Shown here in pieces: positions 1 to 55,053 of a stretch of DNA of 55,053 nucleotides. Where the stretch lies: NCBI GenBank assembly GCA_903846945.1, contig CAINCE010000042.1, positions 1 through 55,053 on the forward strand, written 5' to 3'. The translations under genes were made by a program, and so were the position numbers. The stretch comes from an uncultured bacterium (GTDB lineage Bacteria; Patescibacteriota; Minisyncoccia; Phycocordibacterales; PALSA-1337). Every line of letters begins with the position of its first letter. Position 1 is the first letter of the stretch. The notes under the pieces are model-generated. The model ran no database searches. It saw only the letters and a program-made list of their open reading frames with translations, and was not told the DNA's origin.

Positions 1-117
<117 letters not shown>

Positions 118-118
118 A

Positions 119-970
119 TTACTTCGCCTCTTCTATAATTATCTGTGCCTCCGTCAATATTCCCTCCGTCCGTTCAACTTTGATGCCGATATCATTCAAG
201 ACCCCTGGTTTTCCCACGAGATCAATACAGACAAGGATATCTCTAGCTACTAGGTCTTTCTTTTCCTGATGCGTGAGTGTAGTTAAACAGGTGATAGGAT
301 GCAGACCATTTTGCTCGATGATCTCGTGCAGATTGCCCTTGGTAGGATAATTCCATCCGAGAAGATTCAGATGGCTACATTCGCCATACTTTATCGCCTT
401 ATCAGTAAACTTGGTATTGGTCGTCAACCATCTTTCTGTGAGCTTACGCTTTTTACCACCAAAATCAAAAGTGTTCGGAGCGATGTCATCAAACCTCGCC
501 TTGACATATAGGGCAACTTTGAGGTCAGACTTCATACCAAATTCATTGTGGAACTTTGCTTCAACCATCGCCAAACTATCACCCTTCCATGCGACGACAT
601 CGATCTCATGATCTACACAAGTTCCCATGACAGCTTGATCGGTCATAGTTTCATACCCCCACATCCGGAAAATCCTAGCGACAAATCTCTCATAAGGAAA
701 ACCGTCAGGACCGAGTTCCATCATCGCCCGGCGGATAGAATACTTTGCCGCGAGTGGTGCAGAATGCTTGCGTATGAGTGAGAACGCCTTTGTATATATC
801 TCCTTGGTCGTCATACTATCTCGCATGGTTGCCTCGACTTCATCGACTATCTCATCTATTGACTCAGGTTTCACCCCGACACGGCGCAGTGAGTTAGCTA
901 GCTTCTCCTCTTCGAATAATTCCTTGGTACCATCTGACTTTGTGATTGTTATTACATGGTTCATGCACAC
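119..970 (-). CDS. ATP-cone domain fused to a Mrr-type PD-(D/E)xK restriction-endonuclease-like domain
   Basis: The N-terminus (ITKSDGTKELFEEEKL...TKEIY) resembles an ATP-cone. The C-terminus (FERFVARIFRMWGY...DHEIDVVAW...AMVEAKFH) gives a D-x(n)-E-x-K nuclease motif. Confidence 0.65.
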   Translation of the reverse strand: MCMNHVITITKSDGTKELFEEEKLANSLRRVGVKPESIDEIVDEVEATMRDSMTTKEIYTKAFSLIRKHSAPLAAKYSIRRAMMELGPDGFPYERFVARIFRMWGYETMTDQAVMGTCVDHEIDVVAWKGDSLAMVEAKFHNEFGMKSDLKVALYVKARFDDIAPNTFDFGGKKRKLTERWLTTNTKFTDKAIKYGECSHLNLLGWNYPTKGNLHEIIEQNGLHPITCLTTLTHQEKKDLVARDILVCIDLVGKPGVLNDIGIKVERTEGILTEAQIIIEEAK

Positions 971-1132
971 ATTGTAGCGTAACTATTGATAAAAGCTAGG
1001 TAAATATTGGGTATAAATCCCGCGTCAACTTGCATTATTCATTCATTTAGACTATTATAGTCGTATTGATAGGCCGGAACGCAAAGAATCAATGCAGGTT
1101 CCAGACAAAAATCCGCTTCGGCGGATTTTTTG

Positions 1133-2488
1133 TTACGCTATCACTCCCCCTCCCAAACACTCTTCACCGCGACTATCATAGACCACAAGTGACTGTCCCG
1201 ATGTCAGCGTATCTTGCGATTCTTCGAACTCCAACACTGTTTCAGTTATCCCCGTCCTTTTAATGCGTGCCTTTTGAAGTTCTTGACGATAACGACTACG
1301 GACTAGCAATGGGAATTTAATCGTTAATTTTACTTTACCCAACTCGTCACTATCTTTTACTGCATCTACAATTCCATTCGTCGACTTTATACTGGCCGGC
1401 ACAATTTCAAATATAGGTACCTCACCACGTATCCAATTCACATTCTGAATTCGAACTTCGCGAGTCGCACTCGGAAGCGATCTATCTTCATCCTTCCCTC
1501 TGTTCGATACAGTCAGAGTATTATGCTCCACATCTTTGTCTATCACAAAATACGGCGCGTCGTTAGGCGACTTCTTTTCGATAGTAAATCCATGTCTCTC
1601 ACCTATAGTGAAGAATAGTGCACCAGGATGCGAGCCAATGACTTCCCCACCCTCATTCAGGACATTCCCTTTTTCAGATTTAATATAATGTGAGAGAAAG
1701 TCTTTTACATCAACTTTTCCGATAAAGCAAAGTCCTTGACTATCTCTCTTGTCAGCATTCGGTAATTTGAATTTCTTCGCGAGCTTTCTCACCTCTGGTT
1801 TCTCTATCCCACCAACTGGAAATAGTATATGTGCGAGCTGAGACTGCTTCAATGTCCAGATGAAATATGATTGGTCTTTGTTGCGGTCGACTCCCGCAAA
1901 CATCGCGTATTCAGCATTTCCTGAGAATTTGTGTGCAGGGGACTTGCGGTCAACACCCGTGTACAATCCAAGTGAAGTATTTGGAAGATCTGCTGAGGGG
2001 ACTCTCGGAGCCACGAAGGTGGCGAGAGGGAATGCGCGCCTAGCAAGGCGCGACATGTGCCCCGAAGCGGAACTTTCAAATACTTCACTTACTATCCGCG
2101 CATAATGCCCCGTCGCAACATAGTCGGCCCCCTCCTTCATCGCCCAATCATAGAAAGCCCCGAACTTCACAGTCTTGTTGCACATCACATCAGGGTTAGG
2201 AGTTCGCCCTGCTCGATATTCAGCGATCATATAGTCTATAACACCTTGTTTGTATTCCCTTTCACAGTCCAATGTAACGAATGGGATTCCTAGATGTGCA
2301 GCAACCCTCATTGCATCCCTCCTCTCTTCTTGCCAATTGCATTCTATCCAATCTGGTTGCCAAACCTTGATAAATACACCCATAACATCGAAGCCTGCTT
2401 TTTGCAACAAGGCAGCAGAAACAGCACTATCTACCCCGCCAGATAGCCCGACGAACACTCGCTTCTTGGACGATTTGACTTTTACCAT
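1133..2488 (-). CDS. mnmA: tRNA 2-thiouridine(34) synthase MnmA carrying an internal insertion
   Basis: Motifs: PP-loop SGGVDSAV, ATGHYAR, NKDQSYF, DSQGLCFIG. Start taken at MVKVKSS (2488) because the upstream ATG at 2515 lies inside a heptamer repeat. Confidence 0.9.
   Translation of the reverse strand: MVKVKSSKKRVFVGLSGGVDSAVSAALLQKAGFDVMGVFIKVWQPDWIECNWQEERRDAMRVAAHLGIPFVTLDCEREYKQGVIDYMIAEYRAGRTPNPDVMCNKTVKFGAFYDWAMKEGADYVATGHYARIVSEVFESSASGHMSRLARRAFPLATFVAPRVPSADLPNTSLGLYTGVDRKSPAHKFSGNAEYAMFAGVDRNKDQSYFIWTLKQSQLAHILFPVGGIEKPEVRKLAKKFKLPNADKRDSQGLCFIGKVDVKDFLSHYIKSEKGNVLNEGGEVIGSHPGALFFTIGERHGFTIEKKSPNDAPYFVIDKDVEHNTLTVSNRGKDEDRSLPSATREVRIQNVNWIRGEVPIFEIVPASIKSTNGIVDAVKDSDELGKVKLTIKFPLLVRSRYRQELQKARIKRTGITETVLEFEESQDTLTSGQSLVVYDSRGEECLGGGVIA
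1971..2090. repeat. 120-bp GC-rich element with 17-bp terminal inverted repeats, in frame inside mnmA
   Basis: AGTGAAGTATTTGGAAG (1971-1987) is the reverse complement of CTTTCAAATACTTCACT (2074-2090) with 1 mismatch. The interior is visibly GC-richer and has a central hairpin, GCGCGCC-N6-GGCGCG. It is 40 codons with no stop in the mnmA frame. Confidence 0.7.
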
Positions 2489-2507
2489 TTCTGCAATATA
2501 GCATGAA

Positions 2508-2558
2508 CTAGCCACTAGCCACTACTTGCCGGCCGAAGCCTTGGCGAAGGCTTCGGCC
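2508..2558. repeat. Heptamer remnant (CTAGCCA x2.5) followed by a perfect 12-bp stem / 4-nt loop hairpin
   Basis: CTAGCCACTAGCCACTAC at 2508-2525. GGCCGAAGCCTT-GGCG-AAGGCTTCGGCC at 2531-2558. CCACTAC occurs on both sides of the hairpin. Confidence 0.8.
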
Positions 2559-2559
2559 A

Positions 2560-3567
2560 CTACTGAATGTACTTATCCTTGTTCGCTAGGTGCCCCTCAT
2601 GTGACGCGGCATAATGTATCACACCCTTTCTGTCAGCCAAGAAAAATAGGTAATCGGTCTTGGTCGGGTTCACTGTCGCTAAGATAGAGTCTAGACCCGG
2701 ATTGGATATAGGAGTTGGAGGTAAACCCTTATGAGTGTATAGATTGTATGGTGAATCCATCGCCAGATCATTCCTCGTCAACTGAGCAGAACCTTTTCCG
2801 AGAATATAGTAAAAAGGCGGATCTACTTGGAGTGGCATACCAGTCGCGATCCTTTTCCAGAGAACACCAGCGATCAATCTCCTATCTAGAGTACTAGTCG
2901 CCTCTCTCTCAACTATAGAAGCCATCTCCATCACTTCCGACATAGGCTTCCCAAAAGCTTGGATGTCGAGCAATGCGGTCTTGATTCTCTGGGTGAAATT
3001 ATTTCGGAGAGTTTCCAATACCTGTGTTGGAGTAACATTTTCATAAAAGAAATATGTGTCTGGAAATAGATAACCTTCATAAGACTTTGCCATATTGTAA
3101 AAGGTTTCGCTGTCAAAATTTGGAATATTTCCTCTGATCTGTTTACCCATCTCCTTTACAGTCATCCCTTCATACAGAGTCACAGATATCTTCGGTAGAT
3201 CCTGCTCACCATGAGTCATGCGATATGCCACCTTTAGCGCTGACTGTGGTTCTGAAAATAGATAATCCCCAGCTTGCACTTGTCTATGACCACTAGAGAT
3301 CACTGCGTAGATCTTGAAAAGTAGAGGTGACCTAATGATACCATTCTTGTAAAGAGTATCTGCGGCCTGTGAGAGATAAGTGCTCTTCTGAATGGATACT
3401 ATCTTTCGAGCTGGAAAATCATTCGGAGCGATAGAAAATGCCGTTACCACGACGATGACCGCGACGATAAGTACCACAAAGGTGAAGGTTGCATATCTGG
3501 CACGAGGACCCCACAAGGGGTCAACAATACTCTGTAGCCAATTTTTGTTATTGAAATATTTCGTCAT
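2560..3567 (-). CDS. mltG: Endolytic murein transglycosylase MltG (YceG-like)
   Basis: N-terminal TM helix, then the YceG-type motifs MASIVEREAT, GLPPTPISNPG and YLFFLA. Confidence 0.85.
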   Translation of the reverse strand: MTKYFNNKNWLQSIVDPLWGPRARYATFTFVVLIVAVIVVVTAFSIAPNDFPARKIVSIQKSTYLSQAADTLYKNGIIRSPLLFKIYAVISSGHRQVQAGDYLFSEPQSALKVAYRMTHGEQDLPKISVTLYEGMTVKEMGKQIRGNIPNFDSETFYNMAKSYEGYLFPDTYFFYENVTPTQVLETLRNNFTQRIKTALLDIQAFGKPMSEVMEMASIVEREATSTLDRRLIAGVLWKRIATGMPLQVDPPFYYILGKGSAQLTRNDLAMDSPYNLYTHKGLPPTPISNPGLDSILATVNPTKTDYLFFLADRKGVIHYAASHEGHLANKDKYIQ

Positions 3568-3579
3568 TGATACTCTATG

Positions 3580-4866
3580 CTATATTGGTAAATTCGACGG
3601 TGCCTGTGCCTTCTTTGATGGCAACCTCTCCAATGTTGGCGTCTGACTGACTGAACCTGGGAAGTGATAGATAGTAGCGAGTTCTTCTGTATTCAATACC
3701 AGTCTCTTGCTAGAAAATGGTGCATAAAAATACGACCGTCGTTTGTAGGCCATGAGAGCCATACGGCAATGACGATTTTTCCTAATATCCATAAAATCCT
3801 GCCATGGGTAATCAAACTGAAATGACCATTTCTTTCCATTTGGTTTGAAACCATTGAATCCTTCAGCACTAAATTGTTTTAGACTCCCTACAACACCACC
3901 AACACCCATCGGAGTATTGAAAACTTCTTTTTGACCGATGTATATCGCCCGAATACCACAATCAAAAGCAAATTTCGAAACACTTCGTTCTAATGAAGTG
4001 ACGGTTTCCTGTTCACCTTTTGATAAACGAGGGATATCTAGATATTCACCGATATCTCCTTTCTTCTTATTCTCAGCAGCTACGCCCTTTGTTTTCGGAT
4101 CACGAATCATGATCTCGTCTATCAGCTCCTTGGCACTCTCTTTCCACAAATCACCTTTTTTGAATATATGTCCTGGCAAACGCTGATCATCCTTGTGAGC
4201 GATGATAGGTATCTGCAACCAGACTTGCTGGTTAGGGCCGATACTCCCCAAGAACTCTAGAAATGGCAACAATGGATCTACTTTGAATTCTTCTTTTGGA
4301 TCCTTATCAAGTCCATAATCAACATAGGTCTTAATAGGATATGGATCATCTTTGGTAAATTTGAACTCACCCGCCCACATCTTCATGGTTTTAGGATCGA
4401 AATGAACCGATTTTGCATAATCTTCAACATCTCTAACTTCTACATTTGGAAATTGCGAATACATAGCTGACACTAGGTTAGTCTTTCGTCTCTCTTCCAT
4501 CCATATCATGAACTTTACTTGACCTTCGACAGATATGATCTCCAATGAATACCATGGTCTAGTCTCACCCTTCCAATATTGAGCATAAGGAGTACCATCT
4601 GAAGTATTATGTAATGCTGTCAAAAATACTTCCATAGCAGCTGGCGACTTAAATGTATCTTTAGGAAGTTTTATCTCTACGACACAGTATTTTATGGAAA
4701 GAAAGTTCTTTGCCTGAACATAATCTATCCACAAATCCTTGAAAATGATGAGCAGCAAAACTGCCAAGACGACTGGCGACACTGCGATCATGATCTGTAT
4801 AGACTGCGGAAAAACCTCGATGTTGAGAGTCTTGAGTAAAGTTGCCATAACCTGGTCAATGGACAT
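3580..4866 (-). CDS. Hypothetical membrane-anchored protein (one N-terminal TM helix, no recognisable catalytic motif)
   Basis: Long uninterrupted ORF, tightly spaced with mltG (12 nt). Hydrophobic segment IMIAVSPVVLAVLLLIIF. No Walker A or other motif seen. Confidence 0.6.
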   Translation of the reverse strand: MSIDQVMATLLKTLNIEVFPQSIQIMIAVSPVVLAVLLLIIFKDLWIDYVQAKNFLSIKYCVVEIKLPKDTFKSPAAMEVFLTALHNTSDGTPYAQYWKGETRPWYSLEIISVEGQVKFMIWMEERRKTNLVSAMYSQFPNVEVRDVEDYAKSVHFDPKTMKMWAGEFKFTKDDPYPIKTYVDYGLDKDPKEEFKVDPLLPFLEFLGSIGPNQQVWLQIPIIAHKDDQRLPGHIFKKGDLWKESAKELIDEIMIRDPKTKGVAAENKKKGDIGEYLDIPRLSKGEQETVTSLERSVSKFAFDCGIRAIYIGQKEVFNTPMGVGGVVGSLKQFSAEGFNGFKPNGKKWSFQFDYPWQDFMDIRKNRHCRMALMAYKRRSYFYAPFSSKRLVLNTEELATIYHFPGSVSQTPTLERLPSKKAQAPSNLPI

Positions 4867-4898
4867 AGGTTAAGTATAGCAAATCAGTTGGCTAAAAA

Positions 4899-5077
4899 CC
4901 AAGTACAACAAAAAAGGGTGAAGGGGACTTGCGAGCGCGACTGTAAGCCTCACACGAGGAATTTTTCAGCCTACTTCGCCAAGGCTTCGCAGGCCACTTA
5001 TAGGTGCCCTTCCGAAGCTTTAGCGTAGGAGGGCAGAAAAATATCCGTGCCCCTAAACCCTATTTTGTTGTACTTGG
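4899..5077. repeat. 179-bp MITE-like palindromic element with ~27-bp terminal inverted repeats
   Basis: CCAAGTACAACAAAAAAGGGTGAAGGGG (4899-4926) versus the reverse complement of CCCCTAAACCCTATTTTGTTGTACTTGG (5050-5077). The interior is GC-richer and contains CTTCGCCAAGGCTTCG. Confidence 0.7.
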
Positions 5078-5093
5078 TTCCAGCTAAAGTATT

Positions 5094-6137
5094 CTATTTC
5101 GCTCCCATGACCGCATATTTACCATCTCTATCTCTCTTGAAATATTTTGGATTCTGGAGATTGACAACTATAGTATTTTCCTTGACATATCTCTCCTTCA
5201 ACACCTTATCGACGATCTCTTCTTTGGTGAGTGGACCATTTTTCTCGATGACATGTGCGATGACATCACGAACGATCCCTGGTGCATATCCCCACTCTGC
5301 TAGAGCGTATAGTCCTCGTCCAACTAGGACAAACCGAGGGTCTTTGATGAGTTCATTGTGAGTCGTAGCGACATGAGCCTTCTTGTTGAACATCGTTGTG
5401 ATCTGTTTTGCAACATCACGGAAGTGTATAGGAGAACCATGCTTCCTGATAACTAGAAAGGCGTAGTCGCGCATACCCTTGGTCTTTACATTGGATGAAT
5501 TGGAAACTCCCCAATCGCCGAGCGCGTTCTTGCCGATAGCTTTCGAGAGTCCGAGCCAACGCTTTACAACCTCTTGATTCTTGTATTTCTCAGAAACATC
5601 TTCGAGGTGACTGAGGAATCTATTTACCATCTCGGATTCTGGGAGGAGATCTTGGTTACTCAGATTTCCATAAAGCTTCTTTAGTGCTTCCTCAACTTTC
5701 TTTGCGAGCTCTTCATTTACATGCCAGCGATGTCGGAAATCATCATCTTCTTTGAATTTTCGGAATGGTTCACCGACGACGAGTAGGAAGAAGATATGGT
5801 TCTGTAGACTCTTATCTTTGGAGACATGCCCGAGGAAATCATCCTCAACTACGATGCCACCTAGAGAATGGAGCAATGCCTCGATCTCGGCAAAGACAGC
5901 TTTTTCCTCTATATATTCCTCTGACTTTCTGATCTGATTTAGGGCGTAGTTCTCGATCTGGCGAACTCGTTCACGAGTTATACCATATATCTTTCCGATA
6001 GAGTCTAGGGTCATACGCTTTACATCCTTACCTAGTCCATATCTGTATATGATAACCTCACGAGCTCGATCAGGTAGAGATGAGAGAAGTCTCTTCACGG
6101 TCTGCTTTGGTTTGAATGAAATAGTTGCTGTGGCCAT
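5094..6137 (-). CDS. Sigma-70 region-4-like HTH fused to a HARE-HTH domain protein
   Basis: N-terminus YRYGLG...MTLDSIGKIYGITRERVRQIENYALNQIRK (region 4.2-like). C-terminus AFLVIRKHGSPIHFRDVAKQI...FVLVGRGLYALAEWGY (HARE-HTH-like). Confidence 0.7.
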   Translation of the reverse strand: MATATISFKPKQTVKRLLSSLPDRAREVIIYRYGLGKDVKRMTLDSIGKIYGITRERVRQIENYALNQIRKSEEYIEEKAVFAEIEALLHSLGGIVVEDDFLGHVSKDKSLQNHIFFLLVVGEPFRKFKEDDDFRHRWHVNEELAKKVEEALKKLYGNLSNQDLLPESEMVNRFLSHLEDVSEKYKNQEVVKRWLGLSKAIGKNALGDWGVSNSSNVKTKGMRDYAFLVIRKHGSPIHFRDVAKQITTMFNKKAHVATTHNELIKDPRFVLVGRGLYALAEWGYAPGIVRDVIAHVIEKNGPLTKEEIVDKVLKERYVKENTIVVNLQNPKYFKRDRDGKYAVMGAK

Positions 6138-6215
6138 GTTTGTTATAGATGATTAATGAATTTCTATATATAGACATTACCACTACTAGTGTTCTTTTGT
6201 CAACTACGGGGAAAA

Positions 6216-6267
6216 GTTTGAATGATCGCGTTTCAAAATAAGCTCCATCTTCATTAGTCATTCAAAC
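6216..6267 (-). terminator. Possible terminator hairpin downstream of the phosphoesterase gene
   Basis: GTTTGAATGA (6216-6225) pairs perfectly with TCATTCAAAC (6258-6267). On the minus strand it is followed by TTTTCC. The loop is large (32 nt). Confidence 0.3.
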
Positions 6268-6278
6268 AGGACCGACTC

Positions 6279-7592
6279 TTAGTAGCGCAAGAAGTCTTCG
6301 CTCATCTTTGTTATGATGTCATTTTCGAAATTGTAAAGTCTGACATAGGTCTGTGAAGTCGTAGCGGCATCTTGTGGCGTTATAACGACGAAGTTCATAG
6401 TCGTCAATTTTGGATTCTTGTCGATCCATGTCCCGGAATTTGCATAGATGGATTTTTGTCCTTGATAATTGAGAGACGGAATGATTTTTGCTTCATGAGT
6501 ATGTCCGAAAATCACGATCCTTTTGTCAGACTTAGGATTCATGAAATACTGTGCTTTTGCCTGATCATCAGTCTCCTCTGCGACCGAAGCCCTGGCAATA
6601 GCTTGAGCTACAGGAATATTTACAGGCACTTCGTTCAGAATCTGCCTCTCGTTCCAAGTATCCTGAATTCCTTTGTATAGTTTTACATTCAGCTGTCCAC
6701 CAGATTTTTGCTGGTAAGGCAACAGGTCATTGACTGAATATTTCTCTGTGAACCCGTCAACATTCGTTACGATGATCTTCTCATCGAGATTTTCATTTAT
6801 TGGCAGATGATTCATCGCCCATTCCCAGAGTTTCCAATAAGCGAACAACAAACCTTGACTGTTATCGCCAGAAACATTTGGTGTAACTATTTGCATAGGA
6901 TCACCCGGTTGCGTGGCATTTTCTAGCATATGCAGAGCAGCTATCCTTGTAAAGAAGTATCCTGGAGGCATTATCGTCCCAGGCGCAATATCTTGGTTGG
7001 AGATCGGATCCGGTGCACAGAAGAAATTGTAACGATGACCATGCTCGATAGCTATCTTTGGAAATTCAGCCGGTGAGTAAGTGCCCAAACCTTGCTCCTT
7101 ATCTCGCGCCTGATGTATTCCCGGGAGAATGAGGTCTATATTTTCCGCAGCTATCGTTAGATCATGGTTTCCGGGAACATAAGTGACTAGAATCTTTCCA
7201 GACTTGATAATGTCATTAAAATCACTGATTACACCCTTGTTGGTTGTCGCTATACGCTGCACAAAATCACGCTGGTCCTTTCCAGAATAAGTATTTACCG
7301 ATGCTGGTACATACCACTCATCCAGCAAATCTCCAGCGATAACGAGTTCCTTCACATTTGGCGAAACTTTTATCTGTTTAAGCAATTTCTCGAGAGATGG
7401 AGTATTTTTGTTAAATTCGGCATAAGCGAGATCGGCACCAAGGTGAAGATCACTGAGAACAACTACCATATTCCTCTCCTTTCCAGCATTAGTGAAAGGA
7501 TTTGTTAGACTACCCAGATGAGATCTATCGTATATTGCAAATGTAATAATGAACGCCGCAATAATGATGATGATTGTATAAAATATTTTCAT
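6279..7592 (-). CDS. Calcineurin-like metallophosphoesterase with N-terminal signal/anchor
   Basis: Motifs: VVLSDLHLG, AGDLLDEW, PGNHD, FGHTHE. Hydrophobic N-terminus. Confidence 0.8.
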   Translation of the reverse strand: MKIFYTIIIIIAAFIITFAIYDRSHLGSLTNPFTNAGKERNMVVVLSDLHLGADLAYAEFNKNTPSLEKLLKQIKVSPNVKELVIAGDLLDEWYVPASVNTYSGKDQRDFVQRIATTNKGVISDFNDIIKSGKILVTYVPGNHDLTIAAENIDLILPGIHQARDKEQGLGTYSPAEFPKIAIEHGHRYNFFCAPDPISNQDIAPGTIMPPGYFFTRIAALHMLENATQPGDPMQIVTPNVSGDNSQGLLFAYWKLWEWAMNHLPINENLDEKIIVTNVDGFTEKYSVNDLLPYQQKSGGQLNVKLYKGIQDTWNERQILNEVPVNIPVAQAIARASVAEETDDQAKAQYFMNPKSDKRIVIFGHTHEAKIIPSLNYQGQKSIYANSGTWIDKNPKLTTMNFVVITPQDAATTSQTYVRLYNFENDIITKMSEDFLRY

Positions 7593-7687
7593 GATATTAA
7601 GATATCACATTAATTATAAAGCTGATAAATATTAACCTGACAATATCATTATTTGCTTTTACTTACAATATCACTACGACGAAAATG

Positions 7688-8191
7688 TCACCTCGTAACC
7701 GATATCGAAGGAGTCAATTCCCCTGTCGAACTGGCAGTTATACGACCATTTCCGTCCTGGAAAATGTAGTAACCAGTATCATAATCAGTCACATCAGTAA
7801 AATGTGCAACACTTGCCGATGGGTCGTAAGGCAGGGATGAGATGTAATCTGGCACTAGGCAGTATGCGATGTCCCCGACTCCACTATGACTCGCGTCACT
7901 GCTCTTCACAATGACGGAACTCGACGCCATCAATCTCACCGAACCATCGCACACTAGTGTCCCTTTGTGTTCTGCCATATTCTGATGAATGGAATTGAGC
8001 AGTGCATTTACATTACTAGTCCTCTGCGAGTCTCTGGCCAATTTGAATTGGCGAGCGGGATTCACCGCTACTAGCACGACCGTAGCCAATATGGCGATGA
8101 TACCGATGACAACGAGTATCTCGATCAGGGTAAAACCCCTCTTTGTATTTTTCCCACGTTCGTTTTGACTCTGCGATATGTGTTTATGCAT
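7688..8191 (-). CDS. Type IV pilin / pseudopilin-like protein
   Basis: Prepilin-type N-terminal motif KRGFTLIEILVVIGIIAILA. Confidence 0.8.
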   Translation of the reverse strand: MHKHISQSQNERGKNTKRGFTLIEILVVIGIIAILATVVLVAVNPARQFKLARDSQRTSNVNALLNSIHQNMAEHKGTLVCDGSVRLMASSSVIVKSSDASHSGVGDIAYCLVPDYISSLPYDPSASVAHFTDVTDYDTGYYIFQDGNGRITASSTGELTPSISVTR

Positions 8192-8198
8192 ATATTTG

Positions 8199-8285
8199 TT
8201 AGTGATTAGTGGCTAGTTTTTAGTGATTAGTATCCGCCAACCAGAGGAGCGATTTCTAATCACTAGTCACTAACCACTAGCCACT
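8199..8285. repeat. Hairpin element with heptamer-array arms (TAGTGAT/TAGTGGC family) around a GC-rich loop
   Basis: The left arm TTAGTGATTAGTGGCTAGTTTTTAGTGATTAGTA pairs imperfectly with the right arm TAATCACTAGTCACTAACCACTAGCCACT. The 24-nt loop is TCCGCCAACCAGAGGAGCGATTTC. Confidence 0.7.
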
Positions 8286-8341
8286 TGTTACTATTTATCT
8301 ACTTCTAATACTCTCTACTCTACCAAATGACCGATAAAGAA

Positions 8342-8431
8342 CTGATAAAAAATGGTTCAAATTTTGATAAAAAAAGAATGAAGAAATGATAAAAAAAGGT
8401 TCAAATTTTGATAAAATATTTATGAAGGAGA
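8342..8431. repeat. AT-rich tandem ~45-bp motif (GATAAAA...GGTTCAAATTTTGATAAAA...ATGAAGGA), copy set A
   Basis: Two adjacent units. The core AATGATAAAAAAAGGTTCAAATTTTGATAAAATATTTATGAAGGA recurs at 10745-10791 with 2 mismatches. Confidence 0.75.
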
Positions 8432-8498
8432 GATTCACCAAAAAAGCCTTGTGTAGCGTATACTAAATGCACATTACTAATTCTAATATTCAACGAAC

Positions 8499-9116
8499 AT
8501 GAAACAATTTGCAACAAAGTCGTTCAAAATACCTGAGCTCAGAGGTATCTCGACTAAGAATATCGAAGAGCATTTGAAACTTTATGCGGGCTATGTAAAG
8601 AATGCGAACTTGATACTAGAAAATATTGCGGAACTAAAAAAGAATATCGATGTGACGACGAGTGCAGGCGCAGGCAATGTTTACGCACTCGGAGAGATAG
8701 GTCGGCGGTTTGGATTTGAATACAACGGCATGCGCAACCACGAAACATATTTTGCGGCTTTTGAAGGAGGTGCAAAGCCACCGATCGACCGCAGTCCTCT
8801 AATGACGATGATCACTGAAACATGGGGATCATTCGACATGTGGCTAGCCGAATTCAGGACCATAGCGATGACTCGTGGCATAGGTTGGGCGATGCTCTAC
8901 TATGACCGCAAAGACAGTCGTCTACTGAATGCGTGGGTAGACGAACAACACATGGGACAACTCCAAGATTGCACTCTCGTTCTGGCACTCGATATGTGGG
9001 AACACTCATATGTCGCTGACTACCAACCGTCTGGAAAAAAGGCATATGTCGAAGATTTCTTCGTTAATCTTGATTGGGATGTGATCGAAAATAACTATTC
9101 ACAAGCAGGTAAATGA
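8499..9116 (+). CDS. Fe/Mn-family superoxide dismutase-like protein
   Basis: C-terminal DMWEHSYVADYQ and FFVNLDWDVIENNY match the SOD Fe/Mn signature region. N-terminus has HLKLYAGYV. Confidence 0.7.
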   Translation: MKQFATKSFKIPELRGISTKNIEEHLKLYAGYVKNANLILENIAELKKNIDVTTSAGAGNVYALGEIGRRFGFEYNGMRNHETYFAAFEGGAKPPIDRSPLMTMITETWGSFDMWLAEFRTIAMTRGIGWAMLYYDRKDSRLLNAWVDEQHMGQLQDCTLVLALDMWEHSYVADYQPSGKKAYVEDFFVNLDWDVIENNYSQAGK

Positions 9117-10674
9117 CCGTGAAGACTACGTAGAACCCCACAACCCACCACTTTGAGAATGCTGGTAGATGCACCGATGCAAATGGAAATTTTGCAAAGT
9201 TTTCGACCATAAATAGCTCATATGAGAGCAAGAGGTGTGTCCCCCAAGCAAATACTTGCGCAACTGGTAGAGAAATCATCCCCACAGCACCTGTTAGAAA
9301 CACAAACAACATTGTTACGGGTATGAATGGCAGGACGAGGATATTTACTACCATTCCGATTATAGACAAATTTCCCATCATATAGAGGATATATGGCGAG
9401 ACGAATATCTGCGTCGCTATTGTCGCGGATACGATTCCACGCATGCCAAATTTGTCAGGTATAAACTGCAGGCGTTTTTCTATAGGTGATGCCAGCAAGA
9501 TGAGTCCCATCGTCGCGAGGAATGACAATTGGAATGAAGGATCATGAAGCAAGATCATCGGACTCTGGATCAGCATGATGAGCCCAGCAAAGATGAGTGC
9601 GCGAGACACATCATAATCACGACGGATGATGTCGGCAGATAGAGCGATCCCAGCCATAAAGCAGGATCGGACAACTGTTGCACCACCTCCGACCAATATT
9701 CCGAATAGTGCGATACCTATTCCACCTATCGAGATGCCCCACATCCTAGGCAGGAACACGAGCATTCGACGCATCGCGTCACCGACTATGGTGATATTGT
9801 AACCTGAGAGCACGACGATATGGATGAGTCCAACAGTTCTAAAGTCAGCCAATAGTTCATTGCCGAGTGCAGCCTTCTCTCCCACGACTAGTCCAGAAGC
9901 TAATGCGGCATGTGGTTCACCTAGTGTTTTCTGTAGATTGGTTACAAAATGTCTCTTAATTTGGAATAGCTTTGCAGTGATCTGGTTTGAGAGCCATTTG
10001 ATTTTACTGTTGACTATATGGATGGACCCTTGCAGACTCGAATGATCATCTTCCCCCATAATTGCTCCAGTGACCAATCCTTTATTCTCATCAGTAATTG
10101 AACTAAGATAGCTCACATCTCCATCACTTTCAATCAAATCCGGATCACCATGAGGAGTGCGAGCGGTAGCGTCGACCTCGATAGCTGCTTGCTTTGAAAC
10201 CATCGCACTTTTCATTTCATAAAATATGTCACTCTTTGCCAGATATCCCTCATAATCAAATGAGCGTCCAGGATCAGTGATATTTAAGAAGTTCATCGGC
10301 TTTAACAATTTACCTTTGAAAATGATCTGATCGTCATAATTGAACCTAGGATATGGTTTCGTCTTCATGCGAATCAAAACATCTGTTGGGCAGGCGGTCG
10401 AACGACTAGCCGATGAGCTTGCAGATTTATTGGTAGATGTATTGGTAGACGAACCGGCGATCGAGAGCGACTGAACCATGACGACGAGGAATTGGCCCGA
10501 CTCTTTCATCTCTGGTTCTTCACTTACTACACCACTTCCAGTTAGTACCTGTTTAACACACGAACCAATATTTGGCGGCTTGATGTGTAATGTTTGTGCC
10601 ACGCGGAATATAGCAGCCGCAACAAATATGCTCCAAAAGATAAATGGTCCTTTTTTCATTCTGTTCATGTACAC
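9064..10674 (-). CDS. comEC: ComEC/Rec2 competence channel protein
   Basis: Multi-TM protein with the GLIHIVVLSGYNITIV competence-domain motif. Contains a low-complexity S/T insert. Its 3' end overlaps the convergent 8499..9116 gene by 53 nt. Confidence 0.8.
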   Translation of the reverse strand: MYMNRMKKGPFIFWSIFVAAAIFRVAQTLHIKPPNIGSCVKQVLTGSGVVSEEPEMKESGQFLVVMVQSLSIAGSSTNTSTNKSASSSASRSTACPTDVLIRMKTKPYPRFNYDDQIIFKGKLLKPMNFLNITDPGRSFDYEGYLAKSDIFYEMKSAMVSKQAAIEVDATARTPHGDPDLIESDGDVSYLSSITDENKGLVTGAIMGEDDHSSLQGSIHIVNSKIKWLSNQITAKLFQIKRHFVTNLQKTLGEPHAALASGLVVGEKAALGNELLADFRTVGLIHIVVLSGYNITIVGDAMRRMLVFLPRMWGISIGGIGIALFGILVGGGATVVRSCFMAGIALSADIIRRDYDVSRALIFAGLIMLIQSPMILLHDPSFQLSFLATMGLILLASPIEKRLQFIPDKFGMRGIVSATIATQIFVSPYILYMMGNLSIIGMVVNILVLPFIPVTMLFVFLTGAVGMISLPVAQVFAWGTHLLLSYELFMVENFAKFPFASVHLPAFSKWWVVGFYVVFTVIYLLVNSYFRSHPNQD

Positions 10675-10692
10675 CCAATTGTACTCGCACGA

Positions 10693-10808
10693 GATAAAAT
10701 CCTGATAAAAAAAGTATGAAGGAATGATAAAATATTAATGAAGGAATGATAAAAAAAGGTTCAAATTTCGATAAAATAGTTATGAAGGAATGATGAAGGA
10801 AATTAATG
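10693..10808. repeat. AT-rich GATAAAA/ATGAAGGA motif array, copy set B
   Basis: Same orientation and the same 47-bp core as 8384-8430. Confidence 0.75.
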
Positions 10809-11278
10809 TTTAGGTTTCATGCATAAGCCAGGTCTCTACATTATGCATAGGTCTGACCTATACAAGTTATCCACAGGCTAGAAAACTTGCGCTTTGGCAG
10901 GTTTGTGGTACAGTTCCTTACTGCTGCTCTTTCAGGTAACGGACTGAATGAATGGCTTCAAATCAATTCAGATAGTTTACAGAGTTAAATAATATGGTAA
11001 TAACTATTATTGACGGAAAAGTCACGGGAGGTGAAGGTGTCGAAGAACTTTTAGCACTAATGTCGGCAGTCGAGAACAAAACTGCTCCCTCCATCGGTCA
11101 CGTCGATCCGGATACAGGTGATCGTGTCACGGGCAAAGATCTGGACAAGTTACCAAAATTCCTTCTCCACCCATTCGACTTGGCTTGTGCCTCCTTAGCG
11201 AGTCGCGTCCATGCCAGAGCCCCTATAGCTTTCCCGTAAACTGACCCCGCATCTTTTGTTAGATTCGCTTTTCAGTTC

Positions 11279-11317
11279 CCCCGCGTTCCAACCTATGGTA
11301 CGCGGGGTCTTCTATTT
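11279..11317 (+). terminator. Candidate intrinsic terminator ending an unassigned plus-strand transcript
   Basis: CCCCGCG-N15-CGCGGGG followed by TCTTCTATTT. Confidence 0.4.
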
Positions 11318-11322
11318 CCCCC

Positions 11323-11352
11323 TTGACTCCGCCTACCTTTTTGTGCTTTACT
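11323..11352 (+). promoter_or_regulatory. Candidate sigma-70 promoter for typA
   Basis: TTGACT (11323-11328), 18-nt spacer, TTTACT (11347-11352). It lies 35 nt upstream of the typA ATG. Confidence 0.35.
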
Positions 11353-11386
11353 AGATACATCGAGCCAACGGCTCTATTTTCATCTT

Positions 11387-13264
11387 ATGGAAATCCGCAA
11401 CATAGCTATCATCGCACACGTCGACCACGGTAAGACCACTCTTACCGACGCTATCATGACCCAATGTGGTCACGGTGACGAAGGTACCATGGACAGTAAT
11501 GCCCTCGAACAGGAGCGCGGTATCACCATATACGCAAAGAATACATCCGTTAACTACAAAGGTACCAAGATCAACATAGTCGACACCCCAGGCCACGCTG
11601 ACTTCGGTTCAGAAGTTGAGCGAGTGCTCCGTGCCATCGATGCAGTTCTACTCGTCGTCGACGCCCAGGAAGGTCCTATGCCGCAGACTCGCTTCGTCTT
11701 GAAGAAATCCCTTGAACTAGGTCTGAAGCCTATCGTCGTCATCAACAAGATCGACAAGCCAGCAGCCAATCCTGCTCGTGTGCACGACGAAGTCCTCGAG
11801 CTTTTCATGGAACTGGGTGCGCATGATTCTCAGATCGACTTCCCTACTATCTATGCTATCGGTCGCACTGGTGTCGCGAAGAAGTCCCTCACGGACGATT
11901 CGAAAGATCTCACACCACTATTAGATACTATTATTGAGTATGTTCCTGCGGCTAATGCAAAGGGTCTAGGGTTTAGGGTCGAGGGTATAGGAAGCACAAA
12001 GAAATCCGAACAAGGCCCTAAACCCTATACCCTAAACCCTATACCCTCGCTCACTGCGCAAGTATTTAACCTCGGCTATGACAACTTCCTCGGTCGTCTC
12101 GCAGTTTGCCGTATCTATTCTGGTACGATCAGAGATGGTCAAAATATATGGGTAAAGGATGTCAATGGCAAATCATTTACGGGTAAAGTGACGAAACTAT
12201 TTACATTTGAAGGAAAAAAGCGCCTCGAGACAGCGCAAGCTGAGGCGGGTGATATCGTCACCGTTGCTGGTGTTCCAGAAATATTTATTGGCGAAACCAT
12301 CACAGATAACGAGGCCACCGAGCCATTGCCAGCTATCAGTGTAGATGAACCAACCATCTCTCTACAATTCCTCGTAAACAATTCCCCATTTGCTGGAAAA
12401 GAGGGCACTTTCGTCACAGGTAGACAGATCCGCGAGAGACTCGAACGAGAACTAGAGACAAATGTCGGGCTCAAAGTTGATTTCTCCATGAATGAATTTT
12501 TTACCGTTTTTGGCCGAGGTGAACTTCACATCGGCATCTTGCTCGAGAATATGAGACGAGAAGGCTTTGAACTCCAAGTCTCTCAACCAAAGGTCATCAT
12601 CAAAGAAGAAAAAGATGCCGCGGGTAATATTACAAAAACTTTAGAGCCTTTCGAGGAAGTGATCATCGATACACCCCAAGAATTTTCTGGAACCATCATC
12701 GAAACTCTCGGCAAGCGCAAGGGTATCATGTCCAACATGACAACACATGGTAACCAAGTACGCATGGTTTTCGAGATACCAACTCGCGGACTACTAGGTT
12801 ATCGCAATGCATTTACCATCGATACGAAAGGTGAAGGCATCATGTCTAGTCGTGTCATCGGTTTTAGAGACCATGTCGGACTCATCGAGAAGCGCGAAAC
12901 AGGTTCTATGACATCGATGGTTTCTGGCAAGTCATTCGGTTTCTCATTATGGAACCTCCAGGACCGCGGCAGACTATTCATCGTTCCTGCTTCGGATATC
13001 TATGAAGGAATGGTCATCGGTGATACATCAAAGGGTGATGACCTAGAAGTAAACCCATGTAAAGGTAAGCAACTTTCTAACATGCGTTCATCTGGTAAAG
13101 ATGAAGCTCTCACATTGGTTCCACCATTTATCTTGTCGATCGAACGCGGTCTCGAACTCATGCGAGATGATGAGTACCTCGAGATTACTCCGAAAAATAT
13201 CAGACTCCGCAAGAAGTTTTTAACTGAGTTAGATAGAGCTAGGGCGAGGAGGAAGGATTTGTAA
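11387..13264 (+). CDS. typA: Translational GTPase TypA/BipA with an in-frame repeat insertion
   Basis: Motifs: [23 protein letters not shown]-terminal BipA-type region (LVPP...LEITP..IRLRK). Confidence 0.95.
11965..12048. repeat. Heptamer-arm hairpin (TAGGGTN / CCCTAWA) inside the typA reading frame
   Basis: The left arm TCTAGGGTTTAGGGTCGAGGGTATAGG pairs with the right arm CCCTAAACCCTATACCCTAAACCCTATACCCTC. The 24-nt loop is AAGCACAAAGAAATCCGAACAAGG. It is translated as [28 protein letters not shown]. Confidence 0.85.
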
Positions 13265-13276
13265 GTTTGCGCAGGC

Positions 13277-14221
13277 CTACCCTGCGCAGATTTTTGTCCT
13301 CTTTATACTCAATGCAAACGCACCAGTTCCTAGGTCGCGCCCTATTCTATGTGCAAGTGATCGCATATAGGTACCACTGGAGCATTTAACGCGTAATTTG
13401 ATCAAAGCGAATTCAATATGATTCATTTGATTTGCTATTTCTTCCGATGTGTCTGTGTGGTCCCCAGACAATAATCCCTTTTGCATCACTGGCAAAGTTG
13501 ACCAATTTTTAGTCAACTTTTGTACCCACTGCTTCTTTATCTCCTCCTGCCTAAAGTCACCCTTAACTAGATCAATTTTCTGCAATATTTTCGCCAGTAA
13601 TAGATCTGCACCGATCTTCCCACCTGACAACAAATCGATCAAATATATCTCCACTTCCTTGGTCGGCATTTCATCCTGCGTCGGCAATTCCCCGCTCCGT
13701 GCCAACTCGTGAAGCTGTTTTCCATTCACAGTCTTCGAAGAATACGGCGGGTACGGTTGAACAAATTTGCCAGTATATCTTTGAAGCCACTGTTGATTGA
13801 CAGTTTCTATTCCAGCACTGATCGCCAAGTCATTACTCTCGATCGACATCCATCTGACCTTCGATTCGCTTTTCAAATGAATTCCTGACGCGCCGATCTC
13901 ATTCGTCACAATTCCCAAAGCATCATATGTATCAGTTTCCAATCCAATTACGATCTCCACTTCATATTCCTTATCTAGCCATAAATACTTTTCCTTATCC
14001 TTACACTCTTCACCAATCAGGATAAGTAACTTCCCTTCCGCCATCGGGTCCAGTCGGCCTGCATAAGTCAGTGGCACACCTTTCCATGAATGCGTACCTA
14101 AAATCGACGCACCACTATTAGTATCATTTCCATTCTTTTCTGCCTGGATTTTCCCCAAACGAAACCTCTCCAAAGCTTCGAGTGGAGTCTCACCGACCAG
14201 TTTGTCTATGATTTGAAGCAT
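13277..14221 (-). CDS. truB: tRNA pseudouridine(55) synthase TruB
   Basis: AGRLDPMAEGKLLILIGE catalytic-Asp motif. C-terminal SSGTYMRSLAHRIG. Confidence 0.85.
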   Translation of the reverse strand: MLQIIDKLVGETPLEALERFRLGKIQAEKNGNDTNSGASILGTHSWKGVPLTYAGRLDPMAEGKLLILIGEECKDKEKYLWLDKEYEVEIVIGLETDTYDALGIVTNEIGASGIHLKSESKVRWMSIESNDLAISAGIETVNQQWLQRYTGKFVQPYPPYSSKTVNGKQLHELARSGELPTQDEMPTKEVEIYLIDLLSGGKIGADLLLAKILQKIDLVKGDFRQEEIKKQWVQKLTKNWSTLPVMQKGLLSGDHTDTSEEIANQMNHIEFALIKLRVKCSSGTYMRSLAHRIGRDLGTGAFALSIKRTKICAG

Positions 14222-14275
14222 ATTTGAATGCTAACATAACTTCCCGCTTTCCCAACTTCCTGCTATACTTTCCCC

Positions 14276-15595
14276 ATGTCCGATAAATCCAAAAAACTAA
14301 ATACCGAAGCCTACAAAGGTGTGAGGGACTTCTTCCCTGCAGATATGGCAGTGGAAAAGAGTATATTTAGCATCTGGAGAAGTGTTGCAGAAAAGTATGG
14401 TTATGAAGAATATGGCGCATCTGTTCTAGAGCCAGCTGAACTCTATCGCGCCAAGAGCGGTGAAGAGATGGTCAATGAACAGACATATACTTTCATAGAC
14501 AGAGGTGACCGCGAGGTGACACTGCGCCCAGAGATGACACCGACAGTTGCGCGTATGGTCGCAGCAAAAAAACGTGAGCTGACTTTCCCCCTCCGTTGGT
14601 ATTCCATCCCAAATCTATTCCGCTATGAGCAACCTCAGAGAGGTCGCGTACGCGAACATTGGCAGCTAAATGTCGACATCTTCGGTGTGAACTCGATAAA
14701 CGCAGAGATCGAGCTTATCAGTATCGCGTACGACATCATGCGAGCATACGGTCTCAAGGACACTGATTTTGAGATTCGCATCAACAACCGCAAGCTGATG
14801 AACTACATCACACGCGATGTATTTGGCTTGGATGAGGCGACTGCGCAAAAGGTTTCCAAATTGATAGACAAGAAAGACAAGATGAAACCTGATGACTTCA
14901 CTGTTGCTCTCATGGATATCATAAAGCCGACGATACAGGATGCTGCCAAGTTTGAGTCAGTGTTCGATAGTTTCCTCACCGTTCTCAATTCCAAGAACTT
15001 CGAAGAGTTTACCAGCCATCTACCACAAACAAAGGAAGAGCATGTCGGTCTCAAGGAGGTCCGCGAAACTATAGCCGGTCTAGAAAAACTCGGCATTACC
15101 AATGTCCGTTTCGACCAGACTCTGATGCGTGGGTTTGACTACTACACTGGTGTTGTGTTTGAAGTATTTGACCTAAATCCGGCTAACAGACGATCTGTAT
15201 TCGGTGGTGGTCGTTATGATGACCTACTAGCCCTTTTTGGTAATGAAAAGGTATCTGGAGTTGGGTTTGGAGCTGGCGATGTTATAGCGCGAGATATCAT
15301 GGAAACTTACAAAACATTGCCCGCAACAAGTGCACCAGCAGACATCGCTATCTGTGTCGTCGGTGAGCAAAACATTGCATATTCATTGGATGTTGCCCAA
15401 GGACTTCGCGCAAAAAGTACTCGTGTTTCTGTTGATCTATCAGGCAAGAAGCTCGGTGACCAGATAGGTAATGCAGACAAGCGTGGAATACTCAAAGTGA
15501 TCTGCATCGGTGATGAGGAGGTAAAGACGGGTAAATTGAGGGTCAAAGATTTGAAGAGTGGTAACGAGGAGGATATCGACACTGGGAGCTTATAA
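14276..15595 (+). CDS. hisS: Histidine--tRNA ligase
   Basis: Motifs: GVRDFFP, LRPEMTPTVARMV, RYEQPQRGRVREHWQLNVDIFG, GGGRYDDL. Confidence 0.95.
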   Translation: MSDKSKKLNTEAYKGVRDFFPADMAVEKSIFSIWRSVAEKYGYEEYGASVLEPAELYRAKSGEEMVNEQTYTFIDRGDREVTLRPEMTPTVARMVAAKKRELTFPLRWYSIPNLFRYEQPQRGRVREHWQLNVDIFGVNSINAEIELISIAYDIMRAYGLKDTDFEIRINNRKLMNYITRDVFGLDEATAQKVSKLIDKKDKMKPDDFTVALMDIIKPTIQDAAKFESVFDSFLTVLNSKNFEEFTSHLPQTKEEHVGLKEVRETIAGLEKLGITNVRFDQTLMRGFDYYTGVVFEVFDLNPANRRSVFGGGRYDDLLALFGNEKVSGVGFGAGDVIARDIMETYKTLPATSAPADIAICVVGEQNIAYSLDVAQGLRAKSTRVSVDLSGKKLGDQIGNADKRGILKVICIGDEEVKTGKLRVKDLKSGNEEDIDTGSL

Positions 15596-15636
15596 TATAA
15601 CTCTAATTGTAATTGCTTAAGTAATATGTTGAGAAA

Positions 15637-15674
15637 CATTTTCCATTTTGATTTTTCATTTTACATTTTCTATC
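15637..15674. repeat. Tandem heptamer array (CATTTTN)x5 abutting the start codon of the next gene
   Basis: Sequence is CATTTTC CATTTTG ATTTTTC ATTTTAC ATTTTCT ATC, then ATG at 15675. Confidence 0.85.
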
Positions 15675-16250
15675 ATGCGCAAAATCACCTTTGATATCGA
15701 AACGAAAAATCTATTCCAGGATGTCGGTTCCAATAATCCGACTGACCTAGATATATCCGTAGTTTGCATTCACGACTCATCGGACGATAGTTACTCCAGC
15801 TTTCTCGAAGGAGACCTAAAGAAATTATGGCCTATCATAGAGCGTGCAGATATGCTCGTGAGTTGGAATGGGGACCATTTTGATATACCCATTTTAAATA
15901 AATATTATTCTGGTGACCTTACGAAAATAAAGAGTTTAGATCTGATGCGAGAAGTTCAAAATGTACTAGGCCGACGACTTAAATTGGACAGTGTTGGTAA
16001 AACAACTCTCGGAAAGAACAAATCTGGCAACGGTCTGGATGCTGTAGAGTGGTGGAAGAATGGTGAAATAGACAAGATCATCAAATATTGTATCGAGGAT
16101 GTCCGACTCACGAAAGATCTCTACGACTTTGCCATAACGAATGGTCACTTGAAATTTAGCGATTTTGGTAACATAAAAGAGATCAAACTCGATACGACCG
16201 AGTGGGAGGTTCCACAGTCAGCGACGATGACATATACACTGCCGTTCTAG
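15675..16250 (+). CDS. RNase H-fold 3'-5' exonuclease-like protein (DEDD type)
   Basis: FDIET (Exo I), WNGDHFDIPIL (Exo II), KYCIEDV (Exo III). Start placed at MRKITF. Confidence 0.7.
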   Translation: MRKITFDIETKNLFQDVGSNNPTDLDISVVCIHDSSDDSYSSFLEGDLKKLWPIIERADMLVSWNGDHFDIPILNKYYSGDLTKIKSLDLMREVQNVLGRRLKLDSVGKTTLGKNKSGNGLDAVEWWKNGEIDKIIKYCIEDVRLTKDLYDFAITNGHLKFSDFGNIKEIKLDTTEWEVPQSATMTYTLPF

Positions 16251-16339
16251 TAATGTTGATGTTTCAAATTCGGATGTTTTCGTTGAGCATTTCGTTGAGC
16301 ACCCTTTCATGTTTGTCATCTCTAATGTAAAATGTACCC

Positions 16340-17173
16340 ATGGAAACAAAACAAACAAATGTACTCACTATCCCTGCCGCCATCGTCATCGCCGCAGCCA
16401 TAGTCGCGATCGCCATTATATATGTAAAGAGTCCTGTATCAACAGTAGCACCAGTCGCTGAGCAACCTGCTGCACAGGCGATCACAGTCAACCTCTCACC
16501 TATCATTGCAACAGATCATATCCTCGGCAATCCCAATGCACCTATCCGAGTAGTAGAATACTCAGATCCTTCTTGCCCATATTGCAAAACTTTCAATCCA
16601 ACGATGGAGGATGTAATAGCAAAATACGGTCCTACTGGAGATGTCGCATGGGTATACAGAAATTTCCCATTGGACAAGCCCGATGCAAATGGAAATATAT
16701 TACACAAAAATGCAAACCACGAATCACAAGCACTAGAATGTGCCGCTAGTGTAGGTGGTAATGAAAAGTTTTGGGCTTTTGAAAAGAAACTCTACGAGAC
16801 GACTCCATCAGTCACAGGTGCGACGCCGAACGGTCTAGATCAAACTCAATTACCTATCATTGCCAAAGCCGTCGGTATAGATGAAAAGAAGTTCAATGAA
16901 TGCCTATCATCTGGCCAATCTAGAGATGCAGTCGAAAAACAATATCTGGGTGGGGTAAATGCTGGAGTATCAGGAACACCAGCGAGCTTCTTTGTGTTGA
17001 GTAAACCAGCAGGTAAAGCCGTCACAGACTACATAGACAACGCGATCGTCACATACAGGATCCCTGCTCAACTATTCTTCATAACAGATGATAAGAAAAC
17101 CATTTCTATGAACGGTGCCATGCCAAAAGAGATGATCTTAGGACTCATCGCTACGATACAGGGTGAGAAGTAG
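16340..17173 (+). CDS. DsbA-like thiol:disulfide oxidoreductase, membrane anchored
   Basis: N-terminal TM helix and the CPYC thioredoxin-fold active site (SDPSCPYCKTF). Confidence 0.8.
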   Translation: METKQTNVLTIPAAIVIAAAIVAIAIIYVKSPVSTVAPVAEQPAAQAITVNLSPIIATDHILGNPNAPIRVVEYSDPSCPYCKTFNPTMEDVIAKYGPTGDVAWVYRNFPLDKPDANGNILHKNANHESQALECAASVGGNEKFWAFEKKLYETTPSVTGATPNGLDQTQLPIIAKAVGIDEKKFNECLSSGQSRDAVEKQYLGGVNAGVSGTPASFFVLSKPAGKAVTDYIDNAIVTYRIPAQLFFITDDKKTISMNGAMPKEMILGLIATIQGEK

Positions 17174-20100
17174 TTATACCCTTCTCAATCCACACCACTC
17201 ACATTTTGGATCATCGCAGAACGACTTCACTATTTCCCCACTCCAAACTGCATCTACGAGTGATCGAATATTGTCTATGACAGACTTTTCGTCCTGTTCG
17301 GTTATCGGCAATGAAACAGTCGGGCATCTACCTTTCGCGTCTGGTGAGACGAATACTAGAGCAGGATGTATCCGCCTACCTTTCCACCTCTTATCATCAC
17401 CAACCAAGATCTTGTAAAAGACTAGCTGACGGAAATAATTACCATCAGAATTTTTCGTTTCACCCTTTATAGCATTTTCTGACATCGCCAATTTGGTTTT
17501 ATAATCAAACACAGTTACTTCATGCCCATTATCTAATATTGCATCCAGTTTCCCGTGAATAGGAATACTGATGATCTTTTCACTCGACTCCGTATCCCCA
17601 ATCGCCCATTTCATAAATCCTAAATCGTAAATCTTAAATCTCTGTATTGATTCCACCCAACTCTCAGTCAACACCGTACTTTTCTCGTCTTTCAGTGAGA
17701 AATGCGTAGAGAGGGCTCTAGCAACGGCGGGCATATCTTCAGCAAGTTCACTCTTTGCTAGCACCTTTTCTCTAGCCGACAAAAGTGATTTACTAAAATA
17801 CGCACTCACACTATCATCCATGATCTTTTGTATCTCTGATATATCTTCAACGACCTTGCTCGAACTCGCGACAGCCGTCCACACCCTAGACAGTGCCTCG
17901 TGCATCGCAGTACCCTTTTCCGCAGCAACAGAAGGTGCTTGAGGCATCTTCAGTATACTCTGATAGATGAACTGATTTGGGCATTTCAAGAAATGATTTA
18001 GCGAAGTCACAGAAAGACCTTTCTTGGTCAATGAATTCTTCGCAATGTCCAGTATCTTTTCATCAACGATCTTCCTTTGTTTTACCCTTTCGTCTACTAT
18101 TGATTCAGCACCATCAGATTTCGAGTCTCTTCTAAAAGACTTATTCTCACCAACGGAGATGGTCATCTGCCCACCTTCTACACCTTCGATGGTTGATGTT
18201 TCCTTCTCATACAACTTCTCCGCACCAAGGCGATCCAAAGTGACCTTCTTTATATGTTTTTCATCCAATTCATCGATAAATCGTAGAGGCGTCAAAGTCT
18301 TACCATCAGACTCTTCTAATGAAGTCATAACGACAGCGTGTTTCCTAGCGCGTGTCAGAGCAACATAGAATAGTCGTCGGACATCCTTAACCTCTGACTC
18401 TGTCGTCCTCTTTTTTGGCAATACGAACGAAGCCCCCTTCGGTCTCCCTATCCACGCTTCCTCAGTCGCATACGGTATGAAGACATAGTCGAACTCGAGA
18501 CCTTTACTACCATGTGCGGTCATAGCTTGGATAGGTAGATCAGGCGCTCCGACAGAAACCTTTACCGTGCGAGTTTCCGCAGATGTGCGATATGCAAGCA
18601 ATCTTGTAATGAGTTCCGCTGGATCAGAGATCCCTCCATCTCGAGCCAATGATTCTGCCAATGACACTATACCTCTCCAAACATTTATATAGATGGGGTC
18701 ACGATCGATAACCTTCGTATATCCAGACCTTTCTCCCGCATGCACGATGAATGCGATGGGACCATGTGACAATAGTGCCGCCCTGATACTAGAGAGTCCT
18801 GGTATCTTCGTATCAAATTCGTCGAATGTGCCACTGCGAAGCTTCTTCACTATCTCCGTCCCCGTAGCAAAGTCGAGTCCCCACATGCCGACAATGATGG
18901 TGTTAGCGACGAGGTCTACCCTTGTCGGATCAACGATGTACTGTAGTAAGTCGAAAAATATCTTACCAACAGGATGATTGAATATATCTATACTCCTCTC
19001 TGAAGAAATCTTTATGCCATGAAATTCACACAATCTGATAATGCGGTCTAGGTCACGATTTCGCCTTACTATTATTGCAACTGTTGGTCTATTATTCGCC
19101 GTCGATGGATTTGCATGACTGCCAATCGGGCGTTCACCATTGAGATGCATAGTATCACTACCCAACACATCATCACTCTCGTCTCCAGTCGCCATCAATC
19201 GTCTCAATCTTTCAATTAATTGAAATTCAATAGCCGTCGTATTCTCACCAGTAATGATCTCGATCGGTTCAGCTCTCTCCTTACTTCCAGATCTCAATCT
19301 GACACGCAGATCTCGATGTTCATCTTCCTCATAATTCTTTTCGATCATACTGAAACTGCCATCCAGAATACTCTGATGAGAACGATAGTTTTGGTCCAAC
19401 TTTATCACCTCCATATTTGGCCATTTCTTTTGAAGTTTAAGGAAATTCTCTACAGACGCACCTTGGAATCTGTAGATGGCTTGTTTCTCATCTCCGACGA
19501 TAAATACATTTGGTGTGTCGAAGAATTCTGCGATGATAGATAGAATGAAGTTCTGTGCATCATTGGTATCCTGATGTTCGTCGACATGGATGTACAGATA
19601 TCTCTCTTGGATCAGTCGCAGGAGCAACTCGTCTTCTCGCAAAGCCAATAGAAGTTCAATTATAAGGTCATTGAAATCCATTCTCTTCGCTTCGCGCTTA
19701 CCTGACTCGTATGCATCATAAATATCCGCAAAAAGTAGCGTCCTTTCGAGTTTTTCGATCTGCTCCTTTGCGTCAGCTTTCAACTGACCTTTGGTAGCGC
19801 CCCGAGTCGATATGGACTCCTCATCTGTTTGAATACGCTCGATTTCTGACCGTGCAAAAGCTCTAACCATCTCTGGTGTCATCGCCTCTCGTTTTGCCTC
19901 ATCTATACCACGGATAATCCCCGAAACATATACATCCGGTTTACCAGCTGGTCGCAAATCTACAAATTTCTGGTCTTCTATTATCTTTCTGATCAATGAT
20001 TCCTGCTCTATATCCGTCATCTGCTTCACCTCATTCAAATGTAAAAAGTGATCTTGATATTCAGATATTATTGACGATGCGAAACTGTGGAATGTGTGGA

Positions 20101-20365
20101 TGCGAACATCATGTGCTCGGTCACCGATGATTCCCTGCAATTTCGTTCTCATCGCTTTCACCCCAGCATCTGTATATGTGATAGCCAGAATGCCATTTGC
20201 AGGTGTATCCGTCAGTTTCAATATGTTCGCGATGCGCAGCGTCAGGATGGTCGTCTTGCCCGTCCCTGGACCAGCTATGACCATGACAGGACCTTCTATA
20301 GTGTCCACTGCCTTTTTCTGGGCGGAGTTAAGGGACGTATATAGTTGTTCGAATGAAACTTGCAT
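17174..20365 (-). CDS. UvrD/PcrA-family helicase fused to a C-terminal PD-(D/E)xK (Cas4/AddB-like, Cys-cluster) nuclease
   Basis: AGPGTGKTT Walker A, DEHQDTN, QNYRS, helicase motif VI VALTRA. C-terminus has KCPNQF...DYK...CDDPKCEWCG. Confidence 0.85.
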   Translation of the reverse strand: MQVSFEQLYTSLNSAQKKAVDTIEGPVMVIAGPGTGKTTILTLRIANILKLTDTPANGILAITYTDAGVKAMRTKLQGIIGDRAHDVRIHTFHSFASSIISEYQDHFLHLNEVKQMTDIEQESLIRKIIEDQKFVDLRPAGKPDVYVSGIIRGIDEAKREAMTPEMVRAFARSEIERIQTDEESISTRGATKGQLKADAKEQIEKLERTLLFADIYDAYESGKREAKRMDFNDLIIELLLALREDELLLRLIQERYLYIHVDEHQDTNDAQNFILSIIAEFFDTPNVFIVGDEKQAIYRFQGASVENFLKLQKKWPNMEVIKLDQNYRSHQSILDGSFSMIEKNYEEDEHRDLRVRLRSGSKERAEPIEIITGENTTAIEFQLIERLRRLMATGDESDDVLGSDTMHLNGERPIGSHANPSTANNRPTVAIIVRRNRDLDRIIRLCEFHGIKISSERSIDIFNHPVGKIFFDLLQYIVDPTRVDLVANTIIVGMWGLDFATGTEIVKKLRSGTFDEFDTKIPGLSSIRAALLSHGPIAFIVHAGERSGYTKVIDRDPIYINVWRGIVSLAESLARDGGISDPAELITRLLAYRTSAETRTVKVSVGAPDLPIQAMTAHGSKGLEFDYVFIPYATEEAWIGRPKGASFVLPKKRTTESEVKDVRRLFYVALTRARKHAVVMTSLEESDGKTLTPLRFIDELDEKHIKKVTLDRLGAEKLYEKETSTIEGVEGGQMTISVGENKSFRRDSKSDGAESIVDERVKQRKIVDEKILDIAKNSLTKKGLSVTSLNHFLKCPNQFIYQSILKMPQAPSVAAEKGTAMHEALSRVWTAVASSSKVVEDISEIQKIMDDSVSAYFSKSLLSAREKVLAKSELAEDMPAVARALSTHFSLKDEKSTVLTESWVESIQRFKIYDLGFMKWAIGDTESSEKIISIPIHGKLDAILDNGHEVTVFDYKTKLAMSENAIKGETKNSDGNYFRQLVFYKILVGDDKRWKGRRIHPALVFVSPDAKGRCPTVSLPITEQDEKSVIDNIRSLVDAVWSGEIVKSFCDDPKCEWCGLRRV
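17613..17640. repeat. Exact (NTAAATC)x4 heptamer array inside the helicase CDS
   Basis: ATAAATC CTAAATC GTAAATC TTAAATC, translated on the minus strand as RFKIYDLGF. Same motif family as 43574-43605. Confidence 0.8.
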
Positions 20366-20416
20366 TGAGTTAAATTTCTGTTATAATAGTCTTACAAATT
20401 GCCAAACGGCACCCGA

Positions 20417-20443
20417 GGAAACCCCACACTGTGTGGGGTTTCC
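20417..20443 (-). terminator. Perfect 13-bp palindrome, candidate terminator between the rpoD operon and the helicase gene
   Basis: GGAAACCCCACAC-T-GTGTGGGGTTTCC. No clear T-tract on the minus strand. Confidence 0.4.
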
Positions 20444-20575
20444 GATTTATGCAAATAATTTCATATATTCAATAGAAAGCTCTCCAATATTTTTATCAAC
20501 TTCTTCTATCATATACACCAAGTATGACAGAAATAAGTCGTAAATCAATCTGTACACCGAGCGGAATATATTCTA

Positions 20576-21145
20576 TTAAGCTGTAATGGGTGAAGATTCA
20601 GTCACCGGCACCACATTCTCCGAAATATGACTCATGATCTGATTCCTCACTTCGTTCGGGTTGGGTATCTGACGGAAATCAAACTTATTTTCCGTACCAG
20701 CGGTCTGTACTACTAGATCGCCAAATTTCAATATAGACTGGAACAAACCATCAACCTTCACCGAAATATCCTGAACTCGAGATAGGTGGAGTTCTGATAC
20801 AGACCTATTGAAAAATCCGTGCTGTGTACTGTCTATAATCCTCTTGTCAGTCACGACCCATACATCCAATATATACATAGTGACCGAATAAAATAGTACC
20901 TGCCATAACAGTAGACACCACAGACTGTAAACAAGGAGTGCCACCCCAATGAGGTCGTATGATGATAGAAATGAACTGAAAACTGTCGCAATGATGAGTG
21001 GCAAAACTACTAGGATCGCGATGAATATCGTCTTCACGATGATGAAAAATGGATGACGCCTCGTTAGGAGCAATACTTTTTCACCCGGTTCCATCCCTTC
21101 AAATGAATTCTTCGAGTCATTGAGAATTGCGAGGATAGATGCCAT
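20576..21145 (-). CDS. Membrane protein with bacterial PH (YdbS/YdbT-like) domain
   Basis: Two TM helices, then VVTDKRIIDSTQHGFFNRSVSELHLSRVQDISV. Confidence 0.65.
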   Translation of the reverse strand: MASILAILNDSKNSFEGMEPGEKVLLLTRRHPFFIIVKTIFIAILVVLPLIIATVFSSFLSSYDLIGVALLVYSLWCLLLWQVLFYSVTMYILDVWVVTDKRIIDSTQHGFFNRSVSELHLSRVQDISVKVDGLFQSILKFGDLVVQTAGTENKFDFRQIPNPNEVRNQIMSHISENVVPVTESSPITA

Positions 21146-21147
21146 GT

Positions 21148-21411
21148 TTATTTATTTATACTACCTACTAAGGTGATAATGTTGCTCTTGAGAGCCGTCA
21201 TATTGACAGAAGCAAAAAATAGAAAAACCACACAAAAGAATGCCACCGAACCAAATAGGTATATCGAAGCCAACCTCTTCGGTGCCGTCCCTATACCGAA
21301 CCTGATCAAGTGATAGACAACCGTAAATGTAAAAAGCCAGTAGCCGACGAAGACAAACAATACCAATATGTAGAACATCGTATCTGGATTGATGATAGTA
21401 TCCAATGTCAT
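21148..21411 (-). CDS. Small hypothetical membrane protein (3 TM segments)
   Basis: Hydrophobic ORF packed between rpoD (6-nt gap) and the PH-domain gene (2-nt gap). Confidence 0.55.
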   Translation of the reverse strand: MTLDTIINPDTMFYILVLFVFVGYWLFTFTVVYHLIRFGIGTAPKRLASIYLFGSVAFFCVVFLFFASVNMTALKSNIITLVGSINK

Positions 21412-21417
21412 GTTGAT

Positions 21418-22671
21418 TTAATAGTTCTTGAGCCTATTTATCTTGTCATGTTGGCGGATCTTTTCGTGTGCCTTTGCCTCGATCTGACGGATGCGTTCGC
21501 GAGTAACGCCAAATTCGCGACCTACTTCCTCGAGAGTGTGAGTGATACCATCATTCAAACCGTGGCGCATCTCTAGGATCTTGCGCTCTTTTTCCGAAAG
21601 GTCATTTAATATCATATTTACCTGATCACGCAAGATGCGTCGTGAAGACTCCTGATCTGGAGAAAGGATCTTGTCGTCAGCGATAAAGTCCTGGAGTGTA
21701 GACTTGTCATCACCATCATCACCGACTGGCTTTTCGAGAGAAACGACTTCTTGTTCGATCTTTTCTATCTGGTAGATCTTCTCGACATCCATACCCATCT
21801 CCATAGCGATCTCATCTGGCAATGGTTCACGACCTAGGTCATGAGAGAGTCTGCGAACAACTTGTTTGTACTTGGCGATGGTTTCCACCATGTGCACTGG
21901 CACGCGTATCGTTCTAGACTGATCAGCGAGTGCACGAGTTATCGCCTGACGGATCCACCATGTAGCATAAGTTGAAAACTTGTACCCTTTCGTCCAGTCG
22001 AACTTATCAACAGCTCTGAATAGGCCGAGGTTGCCTTCTTGGATGAGGTCGAGTAATGTGAGATCAGGAGAACGACCGACATATTTCTTGGCGATGGAAA
22101 CGACGAGACGGAGGTTGGCTTTTGCTAGCAAACCAACGGCCTCTTTGTCACCTGCCTGGATACGCTTGGCCAACTCCTTTTCCATACTGGCGTTGATGAG
22201 CGGATACTGACCGATCTCCTTTAGATACATCTGGATAGAGTCATATGCAGAATCAGGATTCCTAGAGAGATGCGAAACTGGCTTCTTGTGACTCAGATCC
22301 TCAACTTCGAGAAGTCCCCCACCTTCCAAAACATCCACATTTGCTGTAGTAAACTTTGTATACAGCTCATCTAGAAACAGGACGTCATTCTCGATCTGTG
22401 GAAATTCCTTCAATATCTCATCATAAGTGACGAATCCACGATCCTTGCCTTTTTGTATGAGTTTATTTGCTTTCGTCTCAAATTCACGAGCCTTGCTGAC
22501 AGCGGGCTTCTGGGTGGTATTTCTGGCAGAACCCTTCGATCCACTACTAGAACTCTTGGTAGTTTTTCTAGATGTTGTTTTTACTCGAAAAGACGCCCTT
22601 TTTGTTGGACGCTTCGAACTGTGGCGGGCTCTGAATCCGCCAGCTGGCGGAGTTTTTTTGTTTTTGCGCAT
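21418..22671 (-). CDS. rpoD: Primary RNA polymerase sigma factor (sigma-70)
   Basis: [13 protein letters not shown] (region 2.4), IRVPVHM (region 3), [23 protein letters not shown] (region 4.2). Basic low-complexity N-terminus. Confidence 0.95.
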
Positions 22672-22731
22672 GTAGAGATGTGTTGGTTAACTTGGAGCTA
22701 TTGTATAGTAATAATGAATAATTGGCAAGTG

Positions 22732-24681
22732 TTACCCCCTAACTTTCTTCCCCACCTCCGCCTTCCTGATAGACAATGCGTGGCATTTCTTGGCGAGTTC
22801 TGCTAAGCGTGTCGCATCACCAGCCTTTTCTGCAACTCGGAGTTCCTGCATCGCATCTATCAATTCTTCATTGACGATATCTAGACCAAAATTAGATATC
22901 AGTTCCTTCATATGTATGTCCCATTTTGCCACATCGCTACCATACATCGCCTCAGCTTCGAATGACATATCACCTATCTGATCTGACACCCTCAGAGCCC
23001 GACCAGCGTATGACTCCCCCGCTGTCTTCTCTACCTCGGCTAGATATTCGGAATATTTCTTCTCATCCTGCTTCTTGATCAAATGTAGTAGGCCGAACAT
23101 ACGGCGTTCCACCAGATCATTATGTTTCTGCTTGTATGTATACGCATCAGACTGCACAGAAGTTGCAGATGCATGTAGATTGCTTCCTGCCGAGACACTA
23201 GAATTATTTGTTGAGCCTTTTGTAAGGCTGGCACTAGTAGCAGTCGGTGCCAAAGCTTCCGTTTCCATCTTTTTCCTAACTGCACGCAGATCATCCCATA
23301 TAGCACCTGCGTCAATATTCGCCTTGTCAGCGATCATCTTTACAAAATAGTCCTGATCTGTTCGACTATCGATACTCGCGAGCAATGGAAACACTCTCTC
23401 ACGCAGCATTCGTGGGATCTTGCGTGGGTCCTTTTCATCTCGGAGTACATTCATCAATTCAAATTCAACAACGGGTTTAGTGGTACGCAATATCTCTTTC
23501 CATATTTCTGGATTTTCCTTCACCAAGTCTGCTGGATCCTTGCCACCAACGATGTCTGCCATCTTCACATCCATACCGAGTGAGAGTGCTATGCCTGCTG
23601 CTCGAAATGCGGCTTTACGACCAGCGTTATCAGAGTCGAAAGCTATCACCACATTTGGAGATAGACGACGGATGAGTCCGAGATTGTTCACTGCACCCGC
23701 TTTATTTACCGACTCATCTGACAGAGCTGTACCTGATGCAGCCACGATATTCTTTACCCCTGCCTGATATGACATGATGAGATCCATCTGACCTTCGACC
23801 ATGATGGAATAATTCATCGTGCGAATAGAAGTCTTCGCCTTGTCCAGTCCGAACAATATAGATGACTTGTCATATAGCAATGTATCTGGGCTGTTTAGAT
23901 ACTTTGCTGACCTCTCGTCCTCCTTCAATATGCGACCCGTGAATGCGACTATACGCCCACTGGAGTCAGAGATAGGAAACATCACGCGACCTCGGAATCG
24001 GTCATAGTAGGATGCTGCGAGAGAATGTGGAGAAAGTTGACCAGAAATGGCTTTCGGACCGAGTGAAGACGAGGAAGAACGAGTTGCTTCGCCAGCAGGC
24101 GAAGACAGCGTACGTTTCGGGGCAACTTCCTCCACATTCCTATCTTTCTTCTTTATGAGCCCCGCCTTTTCAATCACTACCTGACCCCATCCCTTTTTCT
24201 TCAGGTATTCAAATAGATGTGTCCAACCCTCTGGCGCCCAACCTATGCGAAATGCTTCTTTCGTTTCTGGCTTTATGCCACGACCCTTCACATACTCTTG
24301 TGCATCCTTCGAACGGGCATATTGGTCTTCAAAGAATTTTGCCGCGTCCTCCATGATGCGGAACAATTGGTCCCTCTCGCTCTCGTCTTTCTGATTCACT
24401 ACCAGAGGCACGCCCGCTCTTTCAGCGAGCACTTTGAGTGCGCCCTTGAAATCGAGTCCTTCGAACTGCTCGACAAAGTTAAATATGTCCCCTTTCGAAT
24501 TACACCCAAAACAGTAATACCCGCCTCTCTCCGGTGATATGAAAAATGACGCCGACTTCTCGTTGTGAAATGGGCACTTGGCTTTGTATGACTTCCCTGC
24601 ACGGTCGATCTTCACATAGGAACCGATGAGGTCTTCTATGGGTATGCGAGCTTTGATCTCTTCGACAGTGGTTCGTGACAT
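22732..24681 (-). CDS. dnaG: DNA primase with an in-frame inserted element
   Basis: Zinc ribbon CPFHNEKSASF...YYCFGC. TOPRIM EGQMDLI and DSDNAGRKAA. Start at MSRTTVEEIK (24681) by similarity to primase N-termini. Confidence 0.92.
   Translation of the reverse strand: MSRTTVEEIKARIPIEDLIGSYVKIDRAGKSYKAKCPFHNEKSASFFISPERGGYYCFGCNSKGDIFNFVEQFEGLDFKGALKVLAERAGVPLVVNQKDESERDQLFRIMEDAAKFFEDQYARSKDAQEYVKGRGIKPETKEAFRIGWAPEGWTHLFEYLKKKGWGQVVIEKAGLIKKKDRNVEEVAPKRTLSSPAGEATRSSSSSLGPKAISGQLSPHSLAASYYDRFRGRVMFPISDSSGRIVAFTGRILKEDERSAKYLNSPDTLLYDKSSILFGLDKAKTSIRTMNYSIMVEGQMDLIMSYQAGVKNIVAASGTALSDESVNKAGAVNNLGLIRRLSPNVVIAFDSDNAGRKAAFRAAGIALSLGMDVKMADIVGGKDPADLVKENPEIWKEILRTTKPVVEFELMNVLRDEKDPRKIPRMLRERVFPLLASIDSRTDQDYFVKMIADKANIDAGAIWDDLRAVRKKMETEALAPTATSASLTKGSTNNSSVSAGSNLHASATSVQSDAYTYKQKHNDLVERRMFGLLHLIKKQDEKKYSEYLAEVEKTAGESYAGRALRVSDQIGDMSFEAEAMYGSDVAKWDIHMKELISNFGLDIVNEELIDAMQELRVAEKAGDATRLAELAKKCHALSIRKAEVGKKVRG
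24023..24139. repeat. 117-bp GC-rich element with 19-bp terminal inverted repeats, in frame inside dnaG
   Basis: GAATGTGGAGAAAGTTGACC (24023-24042) versus the reverse complement of GGCAACTTCCTCCACATTC (24121-24139). Central hairpin CTTCGCC-AGCA-GGCGAAG. It is 39 codons (NVEEVAPKRT...GQLSPHS). Confidence 0.75.
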
Positions 24682-24726
24682 GTGTGTAGTATAGGGTATT
24701 GAAGGCAAAGTATAAAGGGTGGTGCA

Positions 24727-24745
24727 ATGTGCATAACTTGCACAT
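24727..24745. promoter_or_regulatory. Operator-like palindrome ATGTGCA-N5-TGCACAT (copy 1)
   Basis: Perfect inverted half-sites within the 10-bp-stem hairpin 24724-24748. It lies 46 nt upstream of the dnaG start. Confidence 0.45.
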
Positions 24746-24782
24746 TGCTTTCAAAAGCAACTGTCAAATATTCTTTGACAGT

Positions 24783-24801
24783 ATGTGCAAAATTTGCACA
24801 T
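24783..24801. promoter_or_regulatory. Operator-like palindrome ATGTGCA-N5-TGCACAT (copy 2)
   Basis: Identical half-sites and spacing. Its centre is 56 bp from the centre of copy 1. Confidence 0.45.
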
Positions 24802-24850
24802 ACTGAACTCTGAACTTGTTTCAAAATGGAACAAGTTGCCGTTTCTGACA

Positions 24851-24873
24851 GTTATCCGGAAATTCCGGATAAC
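24851..24873 (-). terminator. Perfect palindrome GTTATCCGGAA-A-TTCCGGATAAC just downstream of rhuM (terminator or protein-binding site)
   Basis: 11-bp arms, 10 nt after the rhuM stop, no T-tract. A near-identical palindrome sits inside rhuM at 25183-25207. Confidence 0.3.
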
Positions 24874-24882
24874 TGAGTATAA

Positions 24883-25473
24883 CTAATCTGCTTCCAAGTT
24901 CTTCGTCAATTTGACTATGATCTTGCCTTTTAACTTACCCGGATTGTCAGTTGATTCTATAAGAGCAATAGCTTCTTGTAGACCTTCAATCTTTTCAGGC
25001 GATTTGGCAACTACTGATCTATTTAGGCTATAACCACTGACAACGTAGTCTCGCAATACACTTGTTGCCCAAATACGAAACTGGGTAGCCATTTTAGAAT
25101 TAACTCTATAACCAACTGCAATTATCGCGTCAAGATTGTACACATTTGTGATGCGACTGATCTTACGACCCCCTTCACTTTGAACTATCCGGAATTTCCG
25201 GATAGTTGAGTCTGTTTTTAACTCATTTGTTATATATATGTTATTAAGATGCTCGTTAACAGTACGAACATTAACATCAAATAATTGAGCGATCTGTAAC
25301 TGGGTTGCCCATATAGTTTCTCCCTCAACATCCGCCCTCAACTCTGTATTTCCTTTATCATCAGTATAAATGATGATTTTGTCACTCTTGTCAGCAGTTT
25401 TATTTTTTGCAATAACTAAATCCTTCTTACTAGTTGAATTCTCGTTACTCTTACCTGATTTCTTTTTTTTCAT
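24883..25473 (-). CDS. rhuM: RhuM-family (virulence-associated, Fic/DOC-neighbourhood type) protein
   Basis: WATQLQIAQLFDVNVRTVNEHL...NLDAIIAVGYRVNSKMATQFRIWATSVLRDY matches my recollection of the RhuM family consensus. Confidence 0.75.
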   Translation of the reverse strand: MKKKKSGKSNENSTSKKDLVIAKNKTADKSDKIIIYTDDKGNTELRADVEGETIWATQLQIAQLFDVNVRTVNEHLNNIYITNELKTDSTIRKFRIVQSEGGRKISRITNVYNLDAIIAVGYRVNSKMATQFRIWATSVLRDYVVSGYSLNRSVVAKSPEKIEGLQEAIALIESTDNPGKLKGKIIVKLTKNLEAD

Positions 25474-25757
25474 AAATTTGTAGTTAAAATATTAATTATT
25501 AATCCCATACAAAAAATACTGCCTGCAGGTGGCTAGTTTTCTTTACCTCACTAAGTCATCACAACCTCAGAGACGAACTGGTTGTGACTAATATAGGTGA
25601 ATTATAGCGTCAAACGAGGGTTTGTGGAAGCCTCGCTTGCACGAAACCCGAGTGAAGACGATATATGAGCGAAGCGAATATACTACGATTGAGATTTGTG
25701 GCAATAACTAGAGACTGTAAAATGTATTATGACCTGCCATCAATAGAATATCTAATA

Positions 25758-25789
25758 CCAGAAAACCCCGTAAACACGAGGCTTTCTGG
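25758..25789 (-). terminator. Candidate hairpin terminator downstream of rpoC
   Basis: CCAGAAA...TTTCTGG with inner GC pairs, about 100 nt past the rpoC stop. Confidence 0.3.
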
Positions 25790-25885
25790 TTATAACCAAT
25801 CGACGCTATCTGGTTACTTGATCTTGGATAATATTGTTTGACCAATTCTTGGGTTAATTAGACCAATTAGAAATTAGGTCAATTA

Positions 25886-28800
25886 TTACACCTCCCCCAA
25901 CGCGGCATCCCTCTTTGCTGACATAGCATCGATCATCGCTTTCTTCGGAGATCCTTCGAAGCCTGTACCAGCTGGAACGAGGCGTCCGATGATGACATTT
26001 TCCATTAGACCTGTGAGATCATCATCAGCACCACGGACGGCATTAGCGATAAGGACGCGTGTAGTATGCTGGAACGAAGCAGCTGACAAGAAACTCTTAC
26101 GGGTTAGAGAAGTCTCTGTGATACCCATCACCAGCTTCTCAACCTTCGCAGGCTCACCTCCAGCTTCCTTAGCAGCTGCATTCTCTTCGCCGAGCTGTAT
26201 ATCATCGACAACCATGCCATCCGTAAGGTTCGTATTACCACCTTCCAAGACGCGGCGTCGACTGAACATCTGCTTCACGATGAGCTCGATGTGCTTTCGT
26301 GACACAGTCTCACCCTGCAGCTCATAGATCTTTCCAACTTCGGTGATGACATAATCCTTTGCTTTCTCTTCACCACCGTATTCGAAGACCTCATCGATAT
26401 CGGCAGATCCGTCCGTTAAGAGCTGTCCTTTCGTGACTCGATCCCCAACTCTCACTGTAGTAGCACGACGATATGGGAATAGATACTCAACTTCAGAACC
26501 TTTCTTTGCGGAACCCTTGGCCTTGTCCTCAATATCTGGAATAACATAGATCGCCTTTTCCTTACCCATATCTTTGAATCCTGTAACGACTCCATCTACT
26601 GTAGCAACTACGGCTGGATTCTTAGGTCGTCGCTTCTCAAAGACTTCCTCGACGCGAGGCAAACCTTGTGTGATGTCACCACCTAGTCCTGCTGCACCTC
26701 CCTGGTGGAATGTACGCATCGTGAGCTGAGTTCCAGGTTCTCCGATAGCTTGGGCAGCGACCGTTCCTACAGCTTCACCTAGTGCGATGAGAGAGTTCTT
26801 TCCTAGGTCGAGTCCATAACACATCGAACATACTCCACGAACAGTTTTACATGATAGAGGAGATCGAACATGAACATCAGTTATACCAGCCTCCTCGACT
26901 TTCGAAGCATCGGCCTTGGAAAGCAGGTGTCCTTTTTTAAATAGAACTACATCGTCTGCTGTTTTAATGTCTTGAGCAATGATACGACCTCGGATGTTCT
27001 TTGATAGAGGGATATTCATACCAGAGGCTGTCTGCTTGTGAATGACGATGCTGTCCTTGGTTCCACAGTCTTCCTCTGAGACAACGACGTCCTGAGCAAC
27101 CACGAACAACTTACGAGTTAGATATCCAGCTTTGGCAGTGTTTAGAGCCGTATCTGTGAGACCTTTACGAGAACCGTGAGTAGTGATGAAGTATTCGATA
27201 GGAGTCAAACCTTCCTTCGCACAGGATAGAATAGGAAACTCGATCGTCTCTCCAGAAACTGATGAGATGAGACCTTTCATACCTGCCATCTGTGTGATCT
27301 GTGATAGGGATCCGCGAGCACCTGATGTGATCATGTCATAAACGGAACCCATCTTGTCGAGAGATGCGGGAATAGCTTTCTCAACCTCACCCTTGGCTTT
27401 CTGCCAAATCTCGATATGTTTCCTGATGCGCTCTTCCTCTGTGAGGAGTCCTTCGTCAAATTGCTTGGAAACGATATCAGCTGAACGCTTGCCTCGTGCA
27501 ACTATCTCGCCCTTGGCTGCTGGAACCATGATGTCATCGATACCCCATGTAGTTCCTGAAAATGTAGCATAGCTAAATCCAAATGTTTTTATCTTGTCCA
27601 AGATAGGTGCGACATTCACTGCGCCGTGCAATGTGATCATGTCATCGATGATAGCGGCGATACGCTTGCGCCCAATCTCTTCATTGATGAATGGATAGTC
27701 TTCTGGAAGCATGTTGTTAAACAATATACGACCAACAGTTGTCTCGAACATCTGCTCCTGGAGCGCAGCATATTTCATGGTCTTTGGTGCGATCACGCGG
27801 ACCAACTCACGAAGGTCGATATCATCAAAATTGTACGCCAACTCTGCAGCTTGTGGGGACTCGAAGTATTTTAGATCAGTCTTAAAGTCCTTAAAGTCTG
27901 AAAGTCCTCCTGCGCTTGACTTTCGACTTTCGTCCGCCGGCTGGCGGATCGACTTTTCTTTTATTTTCGTCACCCAGAAACAGCCAAGGACGATATCCAA
28001 CATCTTTGCGACGACTGTAGGATCATTGTTACCTGGTTTCAATATGTTCTTGTCAGCCGCCATGATCTCTCGAGCTTCCATCTGTGCTTCATCAGAGAGT
28101 GGGACATGGACTGCCATCTGGTCACCGTCAAAGTCAGCATTAAAGGCTGTACATACTAGTGGGTGAACATGGATAGCATTACCCTCGATCAAAACCGGTT
28201 TGAAAGCTTGGATACCGAGTCTGTGTAGAGTAGGTGCACGGTTTAACAATACATATTTGCCTTTGATGACTTCTTCCAATATCTCCCAAACTTCCTTGGC
28301 ATCATCATCGATAAATCTGTTTGCCCCGCGTATGTTATATGCCAACTCTTTCTTGAGTAGTCCTCCAATGACAAATGGACGGAATAGTTCTAGTGCCATA
28401 TGCTTTGGCAGACCACACTCATCTATCTTCAATTCTGGACCAACGACGATCACGGATCGACCTGAATAGTCGACGCGCTTTCCGAGGAGGTTCTGACGGA
28501 AGAGACCTCTCTTTGATTTCAAACTATCTGAGAGTGACTTGAGTGCTCTCTTCTGGGCGGCGATAGCAGCCGCACCAGCGGATGAACTGTGACGGATAGA
28601 GTTGTCTATGAGAGCGTCTACTGCCTCCTGCAATATTCTTTTTTCATTTCTCAAAATAACTTCTGGAGCATTGATCTCCTTTAGTTTCAATAGGCGGTTG
28701 TTGCGGTTGATGACACGACGATAGAGATCGTTCACATCTGATGTAGCATAACGACCACCATCCAATGCAACCATAGGTCGGATACCTGGTGGGATGACTG

Positions 28801-29638
28801 GGATACGGACCAAGAACATCCATTCTGGACGGACCTTGGCTTTGATCATCTGCTTCACGAGGGAAAGCCTCTTTGCGAGCTTGTCGCTGTCAGCGGAGCT
28901 AGCAACATCATATTCCTTTTCTAGCTCTGTCTGGAGTTTGGCGAGGTCGATCTTCTTCAATAGTTCATAGACGACTTCTGCACCGATACCAGCTTCAAAT
29001 AGTGAACCATATTTCACGGCGTATTTGTGATAAGTTGCTTCATCCATGACAAACCCAGCATTCAGGCTCTCGATCTCTCTTCGTGCATTCAAGACTAGTT
29101 CTTTCAATGCTTCCTTGGTCTTATCATCCTGTGCACTCTTCACCTTACTCTTGAATTCACTATCCAAATCCTTGAGGAATTGAGCTTTCTCGGCTTCATG
29201 AACTTTGGTGACGATGTAACCAGCGAAGTAGACTACCTTCTCGAGATCAGATGTCGTCATGCCTAGAATGAGTCCGATACGAGAAGGAACGCTGCGTAGG
29301 AACCAGATATGAGAAACTGGTGTAGCTAGCTCGATGTGACCCATGCGATCACGGCGAACTATGGAGCGAGTGATCTCCACTCCGCATTTCTCACAGACGA
29401 TACCTTTGTATCTGATACCGCGGTATTTTCCACAATAACATTCGAAGTCGCGGTCTGGTCCAAAGATGCGTTCGTCGAAGAGACCTGATTTCTCACTGCG
29501 CTGTGTGCGGTAGTTGATCGTCTCAGGCTTCGTGACTTCTCCATATGACCACTCGAGGATCTTGTCAGGAGATGCCAATGTGAGTCGCACTAGGTCGAAC
29601 TGTGTAGGATCATTTTGCTTTTTTATTGGTGTTTGCAT
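25886..29638 (-). CDS. rpoC: DNA-directed RNA polymerase subunit beta'
   Basis: NADFDGDQMAVH active site, zinc-binding CxC...CxxC near the N-terminus, conserved trigger-loop and bridge-helix regions. Confidence 0.98.
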   Translation of the reverse strand: MQTPIKKQNDPTQFDLVRLTLASPDKILEWSYGEVTKPETINYRTQRSEKSGLFDERIFGPDRDFECYCGKYRGIRYKGIVCEKCGVEITRSIVRRDRMGHIELATPVSHIWFLRSVPSRIGLILGMTTSDLEKVVYFAGYIVTKVHEAEKAQFLKDLDSEFKSKVKSAQDDKTKEALKELVLNARREIESLNAGFVMDEATYHKYAVKYGSLFEAGIGAEVVYELLKKIDLAKLQTELEKEYDVASSADSDKLAKRLSLVKQMIKAKVRPEWMFLVRIPVIPPGIRPMVALDGGRYATSDVNDLYRRVINRNNRLLKLKEINAPEVILRNEKRILQEAVDALIDNSIRHSSSAGAAAIAAQKRALKSLSDSLKSKRGLFRQNLLGKRVDYSGRSVIVVGPELKIDECGLPKHMALELFRPFVIGGLLKKELAYNIRGANRFIDDDAKEVWEILEEVIKGKYVLLNRAPTLHRLGIQAFKPVLIEGNAIHVHPLVCTAFNADFDGDQMAVHVPLSDEAQMEAREIMAADKNILKPGNNDPTVVAKMLDIVLGCFWVTKIKEKSIRQPADESRKSSAGGLSDFKDFKTDLKYFESPQAAELAYNFDDIDLRELVRVIAPKTMKYAALQEQMFETTVGRILFNNMLPEDYPFINEEIGRKRIAAIIDDMITLHGAVNVAPILDKIKTFGFSYATFSGTTWGIDDIMVPAAKGEIVARGKRSADIVSKQFDEGLLTEEERIRKHIEIWQKAKGEVEKAIPASLDKMGSVYDMITSGARGSLSQITQMAGMKGLISSVSGETIEFPILSCAKEGLTPIEYFITTHGSRKGLTDTALNTAKAGYLTRKLFVVAQDVVVSEEDCGTKDSIVIHKQTASGMNIPLSKNIRGRIIAQDIKTADDVVLFKKGHLLSKADASKVEEAGITDVHVRSPLSCKTVRGVCSMCYGLDLGKNSLIALGEAVGTVAAQAIGEPGTQLTMRTFHQGGAAGLGGDITQGLPRVEEVFEKRRPKNPAVVATVDGVVTGFKDMGKEKAIYVIPDIEDKAKGSAKKGSEVEYLFPYRRATTVRVGDRVTKGQLLTDGSADIDEVFEYGGEEKAKDYVITEVGKIYELQGETVSRKHIELIVKQMFSRRRVLEGGNTNLTDGMVVDDIQLGEENAAAKEAGGEPAKVEKLVMGITETSLTRKSFLSAASFQHTTRVLIANAVRGADDDLTGLMENVIIGRLVPAGTGFEGSPKKAMIDAMSAKRDAALGEV
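27875..27960. repeat. AAAGTC-family hairpin element inside the rpoC reading frame
   Basis: Left arm AGTCTTAAAGTCCTTAAAGTCTGAAAGTCC. Right arm GACTTTCGACTTTCGTC plus GATCGACTTTTC. Inner hairpin CCGCCGG-CTGGCGG. Translated as EKSIRQPADESRKSSAGGLSDFKDFKTDL. Confidence 0.75.
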
Positions 29639-29677
29639 GGGGGTTTTATAAATTGAATAATTGAATGAATAATGCGG

Positions 29678-30571
29678 TTAAATTGAGCATAAACTAAACT
29701 TAGACGAGCCAGACTTATTTCCATTTGCATCAATCAATGCAAAACTATTAAAAAGTATAGGGTTATCTATCACATATACCATGTCAATATTACAACTCTT
29801 AAGCACAACCCAGACTGACTTATTTGTTGTGCCGGAGCCAGCGTCACCTACAAAAAGGTAATCCCATCTGACAACACGTAGACCGCGCTCGTTAAATTCA
29901 GATTTCTTCGTTTTATCTGAGTCAACTCCACCGACAACTGGTCCATCCTTCAAAATAGAACTTACTTCACTCTGATCATTTGAGAACAGTACGGACGATC
30001 TTTTATTTGTGTTGTCATTAAAAACAATCGCGGTAAAATACGGTTTACTATCTAGCGTTGACATAGTCCAATCTCTAGAATAATCAACACTAAATCCATT
30101 ACCTGTATAATTCTTTAATGAAGTTTTAGACGTTGTAGAAGTCGGACATGCCCTAAATGCACAAGATGGAGCGACCCTACTCACAGTCGAACCGTCTGGA
30201 CACATTTTTGCATCCTTTGTGCAAGAAGCCGTATCATTAGTCGAACTTGCATTCTCTTCCCAAGGTCTCACACACTGCTGCTTTTGTTCACTCCACAAAT
30301 ATCCAGCAGATCCGATACATCCATGAGAGTCACGGTCGCCGCCAACTACGGCAGAGCTTGTAGACACTGGAATACTCCCATCACCGAATTGTCTCTCACA
30401 CTTTTGAAGGCCTTCACTCCAGATTTCGCCTGCTGACGGATAACATCCACGTGAATCTTTCCCTCCTATTTTCATTGGCTTCTGAAAGAAATACACGCCA
30501 CCCGCAATCGCCAAAACAACGATTGCAATCACCAGTGGAACGACATAACCTTTTTGAAAATTTGTTTTCAT
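29678..30571 (-). CDS. Membrane-anchored/exported Cys-rich repeat protein
   Basis: N-terminal TM helix. Duplicated module GG(K/D)DS(R/H)GC..SAG..WSE....C.R. Further Cys pairs (CTKDAKMCPDGS...CAFRACP). Confidence 0.6.
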   Translation of the reverse strand: MKTNFQKGYVVPLVIAIVVLAIAGGVYFFQKPMKIGGKDSRGCYPSAGEIWSEGLQKCERQFGDGSIPVSTSSAVVGGDRDSHGCIGSAGYLWSEQKQQCVRPWEENASSTNDTASCTKDAKMCPDGSTVSRVAPSCAFRACPTSTTSKTSLKNYTGNGFSVDYSRDWTMSTLDSKPYFTAIVFNDNTNKRSSVLFSNDQSEVSSILKDGPVVGGVDSDKTKKSEFNERGLRVVRWDYLFVGDAGSGTTNKSVWVVLKSCNIDMVYVIDNPILFNSFALIDANGNKSGSSKFSLCSI

Positions 30572-30592
30572 GTTGATAATTTGATTTGATAA

Positions 30593-30847
30593 TTAATATA
30601 GGTTGCTGTGACTGTCTATATCCAAGAAACGAACCCCATTCTCTCTAACTTCATACACTGCTCGCAAGTCGCCCGTCACATTGATACTCCGACATCCTAT
30701 GTATTTCCCATGAAGCCCGTGATTACTCAACTCCGGGGCAAATGAATCAATAATGAATGTCCGTAATCGTTCGTCAAACTTATTCTGAATCTTAATCTGT
30801 AATTTCTTGTACTTCTTTTTAAAGTCTTTATGGAGTTCGATCTGCAT
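30593..30847 (-). CDS. Type II toxin, RelE/YafQ-family mRNA interferase
   Basis: 84 aa. FKKKYKKL...HGLHGKYIGCRSINVTGDLRAVY...DIDSHSNLY resembles YafQ/RelE. It is 12 nt downstream of the antitoxin gene. Confidence 0.75.
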   Translation of the reverse strand: MQIELHKDFKKKYKKLQIKIQNKFDERLRTFIIDSFAPELSNHGLHGKYIGCRSINVTGDLRAVYEVRENGVRFLDIDSHSNLY

Positions 30848-30859
30848 ACGGTATAGATG

Positions 30860-31132
30860 TTAAGACCTTAATGATTTAATCACTTCCTCAGCCGTGTAAA
30901 AAGGACCGATAAAGTTCCTGTTTGCTCGCGAATCGGCCAATAATCTATCAAGAACTTTCATTGTTCGCTTATTAGGCATCGGGTGATCAGCAAAAGTCAC
31001 TTTCCTTTCGGAAATAAACTCCTTGATGTAACCATTCACAACTGCATTTAGAGATACACCCAAAATATGAGATAACTCTTGAGCTTGCTCTTTGACAGAT
31101 TTATTTATCTTGATACTTAACATCGTTTGCAT
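30860..31132 (-). CDS. Type II antitoxin, RelB/DinJ family
   Basis: 90 aa. The N-terminus, IKINKSVKEQAQELSHILGVSLNAVVNGYIKEFI, looks like a ribbon-helix-helix. Confidence 0.7.
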   Translation of the reverse strand: MQTMLSIKINKSVKEQAQELSHILGVSLNAVVNGYIKEFISERKVTFADHPMPNKRTMKVLDRLLADSRANRNFIGPFYTAEEVIKSLRS

Positions 31133-31195
31133 AGTAGTATTGTAATGAGGTGATAATATCTAAAGTATATCGTTTAGATAGATACTGTCAATGCC

Positions 31196-34100
31196 CTATT
31201 CCTCTAGAACCTTAGGTCTACTAACGAGTTCGATATTTAGAGCCAATCCTCTCATCGTCTTCAACAACACATTGAACGATGCTGGCAAGTTCGGCGCACG
31301 GAGCTTCTCACCTTTTACTATGGCATCAAATGTCTGTGAACGACCTAGGATATCATCTGACTTGACTGTCAATATCTCACGCAAAGTATGCGCAGCACCG
31401 TGACCCAAGAGTGCCCAGACTTCCATTTCTCCAAAACGCTGACCTCCGCCCTGAGCTTTACCTCCGAGTGGCTGTTGCGTGATGAGAGAGTAAGGACCGA
31501 TAGAACGCATATGTATCTTGTCCTCCACCATGTGATGCAACTTCATGATATACATAAATCCTACTGCGACAGGCTGATCAAAATGTTGACCAGTTCGTCC
31601 ATCGCGGAGCATCATCTTGCCCGATGCATCAAAGCCAGCCTTCACGAGCTCAGCCTTGATCTCGGCATCTGTCGCACCTACGAATGGCGGGACGATAGCT
31701 TGATAGCCGAGCGAGTTTGCGGCGAGACCTAGGTGGAGTTCGAGTATCTGACCGAGGTTCATACGAGATGGCACACCGAGAGGTGTCAATATAACATCGA
31801 CTGGGCGACCGTCTTCCATGTATGGCATATCTTCTTCTGGGAGAATCTTGGAGATAACTCCTTTGTTTCCGTGACGCCCTGCCATCTTGTCACCGACTGA
31901 GATATTTCTAACCTGTGCGACCTCTATATAGATTTTCTTGATGATACCAGACTCTAGTTTATCTCCCTTCTCTCGTGAAAATATCTTTACGGAGATAACG
32001 CGACCCTGCTTACCATTTTCCATGCGCTTGGATGTATCTTTCACATCGCGAGCTTTCTCGCCGAAGATCGAACGGAGCAGGCGCTCTTCTGGTGTGAGTT
32101 GTGTCTCGCCTTTTGGTGAGATCTTTCCGACAAGGATATCTCCTGGACGAACTTCTGCACCGATGCGGACGATACCTTCCTCTGTGAGGTTTTTGAGTTT
32201 GATCTCTCCTACATTAGGAATATCGCATGTCGTCACTTCTGGACCTAGCTTGGTATCGCGGACATTCACGACGAACTCTTCGATATGGATGGAACTCCAC
32301 TTACTCTCTTTCACTATGCGTTGTGACAAGATGATGGCGTCCTCGTAGTTATTACCTGACCATGACATAAATGCAACGAGCGCATTGTGTCCTAGGGCTA
32401 TCTCTCCATGATCGGATGTAGAAGTGTCTACCAATATATCACCCTTCTTCACTGTCTGACCTAGAGTGACGATAGGTCGCTGATGGAATGCTGTAAAACC
32501 GTTCGTTCGAGAAAATAGAACCAAATTATAATCATGTGTTTTACCGGTCTTCTTGGATTTGAATGTGACCTTCTTCGCATCAACATGAGTGATCTCACCG
32601 TCTTCTGGAGCAACAACGACACGACCAGTATCGATGACCGCCTTTCTCTCGATACCTGTTGCGACAAATGGTGCCTCAGGAACTAGACAAGGCGTTGCCT
32701 GTTTCTGCATGTTCGATCCCATCAATGCTCGGTTAGCGTCATCATGGTTAAGGAATGGAATGAGTGATGTTGCGATAGAAAAGGCTTGGTTGGTATCAAC
32801 ATCGATGTAGTCGATCTCATCTTTCTTGGCCATAGCTGGCTTTCCATTTTGACGAACTTCGGCTTCATCATCTGTGATGTTACCTTCTGCATCATATGGA
32901 GTAGCGGCGTGAGCGATGCGGAAATTTTCTTCTTCTAGGGCATTCAGATATACGACTTCCTTCGTAACCTTACCCTTCACGACCTTGGCATATGGAGTTT
33001 CGATCATGCCAAAATGGTTGATGCGAGCATAGTTCGAGAGACGCAAGATGAGACCGATATTCGGACCTTCTGGTGTATGGATAGGACATAGGCGACCATA
33101 GTGAGATGGATGCACATCACGGACTTCGAATCCTGCACGCTCACGAGATAGTCCACCGGGACCTAAAGCTGTTAGTTGGCGCAGGTTCTCAATCTCAGCT
33201 AGAACATTCTCCTGTTGCATGAATTGGGACAATTGGTTCGTAGTGAAAAATTCCTTGATACGAGCCTGGAGCGGTCTTGGGTAGATGAACGAAACAGGCA
33301 TAGTGATATCTGGCTCAACTGTAGACATCTTGTCCTGGATATTGCGTCTCATCTGGGTCAAACCTAGTCTGATGCGCTGTTCTAGGAGTTCACCAACATA
33401 TCGAACTCGGCGAGAACCTAGGTGGTCGATGTCGTCAGCCTGCATATCAGGCGTAACAGAAAGTGCAACAATATGAGCTATCGTAGTAGCAATATCATCT
33501 AGAGATAGTGTGCGTCGATCCAACTCCTTCTCTTCCATAGATTTCTTGAATCTCTTGTTGAAACGGAATCGTCCGACGCGAGACAGGTCATACCTATCTG
33601 CTGCGAGCAGTGCCTTTACAAATGACCGTGCATTGTCAGCAGTTGCCAAGTCTCCATCACGGAGTCTCTTGTGTATCTCTATATACGCATCATCTATAGT
33701 CTTGGCATGATCTTTCCCTAAAGTTGTCATGATGACTTTCTTGGCATCCTCATTCTTTGCGAATAGTTCAACTATCTTCTCATTGGTATCGGCTCCGAGT
33801 ATGCGTAGGAGGGATGTCACTGGGAACTTTCTCTTGCGATCGATACGGCAATAGACCGTGCCATCAGCATCAGTCTCTATCTCCATCCAAACTCCGCGAG
33901 CTGGGATGACCTTGGCACCAAAATAGCTCTTACCTTTTAGCTCCGATGCTGTAAAGAATATACCGAATGAACGAGCGAGTTGCGGGACGATGACACGCTC
34001 AACACCGTTTATTATAAATGTTCCATGATCGGTCATGAGTGGGAAATCTGCCAAGAACATCTCCTGTTCTTTCACGACATTCAATGACTTGTTCTTCAGT

Positions 34101-34423
34101 GTGACCTTGACCTTGATCTGACCTTCGTAGTTTTGCTTGTTGTTCTTTGCGAAATGCTCATCATACTTTGGTCGTGCGAGCTCCATATGACTAAATGAAA
34201 GCTCGAACTTCTTTCCTGCATAGTCGGAAATTGGTGAAAACTCCTTCAAAAGCTCAGGTAGACCCCTCTCCATAAGATCAGCAAAGGAGATGAGCTGCGA
34301 CTCCACGAGATGCGGCATCTCTGCGAGTGGCACTTTGTATCTAGAAAAATATTTCTTCGGACGGTTGGTTGCTGAGGTTATCGGGACGGAAGCACCTTTG
34401 ACTAGCGTAGTGGATGTAGGCAT
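31196..34423 (-). CDS. rpoB: DNA-directed RNA polymerase subunit beta
   Basis: GDKMAGRHGNKGV, PFMQSNMQ-like MGSNMQKQA, GGQRFGEMEVWAL. Confidence 0.98.
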   Translation of the reverse strand: MPTSTTLVKGASVPITSATNRPKKYFSRYKVPLAEMPHLVESQLISFADLMERGLPELLKEFSPISDYAGKKFELSFSHMELARPKYDEHFAKNNKQNYEGQIKVKVTLKNKSLNVVKEQEMFLADFPLMTDHGTFIINGVERVIVPQLARSFGIFFTASELKGKSYFGAKVIPARGVWMEIETDADGTVYCRIDRKRKFPVTSLLRILGADTNEKIVELFAKNEDAKKVIMTTLGKDHAKTIDDAYIEIHKRLRDGDLATADNARSFVKALLAADRYDLSRVGRFRFNKRFKKSMEEKELDRRTLSLDDIATTIAHIVALSVTPDMQADDIDHLGSRRVRYVGELLEQRIRLGLTQMRRNIQDKMSTVEPDITMPVSFIYPRPLQARIKEFFTTNQLSQFMQQENVLAEIENLRQLTALGPGGLSRERAGFEVRDVHPSHYGRLCPIHTPEGPNIGLILRLSNYARINHFGMIETPYAKVVKGKVTKEVVYLNALEEENFRIAHAATPYDAEGNITDDEAEVRQNGKPAMAKKDEIDYIDVDTNQAFSIATSLIPFLNHDDANRALMGSNMQKQATPCLVPEAPFVATGIERKAVIDTGRVVVAPEDGEITHVDAKKVTFKSKKTGKTHDYNLVLFSRTNGFTAFHQRPIVTLGQTVKKGDILVDTSTSDHGEIALGHNALVAFMSWSGNNYEDAIILSQRIVKESKWSSIHIEEFVVNVRDTKLGPEVTTCDIPNVGEIKLKNLTEEGIVRIGAEVRPGDILVGKISPKGETQLTPEERLLRSIFGEKARDVKDTSKRMENGKQGRVISVKIFSREKGDKLESGIIKKIYIEVAQVRNISVGDKMAGRHGNKGVISKILPEEDMPYMEDGRPVDVILTPLGVPSRMNLGQILELHLGLAANSLGYQAIVPPFVGATDAEIKAELVKAGFDASGKMMLRDGRTGQHFDQPVAVGFMYIMKLHHMVEDKIHMRSIGPYSLITQQPLGGKAQGGGQRFGEMEVWALLGHGAAHTLREILTVKSDDILGRSQTFDAIVKGEKLRAPNLPASFNVLLKTMRGLALNIELVSRPKVLEE

Positions 34424-34461
34424 TTTGAATTTATTAAAATGTTAATAATGATGTTCTAAGC

Positions 34462-34585
34462 GAGATTTACGATTTCCATGCCTGACGGCAGGCAGGAGGA
34501 TTTAAGATTTAAGATTTATGAATCGTCGCAAGCTCACCGAGAAATTGCATCATTCGTAAATATTAAATCTATATTCGTAAATCTT
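34462..34585. repeat. GATTTAN-family composite hairpin in the rpoB 5' region
   Basis: GGATTTAAGATTTAAGATTTATGAATCG pairs imperfectly with CATTCGTAAATATTAAATCTATATTCGTAAATC. There is an outer GATTTACGATTT copy and a small GCCTG-ACGG-CAGGC hairpin. Confidence 0.7.
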
Positions 34586-34766
34586 TGTACTAACACGCGG
34601 GACGCAAAACTAGCCGTCTATGAATAACGGTTTAATTTTCGACTACCTTATAAGGAGATAATCACTTGTAGGATTAATGATAAACCTTTCTAATCCTCCG
34701 CTTGTATACCCTTCTTCGTTCACACTACGAAGGGCACGGCAGAACACAATCTGCGAAGTTGCGTCA

Positions 34767-34795
34767 ACCCTAGCATGCCCCATTTATGAAGTCAA
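34767..34795 (-). promoter_or_regulatory. Candidate promoter for rpoB
   Basis: On the minus strand: TTGACT, 17-nt spacer, TAGGGT. This implies a ~340-nt leader. Confidence 0.3.
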
Positions 34796-34870
34796 GGGGC
34801 TTTTGCCCTATATTCGGGGATAAGTCACCTATAACGGGTTGATTATAGGTTGAAAAGTGCCAATAGCTAT

Positions 34871-35563
34871 CTATTTGGCTATCTTTCTAGTTTTTTTCCA
34901 CTCATCCATCTTTGCATGGTGGCCACTAAGTAGTATTTTCGGTACCCTGTATTTCTTCCCTTTGAATTCTATAGTTTCAGGCCTTGTGTAGACATCTGGA
35001 CTAGCTACCCTAGACTCTTCTACTGACAACTCGTCGCCTAGTACTCCTTTTATCCTGCGAGAAATCGCATCTATGACGATCATCGCTGGTAATTCTCCAC
35101 CCGTCAGAACATATGGGCCAACCGATATGTCCACCATCGGGAACGCCTTCTTTACACGCGCATCGATGCCCTCATATCTTCCGCAAACCAATATGATATT
35201 AGTGTACTTTTTGAACTTATCAGCAACCGCGTTCGAAAACTGCTCACCAGATGGACTGAAGAAGATGATTTTCGACTTTCCTTTCTTTGTACCCTTCAAT
35301 ACGGCCTCGACCGCTCTCATGACCGGCAAGGCTTCCATCACCATTCCAGGACCGCCGCCGTATGGCCTGTCATCAACTCGTCTCTCTGCATAAGTCATCC
35401 TTCCGTCCGCCTTCGCCAATTCCTCGACAGACATAGCAAAATCACGCGGATTGTAGTACTTCACCGCGATCTTCCCATCTGCCTGTGCACGCTTCAATAT
35501 TGAGGCCTGTAAATAGGACTCGAGGCTCTCTGGAAATAGGGTTACTATATGGAATGTGGTCAT
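34871..35563 (-). CDS. trmD: tRNA (guanine37-N1)-methyltransferase
   Basis: FHIVTLFPE, DDRPYGGGPGMVM, CGRYEGIDARV, VLTGGELPAMIVIDA. Start set at MTTFHIV. Confidence 0.92.
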   Translation of the reverse strand: MTTFHIVTLFPESLESYLQASILKRAQADGKIAVKYYNPRDFAMSVEELAKADGRMTYAERRVDDRPYGGGPGMVMEALPVMRAVEAVLKGTKKGKSKIIFFSPSGEQFSNAVADKFKKYTNIILVCGRYEGIDARVKKAFPMVDISVGPYVLTGGELPAMIVIDAISRRIKGVLGDELSVEESRVASPDVYTRPETIEFKGKKYRVPKILLSGHHAKMDEWKKTRKIAK

Positions 35564-35585
35564 CTGCTGTGTTTTGATCATGTTA

Positions 35586-35614
35586 TTGACTATACTAGAA
35601 AAGTGTTGTAAGTT
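35586..35614 (+). promoter_or_regulatory. Candidate promoter for the plus-strand orphan gene
   Basis: TTGACT (35586-35591), 17-nt spacer, TAAGTT (35609-35614). It lies 30 nt upstream of the ATG at 35644. Confidence 0.4.
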
Positions 35615-35643
35615 CAAGCAAGACACAACAACTGAACACTCTT

Positions 35644-36009
35644 ATGACAATTAAAGACAAGTCTATTTGGTGCACGACTATCATCATTTTCGCAATAAAT
35701 CGTTTACACACTAAAGATCGGATCGTCATGGTAAAGTCTACCATTCAGGACCACGATCAGGAACAAAGGATGTGCGCACGGTTCAAAATGTTGCGATTAT
35801 TGAATCGAAAAAATGTGACACTATTTATGAAATGGTATAAAGAATCGGGAGACACTTTACCAAAACTTCCCTTGAGCAACATTGAACTCACTGACCTCGA
35901 ACGAATCTGGGTAATGTTTGCTCTGAACGATCATCTCGACTTCATTGCAAGTCACAAATTAACAGTAGTTCACGGATATTTCATCCCCATGATCTATCCG
36001 CCCAAATGA
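35644..36009 (+). CDS. Orphan hypothetical protein on the opposite strand inside the rpsP-trmD cluster
   Basis: 121-aa ORF flanked by a promoter-like TTGACT-17-TAAGTT and a strong intrinsic terminator. No family recognised. Confidence 0.5.
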   Translation: MTIKDKSIWCTTIIIFAINRLHTKDRIVMVKSTIQDHDQEQRMCARFKMLRLLNRKNVTLFMKWYKESGDTLPKLPLSNIELTDLERIWVMFALNDHLDFIASHKLTVVHGYFIPMIYPPK

Positions 36010-36050
36010 CCACAACCTGCGACTAAAAAACCTTATCTCGAATTCCCTAC

Positions 36051-36076
36051 TCCACGCTCCACAGCGTGGATTTTTT
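36051..36076 (+). terminator. Intrinsic terminator of the orphan gene
   Basis: TCCACGCT-CCAC-AGCGTGGA followed by TTTTTT. Confidence 0.65.
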
Positions 36077-36185
36077 ATATCTGAAACAAGGGTAGACCTT
36101 GTAAACAAAAAATCGAGCTTTCACCCGACTTTTTGTCTTTGTTTATTCTTCTAGTCTCAAGTATCTAGTCTCTAATTTCCGTCTC

Positions 36186-36548
36186 CTATCCCAACTTCAG
36201 ATCTGCCATCGCTTCATCCACCGTCTTTGAGTTTGGAGTGACAAGTGGAACTGTCGGAGCTGACGAGCCCTCTTGTGCCATGCGTTCTGGTGAACGGAGC
36301 CCACCGATTGGCTCATTGATCTTTAGGTTAACGCGAGAGTTGTTCTTCATGCCGACGACACGGAGCAATGTTCGGATGGCCTTGGCAGTGTTGCCCTGAC
36401 GACCGATGATCTTACCCATATCTGCAGCACCACACTCGAGTGTGAGTAGTACTCCCATCTCATCTACTGTACGAGTTGTTTTTACTTCTGCGGGACTGTC
36501 GACTAACGCCTTGATAACATAATCTAGAAATTCTTGATCTTTCTGCAT
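36186..36548 (-). CDS. KH-domain RNA-binding protein (YlqC/KhpA-like) with C-terminal extension
   Basis: GKIIGRQGNTAKAIRTLLRVVG (GXXG KH motif). Conserved position next to rpsP. Confidence 0.8.
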   Translation of the reverse strand: MQKDQEFLDYVIKALVDSPAEVKTTRTVDEMGVLLTLECGAADMGKIIGRQGNTAKAIRTLLRVVGMKNNSRVNLKINEPIGGLRSPERMAQEGSSAPTVPLVTPNSKTVDEAMADLKLG

Positions 36549-36665
36549 AAAATCTTTTTTATTAATTCATAATGGCGTACAGATAACTTACTGTACTGGT
36601 AAACAGTGTACCAAATCAACTATTTACTAGCAATCACACAAAACCCTATATCAATGCCTAAATGT

Positions 36666-37058
36666 TTAAGCGGCTGGAGTAGCTGCTGGAGTTACGGCTT
36701 CTGCAACTGGAGCTTCTGTAGCCGGTGCTGCATCAATTTTCTTTGTCTCTTCTTTTTTTACTTCCTCTTTCTTTATAGGAGACTTCTTAGGTAATGCGTT
36801 CAACTTCTTGCCTTCTATGATCTTCTGACCAACGAGGAAATTGTGAAGTGTTAGTGACAACTTGGCACCCTGTGACATCCACTTCTTTATAGCTTCTGTA
36901 TCCAACTGCTTCTTCGCATCGTTCTTGAGGCGTGTATCATACCATCCTAGGTTCTTCAGGTATTTACCGCTCTTTGGTCCATTCTTCGAATCTGTCAAAA
37001 CTACACGAAAAGTTGGTTCGTGCTTGCGTCCTGTGCGCTGTAATCTGATCATTAACAT
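36666..37058 (-). CDS. rpsP: 30S ribosomal protein S16 with Lys/Glu-rich tail
   Basis: MIRLQRTGRKHEPTFRVVLTDS...GWYD. Confidence 0.9.
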   Translation of the reverse strand: MLMIRLQRTGRKHEPTFRVVLTDSKNGPKSGKYLKNLGWYDTRLKNDAKKQLDTEAIKKWMSQGAKLSLTLHNFLVGQKIIEGKKLNALPKKSPIKKEEVKKEETKKIDAAPATEAPVAEAVTPAATPAA

Positions 37059-37101
37059 GTGGAGAGATACTATCAGAATGTTAGATAACAGTCAACTTCA
37101 A

Positions 37102-37464
37102 TCATTTCCCTACCACCCATTTCTTCACCTTTATCATCTCCTGGAGCATGGCCTGGAGCTTCACACTATCATCGCTAGAAACATCCGAATCCACCAGGAA
37201 ATGTGACAATCTCTTCATGAATACTCCGTATAGATCATAGAAATATTCCTGCAATATCTTGAATTCTGTTTCACTCAACTCAGTTCGCTTGCCTAGCCTC
37301 TTATTACTTTTCCTTTCTGATTCTCTGCCTTTCGACGAAGGTCCGTCTAATATACGCAATATCTCGAGTGGCCTCTTTATCCCGTCGTACAGCAACGAAT
37401 CATGGTTCAAAACACCTTCCAATGAAGGCGACGCTATTTGGTAATCTCGCATAGGATCAGTCAA
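37102..37464 (-). CDS. Hypothetical protein
   Basis: 120-aa ORF co-oriented with rpsP and 43 nt upstream of it. No recognisable motif. Confidence 0.45.
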   Translation of the reverse strand: MTDPMRDYQIASPSLEGVLNHDSLLYDGIKRPLEILRILDGPSSKGRESERKSNKRLGKRTELSETEFKILQEYFYDLYGVFMKRLSHFLVDSDVSSDDSVKLQAMLQEMIKVKKWVVGK

Positions 37465-37472
37465 AAGTCCTT

Positions 37473-37635
37473 AGAGCCCATCCACCATCTCGTGGTACCC
37501 TACCAGGAAAGCTTTATTTTTAGGCGAAAAACAAGCTGGAGTTCGAGCCATAATGAATTATGGCGAGAACGAAGCGCAGTTTTGTAGCCAAAAATAAGGC
37601 TTTATATGGTAGGGGGAAGATGGTGGATGGGCTCT
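37473..37635. repeat. 163-bp long-hairpin / MITE-like element with an 18-bp perfect terminal inverted repeat
   Basis: AGAGCCCATCCACCATCT (37473-37490) is the exact reverse complement of AGATGGTGGATGGGCTCT (37618-37635). Inner arms pair partially. The apex is GCCATAAT-GAA-TTATGGC. Confidence 0.8.
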
Positions 37636-37706
37636 TAAAGTCTTTAAAGTCCGTAAAGTCATGACTACGACTTTATAGACTTTCCAACTTTATGGACTTT
37701 ATGGAC
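37634..37706. repeat. AAAGTC-family hairpin abutting the radC stop codon
   Basis: CTTAAAGTCTTTAAAGTCCGTAAAGTC / GACTTTATAGACTTTCCAACTTTATGGACTTTATGGAC around an 8-nt centre. Confidence 0.8.
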
Positions 37707-38437
37707 TATTTTATAATACTTACAAATCTATCTTTCGTGATGATGACATGGTCGAGAACAGTGATGCCCAAGATCTTCCCGGCTTGGACCAACTGTTTCG
37801 ATATCTCGACGTCCTGGTCACTAGGAGTAACTTCGCCTGATGGATGGTTGTGTGCCAATACTACCGCGGCGGCGTTGCACTCGATACCAGCGCGAAATAC
37901 TTCTCTAGGATGGATGATATTCGAATTGACTGTACCTATGGATATGACCTCATCTCGGATAATCTTGCTGTGACTATTTAGAAACAGTCCGCGAAGGTGC
38001 TCCTTGGGCAGATTCCTCATATCCTGCAAATAGTTGTATACATCTTCGGCATTTCTGATGGTGGTAAAACCAGACTGATTCTTCTCACCATACCTCCTAG
38101 CTATCTCACCTACGGCCACGATGATGCAGGCCTTGCCTATAGGGATATCCAGGTCACTCGAGAGATGCTCGGGATCAGTCTCAGACAATATGGTCTTTTC
38201 CCCATACTCCTTCATGATCCTGTTGGACAGCTCGATAACGTCTTCCTTGACCGAACCAGTATTCAAGATAACCGCTATAAGCTCACGCATAGTGAGCGAC
38301 TGGGGTCCTTGAGACATGAGTTTTTGTCGAGGCTTTTCTTCACTCGGCAAATCATGGATCGTGATCAGATAATCACGACTACTGGAGCCGTCTAGAAACA
38401 GCGAGTTGTCCAATATTTTGTATGCACTTTTTTGCAT
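37706..38437 (-). CDS. radC: RadC-like JAB/MPN domain protein
   Basis: HNHPSGEVTPSDQD JAMM-type motif. Start set at MQKSAYKIL, because the longer ORF would overlap the pyk 3' end. Confidence 0.85.
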   Translation of the reverse strand: MQKSAYKILDNSLFLDGSSSRDYLITIHDLPSEEKPRQKLMSQGPQSLTMRELIAVILNTGSVKEDVIELSNRIMKEYGEKTILSETDPEHLSSDLDIPIGKACIIVAVGEIARRYGEKNQSGFTTIRNAEDVYNYLQDMRNLPKEHLRGLFLNSHSKIIRDEVISIGTVNSNIIHPREVFRAGIECNAAAVVLAHNHPSGEVTPSDQDVEISKQLVQAGKILGITVLDHVIITKDRFVSIIK

Positions 38438-38519
38438 GTAATAAGTATAGCGAGAAGTGAGGAAAAATGAAAGCGTGGCCTTCATTTGTTCCGAACGCCG
38501 AAGATATATGAGCGAAGCA

Positions 38520-39938
38520 TCACAACACCTCCACCAATATGAGGTTCGTCTCTCCTCCAGGCATACCAAATGGCATACCAGCCACGATGATGACCTTGTC
38601 ACCCTTCTTCGCTAACTTTCTTTCCATCGTAACCTTTCGTACTATGTCCATGATCTCATCATTTGACTTAAATGTCGGTGCCAACATCGGGAAGCAACCA
38701 AAGGTCAACATCATCTTATTCACATTCTCTGGGGCGTCAGAAAGGGCCAGGATGGCCTCAGCAGGCTTATATCGAGCTATCATCCTCGCTGTGCGTCCAG
38801 ACCGTGTGAGAGCCACTATGAGCTTGGCATTCACTGCATGAGCCATGCGGACCGCTGACTGTGAAACAACATCCGAAACACCGTGAGATTCCTCGTATTC
38901 GGCGATAGTATCTCGTGTATAGACCTCCTTTTCTATCCTGTTCGCTACTCTGGTCATGATCTCTACCGCCTCGATCGGAAACTTACCGAGAGTCGTCTCT
39001 TCGGAAAGCATGATAGCGTCTGTACCATCGATGATGGCGTTCGCTATATCAGAAACTTCGGCTCGAGTAGGAACAGGGCTCTCGAGCATCGACTCTAGCA
39101 TCTGCGTGGCTGTAATAACTGGCTTACCTATAGAATTACACTTGTGAATGATCATCTTTTGAACCAATGGCACTTCCTCGGCAGGAATCTCGATAGCCAG
39201 GTCGCCGCGAGCAACCATGATACCATCTGAAACACTGATGATGTCGTCTATATTACCTAGCGCCTCTGGAGTCTCTATCTTCGCAATGATACGAGCCGTT
39301 GATCCAGCTTCCTTGAGGAGTGCGCGCAGCTCTACGATGTCCTCTGCTCTGCGCACAAATGAGAGTGCCACATAGTCAACATGATTCTTGATACCAAATT
39401 CGAGATCTGCCTTGTCCTTATCTGTCAATGAACTTATCGAGAGGCTCGCCCCGGGGACATTTACCCCCCTATGATCACCGAGAGTGCCGCCGACTTTGAC
39501 CGTAGTGATGATGTCATTTCCTCTAACTTCGACTATTTCCAGCCGCTTCGTACCATCTTGGAGCATGATCGTACCACCAGCCTTAACCTCCTTTGGTAGA
39601 TTTGCATAATTGATGAAGACTCGTGTCTCATCTCCGACACAATCATCAGTCGTCAATGTAAATGTCTGATCTTTTTTCAACACTATTTTTCCGTCTTTGA
39701 ATTTACCTATGCGGATCTTTGGTCCAGAGAGGTCTTGGAGGATGGCTACTGTCTTTCCTGTATCTGCCATGATCTTTCTAGTCGCATCAACCACACCCTG
39801 ATGTGTCGCAAAGTCACCATGCGAAAAGTTGAGGCGCACGACATTCATACCCGCACTGATGAGCTTTTCCAGCATCTCAGCTGACTTTGTAACGGGTCCT
39901 ATAGTACAGACGATCTTTGTTTTTTTGCCGAGGGTCAT
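38520..39938 (-). CDS. pyk: Pyruvate kinase
   Basis: KIVCTIGP, RLNFSHG, MVARGDLAIEIP, ATQMLESM. Confidence 0.95.
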   Translation of the reverse strand: MTLGKKTKIVCTIGPVTKSAEMLEKLISAGMNVVRLNFSHGDFATHQGVVDATRKIMADTGKTVAILQDLSGPKIRIGKFKDGKIVLKKDQTFTLTTDDCVGDETRVFINYANLPKEVKAGGTIMLQDGTKRLEIVEVRGNDIITTVKVGGTLGDHRGVNVPGASLSISSLTDKDKADLEFGIKNHVDYVALSFVRRAEDIVELRALLKEAGSTARIIAKIETPEALGNIDDIISVSDGIMVARGDLAIEIPAEEVPLVQKMIIHKCNSIGKPVITATQMLESMLESPVPTRAEVSDIANAIIDGTDAIMLSEETTLGKFPIEAVEIMTRVANRIEKEVYTRDTIAEYEESHGVSDVVSQSAVRMAHAVNAKLIVALTRSGRTARMIARYKPAEAILALSDAPENVNKMMLTFGCFPMLAPTFKSNDEIMDIVRKVTMERKLAKKGDKVIIVAGMPFGMPGGETNLILVEVL

Positions 39939-39939
39939 A

Positions 39940-39973
39940 TTTTTAGTGGTTAGTTATTAGTGGTTAATGATCA
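39940..39973. repeat. Heptamer array (TAGTNNT)x4 directly upstream of the pyk start
   Basis: Sequence is TTTT TAGTGGT TAGTTAT TAGTGGT TAATGAT CAG. Confidence 0.75.
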
Positions 39974-40024
39974 GAATAATGGGTAAAATTTAAATATTAA
40001 AATAAAAAATGATTTGATTGCTAT

Positions 40025-40990
40025 TTATTGGTTATTCTTAATCAGCGGGTACAACTTCGGGTCTATAGTGCGTTCGAAACATACATGACCGGAATCGTGA
40101 GTCCAACTATTGTAACCGATTTCTGGAGTAGGTATAGGATAGCTCAATGGTACATCGGATTTCACTGAAGGAAGATCGAATGTTGCACACAGCCCAAAAG
40201 CATGCGGATCCTTGTTCAGAGAAATGTACTCATATGGTTTTCCCGTCTCTGGATCGGCTGGTATCTGGAAATTTGATATAGGATCATTCAATGCTTCCAA
40301 GCTTGGAGGTAACGCGCCGACACGCTGCCAATAATTGATGATCTGATACTGGATATTATTGAGGTCACTAATCCTCTGTTGGTCGAACCGTAGAGAACGT
40401 TGGGTACTCGGCGAACCAACGATGACAAATCCAGCCACTATTCCCGCGAGGACTAGTACGATACCAGAAATGACCAAAATCGCAAGCCATGTCTTCTTTG
40501 AATTTGAAGCGATCATTGAAGGTGCGTTAATACCGATATTCTTGGCTAAAATATAATAGGCAAATATAACCGCGGAGACGATGAGTACAACTACGACTTT
40601 CCAGATGAATCTGCTAGAGATCTCCCCATTTAGATAAGTATTGACGAGAACGATGATATCTACTGCTATAGTTACGCCGGTCAAGAACAATGTGAGATAG
40701 ATACGCCACTTCCTGATCCAGATATCTCTCTTTTCGGGCATTTTAATGAGGTCGCGGTTTATCAGTATTTCGAGCACATAGAGAATCGGTGTGATAACTA
40801 CCAGCATCGAGATAGGCCAGACTACGGAGCTAGAACTAAAATAGTTTGCCAATGTATCCGGCATCGACCTATTCAGTATCTCAAAAGCTAGGTTGATAAG
40901 TGCGATCGTCGTCGCATATAGTGCGATGGTCGCTCCTAAATGCAAGAAAAAGTCCTTTGGACTCATGCGGGTGTTTGTATTCATGACCAT
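40025..40990 (-). CDS. Multi-TM protein (DUF5671-like N-terminal half, pseudopilin-like C-terminal half)
   Basis: PKDFFLHLGATIALYATTIALINL plus 5-6 TM helices. C-terminal ISDLNNIQYQIINYW...LPPSL...DPETGKPYEY. Confidence 0.6.
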   Translation of the reverse strand: MVMNTNTRMSPKDFFLHLGATIALYATTIALINLAFEILNRSMPDTLANYFSSSSVVWPISMLVVITPILYVLEILINRDLIKMPEKRDIWIRKWRIYLTLFLTGVTIAVDIIVLVNTYLNGEISSRFIWKVVVVLIVSAVIFAYYILAKNIGINAPSMIASNSKKTWLAILVISGIVLVLAGIVAGFVIVGSPSTQRSLRFDQQRISDLNNIQYQIINYWQRVGALPPSLEALNDPISNFQIPADPETGKPYEYISLNKDPHAFGLCATFDLPSVKSDVPLSYPIPTPEIGYNSWTHDSGHVCFERTIDPKLYPLIKNNQ

Positions 40991-40996
40991 ATTGTA

Positions 40997-41563
40997 TCAC
41001 TTTTTTCGGCATTTATATATGAATGCCGGTGGAAAATTCCTCAACTCCAGTCCGATAATCTTTGCCTTGAATGATCTGCGTACATGCAACCAACTCGTCA
41101 AAAGATACTGAAACTGTATGTATGCCCCATCATCTCGCATACTTTCTGTAATGGCACGAAATAGCCTCTCTCGCCCGGCATGATCAAAATTGGCTATCGG
41201 CAATCCAGATATCACATAGTGAACTGGTGGAATATTCAAACTCTTTAGATGTAATGGTAATTTTGCCGCATCATCTTCTATGAGAAATACTCTTCCTCTT
41301 CGAATATTCGTTTGCAAATCCTGTCGAAGTCTTTTGGCCAAATTTCTATTATTCTCAAAAACAATTAACCTGCAATCTTCAGGAAATTTCGATAGAATTT
41401 GCTTCGTTATTATCCCCGTACCAGCACCGAGCTCCACGATCGTCATACCTGGCGAAACCTTTAGGGGCTCTAACATCCTCCGACTCAAAGCCGACGTGCT
41501 CGGTAGCAATGAGCCTTGTGTTTTCCAATTTTTTAGGGCTTCTTTGACAAAGGTGAGAGACAT
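40997..41563 (-). CDS. Class I SAM-dependent methyltransferase
   Basis: Motif I VELGAGTGIIT. Start set at MSLTFVKEAL. The 57-aa Arg-rich N-terminal extension of the tracked ORF runs through a repeat and is judged spurious. Confidence 0.75.
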   Translation of the reverse strand: MSLTFVKEALKNWKTQGSLLPSTSALSRRMLEPLKVSPGMTIVELGAGTGIITKQILSKFPEDCRLIVFENNRNLAKRLRQDLQTNIRRGRVFLIEDDAAKLPLHLKSLNIPPVHYVISGLPIANFDHAGRERLFRAITESMRDDGAYIQFQYLLTSWLHVRRSFKAKIIGLELRNFPPAFIYKCRKK

Positions 41564-41570
41564 TGTGGTA

Positions 41571-41611
41571 CACATTGCTAGGGGTATTCGGATTCGGTGC
41601 GCGCGCCAGGA
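41571..41611. repeat. 41-bp perfect direct repeat, copy 1 (contains a duplicate of the last 14 nt of tRNA-Ile)
   Basis: CACATTGCTAGGGGTATTCGGATTCGGTGCGCGCGCCAGGA is identical to 41730-41770. Confidence 0.95.
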
Positions 41612-41729
41612 GTTTCTCCCTCGGCTCTCACTCACTACCCGTTCGTTCGGCCTGGGCACCGCCTCGCCACCTCGCCTACTGGCTCGGTATGGCTCCGGCG
41701 TTCGAATCCTGATTCGCAATGTGCGCAGG

Positions 41730-41770
41730 CACATTGCTAGGGGTATTCGGATTCGGTGCGCGCGCCAGGA
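41730..41770. repeat. 41-bp perfect direct repeat, copy 2 (overlaps the genuine 3' end of tRNA-Ile)
   Basis: Identical to 41571-41611. The two copies bracket a 118-bp GC-rich segment. Confidence 0.95.
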
Positions 41771-41829
41771 TTCGAACCTGGGACCCCGCCAGTATCAGTG
41801 GCGTGCTCTACCAACTGAGCTACGCGCGC
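41757..41829 (-). tRNA. tRNA-Ile (anticodon GAU)
   Basis: Manual cloverleaf: GCGCGCG acceptor, D-arm GCTCAGTTGGTAGAGC, anticodon arm CGCCA-CTGATAC-TGGCG, T-arm CCAGG-TTCGAAT-CCTGG. No encoded CCA. Confidence 0.9.
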
Positions 41830-41938
41830 ATTTACGGAGAGAGATATTTTGCTCAGAGAATAGGGAGAGCTGATACCTCAAACCAGTGAATATAGACTAG
41901 CAAAATACGCGGAGAATTGCAAAAAGACTTCCTATTTG

Positions 41939-42020
41939 TGGGCACGGGGAGAGTCGAACTCCCATGGATTACTCCACACGCTCCTGAAGCGTGCGCGGCT
42001 ACCAGTTACGCCACGTGCCC
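41939..42020 (-). tRNA. tRNA-Leu (anticodon CAG), class II with long variable arm
   Basis: Manual cloverleaf: GGGCACG acceptor, anticodon arm CACGC-TTCAGGA-GCGTG, variable arm TGGA-GTAA-TCCA, T-arm GGGAG-TTCGACT-CTCCC. Confidence 0.9.
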
Positions 42021-42165
42021 ATTCCTTACAAGGCGAGGCCTTGTCGGTGTCGGTTAACTATAATTCAATATTTGAAATGCTGCAAAGATGTGTGGATCAA
42101 TATCGGGCATGAATTTAGCGCCGCTGGGAATTTCCCAAACGGCGCTTTAACAAAACATCTTTACC

Positions 42166-42468
42166 TCACTTATTGGAGGTGTCAACCGCATGGTCGACTT
42201 GGACAGACCCATAGGTCTGCCGCAGGAAGGCATCGTGCGGTTTAATGTAGTATTTGTTCCACATGGCCATGCCCTCGCTCAGAAGGACGATGGCGACAAG
42301 TGCAACCAACACCGACCGGAACAATAACCTCCGGTCGAGGTCATTCCTCAACCGCAGCTCCTCCAGCGGCTCACTGGGCAGACGTGGCCGACCACCGGCC
42401 AAGTCATTCATCTGCTCACACTTATTCTTCATAGTTTTTTTCTTTGCGGCTAATACAATTAGCCACAT
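42166..42468 (-). CDS. Hypothetical small single-TM protein in a GC-richer patch
   Basis: 100-aa ORF preceded by TTGACT-17-TATGAT. One TM helix (LLFRSVLVALVAIVLL). Confidence 0.4.
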   Translation of the reverse strand: MWLIVLAAKKKTMKNKCEQMNDLAGGRPRLPSEPLEELRLRNDLDRRLLFRSVLVALVAIVLLSEGMAMWNKYYIKPHDAFLRQTYGSVQVDHAVDTSNK

Positions 42469-42486
42469 TGTTTGTGCACTGTCAAT

Positions 42487-42515
42487 ATCATAGCACTATT
42501 CGACTAGAAAGTCAA
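42487..42515 (-). promoter_or_regulatory. Candidate sigma-70 promoter
   Basis: On the minus strand: TTGACT, 17-nt spacer, TATGAT. It ends 18 nt before the ATG at 42468. Confidence 0.45.
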
Positions 42516-42531
42516 GGGGGACAAATAGAAG

Positions 42532-42558
42532 AGACCGCAGTGGAATGCACTGCGGTCT
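42532..42558 (-). terminator. Intrinsic terminator (11-bp perfect stem)
   Basis: AGACCGCAGTG-GAATG-CACTGCGGTCT, followed on the minus strand by CTTCTATTT. Confidence 0.5.
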
Positions 42559-42575
42559 GATGAGAAGCGAAACAC

Positions 42576-42773
42576 TCAATCGTGGCTACTAGCCTCAGTG
42601 AATTGAGACTCTTGATCACATTCGCTGATGATCGCTAAAAAGTCGGCATTTGGAGTCGACTCGTATATGTAACATTCCCTCCCGTGCATCACATGGACTG
42701 TCCCCGAAACATCCTGTGATCCTTGCGCGCCGGTCTGTGTCTGACCCAGAAATATCTTTACATTTCCGTTCAT
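42576..42773 (-). CDS. Hypothetical 65-aa protein
   Basis: ORF sits between the rplE terminator and the 42532-42558 terminator. No family recognised. Confidence 0.35.
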   Translation of the reverse strand: MNGNVKIFLGQTQTGAQGSQDVSGTVHVMHGRECYIYESTPNADFLAIISECDQESQFTEASSHD

Positions 42774-42882
42774 AATATTTGGGTTTGTCGTTACTGTTGC
42801 ACTACGCTTGTACTACGCTATTACTTTCTGCACTGACGAAATCTGCTAAATGACGCCATCGCAGACCCAGACAACTATACCC

Positions 42883-42923
42883 AAAAAAACATCCTGCGTC
42901 AAAAAATAACTTTTGCGCAGATG
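42883..42923 (-). terminator. Intrinsic terminator ending the ribosomal-protein block after rplE
   Basis: On the minus strand: CATCTGCGCAAAAG-TTAT-TTTTTGACGCAGGATG (two bulges) followed by TTTTTTT. Confidence 0.55.
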
Positions 42924-42939
42924 TTAGTCCCAAAAATAT

Positions 42940-43518
42940 CTATTTCTTTCCTTCTACTATCTCTGCTTTCTTGAGAGGCAATCCCAAGTATTCTAGAAAA
43001 GCTAGAGTGGACTTTTGGTTATCCGAGGTTGTGACGATAGTTATAGCAAAACCAAAAACATCCTTAAGGTCTTCATCTGAAGTCTCGGCAAAGATGGTGT
43101 GCTCTTTGATACCCATAGTATAGTTCCCCATAGCATCGACAGATGTACGAGAGAGCCCACGGAAGTCTTTTGTACGAGGGAGTGAGATGTGGATGAGTCG
43201 ATCTAGAAACTCACACATGCGCTTGCCACGGAGAGTTACCTGATAACCGATAGGGTCACCAACACGAGTCTTGAATGTTGCAATAGCTTTCTTGGTAGCA
43301 CGCACAGCTGGCTTTTGACCAGTGATGCGGGCGAGTCTCTCAGACATGAGCTCAATCTTTTTCTTGTCTTTGACAGATCCGAAACCACTAGAGATAACCA
43401 CCTTGACGAGGCGAGGTGACTGCATCGGGTTCTTCAAATTCAATGGGACTTTCAGGGTCTTGAATGAATCTTTATTTAGTTCGTATGTTGATGTGTATGC
43501 CATAGATTTATTACTCAA
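42940..43518 (-). CDS. rplE: 50S ribosomal protein L5
   Basis: PRLVKVVISSGFG...RGKRMCEFLDRLI...LPRTKDFRGL. Confidence 0.95.
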   Translation of the reverse strand: MSNKSMAYTSTYELNKDSFKTLKVPLNLKNPMQSPRLVKVVISSGFGSVKDKKKIELMSERLARITGQKPAVRATKKAIATFKTRVGDPIGYQVTLRGKRMCEFLDRLIHISLPRTKDFRGLSRTSVDAMGNYTMGIKEHTIFAETSDEDLKDVFGFAITIVTTSDNQKSTLAFLEYLGLPLKKAEIVEGKK

Positions 43519-43521
43519 ATC

Positions 43522-43605
43522 GATTTACGATTTAAGATTTATGATTTAAGAATGGCGCGACTTCTAGGTGACTATTCTTAAATCCTAAATCCTAAATCTT
43601 AAATC
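43522..43605. repeat. Hairpin element: (GATTTAN)x4 arm, 20-nt GC-rich loop, (NTAAATC)x4 arm
   Basis: The 32-nt arms are complementary at 29/32 positions. The loop is GGCGCGACTTCTAGGTGACT. It fills the rplX-rplE spacer. Confidence 0.9.
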
Positions 43606-43607
43606 AT

Positions 43608-43826
43608 TTAACTGGTTTTCTTCGCCTTACTAGCATCGAATGGCATCGCAACTTCGACAGTCTGACCTTTCTGTCCTTCCTTTCGTGCTCTCTCATGCTT
43701 CTTTACGGTATTAATACCTTCGACTACGACTTTATTGATCGCAGGAAAAGCCTTGACAACCTTGCCGGTCTTGCCCTTATCGTCTCCTGAAAGCATCTTG
43801 ATTGTGTCTCCTTTTTTGATATGCAT
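43608..43826 (-). CDS. rplX: 50S ribosomal protein L24 (short form)
   Basis: KOW motif KKGDTIKMLSGDDKGKTGKV. Confidence 0.9.
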   Translation of the reverse strand: MHIKKGDTIKMLSGDDKGKTGKVVKAFPAINKVVVEGINTVKKHERARKEGQKGQTVEVAMPFDASKAKKTS

Positions 43827-43836
43827 TGTAGTTTAG

Positions 43837-43870
43837 TTGAAAGTCTGTAAAGTCTTAAAGTCCATAAAGC
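43837..43870. repeat. AAAGTC-family tandem array (single arm)
   Basis: Sequence is TTGAAAGTC TGTAAAGTC TTAAAGTC CATAAAGC. Confidence 0.8.
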
Positions 43871-43871
43871 A

Positions 43872-44243
43872 CTAGACAATCTCGGAGGCCTTTGAAGCTA
43901 TCGTCTTGAATCCTGCCTCAGCGACTTCACGAGGGATAGGACCAAAGATGCGACCAGCGATCGGCTCTTTCTTGTCCTTTTCGATGATAACTACTGCATT
44001 CTCATCAAATCGGATGTATGAACCATCCTTCCGACGAGTAGGCTTGACCTGACGAACGACGACAGCATGCAGGACATCTTTCTTCTTTACCGCCTTTCGA
44101 GGTTCCGCCTTCTGTACTGACAAGACTACGATTTCACCGATCTCCGCATATCGCTTGCGTGTCGCACCGAGCACCTTGAATATACGACCGACTTTTGCTC
44201 CGGAGTTATCAGCTATTTTTACAATTGTTCTTGGTTGAATCAT
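43872..44243 (-). CDS. rplN: 50S ribosomal protein L14
   Basis: MIQPRTIVKIADNSGAK... Confidence 0.95.
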   Translation of the reverse strand: MIQPRTIVKIADNSGAKVGRIFKVLGATRKRYAEIGEIVVLSVQKAEPRKAVKKKDVLHAVVVRQVKPTRRKDGSYIRFDENAVVIIEKDKKEPIAGRIFGPIPREVAEAGFKTIASKASEIV

Positions 44244-44255
44244 TGAAGTTAGATT

Positions 44256-44329
44256 GAATTATGAAATATGATATATGAATTATGATTTATGGATTTTTCG
44301 TATCTCATATTTCTTATCTCATATCTCAT
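44256..44329. repeat. ATGANNT-family heptamer arms forming an imperfect hairpin
   Basis: ATGAAAT ATGATAT ATGAATT ATGATTT ATGG / CGTATCT CATATTT CTTATCT CATATCT CAT. The right arm ends on the rpsQ stop codon. Confidence 0.7.
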
Positions 44330-44583
44330 GCGATCACTTTGAATGCCTTCATCTTCGATATCGGTCTGCAAGCCTCTACTGTTGCCTTGTCACCGATCTT
44401 CTTTGTATTACCTACATCATGTGCCATGATCCTCGTCCTCTTGGTCATGAACTTGTGGTACTTGGCATGCTTCACATATCTCTCGACGACGACGACTGAT
44501 GTGTCCTTCATCTTGTCAGATACAACAACACCGGAAAAAGTCTGGCGTTTTGGTTCTAGTTGAGTTGTTTGTGTTGTGGTCAT
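44326..44583 (-). CDS. rpsQ: 30S ribosomal protein S17
   Basis: FSGVVVSDKMKDTSVVVVERYVKHAKYHK. Confidence 0.93.
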   Translation of the reverse strand: MTTTQTTQLEPKRQTFSGVVVSDKMKDTSVVVVERYVKHAKYHKFMTKRTRIMAHDVGNTKKIGDKATVEACRPISKMKAFKVIA

Positions 44584-44629
44584 GTGATGGTTGATACTAC
44601 TTGAAATCTTCTGAAATGTCCAGTTTCTG

Positions 44630-44709
44630 GAGCTAAGAGCTTGGAGGTAAGAGATAAGATTTTGAATATATGAGTTTTGCGATTAATCTTATCTCTAAGC
44701 TCTTAACTC
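44630..44709. repeat. GAGNTAA-family heptamer arms forming a hairpin
   Basis: GAGCTAAGAGCTTGGAGGTAAGAGATAAGATT versus the reverse complement of AATCTTATCTCTAAGCTCTTAACTC. The right arm overlaps the last codons of rpmC. Confidence 0.8.
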
Positions 44710-44891
44710 TTGTGCTTCTGCATCTCCGTCATTATCCTCGCTATGTCCTTTCTAAGGTTCCGGCCTTCCTTTACGTTCTTGGCCTTGGCACCAGCAGAAC
44801 CGAATCGGAATGCTCGTAGAGCCTCCCTCTTCTCTGTGATGAGTCTCGTAAGGTCAGCGACTGGTTTATTTGTTATTTCTTTGAATTTCAT
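44703..44891 (-). CDS. rpmC: 50S ribosomal protein L29
   Basis: 62 aa. LRAFRFGSAGAKAKNV...LRKDIARIMT. Confidence 0.9.
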   Translation of the reverse strand: MKFKEITNKPVADLTRLITEKREALRAFRFGSAGAKAKNVKEGRNLRKDIARIMTEMQKHKS

Positions 44892-44900
44892 GGGATATTA

Positions 44901-44998
44901 GTCGAAAGTCTTAAAGTCTATAAAGTCATAAAGTCCAGCGCTTTCATTATTCATTTTTGCATCGTAATTTTTCATTTTGATGTTTACATTTTCAATTA
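44901..44998. repeat. Two juxtaposed arrays: AAAGTC family (44901-44936), then CATTTTN family (44941-44998)
   Basis: GTCGAAAGTC TTAAAGTC TATAAAGTC ATAAAGTCC, then TTCATTATTCATTTTTGCATCGTAATTTTTCATTTTGATGTTTACATTTTCAATTA. Confidence 0.8.
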
Positions 44999-45421
44999 TG
45001 TTCTACTGACCACCTTGGTCTTTACTGGTAGCTTCGTTCCTGCCTTGCGCAGTGCCTCTGCGGCGACGACAGCATCGACCCCGTCGATCTCGAACATGAT
45101 GCGACCAGGCTTCACCTCAGCTATAAAGCCGACTGGATCTCCTTTTCCTTTTCCCATTTTTACTTCGGCCGGCTTCTGTGTAAATGGATGATCTGGGAAA
45201 ATGCGGATCCAAACCTTGCCTGACTTCGTCGCATAACGAGCCATAACCTTTCGTGCCGCCTCAATCTGGTTTGAAGTGATGCGAGCATACTTCATGGCTT
45301 TCAGTCCATATGAACCAAAGGCAATCTTAACGCCACGAGTGTCTGCGTGTGACTGTTCTTTGTCCGGATGCGTACGCATCGTGAACCACTTGCGATGTTT
45401 TACTTTTTTGGGGAATAACAT
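44996..45421 (-). CDS. rplP: 50S ribosomal protein L16
   Basis: MLFPKKVKHRK...RMGKGKG-like KMGKGKGDPVGF. Confidence 0.95.
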   Translation of the reverse strand: MLFPKKVKHRKWFTMRTHPDKEQSHADTRGVKIAFGSYGLKAMKYARITSNQIEAARKVMARYATKSGKVWIRIFPDHPFTQKPAEVKMGKGKGDPVGFIAEVKPGRIMFEIDGVDAVVAAEALRKAGTKLPVKTKVVSRT

Positions 45422-45431
45422 GGTAGTAATT

Positions 45432-45462
45432 TAATGTAAAATGGAAAAGTTAAAATGGAAAA
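45432..45462. repeat. NAAAATG-family array, complementary to the CATTTTN array on the other side of rplP
   Basis: Sequence is TAATGTAAAATGGAAAAGTTAAAATGGAAAA. Confidence 0.8.
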
Positions 45463-46140
45463 TTATTTTGCCGTAACCTGATCCTTCTTGAATATCTCGC
45501 CCTTGTAGATCCAGACCTTGATACCGATATCGCCGTATGTCATATGCGCCTTCTCACGGGCAAAATCGATGTCGGCACGCAATGTCTGTAGAGGTATCTG
45601 GCCTTTCTTGAGCTCCTCTGTTCTAGCGATCTCAGCGCCACCTAGGCGGCCTCCTAGACGAACACGGATACCCTTTACATCTCTGTTAGCCATAACCTTC
45701 TCTATAGTCTGTTTCATAACACGGCGAAATGGTAGACGCTTCTCAAGTGACTCTGCGACCATCATCGCTGCTATAGCTGCATTGGATTCTGGGCTCCTGA
45801 CTTCCTCGATATCAACCTTTAACTCTTGACCTGCAACTTCGACTTTGTTCTTACGGAGTATCTTTAGGATCTTCTCGCGTAACTTCACAACACCGTCACC
45901 AGATTTGCCTATGAGCATACCTGGGCGAGAAGTTTTGATGATGACACGGAAAACTTTCTGACTGCGTTCGATATCCAAGCCACCGATATAATTTGCACGC
46001 AACTCCTTCTGTAGGAATTCACGGATGATAAGGTCACCTTTTAGGGCGATTCGGTAAGGCTTGTCCACCAAAAACCAGCGACTCTTCCAATCGCGAATGA
46101 TGCCTAGTCTGTGTGAATATGGATGTACGGTGTGGGACAT
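45463..46140 (-). CDS. rpsC: 30S ribosomal protein S3
   Basis: HPYSHRLGIIRDWKSRWF. KH and S3-C regions. Confidence 0.95.
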   Translation of the reverse strand: MSHTVHPYSHRLGIIRDWKSRWFLVDKPYRIALKGDLIIREFLQKELRANYIGGLDIERSQKVFRVIIKTSRPGMLIGKSGDGVVKLREKILKILRKNKVEVAGQELKVDIEEVRSPESNAAIAAMMVAESLEKRLPFRRVMKQTIEKVMANRDVKGIRVRLGGRLGGAEIARTEELKKGQIPLQTLRADIDFAREKAHMTYGDIGIKVWIYKGEIFKKDQVTAK

Positions 46141-46153
46141 GGTATTAGTTAAT

Positions 46154-46278
46154 AGTCTATAAAGTCTTTAAAGTCTTTAAAGTCATAAAGTCCATAAAGT
46201 TATTTGTTTTTCTCTACCTTTTCCGTTTTCGACTTTACGGACTTTATGGACTTCTCTGACTTTGGACTTTTAGACTTC
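46154..46278. repeat. AAAGTC-family hairpin whose second arm is the coding sequence of the L22 C-terminal tail
   Basis: The arm at 46154-46200 (TATAAAGTC TTTAAAGTC TTTAAAGTC ATAAAGTCC ATAAAGT) is complementary in motif to 46231-46278 (GACTTTAC GGACTTTAT GGACTTCT CTGACTTT GGACTTTT AGACTTC), which lies inside rplV. Confidence 0.8.
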
Positions 46279-46619
46279 TTCGCCTTCGCTTCGATAGGTG
46301 CCAATGTGATCGATACATGACTCGTCCTCTTCTTTATGGGAAAAGCTGACCCTCGTGCCATCGGCTGACTGCGTTTCAAGACATATCCCTGATCGACGCG
46401 GATCTCCTTTACAAAAAGCGCATCCTTGCCAATCTGGTGATTGTGAGATGCGTTTGCGACTGCTGAAGCCAGAAGGTCACCTAGAGGACTAGTTGCCTTC
46501 TTGACTGCACCCATCAAAATATTCTCAGCTACCACAACACTCTTGCCGCGGATCATGTTTGCGACTAGGCGGACTTTGCGTGGTGATATTCGGTAGTTTT
46601 TGAGTGAGGCGGTGATCAT
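46200..46619 (-). CDS. rplV: 50S ribosomal protein L22 with Lys/Ser-rich tail
   Basis: RISPRKVRLVANMIRGK...RSQPMARGSAFPIKKRTSH. The tail is KSKSPKSEKSIKSVKSKTEKVEKNK. Confidence 0.93.
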   Translation of the reverse strand: MITASLKNYRISPRKVRLVANMIRGKSVVVAENILMGAVKKATSPLGDLLASAVANASHNHQIGKDALFVKEIRVDQGYVLKRSQPMARGSAFPIKKRTSHVSITLAPIEAKAKKSKSPKSEKSIKSVKSKTEKVEKNK

Positions 46620-46620
46620 A

Positions 46621-46655
46621 TAAATTTAAAATGTAAAAATCAAAATTGAAAATGG
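46621..46655. repeat. NAAAATG-family array in the rpsS-rplV spacer
   Basis: Sequence is TAAATTTAAAATGTAAAAATCAAAATTGAAAATGG. Confidence 0.75.
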
Positions 46656-46661
46656 TGGGAA

Positions 46662-47015
46662 TTATGCTTTCTTTGCAACTACGGCTGTAGCGGCTTCCTT
46701 GGCGGACTTGGCTGCGTTCATCTCGGCTTCCTTGGCCTTCATCTCGAGTTCCTTTTGCATCTTTCCTCCATGTCTCACGAACTTACGAGTCGGTGAGAAT
46801 TCACCGAGGCGATGTCCTACCATGTCCTCAGTAACGAAAACGTCCACATGTATCTTGCCATTATGGACGCCAAAAGTAAAACCAACCATCTCTGGAGAAA
46901 TCTGTGAGCGGCGTGCCCATGTCTTTATGGTTCCGGCTGTTGCAGGCTTCTTGCCCTCGATCTTCCGAAGGAGTCGCTCTTCAACATATGGTCCTTTTTT
47001 TAGTGATCGTGACAT
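46662..47015 (-). CDS. rpsS: 30S ribosomal protein S19 with Ala/Lys-rich tail
   Basis: [15 protein letters not shown]...[17 protein letters not shown]. Confidence 0.95.
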
Positions 47016-47211
47016 TGGAAATTGTTTACTTCGAAATCTAGCAAATCAATCATTCGAAACGGGATGACTGATTCTCTTCAGTCATTCATGAATTCAATGA
47101 TGAAAATAAAGGGTAATACCCTTTTATCCGACTTCGACTCGCATGTTGTGAATGTAAACCACATTCACACATACTCGCTTGTCGGAATAAGCCCTCATGA
47201 GCTTGTATGCT

Positions 47212-47240
47212 ATGTTAACAGAGCCATGCTTTGAAGTCAA
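47212..47240 (-). promoter_or_regulatory. Candidate promoter for the rpsS-rplE block
   Basis: On the minus strand: TTGACT (47240-47235), 17-nt spacer, TAACAT (47217-47212). This implies a ~190-nt hairpin-rich leader. Confidence 0.45.
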
Positions 47241-47268
47241 GGACGCTTAAATATCGCGTTCCTAACTC

Positions 47269-48516
47269 TCAAAATTTCCCAACTTTTTTGACTTTTTTTC
47301 CTTTGATCAATACCATTTGGTTGTCTGTAATCGGCATAACTGGACATTTGGCTTTCTCCTCAAACTCATCAACTTCACCTTTGAGAATAGTTTTGAAATG
47401 AGGAAAAACGGCAACATCTGTCAAACCAAGTCCTGAAAGATTCATTAATCCAACAACATTTACATCACCCTCTGTACCCCACCCTGCAATCTCTATGCTA
47501 TTGCCAGCAATAATGCTTCCTGCGGATACTCCGATGTACATCGTTCCACTATTTACTGAATCAATAATATACTTGTCTATGTTAGTTTCCCTTATTTTTT
47601 GCAAGATAGCATAAGTATTTCCGCCACAGACATATATTATGTCAGCATACTCCGGTTTGAATGGCTTATGTAAGTTGAGCATACTGATCTCTTTGAAACC
47701 GATAGACTCCAATTGTTTTCTTGAAGCCATGACATAAGACTCTTCTTCCTTTGTTTTGGTATAGCTCACCATCAAAACCTTACACCATTCAACTTGCTTT
47801 GGAGTCTCTTTCAGCAATACTTCTACCGTTTCAGGGTTGATAAAGCCACCAGAAGTTAGGAGCAACTTCTTTATAGTGAACTTGCGAAGCTCGCTCTCAA
47901 CTAGAGTCCTTTGAACATCCGTCTTCTGAATCAATGATAACAATGGTTTGGTCGAATTCCTCTCATCTTCCGAATCTGGAATGGAAAATCCGACATATTC
48001 GACTTTCTTCTTGGTTCGATACCGCACCCAATCAATAGCAGGTATAAGGTCAGCGTCAGAGCTGACTACGATGGCCGTGTCATAGCGATCATCTATCGCT
48101 GCTGTTATAAGGTCGGTTGCCATCTTAACATCTATTCCTTTCTCACGAAGTCTTTCAAATGTAATCTTCTTGATGCCTGCTTTCAATAACTTCTTGTGAT
48201 CCTTGACTCTACCATCAATAATCAACTCTTCTTCACGAACTTTCAGAGTACTAGTCTTTATTTCCCAATTATCTGATTTTAATCTCGAAAATAGTGCCGT
48301 TTGACGCGACATAGCAAAAACGCTTTTAGGATTTCCTTCTCGTTCCCTAACTGAACCAACATACAGACGCTTTCCCATATTTGAAATAGCCCTATCACCT
48401 GCTAAGAAACTCGCAAATGCATCGTAATCAAATTGCACATCCCTAAGACCGAGCTTTTTGAGAGCCAAGTGATAGAAGTTGCTACCATCTATAAATATCT
48501 GCACTCTTTCTGACAT
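47269..48516 (-). CDS. Fusion protein: N-terminal NYN/LabA-like (PIN-fold) domain + C-terminal peptidase S51 (PepE/cyanophycinase-like) domain
   Basis: N-terminus VQIFIDGSNFYH...VVSSDADLIPA (NYN Asp residues). C-terminus IYVCGGNTYAILQKI...MYIGVSAGSIIAG...VFPHF (S51 Ser/His context). Confidence 0.65.
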   Translation of the reverse strand: MSERVQIFIDGSNFYHLALKKLGLRDVQFDYDAFASFLAGDRAISNMGKRLYVGSVREREGNPKSVFAMSRQTALFSRLKSDNWEIKTSTLKVREEELIIDGRVKDHKKLLKAGIKKITFERLREKGIDVKMATDLITAAIDDRYDTAIVVSSDADLIPAIDWVRYRTKKKVEYVGFSIPDSEDERNSTKPLLSLIQKTDVQRTLVESELRKFTIKKLLLTSGGFINPETVEVLLKETPKQVEWCKVLMVSYTKTKEEESYVMASRKQLESIGFKEISMLNLHKPFKPEYADIIYVCGGNTYAILQKIRETNIDKYIIDSVNSGTMYIGVSAGSIIAGNSIEIAGWGTEGDVNVVGLMNLSGLGLTDVAVFPHFKTILKGEVDEFEEKAKCPVMPITDNQMVLIKGKKVKKVGKF

Positions 48517-48543
48517 AGACCCGATTATACACCCAAACGAATA

Positions 48544-48574
48544 GCCCGCACAGTGCCATACGGCACGCGCGGGC
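48544..48574 (-). terminator. Candidate hairpin terminator after the 48614..49054 gene
   Basis: On the minus strand: GCCCGCGCGTGCC-GTAT-GGCACTGTGCGGGC, then TATTCGTTT. Confidence 0.35.
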
Positions 48575-48613
48575 GACTTCCATATCTAAAGTATACTCAC
48601 ATTTATCCTGCCG

Positions 48614-49054
48614 TCAAGGACGCCTATTCCTAGGCTTTTTCCTCTTGTAATAATTCTTCGATTCCCTAGTGATAGCCAGGATACTGACCATGGCAATGTA
48701 TGATGCACTAACTTCTGACGGTAGATGATAAGTGATGCCGTATATCTCTGGTCCTATGATGAGAAATAACACCAGTACGGTCCAAATGATCGCATAAAGT
48801 TCGCCAGGATGAATAGACTTGTGCATATGATGCCAACGACGGAATTCTTTCTCTGCACTATATATCGCCAATGTGGCAGCATAGATCCCTGCGACACCGA
48901 GGAGAATCTCACCCTTGGATAAGACATTGTCATTATAGAAATCAAATATGATCGCTGCAAAAAATACCATGGTCCAGAAATTGACTATCAACCTCCACGC
49001 ATTGAACGAGCCAACTTTCTGCAGACGGTCGATCAAAGATATCTTATCGGACAT
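48614..49054 (-). CDS. Hypothetical 4-TM membrane protein
   Basis: Start set at MSDKISLIDRLQK because a paralogous fragment at 53517-53645 aligns from that Met. Confidence 0.6.
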   Translation of the reverse strand: MSDKISLIDRLQKVGSFNAWRLIVNFWTMVFFAAIIFDFYNDNVLSKGEILLGVAGIYAATLAIYSAEKEFRRWHHMHKSIHPGELYAIIWTVLVLFLIIGPEIYGITYHLPSEVSASYIAMVSILAITRESKNYYKRKKPRNRRP

Positions 49055-49083
49055 ATCATCATTGTAACACAAGTGTTACCTCC
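48972..49083. repeat. Direct repeat copy A (5' end plus ~25 nt leader of the membrane-protein gene)
   Basis: About 110 bp with roughly 80 percent identity by eye to 53562-53672, in the same orientation. Confidence 0.75.
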
Positions 49084-49326
49084 CCTGTATCAATCTCAAC
49101 ATGTAGGCAACTGTTCCCCTGCCCATTTTTACGAATAATTTGAACATCGTCGTGATAATTAGATTAAACGGATTGAATGGATTGAAATATAAATACTTGT
49201 CCTCACGAATCCGCCAACTGACGAAGGTGATCAAATTCGGGTCGATCTAACGATGAGGTAATTGTAGCATAAAAAAATATTTACAGAGCAATGAATATAG
49301 AAACTAAAAAAGCGCTATCTCTAAGC

Positions 49327-52300
49327 CTATTTCATATGCTTCGCTCGGAGATATGTAATGACTGCAGCAGCACTCCTGGATTCTATAGGATCCAAAACAC
49401 GACCTGAAACATCAAACACTTTTTCCAAAACATCTAATGCCTCATCTTTGCCATGAACATTCCTATCTTTCTCAAATCGTCCCGTAAACTCTATCATCAA
49501 ATTAAATAGGTCTTCACCACGACGCTCGCGGACATCATGTGTTATGGTTTTTTCCTTATATATCTCCTCTTCCAAAAACTTCCTAAACTCGACCTCATCT
49601 TCGATATTGCCTCGTGTCATTTCAAGAATATCAAAACCTGCATATCTAGATGCGTTCAATACCCTACTCATCACATCGACATGTGACTGTTTTACACCGT
49701 AGAGAATATGATTGAGGGTATTTTCAAGTTTACCATTCTCGAGTTGTCTTATCGTATGGACATCCATCGTTTTCAAGACTCTCTCGAGTCCTGCCAGCTC
49801 CTTTTCCGCATCAACTGTCAATGCAACCATTATTTCTGCTGCTTTGTGTTCTTGCTCAACTATTTTTGGCGTGATAGACGAGGGTGTACCGTCAACGATG
49901 ATGAGATCTGGTTTACCGTCCTTGTTCTGTGGATTGGGCCAGAGGACATATGATGTTGCGTGGGCACGATCAGTCTTCACCACAGTACTGTCGGCTTCGG
50001 ACACATAACCACTGGCTATGCCCGAGACAAATCCTGCCTTACGGAGCATAGCTGTCGTAAGTGTCGCGAAGTCAGTACAAATACCTGCATATTTCTTACT
50101 AGCCAGATTGGAATCTGTCGCTCTGAGTTCATCCATGCGACCCTCCATGATAGCTAAACGCTCATCAAAGCTATCTGTATCTCTCGGCTGATCATCGAGA
50201 TTGTAATAGCCGTATTCATAGCAAAATTCTTGAATCGCTATAACTTTTTCTCGTGGTGTCTTATCTGCCAAACTGGCAATAAATATGTCTATTTCATCTC
50301 CAACATCTCCTATCTCTTTAGTCATCACATCACCGAAACTTCTTTCAAAATCCGTCCTGAACCTATCATAGTCTCGTTCTGATATTTCCGCCATCGTTTT
50401 CGGAGCTTCACTATAACTGGTCGAGTATGCTATGTGTTTAGCTTCCGTTCCTTTATCGACTCTGACCTCACCGAGATTATTCTTCTCAATTATCGAGATC
50501 GGCATCTCCTGTCCCTTCGAATCAATTCCCTTCAATCGCTCTGTGACGATTCTCCCATTAGCGACTCTCGGAAGATTTACTTTCTGGCTAGCATTTTCGT
50601 CAACGAATTCAAATGTCGCCTCCTTTGCAGGATCGGTGACTTCCTGCGATATGGGCACATTGACCTTCGCCCAACCTTTTCCAGTATAGTTGCCAAACAA
50701 TCCTTGCGTTATGAATGTAGATGGTGGTAACGGTTCACGAAGCTTCAATACCTCACGGTTGGCGCGCACCATCTCGTAATAACCCGCTTCATCAACGGAT
50801 GCCAAATGGTCCATTCCAGGGTCATAGTCAACATATCCACCTCTTCCTCCCTCTTGCCCCGAGCCTGTCGAGGAACCACCGCCAAATATATTCGCCGAAC
50901 TTCTCTTCTTTCCTCTTTCTCCTTCGATCGCTCTCTCTCTATTGGCTTGTGCTTCAGGAAACATATAATAGAACATCTGTGTCATCAGATACTCCGTCGG
51001 CTTGTCGTCTTTTGCTCGCAATGTGTCCAAGAATAGTTCAGGCGCTTCTTTGATAGTCTGATTCACTGCACCAACAAATCGGCCGGATTGCGCAAGCATC
51101 TTTTTGATGCCCGCCTTGACTGTTTTGCGCCACTCTTCCTTGGTTCTAAGTGGATAATACTTCTCAAAGTAAACTTGTGTCGTCGACAGATCCTCCTTGG
51201 CAACAGCATTAGCAAGGTCAAGGTCTCTTTGTTCCTGTTCGTTCAACTTAAATTCACCCGCCTCTGAATATTGCCAAACGCGCTTTTTGTCGGGCAATGA
51301 TTCGATAATGAAAAGTTTGCCACCGGAGTTTACTACTTCAACAGTGCCATCAAAGGTTAGTTCGTTAAACTTGGTTTCGCCGTATTTGAGAGATAGGATA
51401 CGCTTACTATCAGTTATAAATACTTGATCTTGAAAGCCAACAGCTTTACTTTTTTGATAATCATCCAATATGATTGGAAATTTATTTCCTCCCCAAGACA
51501 ACATTATTTGCCCGCCGCGTGTTTTGGTCAAATAAAACATATGACCATTTATCTCTAAAAAATTAGAGTAGGGATTATTATTTTGGCCACGGAAAGTATC
51601 CTCTTTATCAAACATTGCCCACCAATTTCCATCAGTGTGTTCTAAAAGAAGAAAAACTTCATCGCCTGTTGACAGTATTCCGCTACACTTATAGAAATGT
51701 GGATTTGAAAGCTTCTTTTCTTCTCCATCCACATAAACAAAATGCTCATCACCTTTTTTGGCATAAAAAATCAACTTATCCGTTGAATTTTCACAGAGTT
51801 TAATATCTTCATACGGACCAAAACGCTCATTACCAAAATTGACAAATTTGTCCAGCCCAGCAACCACCGACCCACTGTCCACTATTATATATACCAGCTT
51901 CCCACTTATCACATGGAGACCATCCGGCAATCTTTGATCTCTTAAAAACTCTCGATATATCCTGTCATCCTTGACTAACATTAGATGTCCGCGCGCTTCA
52001 TACCCCAACCAGTAGATATTGCCCCCCAGTTCCACGCAGTTATCATCATGACTACCCAATATCACCGTGTGCTCCTCACACTTCAGTGGTATACCATCAA
52101 CTACGAGTTGAGGAAGATCTTCACCAGATCGCACTTCAATTACCTTATGATTCCCAACCTGTCGGAGACTACTTGCTCCCGTATACGAATCAATAGTATT
52201 ACCACTATTATCTAACAATACACTCCCCTTGCCTCCATATAGTCCCCTATACAATTTATTTACTTCTCCATTCAATATTTTTAACTCTCTGATTTCATAA

Positions 52301-53490
52301 TCCTGACCTCGATATTTCATCTCATCAGGTACAACTTCCACCTCTTTGAATTTCTCTTTGCCACTTTCCGCCTTCGATCCCTTCTTCGCTGAAGCTTCGG
52401 AGGCCGAGAAAGCTTCGAATGGCACGCCATCTTTACCTGCTTCTTTTTCTATTTTTATTACAACATACTCCCCCTTCTCCTCATCAAACCTTATCTCAAA
52501 CTCATCTTCTCTAAAGCCACGGGCGATGAGAGACTGCTCGATACCTGAAATGGATTTGGTGTACGGCTTGCCTTCAAATATGCCCTCCTGCTTCCTACCT
52601 TCAAGCAAACCCTTTATAGCTTCTCTCTTCCTCTGATCAAAAAGTTCGCGCGATGGAGCGTAGCGGGCGCGACGAAGTTCTGATCTGTCCTCATCGTTTA
52701 ATTCAATACTCTCCATCATGATGATGGCATCAAAGTCTCCCTTACTTATAAGATTACTGCGCAGTGACCACTTTACTCTATCAACGCCTTCTTCGTAAGC
52801 GTACCGTTTGACCCCTGAAAAACGTTCCCGCTCAAGTTCTTCTTCCGTTTCAACCCCAAGGAACTTTCTAATCGGTCCAGTATAATAGCTTTCTTCGAGC
52901 ACCGCTTCGGCACTCAAGAGATGATCTTCGGCCGTCACTTCTACCTGTGAGCGCGTATCAGCAGGGACTTCAGGACTCTTCAAACGACGGTTGCGGATGA
53001 AGTGAGCGTAATGGGAATCAATTTTATCCAAATCAAAAGTCTTCTCGCGTTCTTCCTGTTCAACAGCCAAACCGACTGCACGCCTGCTCAAAAAGAATTG
53101 TAAAGATGAAGCTAGGTTGACATTAGATGAATCTGGATCATCTTTTCTCCTTGGTGTATTTGAAAGATAACCTACATTTCTTCCTACAAAATCAGAAAAT
53201 TTTTTTGCAAAATCAGCGTGTTTCTGAATGAAATCTTCTTGTCCCAATGACTCTGTAATCGAAAGAGTTGGAACGCCCAACCTTCGAGCAATCTCAAATC
53301 CATCCTTAATTGAATGTTCAAATATACGGGATACAACTAAAAACTTTTCTCTGGTGGATAATTTTAATGTGTTTTCCTCAATCTCCTTGAACAACCTCCC
53401 CTTCTCTGCCTGAAGTTCGGCAAAATCCAGTGGTTTTTCAGCTGGTGACGCACCCGTTTCGATAAGTTCTCTTGACCTGTGTGATGGCAT
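49327..53490 (-). CDS. Giant (1387 aa) cytoplasmic protein with repetitive beta-rich middle region and a C-terminal-half transglutaminase-like Cys-His-Asp core
   Basis: GICTDFATLTTAMLRKAGF (Cys), RAHATSYVLW (His), IIVDGTP (Asp). The middle region has recurring hydrophobic-G-(D/E/G) strand-like repeats. No signal peptide. Confidence 0.6.
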   Translation of the reverse strand: MPSHRSRELIETGASPAEKPLDFAELQAEKGRLFKEIEENTLKLSTREKFLVVSRIFEHSIKDGFEIARRLGVPTLSITESLGQEDFIQKHADFAKKFSDFVGRNVGYLSNTPRRKDDPDSSNVNLASSLQFFLSRRAVGLAVEQEEREKTFDLDKIDSHYAHFIRNRRLKSPEVPADTRSQVEVTAEDHLLSAEAVLEESYYTGPIRKFLGVETEEELERERFSGVKRYAYEEGVDRVKWSLRSNLISKGDFDAIIMMESIELNDEDRSELRRARYAPSRELFDQRKREAIKGLLEGRKQEGIFEGKPYTKSISGIEQSLIARGFREDEFEIRFDEEKGEYVVIKIEKEAGKDGVPFEAFSASEASAKKGSKAESGKEKFKEVEVVPDEMKYRGQDYEIRELKILNGEVNKLYRGLYGGKGSVLLDNSGNTIDSYTGASSLRQVGNHKVIEVRSGEDLPQLVVDGIPLKCEEHTVILGSHDDNCVELGGNIYWLGYEARGHLMLVKDDRIYREFLRDQRLPDGLHVISGKLVYIIVDSGSVVAGLDKFVNFGNERFGPYEDIKLCENSTDKLIFYAKKGDEHFVYVDGEEKKLSNPHFYKCSGILSTGDEVFLLLEHTDGNWWAMFDKEDTFRGQNNNPYSNFLEINGHMFYLTKTRGGQIMLSWGGNKFPIILDDYQKSKAVGFQDQVFITDSKRILSLKYGETKFNELTFDGTVEVVNSGGKLFIIESLPDKKRVWQYSEAGEFKLNEQEQRDLDLANAVAKEDLSTTQVYFEKYYPLRTKEEWRKTVKAGIKKMLAQSGRFVGAVNQTIKEAPELFLDTLRAKDDKPTEYLMTQMFYYMFPEAQANRERAIEGERGKKRSSANIFGGGSSTGSGQEGGRGGYVDYDPGMDHLASVDEAGYYEMVRANREVLKLREPLPPSTFITQGLFGNYTGKGWAKVNVPISQEVTDPAKEATFEFVDENASQKVNLPRVANGRIVTERLKGIDSKGQEMPISIIEKNNLGEVRVDKGTEAKHIAYSTSYSEAPKTMAEISERDYDRFRTDFERSFGDVMTKEIGDVGDEIDIFIASLADKTPREKVIAIQEFCYEYGYYNLDDQPRDTDSFDERLAIMEGRMDELRATDSNLASKKYAGICTDFATLTTAMLRKAGFVSGIASGYVSEADSTVVKTDRAHATSYVLWPNPQNKDGKPDLIIVDGTPSSITPKIVEQEHKAAEIMVALTVDAEKELAGLERVLKTMDVHTIRQLENGKLENTLNHILYGVKQSHVDVMSRVLNASRYAGFDILEMTRGNIEDEVEFRKFLEEEIYKEKTITHDVRERRGEDLFNLMIEFTGRFEKDRNVHGKDEALDVLEKVFDVSGRVLDPIESRSAAAVITYLRAKHMK

Positions 53491-53516
53491 GGTTATCTAT
53501 ATTATATGTCACTTCT

Positions 53517-53645
53517 TCATCTTCCTTTTCCTCTTGTAGAAATTCTTTGATAGAAAGTGACAGTCCAAAAATTAACTATCCATCTCCACACATTGAACGA
53601 CCCAGCTTTCTGTAAACGATCGACCAGAGATACTTTGTTAACCAT
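53517..53645 (-). pseudogene. Truncated paralog (N-terminal 27 aa) of the 48614..49054 membrane-protein gene
   Basis: Translates MVNKVSLVDRLQKAGSFNVWRWIVNFWT, compared with MSDKISLIDRLQKVGSFNAWRLIVNFWT. It then diverges and stops after 42 codons. Confidence 0.7.
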
Positions 53646-53672
53646 ATCTCAATTCTACCAGCAAGTCGGGAT
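53562..53672. repeat. Direct repeat copy B
   Basis: See 48972-49083. Confidence 0.75.
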
Positions 53673-53689
53673 TTACGCATTCACCGAGC

Positions 53690-55053
53690 TAAAATGACAC
53701 CGAAGGCCTACTGGTTCTCTGAAATAAATAGACACCGAAAACCGTGGTACGGTGATGAGATTACTAGCCATAATCTACACCACCAACATGGATACGGAAT
53801 CTACCAAACAATATATGAAAACATTACAGGAGGAATACCTCCAAGCTGACAGAAAGAAGAAAGGCGAGATACTAGATGAATTTTGCAAGAATACCAAACA
53901 AGAACGCAAGTATGCAATCAAGAAGTTTAGAAACATAGTGAAGTTGAAGAAAGAGGGAGAAAAACGCAAACCAAGGAAACAATACTACAATGGATTGGTA
54001 AAAGCAGCTTTAGCTAAGATGTGGAAGATATTTGACTACCCTTGTGGACAGAGATTGGCACCCCTCCTCGAAACAGAGACCGATCGTATGAGGAAACTTG
54101 GTGAACTAGTTTGCTCCGATGAAACAGCAGAGAAATTGAAGACTATCGTCCCATCGACTATTGATGAGAAACTGAAGCATGAAAAGGAAGTCGAGATGCA
54201 GAAGCACAAATACAAGAAGAAGTGTGACTCGCTTCTTTGCTCTAAGGTTCCTACTAAAACCAGTGCTGAATTAGATCGAGAAAACCCAGGAGTCGCACAG
54301 ATCGATTTCGTCGAACATTGCGGAGCATCAGCTGCTGGAGAATATGTGAATTCGCTCTCAACCGTCGACATATTCTCTGGTTGGTGGGAAGGAGATGGAG
54401 TAATGGGAAAAGGTCAGGAAAGAGCACTGAAAGCCATAGATGAGGCTAGAAAGCGGTCACCAATACCTTGGAGGGAGATGCATCCAGACAATGGTGGTAA
54501 CATCATGAATTACCATGTGTATGAGTATGCAATGACAAATGGTATCGACTACTCTCGTTCTAGACCTTACAAGAAGAATGATAACTGCTTTGTGGAGCAG
54601 AAGAACTCGACACACGTGAGACAAATAGTGGGACACCTTAGACACGATACCGAGGAAGAAAGAAGGATCATTTCTGATCTGTATCGAAACGAACTACGAC
54701 TTTACAAGAACTTCTTTCAACCAGTACTGAAGCTCGTAGAGAAAGTTAGAATCAAAGGTAAGATCAAGAAGAAGTATGACAAGGCAAAAACACCATATCT
54801 CCGACTCATGGAGTCAGACAAGATTAGCAAGGAGACAAAGATTGAATTGAAGAAAACCTATGACTCGCTGAACCCAGCGGAACTGAAAAGGAAGATTGAC
54901 ACGAAACTAAAGTTACTCCACAAAGAATATCAGAAAAGCAAAAACTCAAAAAAATCCGAGAAAAGTTACAAGAAACTAACACCAACCATAGTGTCTACTT
55001 TAATCGGTCAACCAGTGTAGCTTCGGTGTCATTATTAAATCGGTTGACACGGA
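53690..55053 (+). mobile_element. IS-like element: DDE transposase gene flanked by inverted AATGACACCGAAG repeats; right boundary may lie beyond the window
   Basis: AATGACACCGAAG (53693-53705) is the exact reverse complement of CTTCGGTGTCATT (55021-55033). A second GACACCGAA lies at 53731-53739. Confidence 0.7.
53752..55020 (+). CDS. DDE (rve/integrase-core type) transposase
   Basis: Candidate catalytic triad contexts: QIDFVEH, MHPDNGGNIMN, CFVEQKNSTHVRQ. Basic HTH-like N-terminus. I cannot assign a family with confidence. Confidence 0.7.
   Translation: MMRLLAIIYTTNMDTESTKQYMKTLQEEYLQADRKKKGEILDEFCKNTKQERKYAIKKFRNIVKLKKEGEKRKPRKQYYNGLVKAALAKMWKIFDYPCGQRLAPLLETETDRMRKLGELVCSDETAEKLKTIVPSTIDEKLKHEKEVEMQKHKYKKKCDSLLCSKVPTKTSAELDRENPGVAQIDFVEHCGASAAGEYVNSLSTVDIFSGWWEGDGVMGKGQERALKAIDEARKRSPIPWREMHPDNGGNIMNYHVYEYAMTNGIDYSRSRPYKKNDNCFVEQKNSTHVRQIVGHLRHDTEEERRIISDLYRNELRLYKNFFQPVLKLVEKVRIKGKIKKKYDKAKTPYLRLMESDKISKETKIELKKTYDSLNPAELKRKIDTKLKLLHKEYQKSKNSKKSEKSYKKLTPTIVSTLIGQPV

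Follow-up and report, generated by a model that had tools for sequence, protein, structure and literature searches.

Among the closest described counterparts of the elements reported here are the heptameric long SSRs (LSSR; Mrazek et al. 2007, summarized in PMC4679880) and the cyanobacterial STRR heptamers. They consist of tandem 7-nt units that are strongly over-represented and mostly intergenic, with one unit occurring at many loci and in copy numbers that vary between relatives, and polymerase slippage has been proposed as their origin. The window analysed here, i.e. the whole stretch of 55,053 nt, has arrays with these traits. LSSR and STRR, however, are summarized there as comprising one to three motifs per genome, whereas at least seven motif families, with units of 7–9 nt and variable junction bases, occur within these 55 kb, many of them as inverted pairs; moreover, a ribosomal protein (r-protein) operon is saturated with arrays, some arrays lie in frame in essential genes, and the host is a CPR bacterium with a genome below 1 Mb.

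Other described repeats share particular features. The TAACTGA direct repeats of marine Beggiatoaceae (MacGregor 2015, PMC4679880) are also heptamer arrays a few nucleotides 5' of starts without a canonical ribosome-binding site, including internal junctions of r-protein operons, and a putative translational role via binding of S1, Csp or CsrA has been proposed for them. Yet they represent one motif, nearly all as direct repeats with one inverted case, and hairpin cassettes or in-frame paired-array insertions, as found here, are unreported for them (PMC4679880). REP/REPIN sequences are likewise short intergenic palindromes whose inverted doublets form hairpins and which are dynamic within a genome, but their GC-rich 20–40-mers, conserved head motif and RAYT transposase partner were not seen here (PMC3116915). 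In Xanthomonas, 70–75 convergent (inverted) pairs of GGGAATC heptamer arrays per genome show the same succession of array, short unique spacer and complementary array, with the potential for a stem-loop or cruciform, an intergenic location near ORF ends and a length that varies between related species (Rehm et al. 2015, PMC4692102). These pairs use a single G-rich, quadruplex-forming motif at positions mostly conserved between species, whereas the present families are many and mostly AT-rich, with G4 formation impossible for most motifs, and show presence/absence and cassette swaps in near-identical strains.

Rickettsia palindromic elements (RPE), which Ogata et al. are said to have described in 2000, are reportedly inserted in frame in ORFs. 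Such RPE/MITE-like elements (covered in PMC10969869 and PMC3184786) resemble ours as palindromes of about 70–150 nt that lie between genes as well as in frame within genes of conserved proteins, where they add peptide segments at permissive positions of the surface; RPE, however, are conserved over their full length family-wide, whereas here the arm motif alone is common, each loop is unique and the arms consist of tandem arrays. A preliminary description of this DNA had matched the elements to no known repeat class, which stands for REP, Correia, RPE, ERIC and CRISPR, but heptameric long SSRs, STRRs, the Xanthomonas pairs and the TAACTGA arrays were already known. Inverted repeats are denser in parcubacterial phyla than in any other phylum, which is so far unexplained (PMC13155455).

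Results

Arrays are strongly over-represented in the window: TRF finds 37, compared with 7.95 in dinucleotide shuffles, and 16 with periods 7 and 14, compared with approximately 1.1. Of 25 arrays with periods of 7–9 nt, 19 fall into the 13.3% of the window that is non-coding (p = 2e-12). Arrays described earlier were recovered by TRF at 43840–43869, 44905–44935, 46154–46200, 44255–44329, 44683–44711, 45433–45463 and 46622–46653, together with distant copies at 15637, 17614, 27878, 34499 and 37634; that three of the distant loci sit in ORFs (BipA, rpoC and a helicase) had been missed. The repeats are real and reproducible. Contig ends often fall inside arrays, as they might if low-complexity reads had produced assembly or chimera artefacts, but the arrays are not confined to one contig: the block is 100% identical to the window in seven other contigs from five other samples. 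With the same sequence in independent assemblies (at least five samples, three pipelines) and orthologous arrays in other species, we consider the chance of an artefactual origin practically negligible.

The host is an ultra-small CPR bacterium of the Paceibacterota (Taylorbacteria-like) without Shine–Dalgarno leaders. Its nine genes from rpsS to rplE all lie on the minus strand (NCBIfam), separated by spacers of 42, 59, 41, 104, 119, 82, 45 and 89 nt, the last of which measures 104 nt with the rplE start moved to the ATG at 43503, its corrected position. The spacers had been described as unusually long, and so they are: all eight measure 41–119 nt, whereas the median is only 11 nt in the 60 relatives that have all eight spacers, just one of which has all eight at 35 nt or more and 35 of which have no or one long spacer. 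In most relatives, r-protein spacers are 1–20 nt long; the short spacers of the clade contain 5% G and no Shine–Dalgarno motif, and loss of the anti-Shine–Dalgarno sequence has been reported for a Parcubacteria subgroup (PMC9297842).

Each spacer had been said to pair into a long hairpin, which is significant in only four of the eight when minimum free energies (MFE) are compared with those of shuffles; rplP–rpmC is at z −0.2, and the rpsS–rplV, rpsC–rplP and rplN–rplX spacers, which are single-arm, G-poor arrays, have an MFE of 0. The coordinates of these elements all refer to the minus strand. The rpsS–rplV spacer (46620–46661; TRF) is an unstructured CATTTTN leader array with the module CCATTTTCAATTTTGATTTTTACATTTTAAATT; it is 97% identical to the rplV–rpsC (L22–S3) spacer of the relative L084, and the close strain L184 retains it, minus 1 nt. 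The CATTTTN leader array of rpsC–rplP (45422–45462) starts immediately 3' of the TAA stop codon and differs in unit number, with a length of 41 nt in the window that drops to 27 nt in L001 and to 22 nt in L169, a close strain. Between rplN and rplX lies an unstructured GACTTTA array (43827–43871; TRF). In the rplP–rpmC spacer (44892–44995), an inverted CATTTTN module (44941–44998, with a 91% module match at 44965–44998) is followed by a sense GACTTTA array (44901–44936), which together form no local hairpin (z −0.19).

Four spacers do fold better than shuffles. In the rplV–rpsC hairpin (46141–46280; ΔG −43.1, z −7.9; inverted repeats), the 3' arm is a GACTTTA(N1-2) array within the spacer (46154–46200), while the 5' arm (46231–46277) codes for the C-terminal tail of L22 (aa 106–139), which is rich in K and S. 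In the rplX–rplE spacer (43504–43607; ΔG −31, z −6.9), (GATTTAN)4 and (NTAAATC)4 enclose a 20-nt loop at 43522–43605, and the arms (43522–43553 and 43574–43605, 32 nt each) are complementary at 29/32 positions (91%), exactly as described before. The rpmC–rpsQ spacer (44584–44702) carries a GAGNTAA/TTANCTC hairpin at 44630–44711 (ΔG −23.1, z −3.0; inverted repeats), after which a promoter scan detects TGGACA-17-TAGTAT (44622–44594), a promoter-like motif conserved in relatives. The weak rpsQ–rplN hairpin (44244–44325; ΔG −13.6, z −2.6) combines an ATGAGAT-type 5' arm with a G-free ATCATAA/TTCATAT 3' arm, and in the orthologous element of L001 the 3' arm is identical at 30/31 positions and the 5' arm at about 78%. 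Hairpins start at a median of 3 nt past the stop codon and end at a median of 9 nt ahead of the start codon. The proposed common plan of array arm, GC-rich loop and array arm needs qualifying, as GC-rich loops occur in some elements only.

Most remaining array hairpins of the window also fold far better than shuffles, and some are in frame. An AGGGTNT/ANACCCT hairpin within BipA/TypA (11961–12047, plus strand; ΔG −45.2, z −6.4) sits in the linker that joins the G domain to domain II (aa 191–221), where the E. coli BipA alignment has a gap and where relatives are hypervariable (0–70 aa). In rpoC, GAAAGTC/GACTTTN arrays (27878–27934, minus strand; aa ~568–587, peptide ESRKSSAGGLSDFKDFKTD; TRF, Pfam) lie in a variable surface region (PDB alignment), with a fold that is not significant against shuffles (z −0.5). 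A single-arm (GATTTAN)4 array in a UvrD/PD-(D/E)XK helicase-nuclease (17614–17641, minus strand; peptide QRFKIYDLGFMK; TRF, Pfam) occupies a region that varies among relatives (alignment with L081 and L083). Elsewhere, a GATTTAN-family hairpin within which a GC-rich stem-loop is nested (34462–34585, minus strand; ΔG −39.1, z −4.7; inverted repeat) lies 30–160 nt 5' of rpoB, a TAGTGAN/NTCACTA hairpin (8199–8293, minus strand; ΔG −40.6, z −6.2; inverted repeats) 8 nt 5' of a pilin-like gene, and a GACTTTA-family hairpin at 37634–37707 (minus strand; ΔG −23.4, z −5.0; TRF). A CATTTTN leader array directly 5' of an RNase-H-like gene (15637–15674, plus strand; TRF, module match) has an L081 ortholog with a different unit pattern. 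A perfect (AGCCACT)x16.6 array (1–116, plus strand; TRF) forms the contig end, and a short copy of this G-rich array lies just 5' of the mnmA ATG (2507–2524).

Close strains reveal a turnover of these elements. The rplX–rplE spacer exists as allele A (the 104-nt GATTTAN hairpin of the window), allele B (an 83-nt AGGGTAT hairpin) and allele C (28 nt). The flanks of allele B match the window over 360 nt or more to either side, with a single exception, a substitution 4 nt ahead of the stop codon, and the allele-B hairpin is a paralogue of the BipA element of the window (3' arm 24/24, loop start AGCACAA in both). From allele C exactly 76 nt are absent between 6-bp TTAAAT direct repeats, a difference that could equally be an insertion in one lineage or a deletion in the other; rplX and the beginning of rplE are identical to the window in this strain (L186), and the spacer 5' of rplX holds an unchanged array and differs by two bases just 5' of the start codon, while the allele-B strain L174 has this spacer unchanged. 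In a close strain with about 86–88% identity at 4-fold sites, the rpsC–rplP array has 22 instead of 41 nt, the rplV–rpsC array (L184) 44 instead of 59 nt, and the BipA linker holds a different palindrome. The arm family of one locus reappears at unrelated loci, including in frame within essential genes.

Among relatives at large, the array–loop–array plan is patchy, and many genomes follow it with different motifs; arms are periodic in 29 of 45 hairpin spacers, a period of 7 being more frequent than 8 and 9. Where orthologous elements can be compared across genomes with saturated 4-fold sites (~46–49% identity), arms are far more conserved than loops, as in the BipA elements of the window and L081 (arms 84% and 78%, loop 42%). 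The CATTTTN module is even 89–100% identical between non-orthologous spacers of several species, against ~49% at 4-fold sites.

Discussion

Overall, we favour with modest confidence the interpretation that these elements are lineage-specific, indel-prone and probably mobile palindromic repeats made of 7–9-nt units, i.e. a CPR counterpart of heptameric long SSRs/STRRs. Their gain, loss, swap and resizing between near-identical strains are easier to reconcile with mobile repeat DNA than with a conserved regulatory structure. Among the roles offered in the preliminary description, selfish slippage-generated DNA fits best, since unit numbers change, whole cassettes come and go or are exchanged between identical flanks, most relatives lack the elements and folding is strand-symmetric; attenuators are unsupported, and given the polymorphism, RNase III processing or mRNA stabilization is unlikely to be the main reason why the elements exist. 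Several observations count against mobile repeats: the conservation of arms far above loops, which is a classic signature of selection on stem or motif; the identity of the CATTTTN module at non-orthologous spacers; the 76-nt indel, which may reflect a loss as well as a gain; and the fact that the elements yielded neither a transposase-type partner nor a consistent target-site duplication or a conserved internal sequence.

The repeats exist in two states. Single-arm arrays, which are G-poor and unstructured on the mRNA strand, begin at the stop codon and leave only a few nucleotides free ahead of the following start; inverted array pairs around a unique loop are palindromes at the DNA level and would be transcribed as long hairpins. 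Replication slippage may make arrays grow and shrink, hairpins may arise when an array is duplicated in inverted orientation (template switching) or when a palindromic element inserts, and deletion between short flanking direct repeats may remove them. Under purifying selection, elements would persist only at sites where the damage is small. These would be permissive protein linkers, if the element is in frame, and spacers, where it starts some 3 nt past the stop codon and ends about 9 nt ahead of the following start codon, so that the ancestral pre-start leader is kept. Effects of the hairpins on mRNA processing, stability or cistron insulation would then be by-products rather than the reason for their existence. 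The recurrent CATTTTN leader module may have a function.

Alternatively, the hairpins could be RNA structures selected by the host to punctuate the polycistronic r-protein mRNA, as sites for RNase III or other processing, barriers to 3'-exonucleases or insulators that determine how stable and how well translated the cistrons are relative to each other. The z-scores of −2.6 to −7.9 in four spacers and most other array hairpins of the window, the conservation of arms but not loops well above neutral sites and the stereotyped placement argue for this, but hairpins are present, absent or swapped in strains with identical flanks, most relatives manage with spacers of just 1–20 nt, half of the spacers do not fold, and elements of the identical kind occur inside ORFs. 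Nor does folding favour the transcript: sense and antisense strands do not differ (19 versus 25, p = 0.42), the antisense fold is at least as good in seven of nine window hairpins, the hairpins lack sense-strand enrichment of G–U pairs, and none matches an Rfam family. We therefore regard host-selected RNA structure as unlikely. That the hairpins are intrinsic terminators or attenuators, by which every r-protein gene would be regulated as a unit of its own, seems very improbable; strong intergenic stems and the conserved promoter-like element after the rpmC–rpsQ hairpin would suit such a function, but no U-tract follows any of the array hairpins, the stems are rich in A and U and mismatched at regular intervals, and terminator-like matches are not enriched (6 versus 3.9 ± 1.9 in shuffles) and fall elsewhere.

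The G-poor single-arm arrays, above all the CATTTTN module TTTTCCATTTT...ACATTTTAAATT, might instead be intercistronic initiation signals in a clade without Shine–Dalgarno pairing, acting as unstructured landing pads for S1/30S or as internal promoters of short-leader mRNAs, with the hairpins as secondary inverted duplicates. In line with this, the module runs from the TAA stop to 5–12 nt before the ATG (window, L084, L001, L008, L042, L081 and L176), is as conserved between non-orthologous spacers as described above and forms the 3' arm of some hairpins (L008, L002); C exceeds G on the sense strand in 17 of 21 informative periodic single-arm spacers (sign test p = 0.007), and the G-poor short spacers of the clade and the anti-Shine–Dalgarno loss in the Parcubacteria subgroup (PMC9297842) point the same way. 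Yet 9-nt spacers suffice in relatives, unit number differs among close strains, an inverted module copy lies 3' of rplP and a G-rich array 5' of mnmA, promoter-like matches stay at shuffle level (11 versus 7.6 ± 2.9), and the apparent similarity is inflated by AT-rich, low-complexity sequence, which makes an initiation signal appear quite doubtful to us.

Besides mobile repeats as our preferred explanation for the arrays themselves, long-range pairing between them deserves a comment. The suggestion that rplP is bracketed by complementary arms does not hold up, as this duplex (−9.4 kcal/mol) is equalled by 15% of shuffles. The rplP trailer is complementary instead to the rplV leader 1.6 kb away, with a duplex of −18.9 kcal/mol that 0 of 500 shuffles match.

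Arrays in the ribosomal-protein operon

The ribosomal-protein block occupies positions 42940-47015 on the minus strand and comprises, by NCBIfam assignment, rpsS, rplV, rpsC, rplP, rpmC, rpsQ, rplN, rplX and rplE. In this order, the eight spacers measure 42, 59, 41, 104, 119, 82, 45 and 104 nt, with the last counted from the true rplE ATG at 43503 rather than from the TTG at 43518 chosen by the ORF tool. Tandem Repeats Finder and an inverted-repeat search recovered all of the motif arrays that a preliminary description had located. Across the window, Tandem Repeats Finder detects 37 non-redundant arrays versus 7.95 in dinucleotide shuffles and, for periods 7 and 14, 16 arrays versus approximately 1.1; 19 of the 25 arrays with periods of 7-9 nt are intergenic, i.e. 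they lie in the non-coding 13.3% of the window (p = 2e-12). The units are contiguous and 7-9 nt long, and they represent at least seven different motifs, mostly AT-rich, with G3 tracts confined to the AGGGTNT family. Single units recur, with GATTTAN found at three loci, GACTTTA at six, CATTTTN at four and AGCCACT/TAGTGAN at three, and the window itself begins within a perfect (AGCCACT)x16.6 array. A unit design of six conserved bases plus one variable base was not upheld, since mismatches favour one position only slightly (0.50 versus 0.46 expected, p = 0.02).

At eight loci in the window, two arrays of one unit lie close together on opposite strands, forming hairpin arms of 21-37 nt that are 76-91% complementary, i.e. 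terminal inverted repeats. The array-loop-array plan of the ribosomal-protein spacers is repeated by TAGTGAN (8199-8293), GATTTAN (34462-34585) and GACTTTA (37634-37707) hairpins. Over the stretches of the block that they include, seven contigs from five further samples (ENA and Logan assemblies) match the window at 100% identity, and because identical contigs were recovered from other samples, the idea that the arrays are an assembly artefact can practically be dismissed. Such arrays do break metagenome assemblies and shift gene calls, as in the L22 tail and the false TTG start of rplE, and they could serve as strain-typing markers.

The ribosomal-protein cluster is broken, with rpsS preceded by an NYN/Peptidase_S51 gene (47269-48516) and not by rplB; in other strains with an identical S19 protein (L176-L184) an AAA_14/DUF4143 gene takes this place. 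Downstream of rplE (41755-42773), two small ORFs of unknown function, tRNA-Leu and tRNA-Ile are found instead of rpsN and rpsH.

Folding of the spacers

All eight spacers had been proposed to pair into long hairpins, and this holds for half of them. On the mRNA strand, rplV-rpsC (z -7.9; its 5' arm continues the rplV frame as a K/S-rich L22 tail), rplX-rplE (z -6.9), rpmC-rpsQ (z -3.0) and rpsQ-rplN (z -2.6) fold better than their shuffles. The rpsS-rplV, rpsC-rplP and rplN-rplX spacers are single-arm arrays with a minimum free energy of 0 and no z-score, and rplP-rpmC folds no better than its own shuffles (z -0.2). The bracketing of rplP by pairing complementary arms was not borne out either, as pairing across this gene fails to reach significance. 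The trailer of rplP, an inverted CATTTTN module, is complementary to the leader of rplV at a distance of 1.6 kb.

The hairpins fold equally well on the sense and antisense strands, which favours palindromes at the DNA level over stems optimized as RNA. Selection of the sense-strand RNA via G-U pairs was rejected in the absence of strand asymmetry, and a polarity from a G-rich 5' arm to a G-poor 3' arm, present in the window, is absent in relatives (24 versus 20). If the array hairpins were transcription terminators, a U-tract could be expected behind them; none follows any of them, nor do they appear among the terminator-like matches of the window scan. Terminator-like and promoter-like matches are not enriched in the window, and a terminator function is very improbable. 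Rfam offers no match for the array hairpins at either the gathering or the E-value threshold: the sole match above the gathering threshold is a tRNA, and below it lie plant miRNA precursors, which amount to generic AU-rich hairpins.

Adjoining the GACTTTA hairpin, and upstream of a 120-aa ORF and rpsP, is a near-perfect hairpin of 173 nt (37468-37640; dG -82.7, z -12.6), which has no Rfam match and no copy among the fetched loci. It could be a further palindromic element or an unannotated structured RNA.

Spacer background in relatives

MAGs of Patescibacteria/Paceibacterota are the nearest genomes, and several carry the label Candidatus Taylorbacteria. All eight junctions are present in 60 relatives. 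Their spacers have a median length of 11 nt; in 35 of these genomes no more than one spacer reaches 35 nt, and a single genome, L034, has eight long spacers as in the window. Strong hairpins (z < -3) occur in 45 of the 136 long spacers of relatives; at least one arm is significantly periodic in 29 of these 45, with period 7 commoner than 8 and 9, and both arms are in 15. The arm motifs vary by genome (TTAGCTN, ACGAATN, CTAATTN, ATAAAGTT and others). In the median, the hairpin begins 3 nt past the stop codon and ends 9 nt short of the start codon, which locates the element between the stop codon and an ancestral short leader. Families with conserved termini are also present: in L034, and as an ACGAATN-armed family common to L075 and L077 that occupies up to four spacers. 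A non-periodic, MITE-like family in the ribosomal-protein spacers of L028, L064 and L075 has ACCCAGC...GCTGGGT stems and a conserved GATTTTTATAATCGCTTCGCTCGTTAAAAATC tail.

At the ribosomal-protein junctions of the window and of the relatives L001-L080, short spacers and pre-start leaders have a sense-strand G content of 5% and lack a Shine-Dalgarno (SD) motif, which is consistent with the anti-SD loss reported for a subgroup of Parcubacteria (PMC9297842). These leaders often finish with ACTACC or ACTAxC directly before the ATG.

Upstream of rpsQ (44594-44622, minus strand) lies a promoter-like TGGACA-17-TAGTAT element (core TCAAGTAGTATC), which is conserved at the rpmC-rpsQ junction of L001, L008, L014, L015 and L084. 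Its conservation explains why this spacer measures at least 34 nt in the closest relatives compared; in some more distant ones it is only 1-12 nt long. The element suggests an internal promoter within the operon.

Copies inside genes

Three array loci lie in frame within essential ORFs, i.e. those of BipA/TypA, RpoC and a helicase-nuclease. In BipA/TypA, an 87-nt AGGGTNT/ANACCCT hairpin encodes residues 191-221, at the very position of a six-residue linker in the E. coli protein; GACTTTN arrays are contained in a variable loop of RpoC, and (GATTTAN)4 in a variable segment of the UvrD/PD-(D/E)XK helicase-nuclease. Together with the L22 tail, these are cases in which repeat elements add peptide segments to proteins. 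The BipA linker is a hot spot. Among 25 close homologues, its length varies between about 4 and about 70 residues and its sequences are unrelated, and in two strains compared at the DNA level it contains different, non-array palindromes.

The mnmA ORF (1133-2515) encodes 460 aa with the tRNA_Me_trans HUP domain in two separate stretches, which suggests an internal insertion; its listed start falls within the AGCCACT array, and the start codon is more likely the ATG at 2505. Inserted between rpoB and rpoC (29678-31132) are three ORFs, for a 90-aa protein of unknown function, a YafQ/ParE-type toxin and a 297-aa protein of unknown function.

Turnover between close strains

The GTDB relatives are only about 49% identical to the window at 4-fold degenerate sites, i.e. 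saturated, and the patchy distribution of the elements among them therefore says little about rate; we have withdrawn it as proof of fast turnover. L081 and L082 are identical to each other and thus uninformative on population variation. Closer strains were obtained by exact-protein look-ups, and among these the rplX-rplE spacer has three alleles. Allele A, that of the window, is the 104-nt GATTTAN hairpin. Allele C, at 28 nt, lacks exactly 76 nt of allele A; the missing stretch is flanked by 6-bp TTAAAT direct repeats, themselves part of the array unit. The flanks of allele C, rplX and the start of rplE, are identical to the window, and its rplN-rplX spacer has a two-base difference just before the rplX start codon. 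Allele B, at 83 nt, replaces the whole stop-to-start interval by an AGGGTAT/CCCTAAA hairpin (dG -36) amid flanks matching the window in rplN (372/372), the rplN-rplX spacer (45/45), rplX (218/219) and the first 367 nt of rplE. With the BipA element of the window, this hairpin has an identical 3' arm (24/24) and the loop start AGCACAA in common, and it is paralogous to that element.

A second close strain, 86-88% identical to the window at 4-fold sites, retains the rpsS-rplV array with a 1-nt deletion and has an rplV-rpsC array of 44 nt versus 59 nt in the window. The rpsC-rplP array, 41 nt in the window, measures 27 and 22 nt in other genomes, the 22-nt version being that of the second close strain, whose BipA linker carries a different palindrome. 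Since the alleles A, B and C and these array lengths differ, resizing of the slippage type and the gain, loss or replacement of whole cassettes are both directly observed between strains.

As to mobility, MITE copies are flanked by target-site duplications of a fixed length; here, the TTAAAT repeats bound the 76-nt indel, and no duplication was seen at the BipA, allele-B and 34462 copies. Within the window, hairpins of one family have unrelated loops, and the loops of BipA and allele B agree in AGCACAA only. The one IS of the window, an IS-like unit at its end (53692-55034) with a weak rve integrase-core match (28.8 bits, below cut-off) and terminal inverted repeats of 13 bp (AATGACACCGAAG/CTTCGGTGTCATT), was rejected as the mobilizer, because these repeats are unrelated to the arrays. 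A phage origin was likewise discarded, the AGGGT arm and the CATTTTN module having no exact match in viral contigs.

Signs of constraint on arms and the CATTTTN module

Across saturated divergence, orthologous elements keep their arms and not their loops. Between the window and L081, the arms of the BipA element are 84% and 78% identical and its loop 42%; of 29 pairs, 21 are unchanged, 2 compensatory and 6 broken. In the rpsQ-rplN hairpin, compared with L001, the G-free 3' arm is identical at 30 of 31 positions and the 5' arm at about 78%.

The CATTTTN module, about 30 nt long (TTTTCCATTTTGATTTTTACATTTTAAATT), runs from directly past a TAA stop codon to 5-12 nt upstream of an ATG. The window has three sense copies and one inverted copy, and L084 has four copies; the module is also present in L001, L008, L042, L081 and L176-type strains, with 89-100% identity even between non-orthologous junctions. 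Of 21 informative single-arm periodic spacers, 17 are poor in G on the sense strand. In L008 and L002, a hairpin has the CATTTTN leader module as its 3' arm and the module's complement as its 5' arm, which supports an origin with the array first and its inverted duplication second.

Comparison with known repeat systems

Heptamers are the commonest long simple-sequence-repeat (SSR) unit in bacteria according to Mrazek (2007), as cited in PMC4679880. The present arrays resemble long SSRs and STRRs in their head-to-tail tandem units, longer and more frequent than expected by chance, in the recurrence of these units at several, mainly non-coding loci, and in copy numbers that differ between strains, as in slippage. 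Cyanobacterial STRRs and the TAACTGA arrays of Beggiatoaceae are found upstream of start codons, including within ribosomal-protein operons (PMC4679880). The GGGAATC arrays of Xanthomonas form 70-75 inverted pairs per genome (PMC4692102) and are similar in the close spacing of inverted arrays, but represent one dominant, G-quadruplex-capable G-tract motif, whereas here there are many motifs, mostly AT-rich. Terminal inverted repeats are shared with MITEs, whose copies, however, have their whole sequence in common and are accompanied by a related autonomous transposon, neither of which occurs in the window. REP/BIME/REPIN elements are GC-rich imperfect palindromes of 20-40 nt with a conserved head tetranucleotide, and their genomes carry a RAYT gene; the arms here are AT-rich arrays without a common head motif. 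Rickettsia palindromic elements (RPEs), a family of conserved palindromic sequence, insert in frame in ORFs; the in-frame palindrome in BipA matches this, but full-length conservation between copies is absent. CRISPR loci alternate 24-48-nt repeats with unique spacers of similar length, unlike the contiguous 7-9-nt units found here, and no Rfam covariance model for ribosomal-protein leaders or other cis-regulatory RNAs matches the window elements.

The present case combines traits of the STRR/long-SSR, TAACTGA, Xanthomonas and RPE systems and adds many motif families per genome, family identity in the arms only with unique loops, the saturation of a ribosomal-protein operon, and cassette swaps between strains in a host from the candidate phyla radiation (CPR). 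A literature search for such elements in CPR bacteria found no description.

Origin and possible functions

The interpretation towards which we lean, with slightly better than even confidence, is that heptamer SSRs here make up palindromic elements and arrays that are prone to indels and probably mobile. Arrays and palindromes would arise by slippage plus inverted duplication or insertion, and selection would restrict them to harmless positions and, near start codons, to the G-poor sense orientation. That the host has selected them as RNA hairpins would fit the conservation of the arms and the stereotyped placement, but is unlikely given the polymorphism between strains, the copies within ORFs and the strand-symmetric folding. 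It also seems rather improbable that the single-arm class consists of functional, SD-independent leader or promoter modules. Similarly doubtful is the idea that in anti-SD-less Paceibacterota dispersed heptad cassettes reaching exactly from the stop codon to within a few nucleotides of the next start codon, with CATTTTN as prototype, act as ribosome (re)loading or internal promoter signals, and that their inverted duplication yields operon-punctuating hairpins and new in-gene peptide segments. If true, this would amount to a previously undescribed system of SD-independent intercistronic initiation on mobile cassettes.

Of wider note, supposedly streamlined CPR genomes of less than 1 Mb carry active repeat elements, which invade the most conserved operon in bacteria. 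A survey found inverted repeats to be denser in parcubacterial phyla than in any other phyla (PMC13155455); for this density the present elements, seen here in one window and in single loci of relatives rather than genome-wide, are a likely sequence-level basis. Moreover, the rplX-rplE junction provides a natural allelic series—no hairpin, hairpin A, hairpin B—usable to probe SD-less translation re-initiation across structured spacers of 30-120 nt.

Other repeats in the window

Arrays of TGATAAA-containing 11/22-nt repeats (8343-8416 and 10703-10758), which flank ComEC and pilin/type IV pilus genes, are unrelated to the heptamer elements. Their conservation in relatives (L081, about 9200-9330; L083, about 9380-9450) suggests a putative binding-site array for a regulator. 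A further small dispersed repeat is the palindromic motif GCATAGGTCTGACCT(C). It is found, repeated two or three times, in several intergenic stretches of both the window and a relative, among them 10835-10875 in the window and, in L083, the region upstream of BipA and the HisRS-RNaseH spacer.
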